Positions 1 to 64,000 of a DNA stretch of 64,000 nucleotides are shown here, in pieces. The notes under the pieces were generated by a model. That model was not told the DNA's origin and searched no databases. It worked only from the letters and a program-made list of their open reading frames with translations. The stretch lies in NCBI GenBank assembly GCA_009103225.1, contig RHPI01001715.1:896011-960010 (forward strand), in the 5' to 3' direction. This DNA is from Chlorokybus atmophyticus. Lineage: Eukaryota; Plantae; Mesostigma and Chlorokybus algae. Position numbers and translations under genes: made by a program. Position 1 is the first letter of the stretch. The number at the start of each line of letters is the position of its first letter.

Positions 1-189
1 TGCGGATACGGACAAGGTATTCCTACTTCTGTGTTGAGCTGCAATGTTGGTGATGCAGTTGAGCGAGCATTGACAGGTGTGAGCATGTATTCACTATGGC
101 AGGAAAAAGAGGAATGGATCAACGCGGTTGGGCGTGCCATTGTACGTCATTCCAACAGCTTGACAGAGAAAGAAATTGTCGACTACTGA
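1..189 (+). CDS. 3' end of small PH-domain protein (AtPH1-like); exons <1-16 and 103-189
   Basis: The spliced translation ADTDK|EKEEWINAVGRAIVRHSNSLTEKEIVDY* resembles the C-terminus of plant PH1 (IADxEKEKEEWINSIGRSIV). GT..AG intron at 17-102. Confidence 0.8.
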   Translation, partial: CGYGQGIPTSVLSCNVGDAVERALTGVSMYSLWQEKEEWINAVGRAIVRHSNSLTEKEIVDY

Positions 190-1111
190 GCTGCATTGAG
201 CCTGCAGTAGCTGGTTGGTAGATGGCTTGATAGAGGGGTGTGTACAGGCATTGGTGTTAACTATCTGTGCAGTAGCAGTTATGGTATCCGTGGCGGTCTT
301 GGGGCCACTTGTAGGTTAGAATAGTACAGCTTGCTGTTTCACTGGTGCTGTCATCTTACAGTTGTATGCTACCATCGTGTCCGTCGGTGTACAGGATATG
401 CGCGCGGTATTGTGTGGTCAGCAACAACAGCAACAGTAACGGCATGGCAATCACTGAGGAGGTGCCGGTCACACCTCCTCGTGATTGCCTTGCAGCTACT
501 GTCGCAGGTGGCGTTGTAATGAGTGGCGGCTGGCTGCAGATACATACGAATATATATGCGTGCAGTGCAGGGCGCATGCATTTTACATGCAAACAGTGTG
601 ATTACCATACAGCACGCAGGCCGATATCATCATCAGCATTTTTACCACCGGGCTTTTCTACTCAACTCAAACTACCATTGACACTAACCACTACCCCGTC
701 AGATATGCAAAGCATCCATGCAACCATTACACCCCTCCTCCCTTCTCTCTCTCCCTCCCCACGCCTCTCCCCTCTTTTGCCTCCCCACGCCTCCTCTCTT
801 CTTCTCCTCCTCTCAAGCATGGGGTATAGGAAAACCTGCAACAAGCATGCATGATGCTGTGTGCTTCACACCATGCATGCGCTAATTACAGCATACCCTC
901 TTCTGTACACCCCCAACTCTGCTCTCAGTTGAATACCAGCGCGAGCTGCACTGTGAAACGGCCCTGCCAGAGGTGGCTTCGTGGAGCACATTGCAGTCAT
1001 AGTCACACACAGAGTATGCCAAGCGCATACCATGCAACATCATGTTGCATTAACATGGCAAACCTGCTATTCTATCTGTCTGCAACAATTTGGTGATCTA
1101 GACCCAACTAG

Positions 1112-2182
1112 TCATGTTAGCAACGACCGCAATGCTGCGACCGTATCCCCTTTATGTTCCCTTAGCGTGCGCTCTGCAACCTTCTTATCCAACTGCACGT
1201 GACAGTAGCAGTCATACAGCGCAATGACAATTACCGCAAACAGTGAGCCACGCAGCGTTGAATAAGCCCTGATATATGCACTGTACCTCCATCTCAGTCG
1301 CTATCAAGTCAACATCCGCTTGGTTGATCTTCACAGCAGCAAGCTCTTTCTCTCTGCATCCCAGCAATGTGTGCATTATAAGCGGCACAGCATTCTTACA
1401 GTGAAAAACATGCCTTACGGCAAAGCAATCCCACGGAGGTCCATTCACTCAAAGTTGCGGGTCCGCAATGCTTCACATGCAACTGCTACTTGCACAATGG
1501 GACTGTGCCTTGTACCTTAACAGCTGTGCTTGACGACTCGCTTCATCCTTCGCACTCAACATTTGCATTGCCTGCATTGCCAACAACCACCACATGTTAG
1601 TGATGCTGCGCAGATGCACATGTACACGTGTAATTGCTCTGGTTTGGCTGCTTTCAGGCACACAAATGAGATGCAAGTGTTTCCCCGACTGTGGCAAACC
1701 AGCTTGGCAGCTGGCCAACCAGACAGTGTGCTGCTTGCATGCACAAACTGCTGTTTGAACCAACTCGTACACATAGACCAGTGCAGGCTGTGACACGCAT
1801 TACCGTCGCCAGTGCACGCACAAGTGAAAGTCACAACTTGAGACACTTGCAATCCTCAACGTTGCGTACACAGCACAATGCATGCATGCTACTCTTGGCA
1901 GCACGCTTGACAACAGCAAGCAACATAGCCAACAAGCATGTGTCTTGCAGTGTATGTTATTCCACACAACTCCTGTGTGCAACAACAGTAGAAGAGATTA
2001 CCCACCCTTTGCACTCGTGTGGCATCGAGCTGCTTCTCCTCAACCACATCCGTGATGGACGACAGCGCCTTCGTCTGCTGCTGCCTGTCCTTCCCGGCAG
2101 CGTCGGCGGCGGAAGCCTCCTCTGCGCCAACACCACCGGCAGCCGCAGCTCCCTCGGCTGACGCTGCAGCATCCTCCGCCAT
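1112..2182 (-). CDS. HYPK: Huntingtin-interacting protein K-like protein (NatA-associated, C-terminal UBA-like domain), 4 exons
   Basis: Exons give MAEDAAA...KALSSITDVVEEKQLDATRVQR / AMQAMQMLSAK...QAQLLR / EKELAAVKINQADVDLIATEME / LDKKVAERTLREHKGDTVAALRSLLT*, the HYPK signature, with canonical GT-AG introns. Confidence 0.88.
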
Positions 2183-2323
2183 GGCTGCACCCCCTACCTT
2201 TCCTCCTTCTCCTTCTCCTCGCCGCTTCCGCCGCCGCCTGCCTAAAGCTCCCCAACAACGCTCACAATGTTATCCTGGGCGCCGTTGTTGTCGCTGTGGG
2301 CGAAGGAGGAGGCGGCGGCGGTG

Positions 2324-4943
<2,620 letters not shown>

Positions 4944-5873
4944 AGTAGCCCAAGGTATTGATTTGGCTCTGCAACCAATGCAACCTTGCTTTGTGTTGTG
5001 TTTGTCAATGTGTTACATGTGTGTCATTCATCAGAGGTTGTCGTGTACGACTTGCTGATTATCATGCCTCTCTCACGAAGTCTTGCACCATGGCTTTCGT
5101 GCACGGCAACGAGGGGTGGAGATAATTGGACAGTGTCAACGGCCGACAGTTGCAACAGAAAGGGTGTACAGAAAGGGTTATGCTCGCTTCGCTACACGCC
5201 TGTCCAGCGCTTCGTGAGCAGCAGCCGGAGCCAAGACCAAGCAAACATCATCATTCCGCTTGGACACACCAAGCCCAAGTTACAGTGTCTTTGACAACCA
5301 CTGCTGCTTTACACAGAAGCGGTGGAGAGAGAACCAACGGTTCAACAAGAGTGATGTCGATCATTTGCATCAATGGCGTGGGTCAGAAGCTATCCGAAGC
5401 TGTTACAGGACAGTACAAAGGCAGGATGCTGCCTAGGGTGCTGCGCAGCCATGCGACTGTATGCATATGCGCCATCTGTTGGTATTCGTTGACACCTCAC
5501 GTTGGTTGAACATAGCAAGGCAGTCCAGGTAGTTGATGCCTGTGTACAGTGCTTCCTGGTGTGAGAGATACTCACATGCTCAATCAGTGCCACAGATGCA
5601 ACCTACTGCATAGGCCCATAAGAACAGCAACCAATCAATAGAGATATTACTGTAGTGAGAGCCTAGCTTTCACCATTGTTGCAGTTGGCTATCTTATGGA
5701 CCTCACCTACATGCAACTCTGGTGTGCGCTTCATCACCTACAGCTGATACATAGTATAACAACAAGTCTCATACACACCGTCCTTGCACCACCTTGTCAT
5801 ACACTACGAAGCCATCACCGGTCATCGTTACAACCACACCAATCACATTCATCACTCACTGACTCACATCACT

Positions 5874-8206
5874 TCAGTCCATGCCATTAAGCTCAGCCTC
5901 CACATCCAGATCATCCCCCACATCCACCTCCTCCGGATCAAACCCCCCATCCCCACCCTCTCCCTCCCCCTCCCCACCCTCACCCCCACCCTCCTCAGCC
6001 CTCACCGCGAAGCCCGGCACGGCCTCCCCCATCCCGTACCTCTCCAACAGCGGTCTCAGCATCCCCGTGAGCGGCCGGTAGAAGTCGTAGAGGAGGGACG
6101 CGGTGGAGGGAGACATCGAGGGGGCGGGGCAACCGGGGTGCTCCAGGTCCAGGAGGAGACCGGGGTTGGCCTGGAGGCTGGAAGTGATGTGGAGGGGGGA
6201 AGAGTGATCTATTGATAGGAACTCCAGCACCTGCAGAAGGGGTTCAATCATGGTGGAGTGAGTGAGTGAGTTTGCTCACCCGGCCGTAGTTGCGCAGTCA
6301 TTGTGTGTTGTGTGTATGCAGGCAAGCATCTGTATGTGCGCAAGTAGTAGGTGCGTGAGCTTACTCTACACTCGCTGAGTGGGTGAGTGAGTGGGTGAGT
6401 GAGTGTACAGTGCACTCCTCCACTGTATCTGTTGGTGAGTTGAGTGTACACCCGCTCACCCACCCAATGAGTGAGTGGGTGTGCATTCAGTCCCTCAGTG
6501 GGTGTGTACACCACTTCAACATGGCTGTTGTTTGTGTGGTTGTACCTTTTGGAGGGCGCGTGAGGTGGAGTTTGTGTCTGTGAGGTGCTCGAAGTCGACA
6601 ATGTGCAGCTGGCGTTTGGGCCCGAAGAGTTGCAGCCACGGCTCCAGTTGCACCGCGTACCACGAGTCCAGCAGCACTCTCCCTTCTCCCCGACACTTCT
6701 CGTGCACCTGTGTTCAATCATATCAGTCATGTGTTGTTGTTGTGTCGAAGTTGGGATGGTGGGGAGAAAACAGTGTATCGGGTGTTACCTGTGCGGGGGA
6801 GAGGTTTTGTTGTTGGGCCATGCATGCGCGCACGACGGGGACCTCACGCGCCACCCACTCGTCGAACGTCATGGTGCACGTGATGTTGTAGTGCCAACCG
6901 TAACGGCGACCTATGTGCCCAAACCTAGAGACAGCGTCACACAACAACACGTTCATGCCAGGTGGGTTGTTGCTGCGTGCGTGTGTGCGTGCATGCGCTC
7001 ACGTCATGTAGGTGTGTACATGCGCGTGTGCCATGCGCGTGGGGGGCTAGGGAAGGGCGTGTGTGCGTGTGTGCGTGTATGCGTGTGGTACAAAGCCTAC
7101 TCCCGTTACCATGAGAGTGTGCGTTGGACGGGGTCGCGTAGCGAGACGAGGAACCTGAGGTCGTCCACAGCGCCGTGTCGGGCGAACCGCACACCGATCT
7201 CCAGCGGCATCCTAGGCGATAATTGTAATATTGGCGTCCCGTCCAACACATACCGCGCACGCTGCGCAATGCACACACACAGATATGTCACTTCAATAAA
7301 GCAAATCACTCAACCGCAGAGGATGCAGTGTGTGTATGTGCGTACCCCATCTGCGATGGTTGGGTCTGTGCAGTTTGGGTAGTGGCTTGCGTAGGCTGCT
7401 AGCCACTCGTGCGGCGTGCGCGGGTGCGGGTGGTCGATGAAGTGCATCTCCTTGGAAGTCTTCAGCACGGCGCCGCGACCAAACTCGGGACTGCGCATGT
7501 GAAATACGTGTATGGGTTGTCAATGCTGTAACCTCATTGCAAAACACTGACTGGTGCGTGCATGCGCACACCTACATGCGTGTATACATGTGTGTCTGCG
7601 TGTGCATGCATGTTGTCGTGCATGAATGTGCCTTCGTGCTTGCGCTTGTTATCAAAAGCGGGAGACAATAGCAAGAGTGTGCTCAATCAAGTCAACACAC
7701 CAAATGAAAGAAAACGACTGCGCGCGAAATCAGAATGCAGAGATTAGGAATATGATGCTGCAATCAACAATAACAACGACAACAACATGCACAACGCACC
7801 TGACGAGGTACTCCCATAGCGTGGTGGATCCGCACTTCTGTCCACCGATGATGAATAGGTTGGGGAGAGCGCGCCCGTTGTAGCACAGCACCCCACCCGC
7901 GCTCCTCCCAACCACACCCACACTGGGCCACCCACTCTCCCCCTCATCCTCATCATCATACACAGCATCACCACCGGTTTCTTTGACCAAACCACCCGCC
8001 TCCTCCAACAGCATTCGCCTGCTCCTCCTTGCAGTCGTTGTCGCTGTTGCTGCTGCTGTTGTTGTAGTTGTTGTTGTTGTCATCAGCCTCCTTGCATGGC
8101 TGCTGCCTGCTTCTGAACCCACAGCAGCAGCAGCTGCAGCTGTCGCCAGCAGGATTAATGATAATGATAGTAGCAGAGACGGTTTATGCAAGGATGCGGA
8201 CACCAT
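5874..8206 (-). CDS. Secreted/Golgi PAPS-dependent sulfotransferase (heparan-sulfate sulfotransferase-like fold), multi-exon
   Basis: N-terminal hydrophobic segment (LLLSLSLILLATAAAAAA), 5'-PSB loop LFIIGGQKCGSTTLWEYL, KEMHF, DGTP, 3'-PB motif LVSLRDPVQRTLSW, YAVQLEPWLQLF and an acidic tail ending at TGA 5874. Confidence 0.85.
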
Positions 8207-11200
8207 CACAGCTTGGCTTGGCTGCTGCTGTTGACAGAGGAGAAAAGTGTTCATACAATAATGGTTGTCCTCTTCCCAGTCATAGTGCATGCGTTGTGCT
8301 GACATCGCGAATATCAACATTGTCATAGTTGTCAGCAAGAAAACCCTCCCCTGATGCGTTGTATACCTGTGTGTCTTGCGTGGTCAAAGGGTGGGCAGTA
8401 GGAAAGGTCACACAATGCAGGGCTGTCTGTCAAATGTGTGGGGGAGCAAAAGGAAAGAAGAGGCCACCACAGCTCCACTGAAATCCTTGGGTTTGTAGGC
8501 ACTACTCAAAGAAAAAAAGCACAACTACAGCTGGCTTGTGCTTGTGCAGTGATAGTGAGCAGTACTACTGTTGGTACAAAAACACCACACCAATGGTGTC
8601 CGTGTTGGTGGTGGTGGTTGCTGACAAGCGGGCGGTATCACCACATGAGCAGGTACAACTAGTCTCTACTCAAACGTCTCCCACCATCACCCCATGCAGT
8701 GGCTTGGGCCCTGCTTATGGTTCGGTCAACCTGTGCTGGGTACAAGTGGAGGGTGTTTGTCCAGGACCCTGCTACCTTCTCCCTTTACTAAAACGCTAGA
8801 AGGTACACGCACGTGCCGTTGTGGTCACACCTGTACATGCCCAGAGGAACACTTGTAGGTGTGATATCACCCCTCCTCTTCCAGCACAGCTAGTGATGCA
8901 GTCCCCACAGAGATCAATCCACGGCCTGGTAAGCCTATCACACAACGACCAGATCTTCCAGGCTCAAGCGGTCTTCAGAGACACACACACAGAGACACAC
9001 ACACACACACACACACATTCAACTTCTCTGCTTACACACGCACACGGTAAGGAAGCAAGCAAAACGCAGGCTCTCTCACCACCGTGTCGTCACCAGTGTG
9101 TGCCTGTGTGTGTGTGTGTTTGCTCTCCAGTCCAGCTGACTGACCCCAACGCACGCGTGGCGGCGGAAGTCGTCGTCGTCGCTGCGTCATCAAGCCGCGG
9201 ACGGAAGTTGTGACAGATCTCTCCCGCCTTGATTGGCAGTTTTGATCTTTTAATACGGTCCTTCTGTGTCTCGGTCCGCAGTGTAATCGTCGCTCACACG
9301 CGCGGACAACGCAAGCTCGTACATTACCGTACTATATGTACGGTGCACGCTCCCCGTCGGACTCTGGACTTGGGTGATGACAGAAGAGCACGCACCACCA
9401 GCTTGCTGATACTTCTCTCTACTAACTGCTATCAACTGCCCAAGTTGCAGTGCACGCCTCGTAATCTCAACCAAAGCGTTGGTCAACTTTCTAAAGTTTT
9501 ATTGACCTGTTGAACATTCTGGCTCGCACGATCACCTTCTCGAGGATGCAGTCTTAACCCGTTATACGCCTCACGTTTCCTCTAATATACTTTTCTATTC
9601 CATCAATGGGGTTATTCTCTTTAACAATGTTACTGGCCAATGATTTCTAGCCACGTCATCTTGTGTTGACGTGCTACACGAAAGGTATTCTATACATCAA
9701 AAGTTGTTGTGTAAATATCATTATATCTTTAAACATGTGATAAAGCATGTATAGCATGTATACCATAAACGAGGTAGTCTTTTATTATAAGACCCAACCC
9801 CATACAGGATCTAAGTCTCTGCTTTTGTCTTATTACGTACGGGAATATTCGTATAGCCAATGATGATTGCCCAAAACCATCGGCCTTAAAAAACCTCTTA
9901 TTCCTAACAAGGTTGTTTTTTTACATCAAGATCTTTTTATGAGGGTAGATTGTTGTCTTCAAACATGCACAGATGCGCAATAAAAGTGTGCCGGCACTAT
10001 CCATATATGTAACTTGAGCGTGTGTCATGGGGTAAGATCGACATTAGCTTTACAAAGCAAAGCGCAAGTCGGCCGTTGTTAGTTTGTGCAACGATGCTTG
10101 CACATGCAGTGATTTTAGCATGAATTTGTACTCAGTAAGGGCTACCAATTGCAGCCCACGTTACAAAAACTAATGAAGTATAATCATCAAGAAGTTTAGC
10201 CAAGGTCGTACTTCATAAAGTACTTATAGGGGTTTTATGGCTACCCTTGATTATGACACCCCCACCAACTTAAACCATTATAACTGCCGCACTTCTTGTT
10301 TAGACGGGGTGAAAACATGTTTGTTGAAAAATGGACGATAAGTGCAAGCCACTTATAATCTATGTATGGGATTGAATGCAAGTTGAAAACATAAAGCCCC
10401 CCGACGTGATGCATGCATAGTTAGGCTAAGTCCATCGCAACAAAACATTCCCCCGCAAGGACTGGTCTCAACCGTTGAGATGTGCTGGTCCAGCATATAA
10501 CCATGCCGTGCACTAATGCATGCTTCACCTCCCGGGGTCCTTGGTGTGAAGCATGCAGAGTTATGCAAACTCCCTATAGCACAACTTAACATTCCTTTGT
10601 GCAGATTGATATGTACAATGACTATGATACGTGCCCAACACCAGCAAAGCTACACCTGGCCCACGGTGGCATTGCAAGCTCATTACACGTATGTACATGG
10701 GTGCATGTTGCTTGCTGTGCTGCTGTATTGCAGATGCGCAAAGTGAGTCAACTCAACTGTTCGTGCACAACAGCTCAACTCACAGCTGCGTTTGAGACAT
10801 GCTGACATCACGGATGCATGCACACCCACGCATACACGCTCACGCACAAGGTGGGTGTGGGGATGTTCGTGTAAACAGTGCAACACATGCCAAACTGATG
10901 TGGACAAATGCAAAGCACTGCTGGGACAGCGGTATCAGCCATTGAGCATCAGCATACACACCAAACAGCAAACAGAGTTTTGACATGCCAACAGACTTGG
11001 CAAGCAGCACTGGACAGAAACAGTTTGTTGTAGCGCCAACAGCAGACAGCAGGAAACGAGCACTCCTGTCTTACGCCACAAAATGCTGATGTGCCAGCAG
11101 CACACGAGCCCATGCATGTTACAGGTATGCGCCTACCATAGGGTATAACAGAGGGGCCACAAGCAAACAAGCAGACACACAACAACCAACGCAATATAGA

Positions 11201-11458
11201 CCACCACAAGGCACATACAACTAGCTAGCTATGGGGCTGGACCCATAGACAGGATGCACAACACAATCCGAAACCACAAGGTGGCTTGTTGTCTAGGGCT
11301 GACCCCACAATGCCTCGTGCGTGCTGCTTAGAGCAGACACTGCCACTGTCAGTGCCTCTACAAGGCCTGCATACCGAAACACTGTACCCTGCTAGAAAAA
11401 TTTGCGTTTGACTACTGCATAATGCCATGAGGCTGCAGATCTGTCTCATCCATGCGGT

Positions 11459-12078
11459 TCACCTGCGTGCGCGTGGTCCGGAGGAGCGTTTCCCTCTGCG
11501 TCCACGGGATGCGCGTGAAGCCCCACCAGCAGCTCGCTTTGCTAGCTCTTCCCTTTGGATCATATTAGCAATGTCCCAGGCGGATGACTCGTAGCTGGGC
11601 GCGTAGCGTGCGGTGAACCAGTCGGGGTAGAGGCAAGCGTGGCCGTTGCCGTAGACGTCGTCCAGCCAGCGATTGTTATAAAATGTGGTGATCCGCTGCT
11701 GTTTGCCATCTGCAAAGCGCATTACATCGTCCTGGTGCACTGCGTACACCGCATCCCACCGCCCTCCCGTGCCGCGCACTCCGGGGGTCGGCAGCGTCAC
11801 AATGATCCCAATCCATCGCTGCAGAACCACACACAAGCCCTGGTCAGCACTACTACACGGGCAGTACACTTACAACTACGCAGCGCACCACGCACCAGCT
11901 CATGTTGCAAGGCGAACTCCTTTTTCAGGAACGCCAGGAAATGGCCCACGTCTCTGGGGCTCTCCAGATCCTCAACGCCCTCCTTGAGCACTACCACCTT
12001 GTACTGCTCGTCAGTTTTGTCCTCGTCGCCCTGCTCGCAGAACAGCTTGTACTGCTGTTGTTGCTGCTGCTGCTCCAT
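11459..12078 (-). CDS. Orphan protein, tandem paralogue 1 (~180 aa; exons 12078-11896 and 11818-11459)
   Basis: MEQQQQQQQYKLFCEQGDEDKTDEQYK...LQHEL|RWIGIIVTLPTPG...YPDWFTARY. A phase-0 GT..AG intron lies at the same position as in paralogue 2. Confidence 0.6.
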
Positions 12079-12526
12079 TGTCATCTGCGCACCAGAGCGG
12101 CTACCGTGAGCAGCTAGGCACTTGCTTGCGAGCATGCAGTGACATCGGTTACAACAGTACATGTGCACGCAACATGCCAACGTATCAAACAGCCTGTTTG
12201 AAGCTGCTGAGCAATGGGTTGTAAGAGTAGTCCGCCTGTTGAACTGGAGTATGTAATACAGCAGACACTGAAATTCAGCCTTAAACGCAGGTGTTGTCGT
12301 CACCAGACTGCAGAGACTTTGCAGTCACATTGGACAAAGGTCAGCTGCACAGGCACTGGACAATGCATGCACTGAACGGGCTGTCAAGACCACTGCGCTG
12401 CTTTGTTGAGACAGTGCATAGCTCAGGGTGCATGGCAAAGTGGTCCAGCACATGTGAAACGTGAAATGTCCGCTTGAAACACAGGCTCATGCAAGCATAG
12501 CACTTGCCACACGCAGGCACAGAGGT

Positions 12527-13052
12527 TCAAGCAGCAGGTGAGATGGGAGCTTTCCACCAAGCCTGCGGCCCCCTCAGCCTTACAGAGTAGCGTGCGGTGA
12601 ACCAGTCGGGGTAACGGCATCCATCGTCGTAGACGTCCTCAAGCCAACGCAGGAGTTTATGCATGCCCCGCTGCATCCTGCGGTCTACAAAGATAGTCAG
12701 GTCGTCCTGGTGCACTGCGAACACCGCGTCCCGTCGCCCTCCTGTCCCGGGCTCTCCAGGGGTTGGCAGCGTTATGATGACCCCAATCCATCTCTGCGAA
12801 TACACGCACACAAGCCTTGGTGAGCACTAGTACACGTACAGTAGTTTGGGAAAACGCAGCGCGCACCAGTTTGTGTTGCAAGCCGAAGTCTCGCTTCACA
12901 AAGGCCAGGAATTTCCACACGTCTCCTTCGAGGCCATCCAGGCTCTGAGAGTCCAGGTCCATGAATACCACTTGCTTGTACTGCTCATCAGTCTTCTTTT
13001 CGTCGCCCTGTTCGCAGAACCGCTTGATGCGCCGTTGTTGCTGCTGCTCCAT
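12527..13052 (-). CDS. Orphan protein, tandem paralogue 2 (exons 13052-12867 and 12793-12527)
   Basis: MEQQQQRRIKRFCEQGDEKKTDEQYK...LQHKL|RWIGVIITLPTPG...YPDWFTARY aligns with paralogue 1. The duplication period is ~975 bp. Confidence 0.6.
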
Positions 13053-14322
13053 TGTCACCTGCACGCCAGAGCGGTAGCCATGAGCGGCCAGGCGCTTGCA
13101 TACGAGCATGCAGCGACATCGGTTCAAACAGTGCATGTGCACGCAACTTGCTGTCAGGCAGCAATGGTGCGCAAGAGTCGTCTGCCTGTTGAATGGCAGT
13201 GCATGTAATACAGGACACAACCGACAGTCAGCCTTACACGCTGACATCCTGACAAAATTGCACCAGTCGCTTGGCATTCGTATTGGACACATTTCAGCTG
13301 CACAGCCAGTCAACAAGCCCATGCATTGTCTAACCAAAGCGGTGTATGACAGTCTGTTCAATGCATGCATTGAACAGACTGTCATACACCGCTTTGGTTA
13401 GACAATGCATGGCAGCACACTCAAGCACAGGTTGACATGACATGCAAGCGTTCTCGAAACACAGACGCTTGCCACACGCGGACAGAGTCAAGCAGGTGGG
13501 AGTTTTCAACCCTGCAGCTCACTTGGAGCGTGAGGCCGTTCAGTGTCTCCAAGACCACCAGCAGCAGGAGGGGGCGCCCCTGGTCGTTGGCTACCTGTGA
13601 GGACCTGCGGACTGTCGAAAGGGCGGTGAGCCTTCAACTCTCGGCCACTGCCACAGCTCTGCTCAAAGCTTGACCCTAACCCACAATGTGCACTACAGTG
13701 CTACCCGCACCGCACCGCAATGCAATGCTGTGCTCGTCGTAGTGGTTGCCACCAGCTGCTTCCACGCCTGCTGGTAAGCCTACAGCAACTTTATAGCAGC
13801 GCTGCTTGTACCCAAAGCTAACTTAGCTCTAATATCAGAAAGTCGTGCTTGCGTGCATAAACATGCAATGTAGGCCTAAGCTTAGCTGCCGCTCTGGTGC
13901 GGTTGACTCGACCATAGGGCTGCATGCTCCAGTGCAGTGCAGCCGTCACGCATCGGCAGGCACTCATGGTGACACGCCACTGCCCCGCGCGCGCCAAGGG
14001 GTGACCGATTATGTCATGACCCTGCTAGGTCTGTCAATTGTTGGAGCCACAACTCGTACATGCAAGGACAGCGTGTGTCACACAATAAAGCGGCAGTGTT
14101 AGGCTGCATAATGTTTCACAGCATGGTGCATGCACCAGTTATTGATTGGTTGTCGATAACTTGAGAATCGTGTACACTGCATGTCATGAGATCTGACATG
14201 CGTATAAGACATAGCACACACGCAAAGAATTATCTTATTACCTGTCATCGTGATTTACTTTAAAGAGCATGCTACAAACAAAACTTTGAGATGCAACATG
14301 TTACAACGGCCGGCACAGCCAT

Positions 14323-14332
14323 TCTCTCTCTC

Positions 14333-14422
<90 letters not shown>

Positions 14423-14779
14423 NNNNNNNNNNNNNNNNNNNNNNNNNNNNNNNNNNNNNNNNNNNNNNNNNNNNNNNNNNNNNNNNNNNNNNNNNNNNNN
14501 NNNNNNNNNNNNNNNNNNNNNNNNNNNNNNNNNNNNNNNNNNNNNNNNNNNNNNNNNNNNNNNNNNNNNNNNNNNNNNNNNNNNNNNNNNNNNNNNNNNN
14601 NNNNNNNNNNNNNNNNNNNNNNNNNNNNNNNNNNNNNNNNNNNNNNNNNNNNNNNNNNNNNNNNNNNNNNNNNNNNNNNNNNNNNNNNNNNNNNNNNNNN
14701 NNNNNNNNNNNNNNNNNNNNNNNNNNNNNNNNNNNNNNNNNNNNNNNNNNNNNNNNNNNNNNNNNNNNNNNNNNNNNNN

Positions 14780-14822
<43 letters not shown>
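14323..14822. repeat. (CT)n microsatellite flanking an assembly gap (N at 14423-14779)
   Basis: Directly visible. Confidence 0.95.
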
Positions 14823-14825
<3 letters not shown>

Positions 14826-15540
14826 CCCGCTTGCGTGTACATGCTCGCACGCATGCATGGCTTTTCTCTTTTTAGTGTAATCAAGCTAGAAAGAGACACT
14901 TTACTTTTAAGTTAACAACGCAACATGACTTGCGCCAACATGAACCTCACACGGTATAGGGTGGTGTACACGTATATATAAGTAACATATAAGTTGTCTT
15001 ATTACAAAACAGTTCTTGAATTGAAAGAGTACTGGTCCCTAGCACTCTGTTCCACTGGAGACTAAAGCATCAGTCATGCTTTTTTCACATCACTCAAGGT
15101 TTGGTGCCATACTTGTGTTGTTGTCTGGCTGTGTTGTTACGATTGTGCCAAGATGCATGCGGGCTGCCGTTACCGATACCGATTGGCCCTTGCTGTGCGA
15201 CACAGTCATTTGTTGCATTCTGTCCTTTGACCCTTGCACCTACTGCACCATGCAGACGCGCCCACGCATTATCACCAGCACGACGACAATTGCAAGCAGA
15301 AGGACAGCCACTGCAATCGCTAAGCGACGCCATTCCCAGCGCCAGGCAGATGATGCCAGCACCATTGCCAGCTTCCATGATGTAGAGCGTAATCTACAAA
15401 CGTTTATTGATTAAAATAACAATCACACGCTAAAGCATGTACACTACCCCTATACATACTGCTAGCAAGCAAACCAACGCTACATCTATCATGAACCGCA
15501 ACCGATGCCGCCATGGCACCAAGCAAGCATCCACAAACTC

Positions 15541-18055
15541 TTAATACACATCCGGCAGATCAACACCCTGAAACCCTTGAGACTTGGAGTTGAAGTAAGC
15601 TCCTTTGAACGCATAATCCATGCCAAAGGCCCCATCCTTGCACTCCCGCTTTTCGAACCACAGAGCCAAAGGCTTGTCAACAGCGCTTCGTGCCGCCGCC
15701 ACTGACCTCTGCTTCACTTCCAGCCTGGACTTCTCTCGTGCCGCAAGCGCAAAGTTGCCATTCTCAAGCGCGCGCACATCAGGGCGCCAACGTGAATCGG
15801 ATCGTGGAAGGGTCTCAATCGGGCTGCACATGCAAAACACAACCTCAGCATGCAGTCAGATATGTTGCCTGTGCAATGTGTTGCTGCGGTGTTGTGACCA
15901 ACATAACGATGTGCTGGCAAATACAACATGCCTGTCATTGAGGCCGACAGCAAACTTGGTCATGTGGTAGGCTTGCGCCCGGGCATCGTCGGGAAGCGAG
16001 TTCCGCTGCCACAACTGCCGTCTGTGTCGTATGGAGTTCTGCGCATCAGAGTCCAACTCCTCGTATATTGCCTTGTTGTGATGGCCAGCAAACCTGCATG
16101 AATGGCATCAACGACAAGGTTGCGTATGCAAACTAAGGCACATCTTCCCCAGTTCAGATACTCCATAACGTGTTACCTGCGCATAACACGACCTTTTGCA
16201 TCTGTAACGATGCCTGTCACTTTGGCATTCTCAAACTCGCGCCTTGCAATCCTGCGTCCGGCTTAATCATCAAGATGCTTGTATGTAAGCACGTAACCAA
16301 GCGCAAGTTGTTACAACTCACTGACAGGTTTTGAGAGCACAATGAGGAACGCTCTGTCATGCTTTCAAGGACTTGATGCATGACACATTGAATGAGAGAT
16401 TGGCACCGGACCATCAGGCAGCAACTTACTTCTGCCTTCTATGCAGGGTGGCCATGGCAATCACGTCGGGGTTGCTCTCATTGACAATGCGCATCTCACC
16501 AAAATGTTCCAGCCACATCCCACCAAATATGAGGTTCCTTGTGACAGTGGTCACTTTTTTCCACGAAAAAGTGTCTTGAACGCTGCCATTATCATCGCAG
16601 AAAACAACTCGCGAGAGTCCGTTCGGCTTGACTTCCAGTGAGTTGCCCCTAAAGAAGACCTGAAAGCCTATCGACGCACTGTAGCGCCAGCCTCGACCCT
16701 CTGCATAAGATGCTGTGACTGGCGGGTGATGAGACACCTACACACAACACAACACGACCCTGAGCACTACTGCACCGAATAATGGGACCCAACACTAACA
16801 AGCAATTTACCTGTTCAGCCACGAAGCGAACGTTGCGCTCCGGGAGCTCAAGCTCATACGTCTCGTGCAGAAGGGGATTGAACGGCTTGTCAAGTCTCTG
16901 GTCAAAAGAGTTGTAAAATGAGACCGCGAACACCGCCACGAGCATTGCGCGTTCATAGGCATCATTTGTCTTGGCCGCAGCATCTGCATGTATGGGTCAG
17001 TATCTCACTGAGGGATCAACAGATCATGCATGCTCCAGCACAGCATGAACGATGGCCATACCCAACAAGTACGAATACTCGATGTCTTCGGCAGTGCGCT
17101 GCAGTAGAGAAAGAGGCTCATTGAGAATGACAGGCAAGCTGATGCGGGTGAGGTCCCTTCCTATGCAGCTTTTGATGATAGCCCACAGTGACGTCCGTGG
17201 CCTTAGCGACGTGTATGCAGGCAGTGACTGCCGCATGTTCATCAGCTCTTCTACTGGTGGGGTGTATAGGTCTGACCACACAGGCAGCGTACTGAGCATG
17301 CTGACCGAGTTTCAGCATTGAACAATGCAGGTGCGAACTGGCAAATGGCATTGTACTCCGCGCACAACATCACTCTCTGTCAACAGCTCTCACCAAAATG
17401 CTGCGCACTTGGCATGTTGCACAAGACTCCAGGTGATCTGGCCAAACTCACTAACGTACCAATGTATCACCTAATACACGCTGTCAAACAGCAAATTGGT
17501 CAACTCAAAAGTCACTTACACGTGCAATGAATCATGTCAATGAGCTGCATGTCAGCACTGCAGGTCGGCACATATGTGATAGTAGTGATGTATGCAATAG
17601 CCGCACGCCCGAGCCAGGCTACCAACAGCTGCACGCACAGGCCAGGATACAAACCCTAGGCTTGTTGTGTTGTTGTTGATGCATCGTCTTGCGTAGTAAA
17701 TGAAGTTATAGCTAGGCTAGCAATGCAACCAGACACATGCATCATCTTTATCAAGAGGGGGGAGTCTCCAGCAAGCAGGGCGGCCGCTCACCTCGTCCCA
17801 AGGGTGGCGACTGAGAGAGCTAACACGCCGGGATGGACTGCCAGCGCATCATGCGACGCCCACCGCCTGTATGACGTCCATGTTCGCTACCAGCACCAGG
17901 CGGCGGTGCAGAGGCACTTGTGCGGAGGCGAAGCTAGCGGCCACAACTGTGCCCACAGCTGACACGTATCCGCGAACTTGGTGCCACCTGTCGCGCAGTT
18001 CATGCATCACGTCTTCGTTCAATTCATTACACCGCCTCGCCCTTTTTGGCACCAC
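15541..18055 (-). CDS. Oxysterol-binding protein-related protein (ORD domain), multi-exon; 5' end uncertain
   Basis: [52 protein letters not shown], fingerprint [36 protein letters not shown], ending LPDVY*. Confidence 0.92.
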
Positions 18056-18429
18056 GCCACCACCCGGCCGTTCGTTTGCAAAAAGCTACAACACGCGGCG
18101 TGTGCCGCACGCACGCCGCGTGTTGTACGCCTACGTATATCTCAAATATCCACAAAATATCGTCTTTCGTTGTTGTGACGGCGATGTGTGGAGTAGGTGT
18201 ATTCGCTACCGGCGGCCTTTGATAACGATCCCTTCCAAACGCTGTTAATCGAACGGGTGACGGTGCTGGTACCGCGCCTGCCTATGCCGTTAACATTTGG
18301 TTGCATGATGCGCGCGGCTTTGCGTAACGCGCGCGTCACGCTTGCTCTGGAGGGTGGTGCGACGCGCGCCTGGCAGTGGCGTCGGGCACACGCTTTGGCA
18401 CAGTACCAGTGCCGCCGCACAACGCTGTG

Positions 18430-21400
18430 ACATAGTCCGTATTTGCCCGGATAGCCCCCCCGCCCTCCCCCTAATACCGTAGTGGTACTAACTATTCGTC
18501 ATCAAGGTTTTTTCAATCTTTTGGTTTTTATTTCGTCACAGGGCCCGTCAGTGACAGGGCCCAGTCTGAAAGCCCGAGGGGCTGTCTTGAGGTGTTCACT
18601 GTGTCCGGCTGGGTGATGCCTATCGTGAGCTGCTGACGTCATCGCGCGTAAAATCTGACTTGTGATGGCCTGTGTTGACGACAATCAGCACCGCTTGTGT
18701 CCTTGCAGGCAGTGCCACGTTTACGTGAGCGCAGTCGGTGACAAGGCGTCAAACCGCCGACATGTCGTCCTTAATCGACGTCAACGCATGGCGACGCCTT
18801 GCAACGTGGGTTAGGGTTTGCTTAGGGTTTTGGCGCCAACGCGGCCCTGCCTGCGCGGCCCTGCCTGCGCGGCCCTGCGCAGCTTGTTGCTGTAGTGGTC
18901 GGTAGAGGCGTCAGCGGCGTGGCGGGCGTCGGCAAGTGCGGTGGCAGCGGTGTACCCAACGGTGCTGGGCGCCGTAAAGGAGGCGAGAGGGAGGGTGGGA
19001 TGCCTATACACTATTGTGTGGGCGGCGGGGGAGCTGGGCGTGGGGCGCCTCCTACCGGGGGTGGGATCATTCATGGTGTTGGTGGTGAGGAGCAGGTGCC
19101 GCCGACCTACCTTGTGGAGCGCGACACAAACTTCTGCTTCCCCGCCATGCGGCAGGTGCTGTATGCTGTTAATCGCATGTATGTGTGTTGCTCCTTTGCT
19201 GTATGATGTGCTTGGTTGCACGCTATTTGTACTAATAGTCTCGCCTGTGTTGGCAGGTAACTTTGAAGGACGTGATGATGTATCCTCGTGAGATGGAAGA
19301 TGGTGATTTCGAGGCGCTGCACATCCAGGTTTGCAACGGTCTGATGGCAGCTGTCGAGACGCGCATGCCAGTTAAGCAGCTCGAACTCTCGGTATGAGCC
19401 AAAATCTAGTAAGCGGTGACGCTCCCCGTCACTCCGCTCACGTGCCACCAACCGCTGGCGAATCACCTCGTCGACCTTGATGCTGGTAGCTGCTCGCGCG
19501 GCCAGCACCTCCCCTTCTAGCCTAGGTACAGACGCCTGCACTTGCTCACGCAACCTGTGATCTGCCTGTAATACATGCCTGCTTGATGTTGGCTCCCCAT
19601 CGGGCTCGCCGTTACTTGCATCTGTAGCTGTATGCGGTTGTTGTCCCACCGATGCACACTCACCCGCACTCCTCGCTTCCCAGTCATGCATTTCACGCTG
19701 CAAATTCCTGTTGGCCATTTTTGCGGTAGCCAAGGCACTAGAAACATTTTCTACTTGCCTCATCAACCCGCACCTATCAGACTTTCAGGGCCGCTAGCAC
19801 ATCCTGCTTCAATCATATATGTGTCGATCACATAGTCACAACTCTGACCTACATAAGTGAGCACTAACCCTAAAGCAGGTTGGTTCGTATAACTGTGTGT
19901 TACTTATGTCATGGTTCAAGCATTGCATGTCTCACAATGCATGCCCCTTAACCCCCACATTCTTTACTTGCAGCCATGCAGTCACAAAATGCCATTTCAC
20001 AACACCGGCAACCATGCTTGCACATCTACACAATGCTGACCTGCACGAAAGACAATTTTCCGCACACACGTTCATGTTGAACAAGGGCACACCCCCACGA
20101 GCAGGACTTGCCGTCTCATTACCTTGCAGTCACATAGCATGGACATTGCAGTCGATTGCCTAGCCATAAGACTAAGGTTTAGGATAAGGACAAACAAAGG
20201 GAGCCCGCGGACCTCCATACTGCTGGGGTCTGCTAGGTATTGGGCCTGCATATGCTTGTAAGGCGTGCAGCCCATTGTTGTCACAACTTTGCGACGATGG
20301 CATGGACCCATGCACGTGCTGCTTAAATGGTCTTGCAGCGTGATTGTCTGGATGTCCACTGCTTGGAGCAGCAGGCCTAGCCCCATTGCCAGTGTGTGAA
20401 GCAGGGTCAATGTTCTCCTGATTGTCATTGCGTCCAACCTGGCACAAGCACGAATCCACCGCTATCAACAACACATCACACGACACTTGAACACCCCGCG
20501 GTTTATATTTGCCCGCACGCCACGCATGCCAGTGCACAGCACACAACAGCACTTACCACATACGTACTGCCAAGAGGTGGACTAGTATAAGGGGTGTACT
20601 CGCGCCTTACTGGCTCTTCGACCAGTCCTTGAAAGCCAGGCAGTTGCCACTCTGGGTGTATACCCTGCTCGACACACACATTGCATGAACACACAACACA
20701 CACACTGCATGCCTCCATCCATACGCAGCACTATTAGCAAAGATGTAGAACACAACCAACTACACTCACCGGCAGCATTTGCAGGGTACGCCGGTCTGTC
20801 CCCAAGCGCCAACAGCGTCCAGAAGTGGCAACAGCCTTCAGCACCTCTGTGTCATTGAGCCCATCCGACAGGTTGAGATCCGCCCTCAGAGCCTCAATCA
20901 CATTCTTGCGTCTGTCACGATACTTCTGGGAGGCCTGATTCTGCTGCAATCTTCGCTGCTTTTTGGCAGCCTCGTCACCTGGAGACGTAGCACCAGACCC
21001 AGCAGCAGCCCTAGGCCTAGACCCTCTCCCGACGGCGGCCTGCGAAGCCTCACCCTGTTTGTCTGCAGCCTCTCCACAACCCTCGCCTTGAGTGGCCTCA
21101 ATATGCATGCTACCCACCTGCTCGCCATCACATTTCCCTCCCTCACCCACACCCTGGCTGTCCATCAGCACCAGCATGCCCTATAGAAAGACAAAGACAA
21201 CTACGCCACCGCCGCCGCCAATCACACACATGTGCACACCAAGCAGCCCCGCGCTGGCACTGTGCTAACAACATTTTCGACATTCAACAAAAACGCTTCG
21301 ATACGGTCGCAACCATCATGACAATATCATCGGTCGACGGCGGCCGCCCAGCAGCGTCGGCGATAACGCCCCATGACGCCGATAGAGTTGGCATCGCAAC

Positions 21401-22468
21401 AGCAAGGACTTCACGTGTCAACCTCTGTTTACGCAACCACTGGTCAGGATGCCCAGCCTGAACATCACCCAGTCGGACGCAGTGCAAACCCCTCGGGCTT
21501 TTAGACTGGGCCGTCAGCCCCCCATCCGCCCGCAAACACTTTGCATACTTTCGTCATTATCATCGCGGCAAACACCGCTTCTAGTGTACATTTTGCCAAA
21601 CGATTTTGGTACCAATTGTACCTTTCCGTTATAGAGTGCATATAGAGTGCATTGAGATGTAGGTTATAAAATGTTTCTGAAATATGTCATTATCGCGCCA
21701 AAACCCTAACGGCGAGTTTGTCATAGTTCGTCGCCGCTGCTCGGGCAATTGGTTTCTTCTTTCGTATCTTCCACTTTGGCAATTATTTTCATGGCGAATA
21801 TTTCATACCATTACGGTACAACACCCCCCATTGATTGTCGGGGGGGGANNNNNNNNNNNNNNNNNNNNNNNNNNNNNNNNNNNNNNNNNNNNNNNNNNNN
21901 NNNNNNNNNNNNNNNNNNNNNNNNNNNNNNNNNNNNNNNNNNNNNNNNNNNNNNNNNNNNNNNNNNNNNNNNNNNNNNNNNNNNNNNNNNNNNNNNNNNN
22001 NNNNNNNNNNNNNNNNNNNNNNNNNNNNNNNNNNNNNNNNNNNNNNNNNNNNNNNNNNNNNNNNNNNNNNNNNNNNNNNNNNNNNNNNNNNNNNNNNNNN
22101 NNNNNNNNNNNNNNNNNNNNNNNNNNNNNNNNNNNNNNNNNNNNNNNNNNNNNNNNNNNNNNNNNNNNNNNNNNNNNNNNNNNNNNNNNNNNNNNNNNNN
22201 NNNNNNNNNNNNNNNNNNNNNNNNNNNNNNNNNNNNNNNNNNNNNNNNNNNNNNNNNNNNNNNNNNNNNNNNNNNNNNNNNNNNNNNNNNNNNNNNNNNN
22301 NNNNNNNNNNNNNNNNNNNNNNNNNNNNNNNNNNNNNNNNNNNNNNNNNNNNNNNNNNNNNNNNNNNNNNNNNNNNNNNNNNNNNNNNNNNNNNNNNNNN
22401 NNNNNNNNNNNNNNNGGACGGGGGGGGGCTTTGTTTGTAGGGGGGGTGTTCAGGCAAATACGGTATGT
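18430..22468. mobile_element. Putative non-autonomous long-TIR (Pack-type) element carrying a bZIP-like gene
   Basis: Four collinear inverted blocks: 18437-18461/22441-22463, 18475-18487/21806-21818, 18558-18581/21489-21512 and 18597-18618/21463-21484. Possible 2-bp TG duplication (18428-18429/22469-22470). No transposase seen. The right arm contains an N gap (21849-22415). Confidence 0.55.
19107..21177 (-). CDS. bZIP-like basic-region protein with C-terminal coiled coil, multi-exon (integrity uncertain)
   Basis: DEAAKKQRRLQQNQASQKYRDRRKNVIEALR resembles a bZIP basic region, one residue short of N-x7-R. A later exon, VENVSSALATAKMANRNLQREMHDWE, is heptad-like. Confidence 0.45.
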
Positions 22469-22879
22469 TGATGTACTTACGGACGGCTCTTTCCACCGAC
22501 AGCCGACGGGCGCCTAAATCCACGTAAGCAGAGGTCGCAAACAACCAGCACGGTACTGGTTGGTATGTACCAGTCGGTGTATGAAAGCAATACAATTGCA
22601 GCATGGCAACATTTCAAGCTTGTAACATTACAAGCTTTAACATCTGAACGTGGATTTTAGAGTCCAAGTTGGGAGAAGCAACTAGCTAGCGTTAGACCAA
22701 AATTCCTCAGCGAGTAGAGATCTAATTGTTGAGTTGTCGTTTTATATAAATGCATTGGCTAATTACCTTTGCACCCAAAGTATATTAAAGTGTTTATGTA
22801 GGAACAGAGAGTAAGCTTGCATTGAGCTCTCCCATACCACAATCAGATATAATTTGGCACTATGCATCGTAGTGACGAT

Positions 22880-24050
22880 AGTGTGCGCAGGCAAGGGACT
22901 TTGCTGCTCACAAGGAGATGGAAGCTGCTCGACTACGGGTGCAACGAGGTCAAATTGCCGTAAGTTACATGCAAGCGCGCGCGAACATTCAATCATCAAG
23001 CATTGCTCGCATTGCAAGAGGTTGAGCGCGTCAGCAGCTTTGCCATAGCACCGGCAACGCAAGCACGAAGAGATAGTTGCTGGCGGGAGTTTTTGCAGTT
23101 TTTTGAAGCACTGCATATAACTCACAGCAGGTGACCCCTAGCATCATCACCACGTATATAGCTGGGCACTGGACGGATGTGCACATTGCTAGTGCGCGCA
23201 AGCGGGGGCGTGATTGGCAACCGAGGATTGCACCGGCTAGTGTCGAGCAAGTTCTTAAGCAGCTGAGCAATGCATTTAAGTTACGGGAAATGCCAAGACT
23301 ATGGAGAGATGTGCGCCAAGGCAACCCATGCCAGTCATATGCTGTTACTCGATTCAAAACGGGCTATGCCAAGCTATCAACACAACAGGGTGTACAGCCA
23401 TTACAGCTACCCCGCTCACAAGTGAGGACATGCAAACGCTTGTAAAGTACTTCACACAGCTTCTGCCTGCCAAAATTCCAAGGCCCATTACATTCCAAGT
23501 TGCCAGTTGCTGGAGAGAATATAGTCTCGGCATGTTCTTGTGGTCCACATGGCAAAGAGGGCGCACGCACGCACGCGGAAGATCTTCGTATAATACAAGG
23601 GCGTTTGCCAGCAGCAGTACATATCTGGAAAAAAACTATAGCAAGGGGGGAGTTCCAACCATCTCTATTAAGAACAGTCAACTACCCTGCCAGTTTTTGT
23701 ATGTACTACAATGGTATCTAAGTGCCATGCAAGGAAGCCCTTTCGCCATCAGCAGCGGGCCACTGGTCAGGCCTCTCGCACAAAGTCGCAAAGAGTAGGT
23801 GAACAAGCCCATAAACTATGACTGTACTTATCACGCCTTTGTCAAGCATTGCAAGGCATGCAACATTTACCGGCCGCACCTGGGGTTGCACTCTTTTAGA
23901 CAGGGAGCAGCTTAGTATGCTCTACACTGCAGCGATAACGGACCCCAGAAGAGATACAAGCACAAGGATTGTGGAAACAACCTGAGAGCATGCAATTGTA
24001 CTTGTTGCAAATAAGCTTACCTCCTACTGCACCAGAACCACTTGAAAATG
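22880..24050 (+). pseudogene. DIRS-type tyrosine recombinase, frameshifted
   Basis: AIAPATQARRDSCWREFLQFL, GNPCQSYAVTRFKTGY, GMFLWSTWQRG, and the catalytic region LHSFRQGAA...TPEEIQAQGLWKQPESMQLY. Confidence 0.85.
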
Positions 24051-24149
24051 ATACATGCCAGGTTAATAGTGGAGGGCGAAACTGGGCACTTTCTTGAACC
24101 ATTCACACTTGTTGCGCACTAGCATGCGTTGCTTGATGGGCAAGGCCAT

Positions 24150-25055
24150 GAGCGAGCCAGCATATAGCAAATTCTAGCTCAATGACGATTGCATGGTGGC
24201 GCCAATGCACTAACATTGCCATGCTTCGTGTAGCATAGCAAGCGGAGGATGACACCAGACCAAGTCACCCCCCAACTCTGCGAGCACTGCGCACCAGTCC
24301 AAGGAAAATGCATTGCCAATGCTACCAGGCATAGGCAAAAACGAGAAGTAAGCATCTGTCTTGGCATTCCATTTCGTCGCAAAAACATTGAACACTGGTT
24401 TCCACGCCCGTCATCACGATGTTGTAACTTCCTCGCACAGAGACCAATCCCTCCGATCTGTGAATTTGGGAAGCCTGTCTTCAAGTTTTAATTGCCGTCG
24501 CGGCTCCCATATGCACAGCTATATCCTTTTTGCAACAGATATGCCACAATCGTTGTAATGCTTACCGTAGTGCCGCATGCCCTGCTAAAGATTGCTGCAG
24601 CATGCGCACCGCCGGCTGACGGTCTCCCACACTACGCACAATAGCATGCTGCAGTTGCGTACGCGTGCGCACAAACTCAAGAACGGCCGCAATGTATGCG
24701 AGCGCCTCTTTCATCGGGGGTGGCAAAGTCATCTCAAATTGAGAGAAGTTGCAAATCAAGTGTGGCCTGGGGCTCGTGGCACCCCACCCAATAGTGCCCG
24801 AAGCATGAACTTTCAGCTCCACTGCGGTGGGAGGCTTCCTCCATGAATTGCCGTTATACTGAGGGAGACATGCCCTCACCCATGACATGAAACTCTTTAA
24901 GTCCGCTGAGGTTGAGAACACCTCAGCCCGATCTACAGCTCCACTCAGCAGTTGGTACAAGCGCCTAGCATACAAGTACGTAGGGGCGAATGCCAGCTTG
25001 ATTGCCACCAACTTGCTAGTAATGCGCACCATGGCTCGCTTCGTAACTGTACATT
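24150..25055 (-). pseudogene. DIRS pol 3' part: RT connection, RNase H and Dam-like (N6-adenine methylase-like) domain
   Basis: VTKRAMVRITSKLVA...PQYNGNSW...VHASGTIGWGA (RNase H), EALA, SVGDRQ. Then DRRDWSL...FNVFATKWNAKTDAYFS..PMPGSIGNAFSLDW...LVWCHPP, the typical DIRS methylase-like domain. Confidence 0.85.
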
Positions 25056-25719
25056 CGTCGCTAAATGTTTCCCCTGCCGGCCGGCTAAATATTGGCAACG
25101 GCCGTGCACCTGAAGATACTTACTTTGACCGTCGTGGCTCAGTCTACCCGCAATCTCGATACAGGGACCTGAAAATAACTTCCTAACAGACCCTTTCCGT
25201 TACAATTCAGTCTTTAACAGTTGACTATGCCTAATTAACAGGCACCTGCAAATTACACATCAGTCTTACTTAAGTGACTCAGCCTATATGACATGCACCT
25301 GCAGGTTATACACAAGTCCAGTGCAGGCGACTGAGCCTAATTCACAAGCATCAACTAGGTAATTGTCGACAAGATAAGGCATGTTTCAAGCAATTGAAGG
25401 TGACTGATGCCTAGTCGTCGTTATATGTATTTGCATAGGTTGAATACATGCGACTGTCATTAACTGCCAGCATCATTATGTGCCTGTGCTGTGTACAGGT
25501 ACCTGAAATGTGTACAGTGTCTCTCAGTCACTTGCCAAGGCTTGTAGTTCGAATATGTGACTCGAATGCCTGCAATTGTGTTGTATATCATAGGGATGCT
25601 AGTTTTTACATGCATGAGCATAATGACGATTGATTGAGCTAGTTTAAGATGCACACAACACTAAGTCACAAAAGCCTTGCAGCTGTGTACATTACCAGCT
25701 AAACGGACTACCAACTGCG

Positions 25720-27395
25720 CTACAGCTTCTCTCCATCATCGCCTTGCTCGTCATCATGGAACAAAGCACCACGTGCTAGGGCCTGTAGAGGAGACTTCGG
25801 AGCTTTCTCTTCCTCCTCCTCAAACGGTTGCGCCAGCCATTTAAATGCCGCTTCTGCCTCAGCGAGCGGGTTACGAGCAGATGTCTCTTGCGGCCGGCGC
25901 CGATTTGGATCTTTCAGGTAGTCAACATATGATGCAGTGCGGCGTTTCACAAGGGTGAATGGCTGGAGGGCTGCGTACCGTTGCCTCATCTCCCGCTTCA
26001 TTGACATGATCATGGTGTTGTTTTCGCTGAGGTACTCTTCATGTGTGTCGATGCTGGCAGCTAAGACAGGGTCTCCATCCTTGCCCTTTGAAATGCGCTC
26101 CACCTGTGTAGTTTATAGGCATGTTTTAGTGGCATTGAAAGCCACTATTCATTGCAGCGCGTCTGCAAGCCTGTAGATTGGGGCTACAGCATTCCTAAAT
26201 AGCTAGTGATACAGTTCAGAGTGCTCACCGTAAGCAACAGGTATGCGAGGTGGTTGACTGTCAGCTGCCGGCGACCAGATGTAGTGACGGCGTAAGCTAG
26301 AATAGTGCCTGCGACTTACTTTGGAGCACGTTGCGCACCTGGGCTTTTTGGGTGTCGGGGTCCATTAGGGCGTTAATGTGCCTGATTGAATTAATTACAA
26401 TAGGCGAGATGCGTACGTGTGTATGGAGGCTGAGTAAGAAGGCAGTGTAGCATAGCAGATGGTGGTAAGGGACCCAACTCACTTGCGCTTGTTGCTGTTA
26501 AACCGTGTCCACTTGTACTCCTTTTCAAGGACATGCTTGATCTTGGTGATGTTCTCAGACCGGACCTGCGTAGCTTTCTTCAAGGCGACACTTCAGTGGA
26601 AGGGGCACTCCTTGTGCGTCCAGTACACCTCATAAATTTTGGCCGCATTGGCCTCGTCGTTATGGTTGAAGCCAACTACTTGTCACAGGCAGGTTGGTCA
26701 GTGTTACGGTGCAGTGAGGTCATGAAGCATTCATAGCACCTGACACATGACGTTTCAAATAGTGTCATCCTTGGGATAAACGTGGCTCTCTACCCAGTGG
26801 CCGTTTACGATTTCAACGACGGCATCTCGCAAATGCTGTCCACAAAAGAACAATCCGTTACACACAGTGTTATAGTGTCACACAGTGCTTACCTTGTTGC
26901 AAATCTTCCACTTGCTCGGGGAAGGGTTGCTGACGGCTGAGGTTGCTACGTCACGGCCAAATGCGTTTAGGGGTTTCAATCGACCCTCTGCAAGCACTAC
27001 CACGTGAGTCATGTTGCCAGCAATAAAAAATGCAACCCTCACAGTTGAGCAAGAAGAACAATGTGCACAGTGTCTCCAAAACGCATGCAATGAGTCATTA
27101 TGTCGAAAGAAGCAAGCATTAAAGTTTGAAGTTCAGCAAGAAGCAACATGCGCAGTTCGTCCAGAACGCATGCATTCTAGCTTGCCCTTGCGACTGCGGT
27201 GTCAGGTGGAGTTGTTGTAATGGGCTGGGCGTTAGCGCGGGGTCTTGCTGCGATTCGTTGGCCAAGAGTGGCTGCCGCAGCTACTAGCAGCGGCTGTTGG
27301 TTGGCAACGGTTGCCTGGTTGAACACAGAGGGCAATGTGGACTTGGGGCGCCGACCTCCACGACGAGGTGCACCTGCAGATGGACCACGAGGCAT
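25720..27395 (-). pseudogene. Cargo gene A of the Plavaka element; unknown multi-exon protein with premature stops
   Basis: Exon-like blocks with GT/AG borders: MPRGPSAGAPRRGGRR..., THVVVLAEGRLKPLNAFGRD..., YEVYWTHKECPFH*SVALKK..., VERISKGKDGDPVLAASIDTHEEYLSENN...KL*. Confidence 0.5.
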
Positions 27396-27571
27396 CTTGC
27401 TAACTGCTAGTCGGCTGCTTAGCTAATGGTGGCGCCGTCGCATCGAATGCGGCCGCCGCCAGGTGGCCCGCCCAAATGTACGAAGCGCGAAAACGAAAAT
27501 GAGGCGGTTTTGAATGTCGAGTGTCCCGCACTAGAGTTGCACTTGTAGTGCGTCCTTCTCTCCTAAAGTTG

Positions 27572-27720
27572 ATGGTACGACTTATGCATTCGTACCATCC
27601 ATGCTTCATACAACAAAAGGTAACAATGGCTTGGGCGTAACATTAATGGTACGACATAGGCATCTTTTGTTCAACCCCAGCCATTGGCGTATAATGGCTT
27701 TGTCGTACCATCCATGGTAT
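27572..27720. promoter_or_regulatory. Cluster of (C)GTACCAT/ATGGTAC(G) sites between divergent genes A and B
   Basis: Sites at 27572, 27592, 27646 and 27705. Confidence 0.5.
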
Positions 27721-27910
27721 GACAAACAGAGGCATTGCTCGACCAGCTGTAATGGGAGTTAGCGTGCACTCACCCAAACAGCTTCATTAATGGCCGGATG
27801 ATGGCGCGCAGGGGCATCAGGTTGATGACGGCTCAAATGTCAGGCATAGTGGACCTGGGTGCGATTGGAAGGCGGAAGACCAGGAGTAGGAGGCGGCAGC
27901 GGCACACATC

Positions 27911-28159
27911 TTGCCAGAGGTTGTGGTGGTAAGAGGTCAAGCAGCAAAGCCAGCTAATACTGGACGCCACGTCATAGATTATGGTAAGCGTCATCAATGT
28001 GGCTGTCCAATATGCAGCACCAACATTAGACAAACCAGCAGGCAACCCATTAAGGACCATCTTTATATAGAGAGCTGCTTGGTGGCTCACTTTCTGCAAC
28101 AAGAAGTGGATCAAGAGCTACAATCTTTGGAGCCCCTTGTTAGAACCATGCGGGACTAA
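27911..28159 (+). pseudogene. Exon with a CxCxxC...H zinc-finger motif (CACTA transposase-associated-domain-like), probably the 5' part of the OTU gene
   Basis: HQCGCPICSTNIRQTSRQPIKDHL matches the CPCxxC-(n)-HL pattern. Confidence 0.4.
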
Positions 28160-29064
28160 TTGCGACTGTGGGAACAAGCATAAAGGAATGCAGAGGTACG
28201 CTCAACGGTCACATGCATTTCCTTACTAAAGCAAATTTATTTCTGGCGCAGTCCATGTGATACATGTAGCGTGGCTGCAGGCCTCCACTATTCACCCATA
28301 CCCGCCCCATAGTCAAGCTGACATTGCGGAAGCCATAGCAGATAGATAGAGCTGAGCGGCGGTATGTTGTTGCCAATCTCGCTGTGCATGTTGACTGCAT
28401 GCACCTCCAATGCATGCCTAACTTTGCGTGCTAGGATGTGCGTGAGCGTGCGAAGTCGCGCGCGCGTGCCGAACGAAGTAGGCTGGGTTTTAGCACAGAA
28501 GCGCGTGGCCATTCGTCCGGTATTCAACCAGTAGTGCATCAACTAGCAATGACGCAGTCCATGCAATCATTCGTGCATCAGCTAGCAATGCCGCAGGTGA
28601 CCATTCGAAGCAACTAACTAATGACGGTGTGACGCAGTTGATGATTGCAATTGCAGTGTCGCAAGCATGCAGCTCACCCACATGTGATTGGTTAGCAGCA
28701 CTACAGTGCACTTGGTCCTGTTGGAGCTCTTATGCAAGCCTAGATACAATCCCATCAATTGGTCCTTCAATCCCACTTGCTGATGGGCGTGGTGGCAATG
28801 CGGCATTGGTTTAACATGCATGTTGGCCTGTTGAATCCTGACATGTCCATTGAGGCAGTGGCGCATCCTGTGCCCATGGCTCACGAGCTCCGTGACGAGT
28901 CCGCGATTGAGGGTGGCAGGGAGGATGCACCCAATATCACCTTGTCAGCCCCCATGGCTTCCCCTGCTCCATGCAGCCCACGGGCCATTGAGGTAAGTCG
29001 ATGTCTTTTATGCTTGTGCCTTGGTAACAATGCATTAGGCACTGCATAAGCTTATATTCGTTCT

Positions 29065-30604
29065 TTGCAACATTGCCAGCCATTTTATCCTGGGTCCTAT
29101 ATACAGCCCTCCTTACTGCATGCACAAGTGGTCTCACCTGCCGCACCTGCTCCACTTGCAGCCAGAGCGCATCCAACTTTCGCGGCACCAGTCCTTCATG
29201 CACTACCGTCTCCTCCACGAGCAGCACTAATAATTGCGGGGCAACAATCCTTCTTGACGCAACGGCGAGACCACAGCACAATGCAACAACCAATGTGGCT
29301 TTTGCACCTACCTTACCCCACCCGCTGCAAGTTGAAGCCGGCAGTCTGCCCCAAGCTCAGGTACTTTATCAGTTATTGTGACTCTTGCCGTCGACAATTG
29401 GACACACCATTTGAGTGCTGTATGCGCATGCAGCAGGGGTCATCACCGGCCATCGAGTCATTAGAGGAGCTGGCCGCAACCCGCATATGGCCATTAGTCA
29501 TGCTAGGCGGCCAGCTCGCCTCATATGACCACTTCAATGCGCCAACGAATGGTAAATGCTTCTACCATTGTGTGTTTCGCGCCAAGCTATCCGTAGCGCA
29601 AAGTGTCCTGGATGATCACAAGTGCCCCAACTCGAGCAGATTTTGGGCCATGCTGAACACGCTAAACGACGACGGCAGGGGGGACACTCTCCGCAAAATC
29701 ACCGCTAAGGCTGTCGATGCAGGCGTGGCGAGCGGAATCTTAAACTTCTGCAGAGCCATTGATATCATCGATGCCGCGGGAGATGGCGTAGTATTACGAC
29801 AAACAGCCTGCGACCATGTTGCCTGATGTCAATTGCAACATTGAAATAGCCATGGCCAAGGTGCGACAGATCGTGCGGAGAAAAGATGTGTATGTGGAGC
29901 ACCTGCAAATGACCATGTTTGCCAACAAGCTGAGCTTGTTGTTTGGCTACGTGACCGTTCAGCGCGAGCATAGGGAGTGGGTGCCACGGCCCGGCAGCGC
30001 AGTTTGGGTTGGGAATAAAGAAGCTCCCAACTCACTTCTGGTGGTGGGCAACACTGCTCCTGATGAGCCAGAAGCACACTTTTCGCTCCTCAAGCTTGCA
30101 AGCACTGAACAATGGTATTGACCTATTCATGAAGTGCCACCGGAGGTAACAAACCTGATCGGAGAGTGGTGGAATGGCGTTGCCAATCCCCCGCTACCAC
30201 CGGCTGCAACATAGGGTGCTGCACCAACGCCTCAGGCCTCACCTTTGTGTGCTAGGCAAGAAGTAGCCGACTGTTCTGCACATCCTGCCTCCCCTCAACC
30301 ACGGCCACAGGCTCGCAACAACTCAGCACCCTCCCTTCCTGCTTTGAAGACTTACTCGCCACCGTACTTCGACCATCCGGAGGCATCTCCATTAAGAAGC
30401 AGCGGTAGCTCGCCCTCTCCCTTTAAGCTTGCCACATTAATCCCAGCCTGTTTTGTTGGTAAAGGGATTGATCGAGGTGTCCTGAAAGCTGCGCTGAAAG
30501 ACAAAGGCCACATGCTCGACCTCATAAAGCAACATGAGGTCGTGGAGGAACGGGAGGCAACAAGCGCAAGGCTGTGGAGCAAAAAGATAACGCCTTACCT
30601 TTGA
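29065..30604 (+). pseudogene. OTU-like cysteine protease (deubiquitinase) cargo gene, copy 1
   Basis: Cys box APTNGKCFYHCV, VYVEHLQMTMFANKLSLLFGYV and His box VVGNTAPDEPEAHF. A frameshift near 29820 and stops are present. It aligns with copy 2 at 58216-59127. Confidence 0.72.
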
Positions 30605-30960
30605 GTGACAGTGCCACGGAGAGCGCTTGCCATGATGTGCAAGTTGACAAAAAAGAAAAAGGTTGTTGAAACAAGGGACGCTGACATGACGAAAAAAATC
30701 AAAGGTGAGGCTTCATTACAATGTAGTTAGAAGAAGCACAGCGCCTTAAAGCCTCATAGGGGTTCACTGTGTGTCCTGAGTAGGAACAGGCGGGTTTACA
30801 GCGTCATGTGGCTGCTCAGCATCGTCCGAAAAAATAGCCGGTGCGGCGGCACGAGCTGCCTAAGCTTAAAGCAGCGACGCGCAGACGCTTTGAGGGGCTG
30901 ACTCGTAGTGCAAATGATTTGATCGCCCTACAATACGCTTAAGACGCGCTGCATCACCGC

Positions 30961-31561
30961 ATGCGGCATGCCTCGAGGTGGGTGACGAAAGAATGCAATA
31001 AGTGGGAGCAAACGCGGAGAGTGCGGTCTAAACAGACCTCTGGGGATTGGCTGTGGTTGGAACCCGAACACAACATGGCCATCCGTAGTACATTGTTGCC
31101 CCTCCCCGTCCTCGATATGATGGTGTTGTTGCTGCCGCAACCCAGCAATGTGCAAGAGCTATCCGCGGAGCAGAACTTCGACCTGCAGCAACATATGTAC
31201 CTGTTGATGTCGACTGATGCGGGTCGAGATGTGTGCCACTACCTGAGCAAACATACTGGGCGGCAAGTAAAACCATTGGAGCTGTACTTGGCATGCTTTG
31301 GCTGCCAATGGCTGTATGTCACATGGCACATCGAGCGAGCTGATTCTGTGGAAGTTCGACGAAGATGGCGATGCGGGCGATCATACGAGTTACGATAGCC
31401 ATGTCGAGGGCCTGGATGAACGCATGCTGGACGAGACCACCAAGACCACCAAGTGGTGTATGGCGGCAAATAGGCGTCAGGTGATTGAGAAGGCAGTGGA
31501 GCGTCATGCTGCGCCATTTAGATGGGAGTCGCGGCGCCTGCAACGCGATAACAGAGTTTGA
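30961..31561 (+). pseudogene. Cargo gene C, unknown, frameshifted
   Basis: Overlapping ORFs 30961-31398 and 31298-31561 read as one protein-like sequence (...LELYLACFGCQWLYVTWH / ELILWKFDEDGDAGDHTSYDSHVEG...). Confidence 0.35.
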
Positions 31562-32110
31562 TGGCAGAGGCAGCTTGCACACCCGCGTGCACCATGCGTG
31601 CCACATTGTTGCATTGAAGAGCCCACCCCCCAGCGGATGGGGAGACGCGCTGTTGCAAGCAAGCGATGTGCCATGTCTGCATTATATACCAGCAGAAGCA
31701 CGTGGCAAATAAATCAAAGGAGCTACAAGCGTGTCCCATGTGCAAGCAACCTCACCCGTTTTGGTCGCCACGCCTGCTGCAAGACGCCAATGTGTCGGCG
31801 GTGATTTGGCCCCCGCCTTGATGACAATTGTGCATGTATTGTAGTTTTGTGTTGAACACCTGTGAACCGTGTAGGTACAAGTATACTTGCAGCATGGTGC
31901 ATGGTGCACCCGAAATCTGCTGTTGTCATAAGCATTGGCTGTACATATGTATGATGATTGCCCCACGCATGAGTTGGTGCATGGCTTGCATACCTTGATG
32001 TTCAGAGCGTGGTTGACAGCAACAAATACAGGCAGCGCTCTGGGTTCCATGGGATAACAGCGCAGCATTACTCTACGATCGTGGTAGTAAGCGAGTATCC
32101 TTATACTGAA

Positions 32111-32184
32111 GTACCATCAATGGATGGAGTACCATTCATGTTAGTGTGGTACCATGCATGGTACTGTAATACCGTCCATGGTAC
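32111..32184. promoter_or_regulatory. Cluster of GTACCAT/ATGGTAC sites upstream of the methyltransferase gene
   Basis: Sites at 32111, 32129, 32149, 32158 and 32178. Confidence 0.5.
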
Positions 32185-32310
32185 AGTCGTGCTTCTTGAA
32201 GTGTGACTCATTTAGGGTTCGTAAGCTAGCAACCCTGAATTGATGCCCATACCCTAAAGTGTCGCTCAGTTTGTGGGCAACCGTGCTGATTCATATTTTG
32301 CATAATGTAG

Positions 32311-34018
32311 GCGGCAGCAGTTGAATGCCCCTCACTTAAGAGACCATGCTTGGTGTGCCCACAATGCAATGCTTACGTATGTGCCAATGGCCGTAGGCAG
32401 CAGATGCGAGCACACTTGACCGAATGCCAGCGAGTGCAGACAGTGTGCCACGGTTTTAGTGCTGCTTGCTGGCACCACACCACACACAATGTCGACGCGT
32501 TTGGCTCCCGCCTCGGCAAAGTGCTGTGCAAGGAACGCGAGTTTTTCCATTGCGTGTGCGAACCGTGCTCGCGCTCATGCTTTGAGTGGCAAGGGGAACC
32601 CATGCGCTTCTTCTTCACATGGACAACACCGGGAGATGTGGTTAGTGGACAGGTGGTAGATGCTGTGGAGGTATACTGGCAGAGTGAACAGCGACGTATC
32701 ACTGCATGTTATGTTGGGCGTATGCTCATTTTATGCATGTTGAAGCTATTGTCGCGATTCAGAGCAGTCTTCCACGGTGTGGGTGTGGGCACTTTTACCC
32801 CTGGCCGCTATAGAGGAGGCAGACCATTGACAGTTGAACAGCGCACGTTAACTTGAGATGCGAGCAGCTGATCGGTGTGAGTGTCATGGTGCATTGGCCG
32901 CTGGATGGGGAATGGTATGCAGGCGTTGTGGAATCATTCAAGCAAGTGTCAATTCAGCATCGCTTCTTGGCATGCGATTGAGGACGCATCATATATGCAT
33001 GGTGCAATGAAAAATGGCTTTGCAGGGCAGCACCGTATAATATTCGATGACGGTGATCGACCACAAACCATCAACGTAAAAGGGCACAATGTATTTGCGT
33101 ACACATTAGTTGACGGGGCACGCCATGTTCTTCACGCCGGAGGGGAGAATGTCAGTCGCAAAGTAAGCCCGGACGGCATCATTGCTAGTCCATGGCCAGC
33201 ACCACGGCTAGCCTTGACCACATACACGCCATTTAACAACAAGCTTGGATGCACACGCAAACCAAGGGCACTCAACCTATTCTGCGGCGGTGGCGGTGCC
33301 AGTGTTGGTCTATATCACGCAGGCTTTGATGTGACCGGGATGGACATAAGTTTCTCCTCCTTTGAGTACCTGCTGCCCTTTATACACCGCGATATATGCA
33401 CTTTGAGTGCAAGAGAGCTGAGCGACTACGAGCTCATATGGGCCAGTCCACTATGCCAGGCTTACTTAGGTGCTATCCCGGCACCTTAACGGGCGGCACA
33501 TGGCACATCCTAGAGACACCAAGCCAGGTCAAGTTTGTGATGAGAATGTGCCAAGAGCAGCTTCCTCATTCAAACCCAATCTGTCCCTTTGAGGCACGAT
33601 GTTTGGGCTATCAACTTTTCGACACCGTCTGTTTGGAACACAGCCAATGGTAGCTACCCCAACAGCACGCTGCTCGCACGCGGGCAAAGCGGTTGGACTG
33701 CTATCGCCGCACCTGTCCGCTAGCGCGAAGAAGACAATTGTGACATCAAACGCGCCACAGCAAATGTACCCGGTCTATGGCCTTCAAAGCACCAGGGGCG
33801 GCATTGCTGCATGGCAAACAGCGATGGGCGTGCCATGGATGACCTTGGCCGTTATCATAGCGAATTTAGTGCCTCCCGCAATGGCGGAGTGCATAGGGCG
33901 TCTCATGCTTGAAACAATGGATATGCGCTGTGACTACCCTCCTGTGTTATGGAGCTATGAGGCTGGAGTGTGGTGCACTGTATTGATGCTTAATGCCACA
34001 CGGCTGACTGATTATTGA
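32311..34018 (+). pseudogene. Cys/His-rich domain + Tudor + phage-type C5 cytosine DNA methyltransferase, copy 1
   Basis: CPQCNAYVC...ACWHH...HCVCEPC; Tudor LIGVSVMVHWPLDGEWYAGVVESF|GQHRIIFDDGD; motif I ALNLFCGGGGAS, motif IV WASPLCQ, motif VI DENVP, motif VIII FRHRLF, motif X NLVPPAMAECIG. Contains stops and frameshifts. Confidence 0.85.
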
Positions 34019-34199
34019 ATGTGGCATTTAACATTCCATTGTGGTGACAGTTGTGCAGTGACAGCTGCCCGGTATTGTACACGTCCACATGCAAAAGTCT
34101 TAGCTTACGATTAGCAATGCCTAACTGGCTGATATGCTCCAAACTCAGAGTAGTGAGACAAGTACATGTGTCACGTGGCAGTGCAGTGAACGTTCACCC

Positions 34200-37100
34200 G
34201 TTACTTGCCCTCATGTACACGGGCGCTGTCCTTGCCAGACATGGGGAGCAGCTGGACAATGCCTTTTACTTGCTCCAGAGTTACGACATCGAGATGTGGA
34301 CGCCCTCGTCGCTTTTCCATTTTAGAGCAATGCACTTTGCGTCGCTCGTCACATTTAGCTTCGTGTATCAGCGGACAAACACTACCTCATTCCACACGCG
34401 CTCGCCGATACCACCCCACACCACCACGCGCAAAAAAAGGAGTGCCTGAGCCCACCACGTCACATTCACACCGTCCTCATCACCTCGCATATATAATTGT
34501 AGGGAACCAAGGCCGCCCATGGAACATCCCAGTTGCGCGCGCCATGCTGACTCCTGATGTCGTGTACACCGCTGCGCCTCCGTTCACCACGCGAACAGCA
34601 CGCCACCCGTTGGCCAACTTCAGTTACTCCCTCCTCAACCAGCTATCCGGTGGCAGGCAGCTTGTCGGCGAACAGAGTCTTCAGGGCGACTTGGCGGCTA
34701 CGAGCAGAACCGCTCCAGTACGAGCCGGTTTTCATCCTTGTCGGCACATCCAACCGAAGCAACTTGTCCGTCTTCTCCGTTACAGGGATCCACGACCATG
34801 CCATCCTCTCTCACATATTCCGCACAGCTCCATGCCTTTGGAATACGCGCCTGGTAGTCCCGGTTGGTGCCACCACGCGCCCACTGTTTGATGTTTTAGG
34901 CATTCGTCTGCTCCATGCGATTGGTGCTGAACCAGCTTGGGTGTCCACCATTGATAATTGCCGGCCCGAAACGAGTGAGCTGATGCATCTTATCGATCTT
35001 CCAACCTGACTTCTGTGCAGAATATGACGACAGTAGCGGATGCAACACTGCAGATTTGAAGGCAGCCAGCACATTGCCGGCTGTGGTCAGGTTTCCTCTT
35101 ATGTGTTCATGCGCCTTCAGCAACTTCTTGTTCCACTAGGTAAGCGATGGAGCAATGGTAAAGAAATTGGTGCCCTCACTGTCGAGCAGCAAACCGTTTG
35201 CAAGGACCGGCAGCAGCTGCAGCACCGCCACTTTCTCCACCACCTGAAAGGAGTGGTCAGACAAGAAGAAATTTATTGTGCTTGTGGGTGCGTTGAAGTG
35301 CGAAACCCGTAAGATCGCCTTGCATGCATTCAGCCTGTGCACATCTGCTTGTGAGCATGTGTTGTTGGCTTTTGTGTTCAACACGAAAGCAACACCAAAG
35401 ACGTGCCTGGCCTGCAGAATCTATCTCGCGGATGAACGCGTGCGTTCATTCGCAGCGTTGTACAAAGCAGCAAGCAGGTGGTCAATGATGCCTCGTAGCA
35501 CGTACATTGCGTCAGGGGCAAGACGAGAGTAGCAATCAGCTCCCAGCACCCGCAACTGTCGTCAACCCCACAGTGCATTTTGTTGCCAAACCACATTGCC
35601 TGGTTACACAAAAAGCCGTTCATCTTCACGAATGCCGGTAATATGACCGTTACCTTCTCGACAGGCATGGAGTGCTGCTATTTGAAAGCCTTGGCTGTTT
35701 GGCGTGCATTCTTAACACCGCTATGCATCCGCCCGCAGCTGATTTATTGCTGGTGTGTAGAAAGCATCGGTTTCCAGTTTTCGGTCCTCATCCATTTTCA
35801 ACAGATATGTTTTGGTGACGAGACAAACATTGCGAGGATGTCGTGTTTAGTTGCCCGACACAGTGCGTGAGTGTGGCAGTCTTCTGCAACACGACAAACT
35901 CAGATGCTACACTGACAACAACCTCCATGCGCTGTCTGCCGGCAGGCTGCATCTGGTTACAACCATGCATGCCCACTACCTGCAAGTCGCTAATGTAGTT
36001 GGCAAGCGCGGGAAACACACGACGCTTGATGCCATTTAGGTCGATGAGCTGCAGACCATCTCAGCTCGCCCGCTTCACATCCCCTAACACTACATCTAAA
36101 GTGTCATAAAATATCTCACGTTTTCGAATTGGGAACGATTTCTTGCCCTGCGCCCAAATGGAATGCCCGGCTACTGCGTGAACCACCGGTAGAAGCGCTA
36201 TCATGACAACCCCAATGTTGCTAGCATACACGTCACAACTGCAATTAACAAGCGATGCCATCAGAGGGTAGCCAGAGCGCTTGCTCACGCTGTTCAGCGC
36301 GGTCTTCTCACTGTACAGAATGGATGGCGCCAAGTAGGACGCTTCCCCCACCTCTCTCCTCAAATCCACCTCCACATCCTTCCACTAATCGCCCGTGGAA
36401 GGATGGCCAAAGCTGTGCTCGTTTCTACTATACTGGATATTGAAGCCATCAGCGGCATGTGAATTGCCATACAATCGCGCGAGCCATACCTGCTCCAACT
36501 AAGAGCATTAACAGGCATCCTGGCCTCAGAATAGATACTGCGTAGATACTTCATTATATACTGCATTTCACAGACCTTGGCCGGCATATATGTAACGCTG
36601 ATGTCCTGATCCTTAGGGTCTTTAAGCTTATGCAGGTCAGCCATCACGTAGTTTTCATACGGCAGCACATTCGCATGTGCATATGTGACATGGCTCTGAT
36701 GGTTGAAGCACATGCACCGCACATCGTGAACACACCTCAGACTGAGAGAAAGCAGTTGTGGTCCGAAGGTAGCTAGCCACATGCACACCGGTCTCCCACT
36801 GGAGTTCTTCCATCAGGAAGTGTGCACTTCGGATGCACTTGATGATCCGCCCCATGCCGGAGGCCGACAGGCCTTGGCCGTTGTTTCACTGCACGAATGC
36901 CACTACAAGAGCATGCTCCGAGCCATACCCGTGCAAAGGGACGCCTCCACTTCCATGTTGGCGTGCCACAGGTTTCTCAAGCACACGCACATGTTGAAAG
37001 CCCTCGTTCATTTCCTCCTCCTCTAGTTGAGCTGTGCGTGTGTCTCCTGGAGGGGTTCTTCGGCATCAAGCATGTGCGCATCCTGGATCGGACTCCCCGG

Positions 37101-37244
37101 TTTAACATAACCCGCATCGTATTGTAATGGACGCTGGCCGACATACAGCTTGATTTGCTTGCACACCCTGCTGCTGACAATGTGCATGTAGACCGAGCTG
37201 CGTGTGGCGAAGCGCATGTGGCAATACGGACAAAGGACTCCCAT
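34200..37244 (-). pseudogene. Plavaka transposase with N-terminal C2H2 finger
   Basis: CPYCHMRFATRSSVYMH; HPSTGD*WK...PSILYSEKT...KRSGYPLMASLVN; REIFYDTLDVVL; GIKRRVFPALANYISD; WKIDKMHQLTRFGPAIINGG..FSTNRME; ATGMFHGRPWF. This is the Plavaka motif series. Confidence 0.85.
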
Positions 37245-37402
37245 AGCTCACTACCGACGTCGACACAGGTGTTACCAATGTAACCTGCATCATCATATTT
37301 AGTAACACGCACAGCCGCCGCCGCCGCCGCCACCGACGCCGCTACCCTTGCATGCCAGAGGCGAGCAACTTGGCCGCCATTTACTGGCGTGATGGCTCTG
37401 TC

Positions 37403-37561
37403 GTACCATTATTATGGTACGATTGAGCCATTGCACGTCCAGGGTGGGGTGAGTCTGCATAAATATCCTGATTGAACCGTTTCAATGGTACGGAGATGCC
37501 TTTGCCAAAAGATACCATTAAAATGGTACCTTTGTACAGTGGCAATGGCAATTCGTACCAT
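37403..37561. promoter_or_regulatory. Cluster of GTACCAT/ATGGTAC sites between the divergent transposase and gene F
   Basis: Sites at 37403, 37414, 37485, 37523 and 37555. Confidence 0.5.
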
Positions 37562-37721
37562 TGACAAGTGCTGGCAATGCCAGTCCCTGCACATAAAAAC
37601 ACCATTGATGGCTTTGCCAAGCTATGCCCTTACAGGGCGGTGATGCCAAGGGTATGTGGCGTTTGGTGGATCGGTGGCGGCGCTGCCAGGGGCGTAGTGG
37701 GCGTTGTGGTCGAGGTCCGGG

Positions 37722-38613
37722 ATGCAGCCCATGGTTGCACAGGGCGGGCAAGGTGCCCGTGGGGCGTCCTTTGTGTCAAACCCCACCATGCCTACCGAGG
37801 GCACAGCCAATGACAACAGTGACTTGGGCAATATCTTACAGGTCTCCCCCTCCGAGGGTAAAGGCACACCACAATACTGACTCCAAGAACATCCGACCCA
37901 CCAGCAGCTGCGACCACGGCGACATGATTGAAGGGACCTAACAAGACTGGCATAACCAAGGTGGGTTACGATGCAATGTCAATGCCACATGCTAGGGTTC
38001 TTTTATCTTGCACATGCACAGCATCAAGTATCTTGCATATGACATACACTGTCAATACCACATGCACATCCTCATGTACAGCCTCCAGTGTCATGCACAT
38101 GAACAGCATGACCAATCTCGCAAATGCACAGCCTAATTCTACTTGCGGGAGCTCACAAGTCGCAAAAGAGAAGCTGCGGAGTACCACGAACGGATAATCC
38201 ATGACCTGATTTTATGTTTCCAGCGGCAATTAAGCAGTATTTTTGTGGATTGCCATGTTGGTCAGAGTGAACCATGAGCAGCGCGGCAGGCTAACTATCT
38301 ACCTAGCGGAGTGCAACGAAGCGGAAGACGAGGTAAGCATGTGTATGCTGATGGGCTAGTCCTCTGGCAGCACGCCACTCTTACAGCATTACCAAATGCA
38401 GGTGGTCACTCTCAAAGCGACCATCAAGCGCATGCGCGTGCACGGCGAGGTGCTAACATTCAAGCTGAAGACGAAGTAGCCGCTGTATTGTCAGCGAGCA
38501 AGGCAGAAGAAGACTCCGATGTTGAAGCAGAAGACTTGTCGGATGAGGAACATGAGGAGGCGGTTGAGGAGGAGTTCTGGGGCAGGCACCACATGTTGAC
38601 AAGCTGCGCATGA
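37722..38613 (+). pseudogene. Cargo gene F, divergent from the transposase; unknown product with an acidic C-terminus
   Basis: MQPMVAQGGQGARG...VSPSEG|GTAAG donor; MLVRVNHEQRGRLTIYLAECNEAEDE|GTAAG; EEDSDVEAEDLSDEEHEEAVEEEFWG. Confidence 0.4.
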
Positions 38614-39111
38614 GTGCGATAGCTAGACTCAATGTTGTAGGTAGTTTCATGCACAAGTCAGCTGCTCAATTGCAAGTGGACATACTCTCACCATTGCCGG
38701 TATGTTGTAGATACTGTGGGCTTGTAGTTGCAAGACCAAATAATCATTCCAAGGTTTGTACAAGCTGCATGGCATGTTAGTGTTGGCTTACGGCAAGAAT
38801 TGCCAACTTTTGTCAAACGGTGAGGGTCACATATTAACATCAGTGTAACGGCAAGGAAACTGCCGGCTATTGCTGTTTGCTGTTTGTGACTACCGGCTAA
38901 CGGCCGTCTGTGCACATCGACAAAAGGGTAACTGGTTGACAACTCTGGGCCGGTTAGTGCCACTGATAACCGCTTTCGGCCCGCGGACGTCTGCGTCAGT
39001 CCACACAAGCCAATGGCAAACTCAACAGTGCAAAAGTAACACTTCAGGCAGCGGCAGGCAGGCTCAGGCACCCGTCAGTCCGTAGTCAGTTATCGTGTAA
39101 ACTTTGCGACG

Positions 39112-40060
39112 TTATTGCAACAGGCCGTCAATGCCTGCAATGGTCTTTGCCATCTTGTCCACAGGCACTGAATATGTTGCATGGTGGGTGTCAATCAACA
39201 GGCCCAACAGCTTAAAGACAAGTTGAGGATGCAACTTGCTTTTTGCCGCACTCACTAAAACTGCTAATGCTTTGAATAGCTTGAGAAGCAGCAATGCTCT
39301 CCACATCAGATGTTGCAGCTTATAACTCAAGTGGAAGTCATGAAAGTAGTGCAAGCACCCAATGCCCGATGTCCTCGTTGGCATGAGAACCACGCCCATT
39401 TTGTGTAAAAACCTAGCATGCCTGACCAAGGCAAAAAGGCATGACATTCCACCTGTAAATGACTCCCTCGTCGTACATAGCTAAGAAAGGCTTGCTGTCG
39501 AGACGCATGGGCACATGATGATAGCCCGATTTTAAGTCCATTGTCACTTGCCATTAGTTGCATTTGATGTAGAACATCGCGTCTATTATGAGAAAGGCAG
39601 ATGGTTTAGCAAGAGGTTATATATATCTTAAATCCAGGATCAGCCTCATCTTGAGCTAAGTGACCACCCCAATGCCTGTAATTACATGCACCTCCGCAGG
39701 CTGAACAATGGCTACCGCACCTGTGCGCTGCAGGTCCGACAATTCTTCTCGGAGGAACTCTTTGTGCAATGTTGCAGACGCTCGGTTGCATAGTCTAACT
39801 GGTGTGGGCTCCTTCCTATTCACAGTCTCTGCTACATAGTGAGGCAATAAGCCTTCTTCTACACGAGAAGCCTTCTCTTCTTCCACCTTAGGTGATTTAG
39901 CCGCAGCAGTGCCACTCCACTTCAGCTTGTACACCTCCTTCATCCATTGCAACACATGCGCATTTCTCTTTTATTTGGTAAGGCAAAGCCATGTCTGCCG
40001 CGCTTCCGCGTGCAATGCAAATGTGCCCGCCACAAAACATTCACTATTCTACATGAACTT
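39112..40060 (-). pseudogene. DIRS reverse transcriptase, degenerate
   Basis: HVLQWMKEVYKL, NRASATLHKEFLREELSDLQRTGAV, KMRLILDLRYI, MDLKSGYHHV, YRWNVMPFCL, CLHYFHDF (YxDD-like) and LGLLIDT. It continues in frame into 25053 across the insertion. Confidence 0.9.
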
Positions 40061-40199
40061 GGCCACCATCTCGCTCCATTCGGAATCAGAGCAGTGTGGT
40101 ATCAGAGGTTGCGATGAAGTGGTTTGCAATTGCCCCTAAATATTTGCCACATATTATTGTTGCATTGCAGTTAACAGCGCAACAAATTTGTTAGTAGCA

Positions 40200-42749
40200 A
40201 TTGGTACTAGGCGGCACATTAATGAACAGACTGCGGTTGGCGCATGGTTGCTCTTGCAACTCTTGTAGCAGAATATAAAGCCTTGCAAGTCATCAATGAA
40301 TGCTTGCGCAAGTGCACAATTAAGTTTTTATATTCGAGTGCGGCTCTGCCTGTATTGAGTTGCAACTGAGCGACATGCGCAGCATGCTGCTTGGTTGGCT
40401 GTAGTGCCAAGCTGTGCGCTACTGCGACATGCGCAGCCACGCTTTGTTATGGCATTCTCACAACAAGTATTGGCGTAATATCCTCGGCAGCCACATTGCC
40501 ATCCACCAACACAATATGCTCTTCTGCAGTAACAGCAGGAACTGTATGCAATCTGCACATGTTGTGTCAACCACGCGTGCCTTGATACGACATTGCGTCG
40601 CAGCAAAGCCCCAAGGCATGTCTCGTGCATACGTGCAGCACTTGTCAATGCTAACAGCCCCCCTTTTCCTAAGTGCACAACTGCATATGTTAAACCCACA
40701 CGTGTGTACATACGGTTGCATGCCGCGAAGCCACACACAAGGATTAACATATGCAAGTATGTACAAGTCAAAACAGAGCGCATGGAGCACAAAATGTTGC
40801 TGCCTAAACAGCAACTCGCGCACACTTATGCACACGGCACAGAAGCCTCCTTACAAGCCAGGTGGGGCCGGCAACTGAAAAGGCTGATTTGCCGAGAGGG
40901 GACGTCCGTATGGCCCATACTAGTACATATGCTGTTGCTGCGGCGGCGGCGGACGAGGATAGTGGTTGCGCCCGCCATTGTTGCGATAGCCTCCATGAGA
41001 CTTCTGTCCATAACCGTGGACAGATGCACTGTCAGCAAGTCGCAATTAGGGAATTATTTGTAACAACAGCAAACATCAACAATACATGAGCGCTTGCAAC
41101 ATTGTACGTTCGCATGCTTTGCCAGGCTATGACCAGAGGGAAAAACAACAGCTGCCGGTTATAGCTAGTAGCAACATAAGGGCCAATAAGCGTGTACATA
41201 CCAGCACATGCTCAAGTCAGCAATGGTCTTGTGTAGACCACAATACTGCTTGCGTGCAAACACATGCGCCGCGCGCAACAACTAGCAATAGCAACAACAA
41301 GCAAGAAACTCAACTCACCTGTTTTGAGCCGCCGCGTCTCTCGCCTTGTACAAGATCTCCTGGTACAGCTCCTGCAGCTGAACAAGCAAAGCAAACTCGT
41401 CCTCTGTGGGTGTGACGGTAGTGTGGCCCAACAGATTTGTAGCCTGCACCTTGAAGTGCTCAGCCCACTTAGCGCCATGAGTGTAATAGATGGCGGTCTC
41501 GTATTGTATCTGAGTTAAGGCAGACATCAAAGGAGCCTCCAAAAACAACCCCAAAGCGATTATCTGGAGCTGCTTGTGCTTGCGTGCTGGGAGCCTAGAG
41601 TCGCAATCAAGCTTGTTCCACAATGCCCACTGCACCGTGGCTGTGGTGAGCTTGCGCGAGGTGCCATTTGCTGCAAGAAGCTCGCAGTCAGTACACTGAA
41701 AGCAACGCAATTGAAAGATGCCAACACGTGCAAAATGTGCACATAACTTTGACAACAGATGACATGGTTAATCTGGATGACGCTCACACCAGCGCATACA
41801 GCAACACAGTGGTTATTCAACCATGCTAAGCAAGCACAGATACACAACATGCGGAATGCGCACAAGCATTGTAGCAACATGTGCGAATGCGCGCACATAA
41901 CTAATGACAGCATGCCAAGACTACAGCTGCAATTATGCCCACTGCATTGACAAGCCTGCAGTTGGTGAGAATGATGCGCAGCAATGCATAGTCAAAGAGG
42001 GCTCACACAGCATGGAAAGCGTACAGCTGCAATCATGCTGACTGCATTCACAAGCGTGCATCAGGTGAGAATGATGACAAGCAATGCACAAGCTAAATAA
42101 TGCTAAACCTCGAAACAAGGGCGCCATGGGCCTATCTGGGGGCGTAAAAAAGAAGGCAAAGGATGCACTTCCACCTCAGGGGCCTTCTTGCGCCTTATAA
42201 AGCGCGGCAATGTGTTGCCACCAGCGAGGACAGGTTGTGCACGAGATGATGGACAAGCTTGCGGATGGAGGAGAGTACACGCAGGTGTGGACTGGGAGAG
42301 CTTAATGCCCGATGCAGTCACATGCACATATGCCATCGCATCGAGTGCGACATCACACAACTCATCTCCAAAGGCCGTCACAAAGACAGGAGGATGCTCT
42401 GGCACAACCTCTATCACTACCCCACGCACCCCATGCTCTTTGCTCCTGCACCCAGCACTTTACCACCTGGTCTACCAGCCACTAACAACCTCTCTCGCTA
42501 GCATACCTGCGCAGCTGGTGCCGGGCACTATCTTTGCCCACTGGAATGGCAGGTGTTGCTTGTTCAGATTGTCCGCGCCATAGCAGCAAGTGTGGTGGCA
42601 GCAGCATCAGCTTGCTTGACTCCGGCTGCTGTGTTGCCTAGCGGAGCTGCTGCTGTTGCCGCTTGCATGGTATGCGTCACTATTGTTGTCGCATTTACCG
42701 GTGTTGCTGGCGTAAGGGATGCTTGACCACCGCCCCCCTCACCAGCCAT
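40200..42749 (-). pseudogene. DIRS gag-like ORF1, degenerate
   Basis: Lies upstream of RT on the same strand; helical segment 41315-41755 and a Gly/Asn/Pro-rich segment followed by GFCAVC. Confidence 0.5.
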
Positions 42750-43643
42750 GATCTACTGAAGTACCTAGCGGTGACAAACTAAGTAACGCCACCGCCGCCG
42801 CCGCTAGCGAAGACAGTAAAGACAAGAAGAACAATTGCAACAGCTGCTCAGCGTCAAGTAGCGATAAGCTAAGCTATGGCTGCTTATGAGCACTGCGAAC
42901 GTCAGCGGTGATGACATTCGCAGCGATTAGTTTGTCCACATCTAATGTTCTCTACCAGGCGGCAGAGGACGCGCGAGCGGTCAGCTATCAGTCAGCCGCT
43001 TGGGTATCTAACAGTGTGATGAAAGCAACATGATCTCAGCATTTTTACATATCGTTTTTTTAAAATATAATACTGAAACATCTTAAGACGTCTGATCTAA
43101 TGTCAAAGTTGGGAGAAGCAACCAGCTAGCATTAGATCTGTTCCTCGTAAACGACTACGTCTCTGTGAACAAAAATGTAAACCTCGATTGTTATTCTCAG
43201 TAACAGTCGACGTAAATGCATTAAAGCTGACAGCTTGAATGCATTGACTACTTGCTTTGTACTAACAGCGTAACAAGCACCGACGCAATTCCAACTCAGA
43301 TACGTACATGTGTCGTAAAAAGTAACGATCGCGATCATTATTGCGTTAGGTGCCGACAACAGCACGAGTGCTGCACGATATACGCACTGCGCATGATCTT
43401 GTCATAATACGAACAGGTTCATTCACCTGTATCAGTTTGTGTCACGTATGCTTCTCGATTCAAATTGTTTAACTAGCACGCGATAGTGCGAGTGCAGCAC
43501 TGATATATGCATGCGATAAATGCCAGTGGCATTTGTATATGTGTATATATAACGAGCACATTGGCTGCAATTCACATGGGTCAAACACCCCGTGTCAGTA
43601 CTGGCACCAACCCGTGCCAGTATTCACACAATCAATATGTGCC

Positions 43644-43709
43644 AGAACTGGCAACTTGCAAAAGACTTGTGCCGGTACTTGCACAAGTCTTTTGCAAGTT
43701 GCCAGTTCT
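43644..43709. repeat. Perfect 29-bp inverted repeat (hairpin, 8-nt loop)
   Basis: AGAACTGGCAACTTGCAAAAGACTTGTGC-cggtactt-GCACAAGTCTTTTGCAAGTTGCCAGTTCT. Confidence 0.95.
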
Positions 43710-43925
43710 ATCACACACAAACTGAGTCATTACCAGTGTATAAACCATAGACATATAGTGGCACAATTGCTGCGCCAGCAATGGCATGAGGTGCTCAGCA
43801 GCTGGCTCCAATGCCATTACTGGCACACACCCGGACCAATATTGATTCAAGTATTGAATGTCAGTAATGAAAAATGAACCCTTGCCATTATGAGTACCAG
43901 TTATAAAAGACCCATAGACCCCACC

Positions 43926-43997
43926 GAAGTCTAGAGGTATTGAACCCCGTTCGACGCGGTTTAAAGGCCCGCACCCGTCTATCGGGATGAAGACTCC
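43926..43997 (-). other. tRNA-like cloverleaf (pseudo-tRNA or tRNA-derived head), 72 nt
   Basis: 7-bp acceptor stem GGAGUCU/AGACUUC, D-like stem AUCC/GGGU, anticodon-like stem GCGG/CCGC and T-arm GGGG-UUCAAUA-CCUC. The D loop and U33 are non-canonical. Confidence 0.45.
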
Positions 43998-44579
43998 GTA
44001 AGTTCCATGTCCGCACCCGATAGACTTGTCGCCGGTGACAACCACTGACAGACTTATCGGAAGCCTAGTCACTGAACTCTGGTGACTCAGCATCCGTGCT
44101 TATTTAGTTGTGCGATGGTTGCAAGTTGCAACATACAGCTTGCAAGTTACGAGTTTCCCGCCTGCTGAGGTGGGCTGGGCGTAGGTGGGCGGGTGGGCCG
44201 GCGCGGCTCAGGTGATGGTTGTGTGTATGTATGCATGCAGGTTTGTGTCGTAGTAGGTGTCATGCCGGTCGTTGCTTGCTGGCGTCAAGTTGCTCGGCTG
44301 AGCAGCTTGCTGCGTGCCGCCTGCTGCGCTCTCTCCTGCTCTTAATCTTCTTATTAAGTCGCTTACTCTCTGTATGCTTACTTTGCGTCAAGCAGGCAGC
44401 AAGCTGTTAGATTGCGTCAAGCTAGCAGCTTGCTGCCTACTGCGCGCTCTTTCACCCAATCTCTCTCTTTTACTACACTCAGTACTGTGTCTGCTTGCTT
44501 GCATCAAGCTGCTTGGCCGAGCAGCTTGACGCAAGGCAGCTTGTTGCGTGCCTGCTGCCGCTGCCGCCGCTGCCGCTGC

Positions 44580-44879
<300 letters not shown>

Positions 44880-47449
44880 NCTGTGTACTATCGGAGGCAA
44901 ACAGAGTTAGGCAGTAGGCATGCTCACTTCTCGTTGCAATATCTGCATTGATTGCTGTGATACCACAGTATCATGAAGGCAAGTCTGCAATCAGCTGTTA
45001 GTGTGTGCTGACAATCACTACTTGTGCTTTCAGGTTAAATATAGACTATGTGACATGATGATGCTTCGTAAAGCAATCAACGGCGACCTCATGCGACTAC
45101 TAAGAGACATGCCAATAAGCCAAGCAACTGCCCTTTACGTCAGCCTATTTCCAAACGGTGTCAAGCATAACAAAGGTTAAGTTAGCTTGCTTGTGTCATA
45201 ATTTGCTTTAAACAACATGCCAACTTGTTAAGGAGTTGGTTGTTGAGTGATGGTCATGTCTATGTCAGTTGTATGCGGCAGGCAACAATTGCAATGATAC
45301 CACTACTTACTTGCTGGTTGGGGCTTGGCAAACTTATACATAAGCACACAGGACTTACAGACGGGACTCCCACCAGCGTCACCGGTGCAGCACCTTGCAG
45401 GGGAAGTTGCAACTTAGCATTAAGAAAGGAGAGGATGACCACCGGCCTCTCCACTCAGCTCTAGCCGCAAGCACACACACGCCAAAGTCACGCACGTGCA
45501 CCACCCCACAATACCGCACCCCACAAGAGATGAGGGGGAAAGCCCCTTTAACGGCTAACAACCAGACACCCACGCACAAGTGGCCTTCCTGCAAGGTGAA
45601 CACACTCTGATGCCTTGATCAATATTAATCCAATCCCTACTCAAGGATGCAACTTAGCATTTATACCACATGCTGCTCTTCAGACCTAGCACACATGATA
45701 TCTAAGGCCTCCTAGGCCTTGTCACTATGCGCTGACTTTGTTCGAACATCGGTTTACTGCAGGAGTAACATTCTTACCTCGGATCTACAAACTCCTGCTC
45801 CCCTAGTACAGTTGCACTTGCGGATTGCTCACATGCACCACTTGCCTTGCAACTGTCACCAATGGCAAATTGCACTAGCACAGTACACATCCTGTGGTTT
45901 GCCAATGTGACTCACAATTTTGTATTTGTCACTTACTGTGACAACTTACAATACTCTCAGTAACAAAGGCTCATATGCGATAGGCATTAACCAGCTCTGT
46001 GCTAGCCCTCAACTATGCGTTGTGTTGTGACGTCTAAATCTCCTTAAGAGACTTAGACAAAGTTGTGGGGTTCAATCATCTCCTGTTAAACACTACACAG
46101 CTTGACAAACGATATGTCCACATAAATAGTCTCACACCCACAATCTTACCAACGAAATATATAAAAAAGAATAACTTGCGCCAGCCTTATAGGCATGACA
46201 GCAATCTTGGCATGCAACCCATGAACTGTAATTGACGTATTGCACTGCAGATGTAATCACAAGCTCAAACAAAGAGCCGAATCTTATCGGTTGAGTTACT
46301 ACAAGTGGTGAGTTCAGTCCTCAATCTTAACTAACCATGTCTACTTGCCTTTGATCATATGCAATGAGCTTGTTATTTGCTGCATCGCTCTCTTCAATTT
46401 GACATGCATTACAGGCTTGTTTCCTAACCTAAGTCACCTATAAAAGGGTTTTGCAGGTAAGCTATGTGCAGTGACCACTGCCATTACTAGTCTTGTTGCG
46501 CTCATGCGGTTGCTACGTAGTTTGCAAGCACAACTGACAGTTGCCATCCTATCTGCTGTTTGCACAAGCTTGTCCAGTCACCTCCACCATTTGCTTTAAA
46601 ACTATTTATGTGCGTGGCATGCAGAGCAGGACCGCACCTTGCCAATTTAGTTCAAAGCGATGCCGCTCTACTATATCTTCAAGCCGTTCCAACCCCTGCC
46701 TGATGGTGAGAAAGTGGGGCAAGTTGCTGTTGCTATTGTCATGCTCATGCAACTACTGTTTGTATAGTGAGCTGTGCATTCGCGTTGCGTATTTGCCACA
46801 CAACAGGTCCTTATGCCATACCGTGTGTGAGAGCATGCAAGAGGTGCAGCAGGTTTCCTGTTCGCAAGGTGCGCGGGAGGCAGCACGCGACATTGCACAA
46901 TTGAGTTAGCGCTGGAGCTCAAGGAGAAGGAGCAACAGCAGCATGAGTTGTAGTTGTATGGGCTGATCAATTGTATAGGCTAATCAGTATGTGCATTGTT
47001 GATCTTTGATGTGCTATTGTAGTTGCATAGTTCAACAAAGTTTTGCTAACATGAGCTTCTTTGCTTTGTCCATCATAATGTGACTGAATTATATATTGAT
47101 ACATCAGCATGCTGAACCATTTGTGCCATTACTGGCACAATGCAGTGACACATCTACATCTAGTGGCCCACACCAGCACAAGCACATGATATCCATGTAC
47201 AAACAATGCGGGGCGTGCTTGCTCATGCATTGTGTCATGCACATGTCACCAAGCACACAGCATACAGCAGGCGCAGATTCTCATATATATTCAAACAATG
47301 GGCTATACAACCGTGCCAGTGCGGGCATGGGCACCGGTAATTCTGGACCCCCCGAATTTCTGAAAATTTAGCGCATTTGCCCTGAGTACTCACCTGTTTT
47401 ATGTGTGAACTCGCCACTTGCGTAGCTGCAGAGGTCGCTGTTACGATTG

Positions 47450-48000
47450 CTGATTATTCAGGCCAAATGCCCTGAATACAAGCAATGGATATTCACACGT
47501 TTTGGTCATGAATAATTGTAGTTGTCCATCTCGCACACAACCTCCTACATGTGAGTGGTTATTCACTCGCAACAGAACTGCGTATTCAGTCTTCTTAGGT
47601 ATACATGGTTCTAGACTTGTACCATGGCACCAAGTGATTATTCATACTTTGTGTGCGTAAATATTTACAGCGCCTGCCCTCACACTAGGTCCTCCTTATA
47701 GGTAATTATTCACACGCATATTGGCTTAATGTTCACACATATTAAAGCTGTTTCAACAGCACATGTACCATACTAGCGACTGATTATTCATACGATTTGT
47801 GATTGAATAATACAGCATATCTGCTCTCACACATAGTCCTATGTATGAGTGGTTATTCACCCATAGTTAGGTTGAACAATCACTGCTGCCTTTGGTTGAT
47901 TTTCACGCGAATTATAAGTGAATAATACAGCACTTTTGCTCACACACACAGTCCTACACACAAGTGGTTATTCACTCACAGTTTGGTTGAACAATCACTG
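47450..48000. repeat. Degenerate array of TATTCA/TGAATA motifs in both orientations, like CACTA subterminal repeats
   Basis: Recurrent (G/T)GATTATTCA, GGTTATTCAC and TGAATAATACAGC, next to a TnpA-like gene. Confidence 0.55.
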
Positions 48001-48151
48001 CATCTTGCTATCGTCAACAGCTGTGACATAGCATAGCTGTGACATAGCACATAGCAATCAGTCCAGCCGGTGAATTTGGACAGCAATGTTAGCTGAATGG
48101 CAGATGACTCGAACAACAAATTCACTGATGTCTACAATGTATCTCTGCTAC

Positions 48152-50650
48152 CTACTTCTTGCTGCCTCGACCACGCCCACCGCGCCCACCCCGCCCACCC
48201 CGGCTGCCCTTCCCACGGCCCCTCCCGCGCTGTGTGGTTGTGCCTTCCTTTGCTGGCTCCCTCACCTTGATACTCTTCAGCAACCCAACAGGCCAAAGTA
48301 GCAACAATCCCGGCTCGCACTCTGCGCATACATCAACCACACATGAACTCAGCTGACTTGCACAATGTTGCAACTGTTTATGCAATCGCATGCACACAAA
48401 CGCGTTCACCTTTCAAGTGGGTCACTTGCACTCCAACCCCATCACGCTTGAAGCTGATTGGCAGAGGCACAACCTCTTCTTCCCCTGGTCCGGGACGTCT
48501 GGTCCTAGTGATGGGAAGACTGCGGCTGAACTGGACCACAATGTTGCCCTCTCCAATCTTCTTGCCATGAAACTTGTTGACAGGATTGATGTCGCTTACA
48601 TGCGCCTCCCCTATTGGTTCTTTGCGCCCGTTAATGAACAGTTGGACTTCACTGCCAACCTTCATCGTCGGTGCGGTGTCGTCCTTGTCGCTCAGCTCTT
48701 TCTGCGCATGCAAGTGACAAACACATGAAGAGGTACACACATGTGAGCTCTCATACAGCGCTTGCGAAGCGACCTGCCTTCTGCGAGTCGTTGTCGCTGT
48801 TGTTGGGGCTGTCCCCCTCGGTGTCTGGGGCGCTGTCCTTGGCGCCATCTTCACCGCTGTTCTCGCTTCTATCTGTCTCAGGCACTTCTGAATACGTTGG
48901 CTCATCCTGCGCGACAATGTGACACGACGTGTTAACAAGCTTACAATCGTCACGCAACGAATGCGTGCCTGCCGCAGATGACGGTTTGTGTGCAGCCAGA
49001 AGAACGCAAGAAGCCCATAAGATCAAGTACATGGTGCTTTCATACCTCCTTTTGCTTGCCGCTCTTCTTCACCAACACCGTCTCCTGCTTGCCAGTCGAG
49101 TGGCCTGCCTCCTGAGACTTGTAGGGAGCCGGTATCGAGCGAACAATTTTCTTTGTTTTTTGTTGGGGGGGGCTTGACACCTCATCCTCCTGCCAACAGC
49201 ATGAAGTCAGATGGTGAGCCACAACTCCGTGCATTGCCGCTCTATCAAGTCCAATGCTGCGTACCTCACCAGACACTTTGCGCTTCCCTGAGCTGCTGTC
49301 ACGCACATCAGCACCCTGCTTGGCACGTGCCTGAACACAACAGTAATGAACGATCATGAACACATGTTTAGCAAAGTACAAGCAAGAGCGGCATCTGATC
49401 TGTGAACCAGTAGCAGGAGAACTTGAGGGTTGTGGTGCAGTGCCTTCCTTGTTACCTATCGCATACATAAGGCACTGATCACCACAGCCTGCATATACAC
49501 ACAGTACTCCAGCAGCTGCCTGCGCGCGCAAGACGCGGCTCACGCTGCGAGGTGCCATTTCTGTCGTCACTGGCGTCGCTGGCGGGATGTGAACGCGTGG
49601 GCGCCGTGCAATTACAAGGGGTCATCATACACACCACACAACCTGCATACATAAGGCACCATCAAACACAAAGCATCGTTCTTAACACGACATTGACGAA
49701 GCCAACTTTGTGCAAACTGTAGGTCACCCTCTGAGGTGGCATCCTCGTCGTCGCTGGCAGATTGCACTTCTTTTGACTTCTTGGGCTTCTTCTTGTTGGC
49801 TTTCTATCAAGCACATGGCAAAGGCACTCAAGACATGCACATCGCACAAACACCGTAGTCACTACATGACACACACCTTATTGTTCTTGTCGCTAGGCCC
49901 TCCCTTGCGCCTTGGCACAAAGCCCCCCGCGAAAGCCTTCTCCATCATCTCCTTGTAATGCTTCCGACTCTTTTCTTTCTGCTTCTCTTTGTGCTTGGGG
50001 TTGCTGTATCCCTTTTTGTTGCCCAGATACTGTTGAATCTTCAAACGCGCCTACCCACCAATGAAAAAGTTGTGAAGGCCAATACATGCAAAGCAAACTC
50101 CTCCCAGCTCAGACAATGCTGCCATATTGCATGACAGCTCATGTAACTGTGGGAAATTGCTAACCATTTGATACGAGAGCTTTGGATTCAGCAGATGCCA
50201 GCATTTGGTTGCAAGAGCGAACTTGAATGGGTCCTGCTTCGTTTGAGTCTTCCCCGGCATCATGCGACAGTACTCGTAGCAAATCCGGCCTTTGTCGGCC
50301 AGCTTGATGACCTTGCAACGATCACGGGCATGATGCTTCCCACGCCAATGTAGGACCTTCAGTGCCTGCATAGTTTACATTGGTGCACTAGTACAACATG
50401 GGACGAAACAGACTTCGGCAGCAAGGTCTGACATTGATTGCGGATGCTTGATGCATAAGCTCACTTTTAAGGAGACCATTGCTGTGGTCTCAAGATCACG
50501 CAGGTGAACAGTCGCCTCACTGGTTTCCCACTCATGCTGCAGCTGCTCATCAGAAGAACCACCAGCATTGCTCCCCCATATCTCTTCGTCCAAATTCTCC
50601 CATCCTTCGCTGCAGTTGCTGGACCGCCCACCCGACGTGGTGCCTGACAT
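48152..50650 (-). pseudogene. CACTA TnpA-like second ORF (Tnp1/En/Spm C-terminal domain), multi-exon, with stops
   Basis: KVGSEVQLFINGRKEPIGEAHVSDINPVNKFHGKKIGEGNIVVQF...PLP resembles the TnpA C-terminal domain; basic and acidic low-complexity linkers and an RGG tail. Confidence 0.6.
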
Positions 50651-50843
50651 GATGATGCCCTCTTCTAGATAGATCAAGCTTGCTTTACAAGTCAGGTGCA
50701 ACCGCAACCCTAATCAACCTCAAGTCTTGGTTGACTCAAGTGACTGCAGGTTGTAAGCCATGTGGACTTGCTTGTTGACTTGTCACAGCAAGCAAACCAT
50801 GTACCTTGCAAAAGAAGTGTCTCTAAGCTGCTTGCACAAAGGC

Positions 50844-51279
50844 GTGCTTGTGAACTTATTAAACAGGCACCCAGCAAACCAAACACCCAATACCTTGTAG
50901 AGTAGAAGCTTCTTCAGCTTCTTTCCAGCTGAACACGAGAAAGGTAAGCCTAACAGCAAGCTAGCAGGCAAATGGCATGTGCATGCACAAACATGTGCTT
51001 GTGAACTTGTCAAACAGGCACCCAGCAAACCAAACACCCAGTACCTTGTAGAGTAGAAGCTGCTTCAGCTTCTTTCCAGCTGAACACGACAAAGATAAGC
51101 TCAACAGCAAGCTAGCAGGCAAATGGCATGTGCATGCAAAAACATGTGCTTGTGAACTTGTCAAACAGGCACACTGCAAGCCAAACACCCAGTACCTTGT
51201 AGAGTAGAAGCTGCTTCAGCTTCTTGCCAGCTGAACACGACAAAGGTAAGCCTAACAGCAAGCTAGCAGGCAAATGGCA
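50844..51279. repeat. Tandem repeat, 151-bp unit, ~3 copies
   Basis: Units start at 50844, 50995 and 51146 (GTGCTTGTGAACTT...GGCAAATGGCA). Confidence 0.9.
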
Positions 51280-51987
51280 GTCCAGAATGCTAGCGGCACA
51301 ACACCATGCTGTATTTGCTTATTGCAACGAAGTGACCCAGCATGCAACCACTGGAAGAGCAGTGCGACAAGCCAAGATCCATGTGGGCAGGTGATGCGCG
51401 TGCATGCATGCTTGTCTAACGGGGTTTGGGCTAGTAGTGAAGTTAGGTAGGTAGTAAGTAGGAAGAGCACCCGGTGGTGATTGTAAGTGGTGTGCTGTTG
51501 TGTGTGCTGTGCAATGCATGCCTCACATTGTGATACATGCCACAATCTCTGCATCCTATATATTGTACAGCTGACAACGCTCGCTCACCTCGCCACATCG
51601 CCGCCGCCGCCAATACAACCAGCAAGTACGCCGGTGCTGTGGGACAATCAATGCAATTCCCGGTGCGGAAATCCCTGCAATCAATGGGATGCAGTGATCG
51701 TTCGGAAAATCCACATCAGCAATTGTGCTGGTCGGACACCAGTCGCGTCTCCGCTTGCTCCGACCACAATAGGCCGCACGAGCAATTGCCGTGGAAATTG
51801 CCTTTTGTCGAAACTTTGATTGTCAAATGAACTCTATGTTTATTGGTCCATACAAACCAAGCGAAATTACATTCTCTATTTCCGATGAAATCGTCCATGT
51901 CCGAGGACGGTGTCTGTGTGGCTTACCCCAAACTATAAGTAACCCTAACCCAAACATCCAATGCATGCTGGTAATTGTGCTGCAACA

Positions 51988-52993
51988 ATGGACCCCCCTG
52001 TACCCATGCGCACCATGAATGAGGCTCTAACGAAGGCGCTCCTTGCAGTCGGGTGGCGATTAGTGGGACTAGGTCAGGTCTTGACACAACCGTGGAACGG
52101 CTATGTGGACTCTGGCGATGCTCGCTATCATCAGGTATCTTTCTCGCTATTCATGGTGTGAGTTGCGTGCGCTATGTCACTCTGCATGCTGCTGACTATG
52201 CATGCCACTATGCATGTGCCATACTGTTGCGCATTGTGTGTACATGCGTATGCCTTGTGTGCGATGTGGGTTGAGTTTGCCTGTGTAGTGTATATAAGGG
52301 GTATGGTACAGTGGCAGCATGCATGGTGTGGACAATGCGAATGGCATGCATCAGCACAAGCATACACACGCTTTACACATCAAATGTGCATATGTTTGTC
52401 CTGCTATGATAGGAACGCCTATATATATGCACAGCTCTGATTGCTACCATGCAACACCCTTGCGCGTTACATGCCGTGCATGTCATGCCATGCTACTGCC
52501 TGAATGCGTGTCCAGTTCATGTCCATAACAATAGAGGCGCTGCCTATGCATTTGCATCAACTTCTGGCGCACGTTTATGAATGAATGCGATGCAACATGC
52601 GAGTTAACCTGTAAAATTGTTTGTCAGGTCCAATTATGCAATTGGGAGCTTTCAACTCGTGGAATTGTTTATCAGGCACCCATTGCGATTGCAGCTACTG
52701 TACAAACCGGTGTGTATATGGCAGTCTCCGTGCATGAGAACACTCCCTCGCCTCCTGATGCGCCTCTTCCTACTCGCACTATCATTGACTCGGGCACCTA
52801 TGGCGCTGCTGGCCTGCGCATCGTGATCGAGTGCGACAACAATATTGCTGCACGCTGGAGTGTGTTTACTGGCTCCCAAGTCCCTGAACCTGGTGCAACG
52901 CCCGGTACCAGTCTCACACCAACTTGTAATGGAGTTTTCCCTACTTGCGACCCTCCTAATGAACCTAGTGATTCGAGTGACTCATCGCAATGA
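51988..52993 (+). CDS. Intact two-exon orphan ORF (170 aa; exons 51988-52134 and 52628-52993)
   Basis: Phase-0 GT..AG splice gives MDPPVPMRTMNEAL...YHQ|VQLCNWELSTRG...SSQ*. A telo-box-like AACCCTAACCC lies at ~51941. Confidence 0.5.
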
Positions 52994-54126
52994 CCATTGG
53001 TCTACACACACTTTGTTTGCCCTTTACACTCTGGTTACCGCTGAGCTGCTCTGCTGGTAATTCTCCAAGTGTGGCTGTTGCTTGTGCAATTACTGATAAC
53101 AGTGGGGTGTGTGCCTTTATGCAACTCGGAGATCTAGCAGCAGATCAGCTCAGGCACAACCGCCACAATTGTGTTCACAACAACATAGTGACTAGCAGAT
53201 TAGCTACATTACAACTATACTACACAACAACTACCAAACTACCACCAAACTATACAACTACACAACAACAACAACTACACAACAACCATACAACTACCAA
53301 ACTACCACTAAACTATAGGCCTTGTGCAAGGATGACGCAAAGATCTGACCTTGTACTTTGTATTACCTCATGGCCGTAGCACAGCCTGCAAGGCAAAGCG
53401 GGTTGCGCTCAAAACTGTTGAACACAAATTAGGCATGCAAGCGCCTAACACTGGCAGTAGAATTGCCCAAACATGCTGTTGGAAAAACCCCTCACAACTG
53501 CACTCACATATGCACAAATACAAGGTATGTTTGCGCAGCAAGAAGTGAACACGGACTTTTGCGACACACGCGCGCATACACACACATGAGGGCTTACAAT
53601 CAATTGCCCCAGCTGACTGGATACCATACACACACATGCACATTCATGTGATACGCATGCAAGGATGCATTTATCTGTCCCTGTCGTCGCTGGAGCTCTT
53701 GCCAACTTCTTGGGCACCGTGACTGGCGGTGTCCTGCAAACATGCTGCAGGCAATGCTCAACCTGTTGATAGCAGCTGTAAGAATGCCAAGACACCCAAA
53801 ACACAGAGCCAAATACTCTGATCTTAGTCTCATCCACAAACACACCATGCCTGGCATGCGAGCTCTGGTTTACCTGCTGTCTTGGAAGCAGGCGGCTGGA
53901 TCATCATACCCTTTGTTGAATGCATGCAAGCATCTGAGTCAAGACCAAATACCTACCTCATGTTCGACGAGATCAACTACACTGGACCTAAAGCGACCAG
54001 CCATCGCTGAATGGTAGCTGTTTACCTGTGGATCACACACCGTAGTTAACCAACAGTCGAGTCAGAAATGGAGCAGGCAAATAACTTTTGAGAGACACAA
54101 TGCTAGCGCAAGCACACACAAAAAAA

Positions 54127-54450
54127 CACCTTTTTGCCGCAAGGCCACTGAGGGGTTATGCCCAAGGCTGCCCCAGCGGCTTGCAGCAAACACCTTTTTG
54201 CCGCAGCACAGGCAAGGCCACTGAGGGGTTATGCCCAAGGCTGCCCCAGCGGCTTGCAGCAAACACCTTTTGTGCCGCAGCACAGGTAAGGCCACTGAGG
54301 GGTTATGCCCAAGGCTGCCCCAGCGGCTTGCAGCAAACACCTTTTTGCTGCAGCACCGGCAAGGCCATTGAGGGGTTATGCCCAAGGCTGCCCCAGGGGC
54401 TTGCAGCAAACACCTTTTGTGCCGCAGCATAGGTAAGGCCACTGAGGGGT
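54127..54450. repeat. Tandem repeat, ~73-bp unit, ~4.5 copies
   Basis: CACCTTTTTGCCGC...AAGGCCACTGAGGGGTTATGCCCAAGGCTGCCCCAGCGGCTTGCAGCAAA starting at 54127, 54191, 54264, 54338 and 54411. Confidence 0.9.
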
Positions 54451-54914
54451 GTTGAAGGTATTACATGGGTGATGCTTGTATCCGGTCAGCTTGCCCTTCA
54501 TACAGGAGTCGAGGGTCGAAGGTACCAGGAAGTAGCGCGTGGACTCCAGACTGAGCAAGACGATCGAGTCATGACGGACTCCGGACCAGGCTGCTTGGTA
54601 GAGCCTTGGGAGAAATTGCGTGGCTTTGTGGATACGTAAGCTTAGCAGGCGTGGCTTAGCTTGTTGGAAAGCTCTGGTTGTGAGCTAGACAGCGTAGCTT
54701 ACAGAACAGCAATCGGCTGAGTATAGCGCACGCGGTGCTTGCCAATGTAGACGTGTGTAGAGACTGGCGGGGTATAAAGCCCAGACTTGTTGCAATGAAG
54801 ATAAGAGGTCACGATGTAGCATGTGTGCGGATGCTATGGCGGCAGTAGCAGTCATGCTCTTGTGTTGATGTTGTTGGCGTGTCACTTGCACGTGTGTATG
54901 TCAACAAGGGGTTA

Positions 54915-55840
54915 TGCACAAGGCTGCCCCAGTGAATCACCAACACATGCAAAAAACCAAAACCATAAGGCAGGACACTGAGGGCTTACATGCCGCCCCA
55001 GTGAATCACCAGCACACATTCACAAACTTCAAAACCACAAGGCAGGTTACTGAGGGCTTACAAGCATGCCTCAGCGACTCACCAACACACTTAGAAAAAC
55101 ATAAACACAATGCAGGACACCAAGGGCATGCATGCAAACCAAAACCTCACCAACACAACTAAGTGCACGCAGGCTTGCACGTATCTGCCTGAGTTTCTTG
55201 CTAGGAACTCAAGATCGCTGGCGCCGTCGCCACCGAACTCAAAGACTTCGCCGCCAACCACGGCAACCTCGCCGCCTCCCGGCCACAACCTACAACAACA
55301 TGTCCAGGCGGTTAGGGTTAGGGTTATGACATATGGCGAAACAGAGTCACAAAAACATACACCCAGTCCACACCACAGGGCCGGTCTGAGGTCTTACAGA
55401 CCGCCCCAGCTCCTCACCAACACATTTACAGAAAAACAAAACCACAAGGCAGGACACTGAGGTCTTACAGATCGCCCCAGCGACTCACCAGCACACATGC
55501 ACAGCAACACAAAAACAAGGCAGGTCACTGAGGTCTTACAGACCGCCCCAGTGAATCACCAACAGAATCACAGAAACAAAACCACAAGGCAGGTCACTGA
55601 GGGCTTACACCAGCACACATGCACAAAAACACAAAAACAAGGCAGGTCACTGAGGTCTTACAGACGCCCCAGTGAATCACCAACAGAATCACAGAAAACA
55701 AACAAAACCACAAGGCATGTCACTGAGGGCTTACATGCCGCCCCAGTGAATCACCAACACATGCAAATAACGGAAACCACAAGGCAGGACACTGAGGGCT
55801 TACATGCCGCCCCAGTGAATGACCAGCACACATACACACA
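54915..55840. repeat. Degenerate tandem repeats (~60-75 bp), about ten copies in two blocks
   Basis: AAACCACAAGGCAGG(T/A)CACTGAGG(G/T)CTTACA..CCGCCCCAG(T/C)GA(A/C)TCACCA. Confidence 0.85.
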
Positions 55841-56643
55841 CGCACGCGCACAAACAAAACATGCATGCAGGCAGGCTTGCACGTATCTGCCTAAGTAGCT
55901 CTGCATCAACCAAGGATGGCTGCCGCCGTCGCCGCCAACCTCAAGCACCTTGCCGCCGACCACGCCGCCCACAACCTTTATAACTAAAGACGCTGCCGCG
56001 GCCGACCAAGACAACTTCGCCGCCGACCACAACAACCTCCCCGCCACCAACCTTGCAAACTACAACAACTTACAAAAACAATAGGGCGAGGGTTATGGAT
56101 GCCGGCTATGGCGTCAAAGGTGATAGCCCATCACTGATGGACCATCACTGATGGCACTGACATCAGTTCAGTCCTGCACACTCCAGGTACAGTCTAACCA
56201 TCACGCCAATCCTGACATCCATCAAGCCAGCGTGACAAGACACTCAATGCCCTATATAGAATGCGTGACGCGCGCTACAGTCCCGAGTGTACATTGTGAC
56301 GATTACGCTTATGAGTTAGGGTTTGCTTAGGGTTTTAATGTAGCGATCGAGCAGACAACTTGCAACTGGCAAGGCTGGGCGGCAAGGGCGGCGTTGTTGA
56401 CGAGGTCGGCGGCGGCGTCGGCTTCATTGCTGAAGTGCAAGTGTTGTGTTTTTGCTTGGTTGTTGTAGTTACTTCATTGGGTCCGAGAACCCTGGCGAGG
56501 TGGTTTCTTGCAGCTTCGGGTGGGCTTGCTGGAGGGTTTTGGCACTGCTTCCAACAAGGTGCAGCACATGCCGTGCTTGTCTTTGTTTGCATGCATGCCC
56601 GTTTGCGCATTTCGCTAACTATCAAAAGTGCATGTTGTCCATA

Positions 56644-57022
56644 TTGTTAGCCACCACTTGATGCTAACCAGAGGGGCGGCCTCGTGCGTAAGACCACCTC
56701 TTGCTCAGTTTTTAATCTGTTTTATTTGAGCATGCACTCTTGTTAGCCACCACTTGATGCTAATCAGAGGGGCGGCCTCGTGCGTAAGACCACCTCTTGC
56801 TCAGTTTCTAATCTGTTTTATTTGAGCATGCACTCTTGTTAGCCACCACTTGATGCTAACCAGAGGGGCGGCCTCGTGCGTAAGACCACCTCTTGCTCAG
56901 TTTCCGATCTGTTTTATTTGAGCATGCACTCTTGTTAGCCACCACTTGATGCTAACCAGAGGGGCGGCCTCGTGCGTAAGACCACCTCTTGCTCAGTTTT
57001 CAAGCTGTTTTATTTGAGCATG
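56644..57022. repeat. Tandem repeat, 96-bp unit, 4 copies, upstream of the OTU gene
   Basis: Units start at 56644, 56740, 56836 and 56932. Confidence 0.92.
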
Positions 57023-57289
57023 CAGTTTTCATTATGGCTGAGGCTAAAGTGTGCATGCTCAGGCTTGTCTGCATGCTCAAATAGGGAGCCGTGTGTGTGT
57101 GTGCATGCTCAAGTGCTCATGTTGCTCAACTATGTGTGCTTGTTTTTGGCTGTGAGGCTTTCCTCAGGTCATTCATCATGTCCAAGCGAAAGCTCGTTCC
57201 CCTTGGCCAGTTTAAGCCTGCAGGTAATAAGTATATTCGATGTTCAGCATGATTATTGTTAACATGTGGTAACACTGGTCATGCACACA

Positions 57290-60200
57290 GACAAGAAGCA
57301 CAAGGGTCCAGCGCACAAGAAGGAACCTGCTAAGACGGAAGCTGTCCTGCTGAAACCCTGCAAGAAATCAAGTAATGTAGCGCTGTTCCAGCTGACCATG
57401 CTAACGCATGCTCACTGCGGTTGTTTGCCACCATTGTTGCAATAACACTGTCTATTGCAGACCTTTTTGACACGACAAAGGCTTAGTTGCTAGAGGGGTT
57501 CAATAATTGGCGGAAACTAAGGGAGGAGGAGAAGGCTGGGAAGGCGAAGATGTCCACAGAATACAATTGGGATGTCGTGGTTGAAGTAATGCAGAAGAAC
57601 CTGAATGAAGATTCTCGCTTGCTTGAGCTCGACAAGAACTTGCAGATCTGCCTACGGAAGTTCGTGGAGGACCAGCTCAGGCTTTGTGATCCGGAGGCAG
57701 CTGCTAGGGGTATGGACCTCGGGCATTTTGGCCTTGAAGATGTTTTTACCGATAATGACATCCATGAAGAAACGAAGACAAAGTGGGGAAAGAAATTCTT
57801 TGACTGGAGGAAAGCGAAGGCGAAGAGCAAGAACCTCATGTCATGGGGTGAGCTAGTGGTCTTTATCAAGAAAGCGCTGTGCAAACCAGACTTGGCTTCC
57901 CTCAATCGAGAATGGAGGCTCAAGCTACGGCAGTATGTGGAGGAAGAGCTAAGGCTATGTGATCCAGAGGCAGCTGCTATGGGCATCGACATCGGGGAAT
58001 ACGGTCTTGACTACGAAACAGAGGCGCCCAAGCAGCAAGTGGAGGCCCAAGCCAAGCAGCAAGCCGACGCGGAGGCCAAGCAGCAAGCGGAGGATCAAGC
58101 CAAGCAGCAAGCGGATGCTGAGGCCAAGCAGCAAGCGGATGCTGAGGCCAAGCAGCAAGCGAGCGCGGAGGCCTAGCAGAAAGCTGAGGCCCCACCCAAG
58201 TCCCAGACTACACAAATGCAGAAAGGGCCTCGACCTGAAGCCGGTACCTCTGCTTCTGCTGTTGAACCAGAAGACGGTCTACCTCCAGCAAAAACGGAGG
58301 GCGAGTTAGAGCTGGTTGGGCTGTTGCATGATAAACACCGGCTTCGGCTTTTCGAGGCCTATGCAGATGGGAATTGCTTATATGCCTGCCTTGCCCAGTC
58401 GCGCCCTCGCGTGAACGCTGCGTGTTTGACACGCGCGAACGCAGCGGACTACATGTCTTTTTGGCGAAGCATTGTGCTGGACAATGGCAAACAGCTGCCA
58501 ACAAGAGAGCAAGCGCAAAAGCTTCGGAAGATCTGTGCTGAGCGGGTCAACCTTTATTGGTTGCTGGAGTATCGCAACTACGGGGCCTGTGGTGACATGG
58601 GCCAGGATTACAAAAAGATGGCTAGGAAATATGGCGTAACCAGGGCACTTAACAAAAAGCAACTCAAGACTAAGCAAGATGAAGACAACGCTATAGAGGC
58701 TCTGCAGAAAGTGATCGCTGAAGAGAGCGTTTATGCCGATCAACTGCAAGTGGCGATCATGGCGCACGCTCTTGGCATTCACATCGGTACTGTGCAGCTC
58801 ACTGAGGTTGCCGACGAGAAGCAGTACTGCTGGGAAGCAGAGCACAAGGGCGGCCTCATCGAAGGCGATGACGGGAGGTACTACACAGTGGATGCCAAGG
58901 GAGAGAAGCATTCCGTCAAACCTGTAGTAGTGGTTGTCGGAGATGTTATCGATGTGGCTGGCCATATAATCATTGGCAACACGGATCCAAGCAAGCCCAG
59001 CGCGCATTACATGTCTGTTGGTGATGCAAATGGTATACTCTCTTGGCAGCGCAGCAACATGCCACCAGAAGTCCTGCGCTTGATGTACCCTGCAGATGCC
59101 GAGCCCCAGCCCCAGCCCCAGCCCTAGCAGCAAGCCCAGCCCCAGCCCGAGCCGCAGCCCCAGCCCCAGCCCAAGCAGCAAGCCCAGCCCCAGCCCAAGT
59201 AGCAAGCTGATGCCGAGGCCAAGCAGGCCAAGCAGGAAGCCAAGCAGCAGGCCAAGCAGCGGCATGAGGCGGAGGCCAAGGCCAAGCTGGATGAGGACAA
59301 TGCCAAGCAGCGGCAGGAGGAGGCCGAGGCCAAGCAGAGGCAGGAGGCGGAGGCCAAGGCCAAGCAGGATGAGGCCAATGCCGAGGCCAAGCAGAGGTTG
59401 GAGGCCGAGGCCAAGCAGCAGCAGGAGGAGGCCAAGGCCAAGCAGGATGAGGCCAATGCTAAGGCCAAGCAGGAGGAGGCCGAGGCCAAGCAGAGGCAGG
59501 AGGCGGAGGCTAAGGCCAACGAGGCTAAAGACCAGCAAAGGCAGGAGGCTGAGGCCAGGAGCCAGCAGGAGGCTGGCGCTATGCAGGTTGATGCCGCTGT
59601 TGAGGAGGCTGATGCTATCAGTGATATGTCAATTGACATCAGCACCGCAGCAACCAGTGACACCAGCGACACCAAGAAACGCAGATGTCGCCCGTCACGC
59701 CGCCAACAGCGAGCTGCTTTGCAAAGGGACAACACGCCTTCCGGTGCTTTCCAGAAGCTGCATCGTGTGCAACAGGGGGGGCGCACCGTGGACGAAAAAC
59801 ACGCGCAGTTTGCACAATTGTGCGGGGTGGCAAACACCTGCGTTGAGCTGGTGCCTAAGGCCCTTAAACTACAACTGTTTCTCCAGGGACTCAGGAAAGT
59901 AGTGCGCATTGGCGTGCCCAAGGGTCCTTGCAACCAAGATTGGAATGCTGATCAGTTCAATTTGCTTGTGTCAGATGCCAAGACTTATAAACGGACCTTG
60001 CTTGTTAAACAGCAAGCACACCTCCTAGATCGTTCAAAGTTAAAGTTCGGCAAAGCAAGGCCAGGCAGGTTGCAGAAATTGGAGCGACTGGAACAAATCA
60101 ACAGTCGTTGGGAGGGCAAGAAGCTGGCACATCAAGCTGCATATCAGCGTGAGCAGGAGATGATAGCTGCACAGGAGACCCTTGAGCAGCAGGAGCAGCT

Positions 60201-60339
60201 GCGTAAGCAGCTGAAGCGGCAGAAGGTGGAGGAGCGCCAACAGATAAAGCAAATGGCTCAGCAGGGAAAGGAGCAGCGGAAGCAGCGGCGGGAGCAAAAG
60301 GAAACACAGCAGCCACAGCAGCCGCAGCAGCAGAGGTAG
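57290..60339 (+). pseudogene. Large OTU-like deubiquitinase cargo gene, copy 2 (tandem N-terminal domain, OTU, QP/EAK repeats, gag-like segment, Q-rich tail)
   Basis: One reading frame from ~57460 to 60339 broken only by TAG at 57484, 58174, 59125 and 59200. Motifs YADGNCLYACLA, VYADQLQVAIMAHALGIHIG and IIGNTDPSKPSAHY. Confidence 0.82.
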
Positions 60340-61957
60340 CTGTAACAGCAACCTCGAGGTTGTTCACTTCACAACTACCAGCTTTGCAGGTTGGAACACG
60401 CATGGACACTGCTTGTACAATAGCAAAAGTTGCAAGTATTGCTCTCGTTAACATCTGCTGATGTTGTGTTTGCAGGAGCCTTTGCTACCTCACCATGCCT
60501 GTGCAGAATTAGAGAGCTTGTGTTAAGAACGAACATCTATCGTTCTCGCAGCGTAGGGCCAACCTCATGTGTAAGTGTATATATAACATCAAGCTGATCA
60601 CAGAGGCATCTTCTAGATTTAGCCCTCTGTTTTCTCATTCCCGATTCGGGTCTGAGCTCCTGCTGAATGCAGAGGCATCCTCGTGAATAAGCCCTCTGCT
60701 TGCTCATTCTGTCTTTGCATGCAGAGTGTAGGGGCATCACCCTGTGATTAAGTCCCCTTCTTGCTCACTTTCTTGCCCCCTTCTTGCCTGTGCCACCTGC
60801 TTTCGCTGCTAACCAGCAGGAAGTGGAGGTGTTTTTCCAGGTGACATGACAGGAGCTTAACATGACAGGATAGAGGAAGTACAATTCCGAAATCTTTGTG
60901 CAATCCCGAGGTGTATATGTCAGCGGATATGGTGACTTAGCCTTGGACATGGGGTGTGTAAGGTTGGCAAAGTATACAACCAGTGTGTTAGCTTTAGCTG
61001 CCTGTCTGTGTGTGTCGAAGGATTGCAGCAAAATGCAATCACCCACATCTGCCTGTCCTTGTATGCTTTGGATCATCCCGACTGCACGCAGGTTCACTGC
61101 GAACGCACCGCCTTGGGAGCCTTGCTGGCTGCTGTTTGTATGCAGTCACGGCGCACAGGTAAGTGTGTCGCACTTGTAGAGTGGAGGTGGTAACAGAAGT
61201 CCGCAGTAAGTCATGAGGTATGCATCGCTCTCGTGCATATACTAACTGTGATTGCATTTCACCTTCTCAACCACCTCCAGCCTCTGCATGGAACTTGTTG
61301 GTCGCGATCTGCTCCAGGGCTTTTGGATGGACGGCGGTTGTACCTACCGCTGGGGTTGGGTTGCTGTTTGTGATATGGCAACACAGGCTGGCAGTCCTTC
61401 TCCCCCCACCCACCCGAGAGAACACCTGTTGCTGCTGTTGACATGCCGCCCTCGTACTGGCACGCCCTCGTACTGGCCCCGGCAACCGCTAAAACCGGGC
61501 ATGTGTCCAAAGATTGCACGCAACCAAAGGCATGCGCACAGCAACCTAGAAGTTCTCCTTCTCCGCCCACCCACCCGACACAAAACCTCCTGCGGGTTTA
61601 CTGCGAACGCAGGATGTGGTCCTGCAGAGCCGTCTCGCGCAAGTCACGTACTGTAGACTTTGTGCACTTGCTCAGGGCCTCTGGTTCATGACTTTCGCGC
61701 GTCAGCTTTGGTTGGACCATACCCTGCGTTCTCAGTGAACCCGCAGGAGGTCTAGTCTCGGGTGGGCGGACGGCGCAACAGGGCATGAAGGTGCTCTGGA
61801 AGAGACCCTGCCCAGCAGGTCAGTCTTTCCCGTGCTGGCAAACAGAGGCATCCTCGTGATTAAGACCTCTTGCTAACTTTATAAGGTCGCTCATTCTGTT
61901 GTTGAGTTTGAGTTCAGGCTAACAAAGTGGCCAGCAATCAAGAGCTACCTCTACCTT

Positions 61958-63585
61958 TCAGTAAAAAGGAGGGTAATCAACAATGAAGCCTATTGCTTCC
62001 AGCAACAGCCTGCCTACATGTTCAGAGTAAGTTGGTGGAATGGCATTCTTAACTTCCGATTCCGCATCCATCCACTCCACCTGCATGGCAGATTGCCACC
62101 CTGCAATCGTGCCACGGCAGGATGCTTGGCCGTACACCGGGTCAATTTGCCTCTCCCCAGGTAGCAACTGCCGGCGCTGCTCCGGGTGGGTGGCCAGCTC
62201 TCCAAGTGCACAACCAGTGTGGTTGCATTTCAGGTCTGAGTGCAGTGGAGGGTTTGTCTCGAAGATGCGATAACGATACACATCCAACTTGAACATGGTG
62301 CCACACAGCTTCAGGTGAGTTGTCATGTGTCCTGTTGCGCCTGCGACATTCTCTATCACCTATGGCTTGCCGCTCAACTGCAACTTGGCTCTTACGGGGT
62401 CAATCAGGTTGACGTGCTCCCATCGATTGCCGTACGCGGAGCGCTGTGTAGTGGGAATGACCCCACTTAGAGCTTGACATGGAGGACTTGCCCACACCGC
62501 AGCGTATGCTGTCGGGTCAGCGTCCATTGCATCCATCTGGCAGAACTTGAATGGGTATGACGGCTGTGACTTGTTGTCGATGCCCTAAACATTAAACCCT
62601 GCCCTGTACAGACCCATGGCTACACCACTAGCGCCGCAAAAGCAATCCAGTGCGCGCGGCCTGCAACGTCTTCCGTTTGATTCTATTAGTGTGCGTGTGA
62701 TCAGAGGGGGTGGGGGCTTGGGCCATCGATCGAGCTCTCGACCAGGCAAGTCTTGCAGTTTCAGACAGCTTTGACCACCAACACGAACCATTACGTCGTA
62801 ACCCTCACGCACAGCTGCCATGTTCCAGTTCTGTATCAAGATGTGGTGCAGCCGTGGGTCCTCAACGAAATCGTCGTACTTGATGGTATGTTTTCCTGAG
62901 CCACATGTTTGCCTGAGCCGGTGCTTGCATGAGCGTGCGCATGTAAATACTCTGCAGTATACCTGTGTTGGCATCAGAAGTGATGATGTGGCCTGCATAC
63001 CAGGAGCTCATTCCTGGCCAGTACACCACAACGCGGCATGCTACCAAAGACTGCCCCTCATCAACAAGCTCCTTCCGCCAAGCAGCCAGTGTCGCGACAT
63101 CGTCGACAATCGCGTTCCCCTTTGGCATTCAAGAGTAAGTTGGTCATGCATGCAAGCGCTGTTTTGCTGTTTGCAAGGACAGTTCAACTCACCCTGTTGT
63201 TGACATCGTCTTCGATTACAGTGGACTTGCCGCGACCGTTGCGCACGAGCTGACGTCGAACCACATTGCACATCTGCCCATCGTGATATGCTCCAGGCCG
63301 TGCCCAAGGCAGGTGATTCATGGGCTCGCCGTCCCACTCAAACTTGGAAAGCGAGCACTATAGGCAAGTGCACTCCTCCCAAAAGAAATCGGGCCTCATG
63401 CATTGTGCCAGCAGTCTGCATTGCCTCACATTGTCCCCCCTTGCCTTGTGGTGCCAGCAGGCTTCAAAGAAGCCATACTGCTCACTATACAGCTTGCACT
63501 TCTCTTCATGCTGTTGCAGACATCTGTTGTTGCCATTCCTAACCAAGTATGCTTTGCAGAAGCTACACACTTTGACGCCGCGCAT
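61958..63585 (-). pseudogene. Cys/His-rich domain + Tudor + phage-type C5 cytosine DNA methyltransferase, copy 2
   Basis: VCSFCKAYL...EACWHH; Tudor LVACRVVVYWPGMSSWYAGHI..|GKHTIKYDD; ALDCFCGASGVA, GIDNKSQPSYPFKF, WASPPCQ, GKP*VIENV, LCGTMFKLDVYRYRIFE, AMQVEWM, NAIPPTYSEHVG. TAG stops at 63358, 62585 and 62360. Confidence 0.9.
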
Positions 63586-63874
63586 GCTGGCGCCACGCTA
63601 CCTGGCTCACAAACCCTAGAAGCTAATGCACTTGACGGAAGAAAAAAAGGAGCACGTACGCAAATTGTGGAGCATATCCGGATTGACTTTCCGGCGTGTT
63701 TTGAATCGGGATTGGATGTGTCCTAAACCCTAATTTACGGTAGGCAGTCATGACGGCGGCGACGGCGGCGGTGTCAGCGGCGGCAGCGTGCCTGCAGGTC
63801 TTTGCTTTGGCTGTATGGAAGTTGATTGGAAGTTGCTTGCAGTATGTTGGCTAACTGCTTTTGATGTTTGTAGC

Positions 63875-64000
63875 ATGAGCTACTTTCGCAGGTGTTTTTG
63901 CCGCGACCGCAAAGGGAGCAAAGTGTTCATATACAACCACATTAGAAGGGCTGAATATCATGAAAAATCTGGCAAAAACATGTGGTGTGGCACTCCAGAA
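63875..64000 (+). CDS. Start of a gene divergent from MTase copy 2, with a CxC...H motif; truncated by the window edge
   Basis: The ATG follows an intron-like CTAAC...TAG; translation MSYFRRCFCRDRKGSKVFIYNHIRR. Confidence 0.4.
   Translation, partial: MSYFRRCFCRDRKGSKVFIYNHIRRAEYHEKSGKNMWCGTPE

Follow-up and report, generated by a model that had tools for sequence, protein, structure and literature searches.

A second, distant copy of a Tudor-methyltransferase and OTU-like gene pair in Chlorokybus atmophyticus, likely carried by a giant DNA transposon

A gene pair in two distant copies

A set of two genes recurs, in strongly diverged form, at 56.1-64 kb of the window, by which we mean the whole 64,000-nucleotide stretch that was analysed; the first copy lies about 30 kb away. 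The set consists of a C5 cytosine methyltransferase (MTase) gene fused to a Tudor domain and a gene for a likely OTU protease. The 56.1-64 kb copy probably represents the left portion of an element that broke recently and that belongs to a second family, an old one, of giant Plavaka/CACTA-type DNA transposons. We assign the whole explanation, a transposon family carrying both genes for use on chromatin, a probability of roughly 0.6; that the pair is transposon cargo, taken by itself, is quite probable. The two copies comprise the following features.

Copy 1
27570-27750: left ATGGTAC cluster of element 1, inverted homologue of the cluster at 37.4-37.5 kb
29500-30181, plus strand: OTU-1 core (NGKC...AHF), frameshifted and with stops
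32353-34012, plus strand: MTase-1, with Cys-rich region, Tudor and C5 domain; frameshifts and stops
35980-36444, minus strand: Plavaka transposase (PF18759, E 1.1e-15, 58 bits, cut-off 26.3)
37390-37620: right ATGGTAC cluster of element 1, with inverted homology to the left cluster

Copy 2
56128-56225: CATCA-like cluster, eight units including two CCATCAcTGATGG palindromes
56644-57024: four tandem 96-nt units (4.0 copies, 97% matches)
57178-60345, plus strand: OTU-2 gene model (exons 57178-57223, 57291-57371 and 57461-60339)
58340-59090, plus strand: OTU-like protease core, with DGNC (Cys codon 58375) and SAHY (His codon 59005)
59743-59895, plus strand: half of a retrotransposon-gag-like domain in the OTU-2 frame (PF03732, E 0.003, below the curated cut-off)
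63585 to about 61920, minus strand: MTase-2 gene, three predicted exons
63193-63585, minus strand: MTase-2 exon 1, Cys/His-rich region, premature TAG at 63360
62963-63119, minus strand: MTase-2 exon 2, first half of an RDM15/PDS5C-type Tudor
61920-62895, minus strand: MTase-2 exon 3, second Tudor half, linker and C5-methyltransferase domain (FCGA, PPC, ENV, RYR, NAIPP)

The initial annotation had aligned MTase-2 with MTase-1 along all domains, and tblastn bore this out, with E 2e-41 for the catalytic part and 2e-14 for the Cys-rich part. Piecewise comparison gave scores of 175, 91 and 386 against shuffle maxima of 70, 50 and 58 (0 of 1000 shuffles each). The motifs quoted at that time were found in place, namely YADQLQ at 58732-58749, GNTDPSKPSAHY from 58975, ACWHH, FEWDGEPM, the Tudor and FCGA/PPC/ENV/RYR/NAIPP, and the reported lack of obvious nucleotide identity agreed with blastn, which revealed no match between the two gene pairs. 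In a tree of 96 rows, built without any eukaryotic DNMT, the two methyltransferases grouped together (SH-aLRT 92, long branches).

The alignment of OTU-2 with OTU-1 also held, more weakly than that of the MTase pair and in the core only; the flanks of the two proteins differ. The blastp pieces showed 20-24% identity (pairwise E 3e-5 and 1e-4), and the match was absent from a six-frame tblastn at E<=1. With OTU-1 read through and X placed at the frameshift, the score was 91 compared with 52 for the best of 1000 shuffles, and the core identity was 26% over 195 columns, with the Cys and His kept. Upon comparison of OTU-2 with 1008 window chunks, the best five all fell in the OTU-1 region. The genes are convergent in copy 2 and tandem in copy 1, as first described. 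The Tudor intron had been placed at about the same position in both copies; its acceptor indeed agrees between them in Gly codon and in phase, but MTase-1 contains no canonical donor at the corresponding position.

No description of the gene pair or of the Tudor-MTase fusion was found in the openly accessible article texts searched. These sequences could be among those in the PMC12344493 tables of DNMTs or in PMC13519894, Fig. S3.

Domains of the methyltransferase and the OTU-like protein

The C5 motifs occur in order in MTase-2, with FCGA at 269, PPC at 321, ENV at 365, RYR at 391 and NAIPP at 467 (model residues), and they are conserved columns in the homologue alignment. We take them to be C5 motifs I (FxGxG), IV (PC), VI (ENV), VIII (RxR) and X. 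MTase-1 reads PLC where PPC is expected. The structure model of MTase-2 (pLDDT 76.5) has a predicted C5-methyltransferase fold. In particular, the best 19 rows of a structure search with the model (VIA) were C5 cytosine methyltransferase-family chains with Z-scores of 11.0-15.3, the next row showing 8.9; DNMT3B gave a Z-score of 15.3 and an rmsd of 3.4 over 205 aligned residues, and M.HhaI a Z-score of 15.1. Foldseek returned C5 methyltransferases in 40 of 40 matches listed. Sequence identity to DNMT3/DNMT1/MET1 was 11-18%.

Judged by its sequence, the MTase belongs to the short phage/prokaryote-type C5 clade. All 94 homologues found were short prokaryote/phage-type proteins or their fusions, and short stand-alone relatives accounted for 73 of 472 candidates (164-291 aa, 34-46% identity, one partial match of 55%). 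The same clade was present in 324 of 50,697 phage records. Loci L001-L004 contained relatives at 37-38% only, and the record of L001 had no match to the Cys-rich profile. P0004 is the nearest methyltransferase relative; its genomic context was sought without success.

The Cys/His-rich region of MTase-2, in which CxxC..HxxxC is followed by a second Cys cluster and FEWxGEPM, is likely zinc-binding. Profile and structure searches matched no family or structure to the Cys-rich region, and none of the 94 MTase homologues matched it (best E 0.067). The only PDB match of the MTase-2 Tudor exon piece was 7DE9 (E 0.058), which was also the only match of the MTase-1 Tudor (E 3e-4); this entry is the RDM15/PDS5C Tudor, an H3K4me1 reader. 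Pfam gave no Tudor match for the split exons of MTase-2, and its second Tudor half, searched alone, had no match. The MTase-2 Tudor carries the aromatic cage pattern W-x6-Y-x17-Y plus Asp, and its cage spacing (W165-Y172-Y190-D192) equals that of RDM15 (W616-Y623-Y641-D643) in the available text of PMC8184781. The Tudor of the MTase is predicted to read histone marks. The second acid (RDM15 D645) is Asp in MTase-1 (FDDGD) and Val in MTase-2, so the predicted monomethyl specificity may not hold in MTase-2.

The OTU-2 model contains about 1000 codons with GT-AG introns (predicted splicing) and no frameshift, and the tandem 96-nt units likely sit inside a putative 5'-leader intron of the gene. 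The core is flanked by low-complexity Gln/Ala/Glu/Lys repeats, and the gag-like piece has no counterpart in OTU-1. The Cys box, scored as D-G-x-C, and the His box were found in both copies (DGNC/NGKC and SAHY/EAHF), and OTU-2 is likely an OTU protease, that is, a predicted deubiquitinase. In OTU motifs, the residue two after the His is usually Asp or Asn; in the two copies it is Met or Ser. The match of OTU-2 to Pfam OTU had an E of 0.35, under the family threshold, and its eight PDB matches (E 0.09-1.4) included four to OTUB2 and two to viral polymerase fragments with the Cys box. The PDB support for the OTU label, at E 0.09-0.7, likewise falls short of a threshold. The fold model showed a pLDDT of 38 and was unusable. 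No relative of OTU-2 was found among 1.84 billion representatives (0 matches) or in the viral contigs searched.

Decay, element borders and alternative readings

Copy 2 in the window is a young pseudogene. We found eight premature stops over both genes, seven TAG and one TGA, and no frameshift; these stops were absent from the initial annotation. OTU-2 has TAG at 57484, 58174, 59125 and 59200, and the MTase-2 frame is broken by four stops, the one in exon 1 and those in exon 3 at 62587 and 62362 (TAG) and 61960 (TGA), the next stop being at 61921. Compared with public contigs, copy 2 showed C-to-T-biased differences, with 8 synonymous and 37 non-synonymous codons among the matches listed, and these differences look neutral. 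At 59125 and 59200 public run X1 has a C, so that two of the stops read as Gln there.

Paralogues of both genes that were 83-87% identical were present in public contig sets from two runs and two studies, among the matches listed. The contigs were about 87% alike over MTase-2 (40 of 276 matches listed), and for the segments that hold the Cys and the His of the OTU the figure was about 83% (40 of 45 matches listed); the contigs of run X2 cover little of the OTU core. Contig depth, which does not equal copy number and was not used as such, was about 9-15 for both genes and similar in both runs. The paralogue differences listed comprised 6 synonymous and 11 non-synonymous codons and therefore give no clear sign of purifying selection. 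Between the two copies, fourfold sites were identical at 6 of 30 positions in the OTU gene (26% amino-acid identity) and at 19 of 49 in the MTase gene (41%). Because these sites are saturated, dN/dS between the families is not estimable; the saturation together with the kept protein identity indicates that protein-level selection acted in the past.

The pair had initially been read as a selected functional module. Protein-level selection on each gene through long divergence stands, but joint action is unsupported, as both copies come from one ancestor and cannot prove a cooperating module. We consider it a real possibility, the strongest of the alternatives, that both genes are selected cargo of a shared vehicle with separate jobs, each useful alone, and stay together only because both descend from one element. 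Consistent with this, the two copies amount to one ancestral event and the OTU proteins are common only in the core. Among the matches listed, the MTase region has extra contigs with loose ends at 63686 and 63942, and 59540-61855 is one contig. OTU domains also ride alone on Helitrons, according to the available text of PMC11417382. The like divergence and depth of the paralogues of both genes in both runs argue against separate jobs, and the two regions have no further gene in common, which marks these two as the kept ones.

In copy 1, the Plavaka transposase adjoins the gene pair between inverted end-like clusters (27.6-37.6 kb). Its gene is broken, with a start that appears near 37250, and the Pfam match covers part of it. 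Fourteen of the 18 ATGGTAC sites in the window sit in three clusters covering 1.3% of it, and the left and right clusters matched in inverted orientation with a score of 52 compared with a maximum of 32.5 over 200 shuffles; they are likely the decayed ends of element 1. Copy 1 yielded neither an exact terminal repeat nor a target duplication, where a Plavaka element would be expected to have TGT..ACA or CATCA..TGATG ends and a 2-3 bp duplication; the terminal-repeat searches revealed chance-level candidates only.

The CATCA cluster is a candidate for the left end of element 2, or for a subterminal array in it. This element runs up to the window edge (64000), and no right end lies within the window. 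No transposase was found for copy 2 in the window: none of 76 frames (44.9-57.2, 60.3-62.0 and 63.6-64.0 kb) matched a transposase family, and no frame near copy 2 resembled the copy-1 transposase. The element and host sequence could not be told apart by regional depletion of CG and CAG. Copy 2 may lie on a different vehicle that acquired the cassette, either a non-autonomous giant element or a member of another DNA-transposon superfamily. This we regard as doubtful yet worth weighing, since no Plavaka transposase lies near copy 2 within the window and the CATCA cluster does not align with the ATGGTAC clusters; moreover, giant non-autonomous elements are known in Ectocarpus, and red-algal cassettes switch transposon families (bioRxiv 10.1101/2025.02.11.637652, available text). 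On the other hand, the cluster fits PlavakaB ends, given as CATCA..TGATG in the available text of PMC12730594, and its position just upstream of the OTU-2 gene mirrors that of the left cluster in copy 1.

The remaining readings fare worse. It is improbable that copy 2 consists of two host genes, native or domesticated, whose disabling is confined to this strain: the clean GT-AG models without frameshifts, the Gln read by the public contig at two stops and the lack of a transposase for copy 2 in the window would suit such a pair, but diverged paralogues occur in the same runs, the homologue adjoins a transposase in copy 1, eight premature stops run across both genes and OTU-2 lacks a relative among the representatives searched. 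Still less credible is descent from a giant virus that became endogenised and of which the pair would be what is left. Pithovirus LCPAC201 does have a methyltransferase of this clade (E 1e-17, 35% identity), the two weak OTU matches are viral polymerase fragments, and viral orphan DNMTs occur in eukaryote genomes (PMC12344493, available text); nevertheless, the MTase gene has spliceosomal introns and a plant-type Tudor, the 76 nearby frames match no viral family, the Pithovirus proteins branch apart from the MTase copies, and OTU-2 has no relative in the viral contigs searched. Lastly, we rejected the idea that the genes are intact in an organism reading TAG as Gln, despite seven of the eight stops being TAG and several lying at Gln positions of repeats, since X1 has C at two stop sites, the single TGA stop aligns with a Trp, Gln is encoded by CAG in host exons and an oxysterol-binding-protein gene appears to end in TAA.

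Proposed mechanism and comparison with known systems

If the pair is transposon cargo, an ancestor may have fused a short prokaryote/phage-type methyltransferase with a Cys-rich module and a plant-type Tudor, and spliceosomal introns would have been acquired by the fused gene. Through its Tudor, the enzyme would bind methyl-lysine chromatin, probably H3K4me1, and there it would methylate cytosines in the element or its surroundings. The OTU protein, in turn, might strip ubiquitin from histones or element proteins, blunting silencing or degradation. If both genes aid persistence of the element, this would explain their retention past silent-site saturation and the inversion of one gene. Granted the cargo reading, we give such conditioning of chromatin slightly less than an even chance. 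Tentative, and on balance unlikely, is a fuller version in which the lineage built its own chromatin-guided de novo MTase, from a phage enzyme that an H3K4me1-reading Tudor directs, plus a deubiquitinase; this writer-plus-eraser module would make the element resemble an active gene body and block ubiquitin-dependent silencing.

Reader-fused DNMTs couple DNA methylation to histone marks. If a phage-type enzyme did acquire a plant-type Tudor while on a transposon, and retained it in two families whose silent sites are saturated, this would show how such links arise, and a histone-reader DNMT would have originated on a selfish element independently of DNMT1/3, CMT and ChloroDNMT. Orphan, laterally acquired DNMTs generally lack companion domains, according to the available text of a 2025 survey (PMC12344493). 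The finding opens to testing the question whether methyltransferases of their own help transposons to hide or, instead, to be expressed, and the domains are small and can be assayed.

We compared the gene pair with known systems and found each to be similar in part. The short stand-alone C5 methyltransferases of actinobacterial phages and Pithovirus show about 39-44% identity across the catalytic domain, the same motifs and a short variable region; in contrast to the MTase, they lack a Cys-rich or Tudor extension and are single uninterrupted reading frames. The Tudors of RDM15/PDS5C and MSH6 (PDB 7DE9; PMC8184781; bioRxiv 10.1101/2024.10.15.618488, available text) share the cage residues and spacing, whereas here the Tudor is fused to a methyltransferase rather than to cohesin or repair proteins, and the D645 position is Val in MTase-2. 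Helitron OTU domains (PMC11417382) likewise make an OTU-like protease a recurring transposon cargo, although the vehicle differs and OTU-2 has no detectable sequence relative.

As in the TET/JBP DNA transposons of fungi, including PlavakaB (PMC12730594, available text), a DNA-modifying enzyme is the cargo of CMCT-clade transposons, and the CATCA end motif has a candidate counterpart at 56128; in contrast, TET erases 5mC, the mark that the MTase, which comes with a histone reader, is predicted to deposit. The DNMT retrotransposons of Symbiodinium and Klebsormidium (PMC5890265) also provide an algal transposon-borne C5 methyltransferase, proposed to self-methylate. There, as far as the available text describes them, the DNMT domains are intronless parts of retroelement polyproteins (Dnmt3-related in Klebsormidium), whereas here a separate, spliced, short phage-type gene with a Tudor likely lies on a DNA transposon.

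The closest parallel is in red algae, where giant Plavaka elements carry a three-gene epigenetic cassette, PAG1-3 (bioRxiv 10.1101/2025.02.11.637652, available text). A Plavaka transposase, present here in copy 1, is common to both systems, as are large size, more than one accessory gene with domains that modify DNA or chromatin, motif arrays next to these genes, mostly degenerate copies and a long-kept cassette. PAG1-3 encodes an N6-adenine methylase with SET and a ParB with a 2OG oxygenase, in contrast to the C5 methyltransferase with Tudor and the OTU-like gene found here. As giant algal transposons with epigenetic cargo have already been published, the surprise is limited; the C5 MTase-Tudor and OTU set is a further variation on such elements, for which we infer the mechanism.

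Homology of the two gene pairs

The region 56300-64000 was compared with 1-56299 by a six-frame search (tblastn) and by blastn. The initial annotation had read both regions as holding a copy of one pair, an OTU gene and a Tudor-methyltransferase gene, and had argued that the pair is a selected module. Here, OTU denotes the OTU-like protease gene and MTase the gene whose protein joins a Cys-rich part, a Tudor and a C5 cytosine methyltransferase domain. The six-frame search recovered MTase-1 with E-values of 2e-41 for the catalytic part and 2e-14 for the Cys-rich part, and piecewise alignment of MTase-1 with MTase-2 gave scores of 175, 91 and 386, where the best of 1000 shuffles reached 70, 50 and 58. 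The OTU-1/OTU-2 match was missing from the tblastn list for these two regions; in pairwise comparison, OTU-2 matched two OTU-1 pieces with E-values of 3e-5 and 1e-4, which was weaker than the MTase match, and the alignment scored 91 versus a shuffle maximum of 52 (26% over 195 columns, X at read-through). Both protein alignments thus held up, and the gene pairs gave no blastn match with each other, as the annotation's reading of no obvious nucleotide identity had anticipated.

Between the copies, identity at codon positions 1, 2 and 3 was 40, 53 and 24% for OTU and 52, 64 and 32% for the catalytic domain, and fourfold sites were identical at 6/30 and 19/49, respectively. By these counts, silent sites are at or near saturation and no selection ratio is computable. 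Because the proteins still align although their silent sites are this diverged, the comparison indicates that purifying selection acted in the past on both OTU and MTase.

Gene structure and domains of copy 2

Features of copy 2
56128-56225, upstream of OTU-2: eight CATCA-like units
From 57178, plus strand: OTU-2 gene model, three exons, GT-AG introns, about 1000 codons, frameshift-free
57484, 58174, 59125, 59200, plus strand: premature OTU-2 stops, all TAG
From 63585, minus strand: MTase-2 gene model, three exons, frameshift-free
63360, 62587, 62362 (TAG) and 61960 (TGA), minus strand: premature MTase-2 stops

Four tandem 96-nt units were also found upstream of OTU-2. A 79-nt inverted repeat, 77% complementary (61544-61622/61714-61792), lies between the converging ends of OTU-2 and MTase-2.

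The Cys and His boxes were retained in OTU-1 and OTU-2. The Pfam OTU match to OTU-2 had an E-value of 0.35, and of its eight weak PDB matches four were OTUB2 and two were viral polymerase fragments aligned at the Cys box; none of 1.84 billion representatives was a relative. OTU identity of both proteins is likely. Outside the core, OTU-2 contained repeats and half of a gag-like domain (E 0.003, below the cut-off), for which no counterpart was found in OTU-1.

The first-half exon of the Tudor domain had a single PDB match in each copy, 7DE9 (E 0.058 in copy 2, 3e-4 in copy 1), which is the Tudor of RDM15/PDS5C in complex with H3K4me1. The RDM15 Tudor has a cage of W616, Y623 and Y641 and the acids D643 and D645, as described in PMC8184781. 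The spliced MTase-2 model revealed W165, Y172, Y190 and D192 at RDM15's spacing, and this restored cage is further support for the modelled intron. At the position of D645, copy 2 has Val and copy 1 has Asp. Histone-mark binding by the MTase Tudor is predicted.

The Pfam match of the MTase-2 catalytic domain was weak (E 0.016). Its structure model (pLDDT 76.5) matched the C5 methyltransferase fold, with Z-scores of 15.3 to DNMT3B and 15.1 to M.HhaI and the first other family at 8.9. Short stand-alone relatives made up 73 of 472 candidates, mostly 35-44% identical, and 324 of 50,697 phage records matched, mostly phages of Actinobacteria. The longer relatives (21/7994 scored) included phage polymerase fusions, a Pithovirus protein and two reverse-transcriptase proteins; the Cys-rich part was present in none of 94 homologues. 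The nearest relative was P0004 (55% over 57% of the query), found on a metagenome contig of 8.5 kb. A quick tree with 96 rows placed MTase-1, MTase-2 and P0004 in one group with an SH-aLRT of 92 on long branches, and the methyltransferase of both copies likely stems from a single capture. Two metagenomic 1.9-kaa proteins, P0095 and P0096, each combine a reverse transcriptase with a domain of the short C5 methyltransferase clade, and P0095 also has a PHD-like finger. They branch apart from MTase-1 and MTase-2, which points to a retroelement having captured the methyltransferase separately.

Candidate element ends, further copies and surroundings

A Plavaka transposase (E 1.1e-15) lies beside copy 1. 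The clusters at 27.6-27.75 kb and 37.4-37.5 kb were homologous in inverted orientation (score 52 versus a shuffle maximum of 32.5); the exact ends of element 1 were not found. Of the window's 18 ATGGTAC sites, 14 fell in three clusters (27570-27720, 32100-32190 and 37400-37620), each upstream of an element 1 gene, the one at 32100-32190 preceding MTase-1. A protein encoded by the element might bind them, as in VANDAL elements (described in bioRxiv 10.1101/2025.02.11.637652). Broken genes at 25700-27400 (minus), whose tested frames gave no family match, and 37700-38600 (plus) flank the ATGGTAC clusters and may be further cargo. For copy 2, 0/76 frames tested matched a transposase family, and no gene common to 44.9-56.3 kb and the copy-1 region was found; its transposase is predicted beyond 64000. 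The CATCA cluster sits before the OTU gene, as copy 1's left cluster does, and the ends of PlavakaB, as reported in PMC12730594, resemble it.

Two public contig sets, which come from different studies, contained the copy 2 stretch at about 97-98% identity. In one of them, run X1, both 59125 and 59200 are C, so that Gln codons stand in place of the TAG stops. Differences were drawn from the best 40 of 276 and 40 of 45 rows. Among the 62 differences listed, the window carried the T/A state of a transition in 34 and the opposite state in 9 (p 2e-4). Those with T/A in the window fell preferentially at CG and CHG sites (odds 2.7, p 0.008), and the listed codon changes were 8 synonymous and 37 non-synonymous. 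This pattern fits a window copy that was recently inactivated, is methylated and drifts neutrally. In both sets, 23 different letters replace the window's 96 at 60886-60981, and 27 letters at 60508 are missing. Among the matches listed, both runs also held contigs about 87% alike over MTase-2 and about 83% alike to OTU-2, the latter at the Cys, middle and His segments only; therefore, judged by these contigs, each gene, taken singly, has further family members. Their listed codon differences (6 synonymous, 11 non-synonymous) gave by themselves no sign of selection.

The left part of the window contains spliced genes for GCN5 (acetyltransferase plus bromodomain) and an oxysterol-binding protein, and the window is eukaryotic. 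Gene style and Tudor type give the impression of a green-algal host.

Other features of the window
11600-13150: small gene in tandem duplicate, about 975 nt apart, 76-85% identity
13319-13412: perfect 94-nt palindrome, after that duplicate
18480-21710: possibly another element; short matches in inverted orientation close to the ends (18569/21501, 18822/21709), two divergent gene-like starts
43450-43900, 47050-47380, 47400-48060: motif clusters (TGCCAGT; TTATTCAC) resembling ends of other repeats
48200-50700, minus strand: multi-exon gene without Pfam match; its last exon is reminiscent of the TnpA-type accessory domain found in CACTA elements
50829-51279: 151-nt tandem array, three units, upstream of that gene
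53400-56090, minus strand: probable gene, divergent from OTU-2, no family match found; may be part of element 2; tandem arrays of 73 and about 70 nt (54139-55830); GCC-rich start duplicated (55164-55262, 55866-55964)

Proposed role and known systems

We infer that giant cut-and-paste elements most likely carry MTase and OTU as accessory genes. In this scheme, the Tudor would take the methyltransferase to methyl-lysine chromatin, the OTU protein would remove ubiquitin from histones or element proteins, and both activities would favour element expression and survival. Active gene bodies in Klebsormidium are marked by CG methylation, and silent transposons by CHG and CHH methylation (PMC5890265), so self-methylation could imitate a gene body. 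Of the selected-module claim, past purifying selection stands; the main rival to the proposed mechanism is that each gene aids the element on its own and that the two travel jointly through descent. A transposon-built, histone-guided methyltransferase acting together with a deubiquitinase is the boldest reading, to which we give roughly three chances in ten.

Searches of openly readable main texts yielded no account of a C5 methyltransferase fused to a Tudor, nor of an OTU and MTase pair carried by a DNA transposon. According to PMC12344493, orphan DNMTs generally have no companion domains, OTU is known Helitron cargo (PMC11417382), and an Ectocarpus Gypsy element has been termed the first Tudor-containing transposon in a report that also describes giant Ectocarpus elements with ParB-methylase genes (PMC12477816). 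Plavaka elements are reported from chlorophytes and streptophyte algae (PMC13519894), and in Amoebidium they border giant repeats (PMC11244446). In red algae, giant Plavaka elements have a cassette of three genes that passes between transposon families, as described in bioRxiv 10.1101/2025.02.11.637652; in contrast to the OTU and MTase pair, theirs includes an adenine methylase, SET and a ParB-oxygenase.
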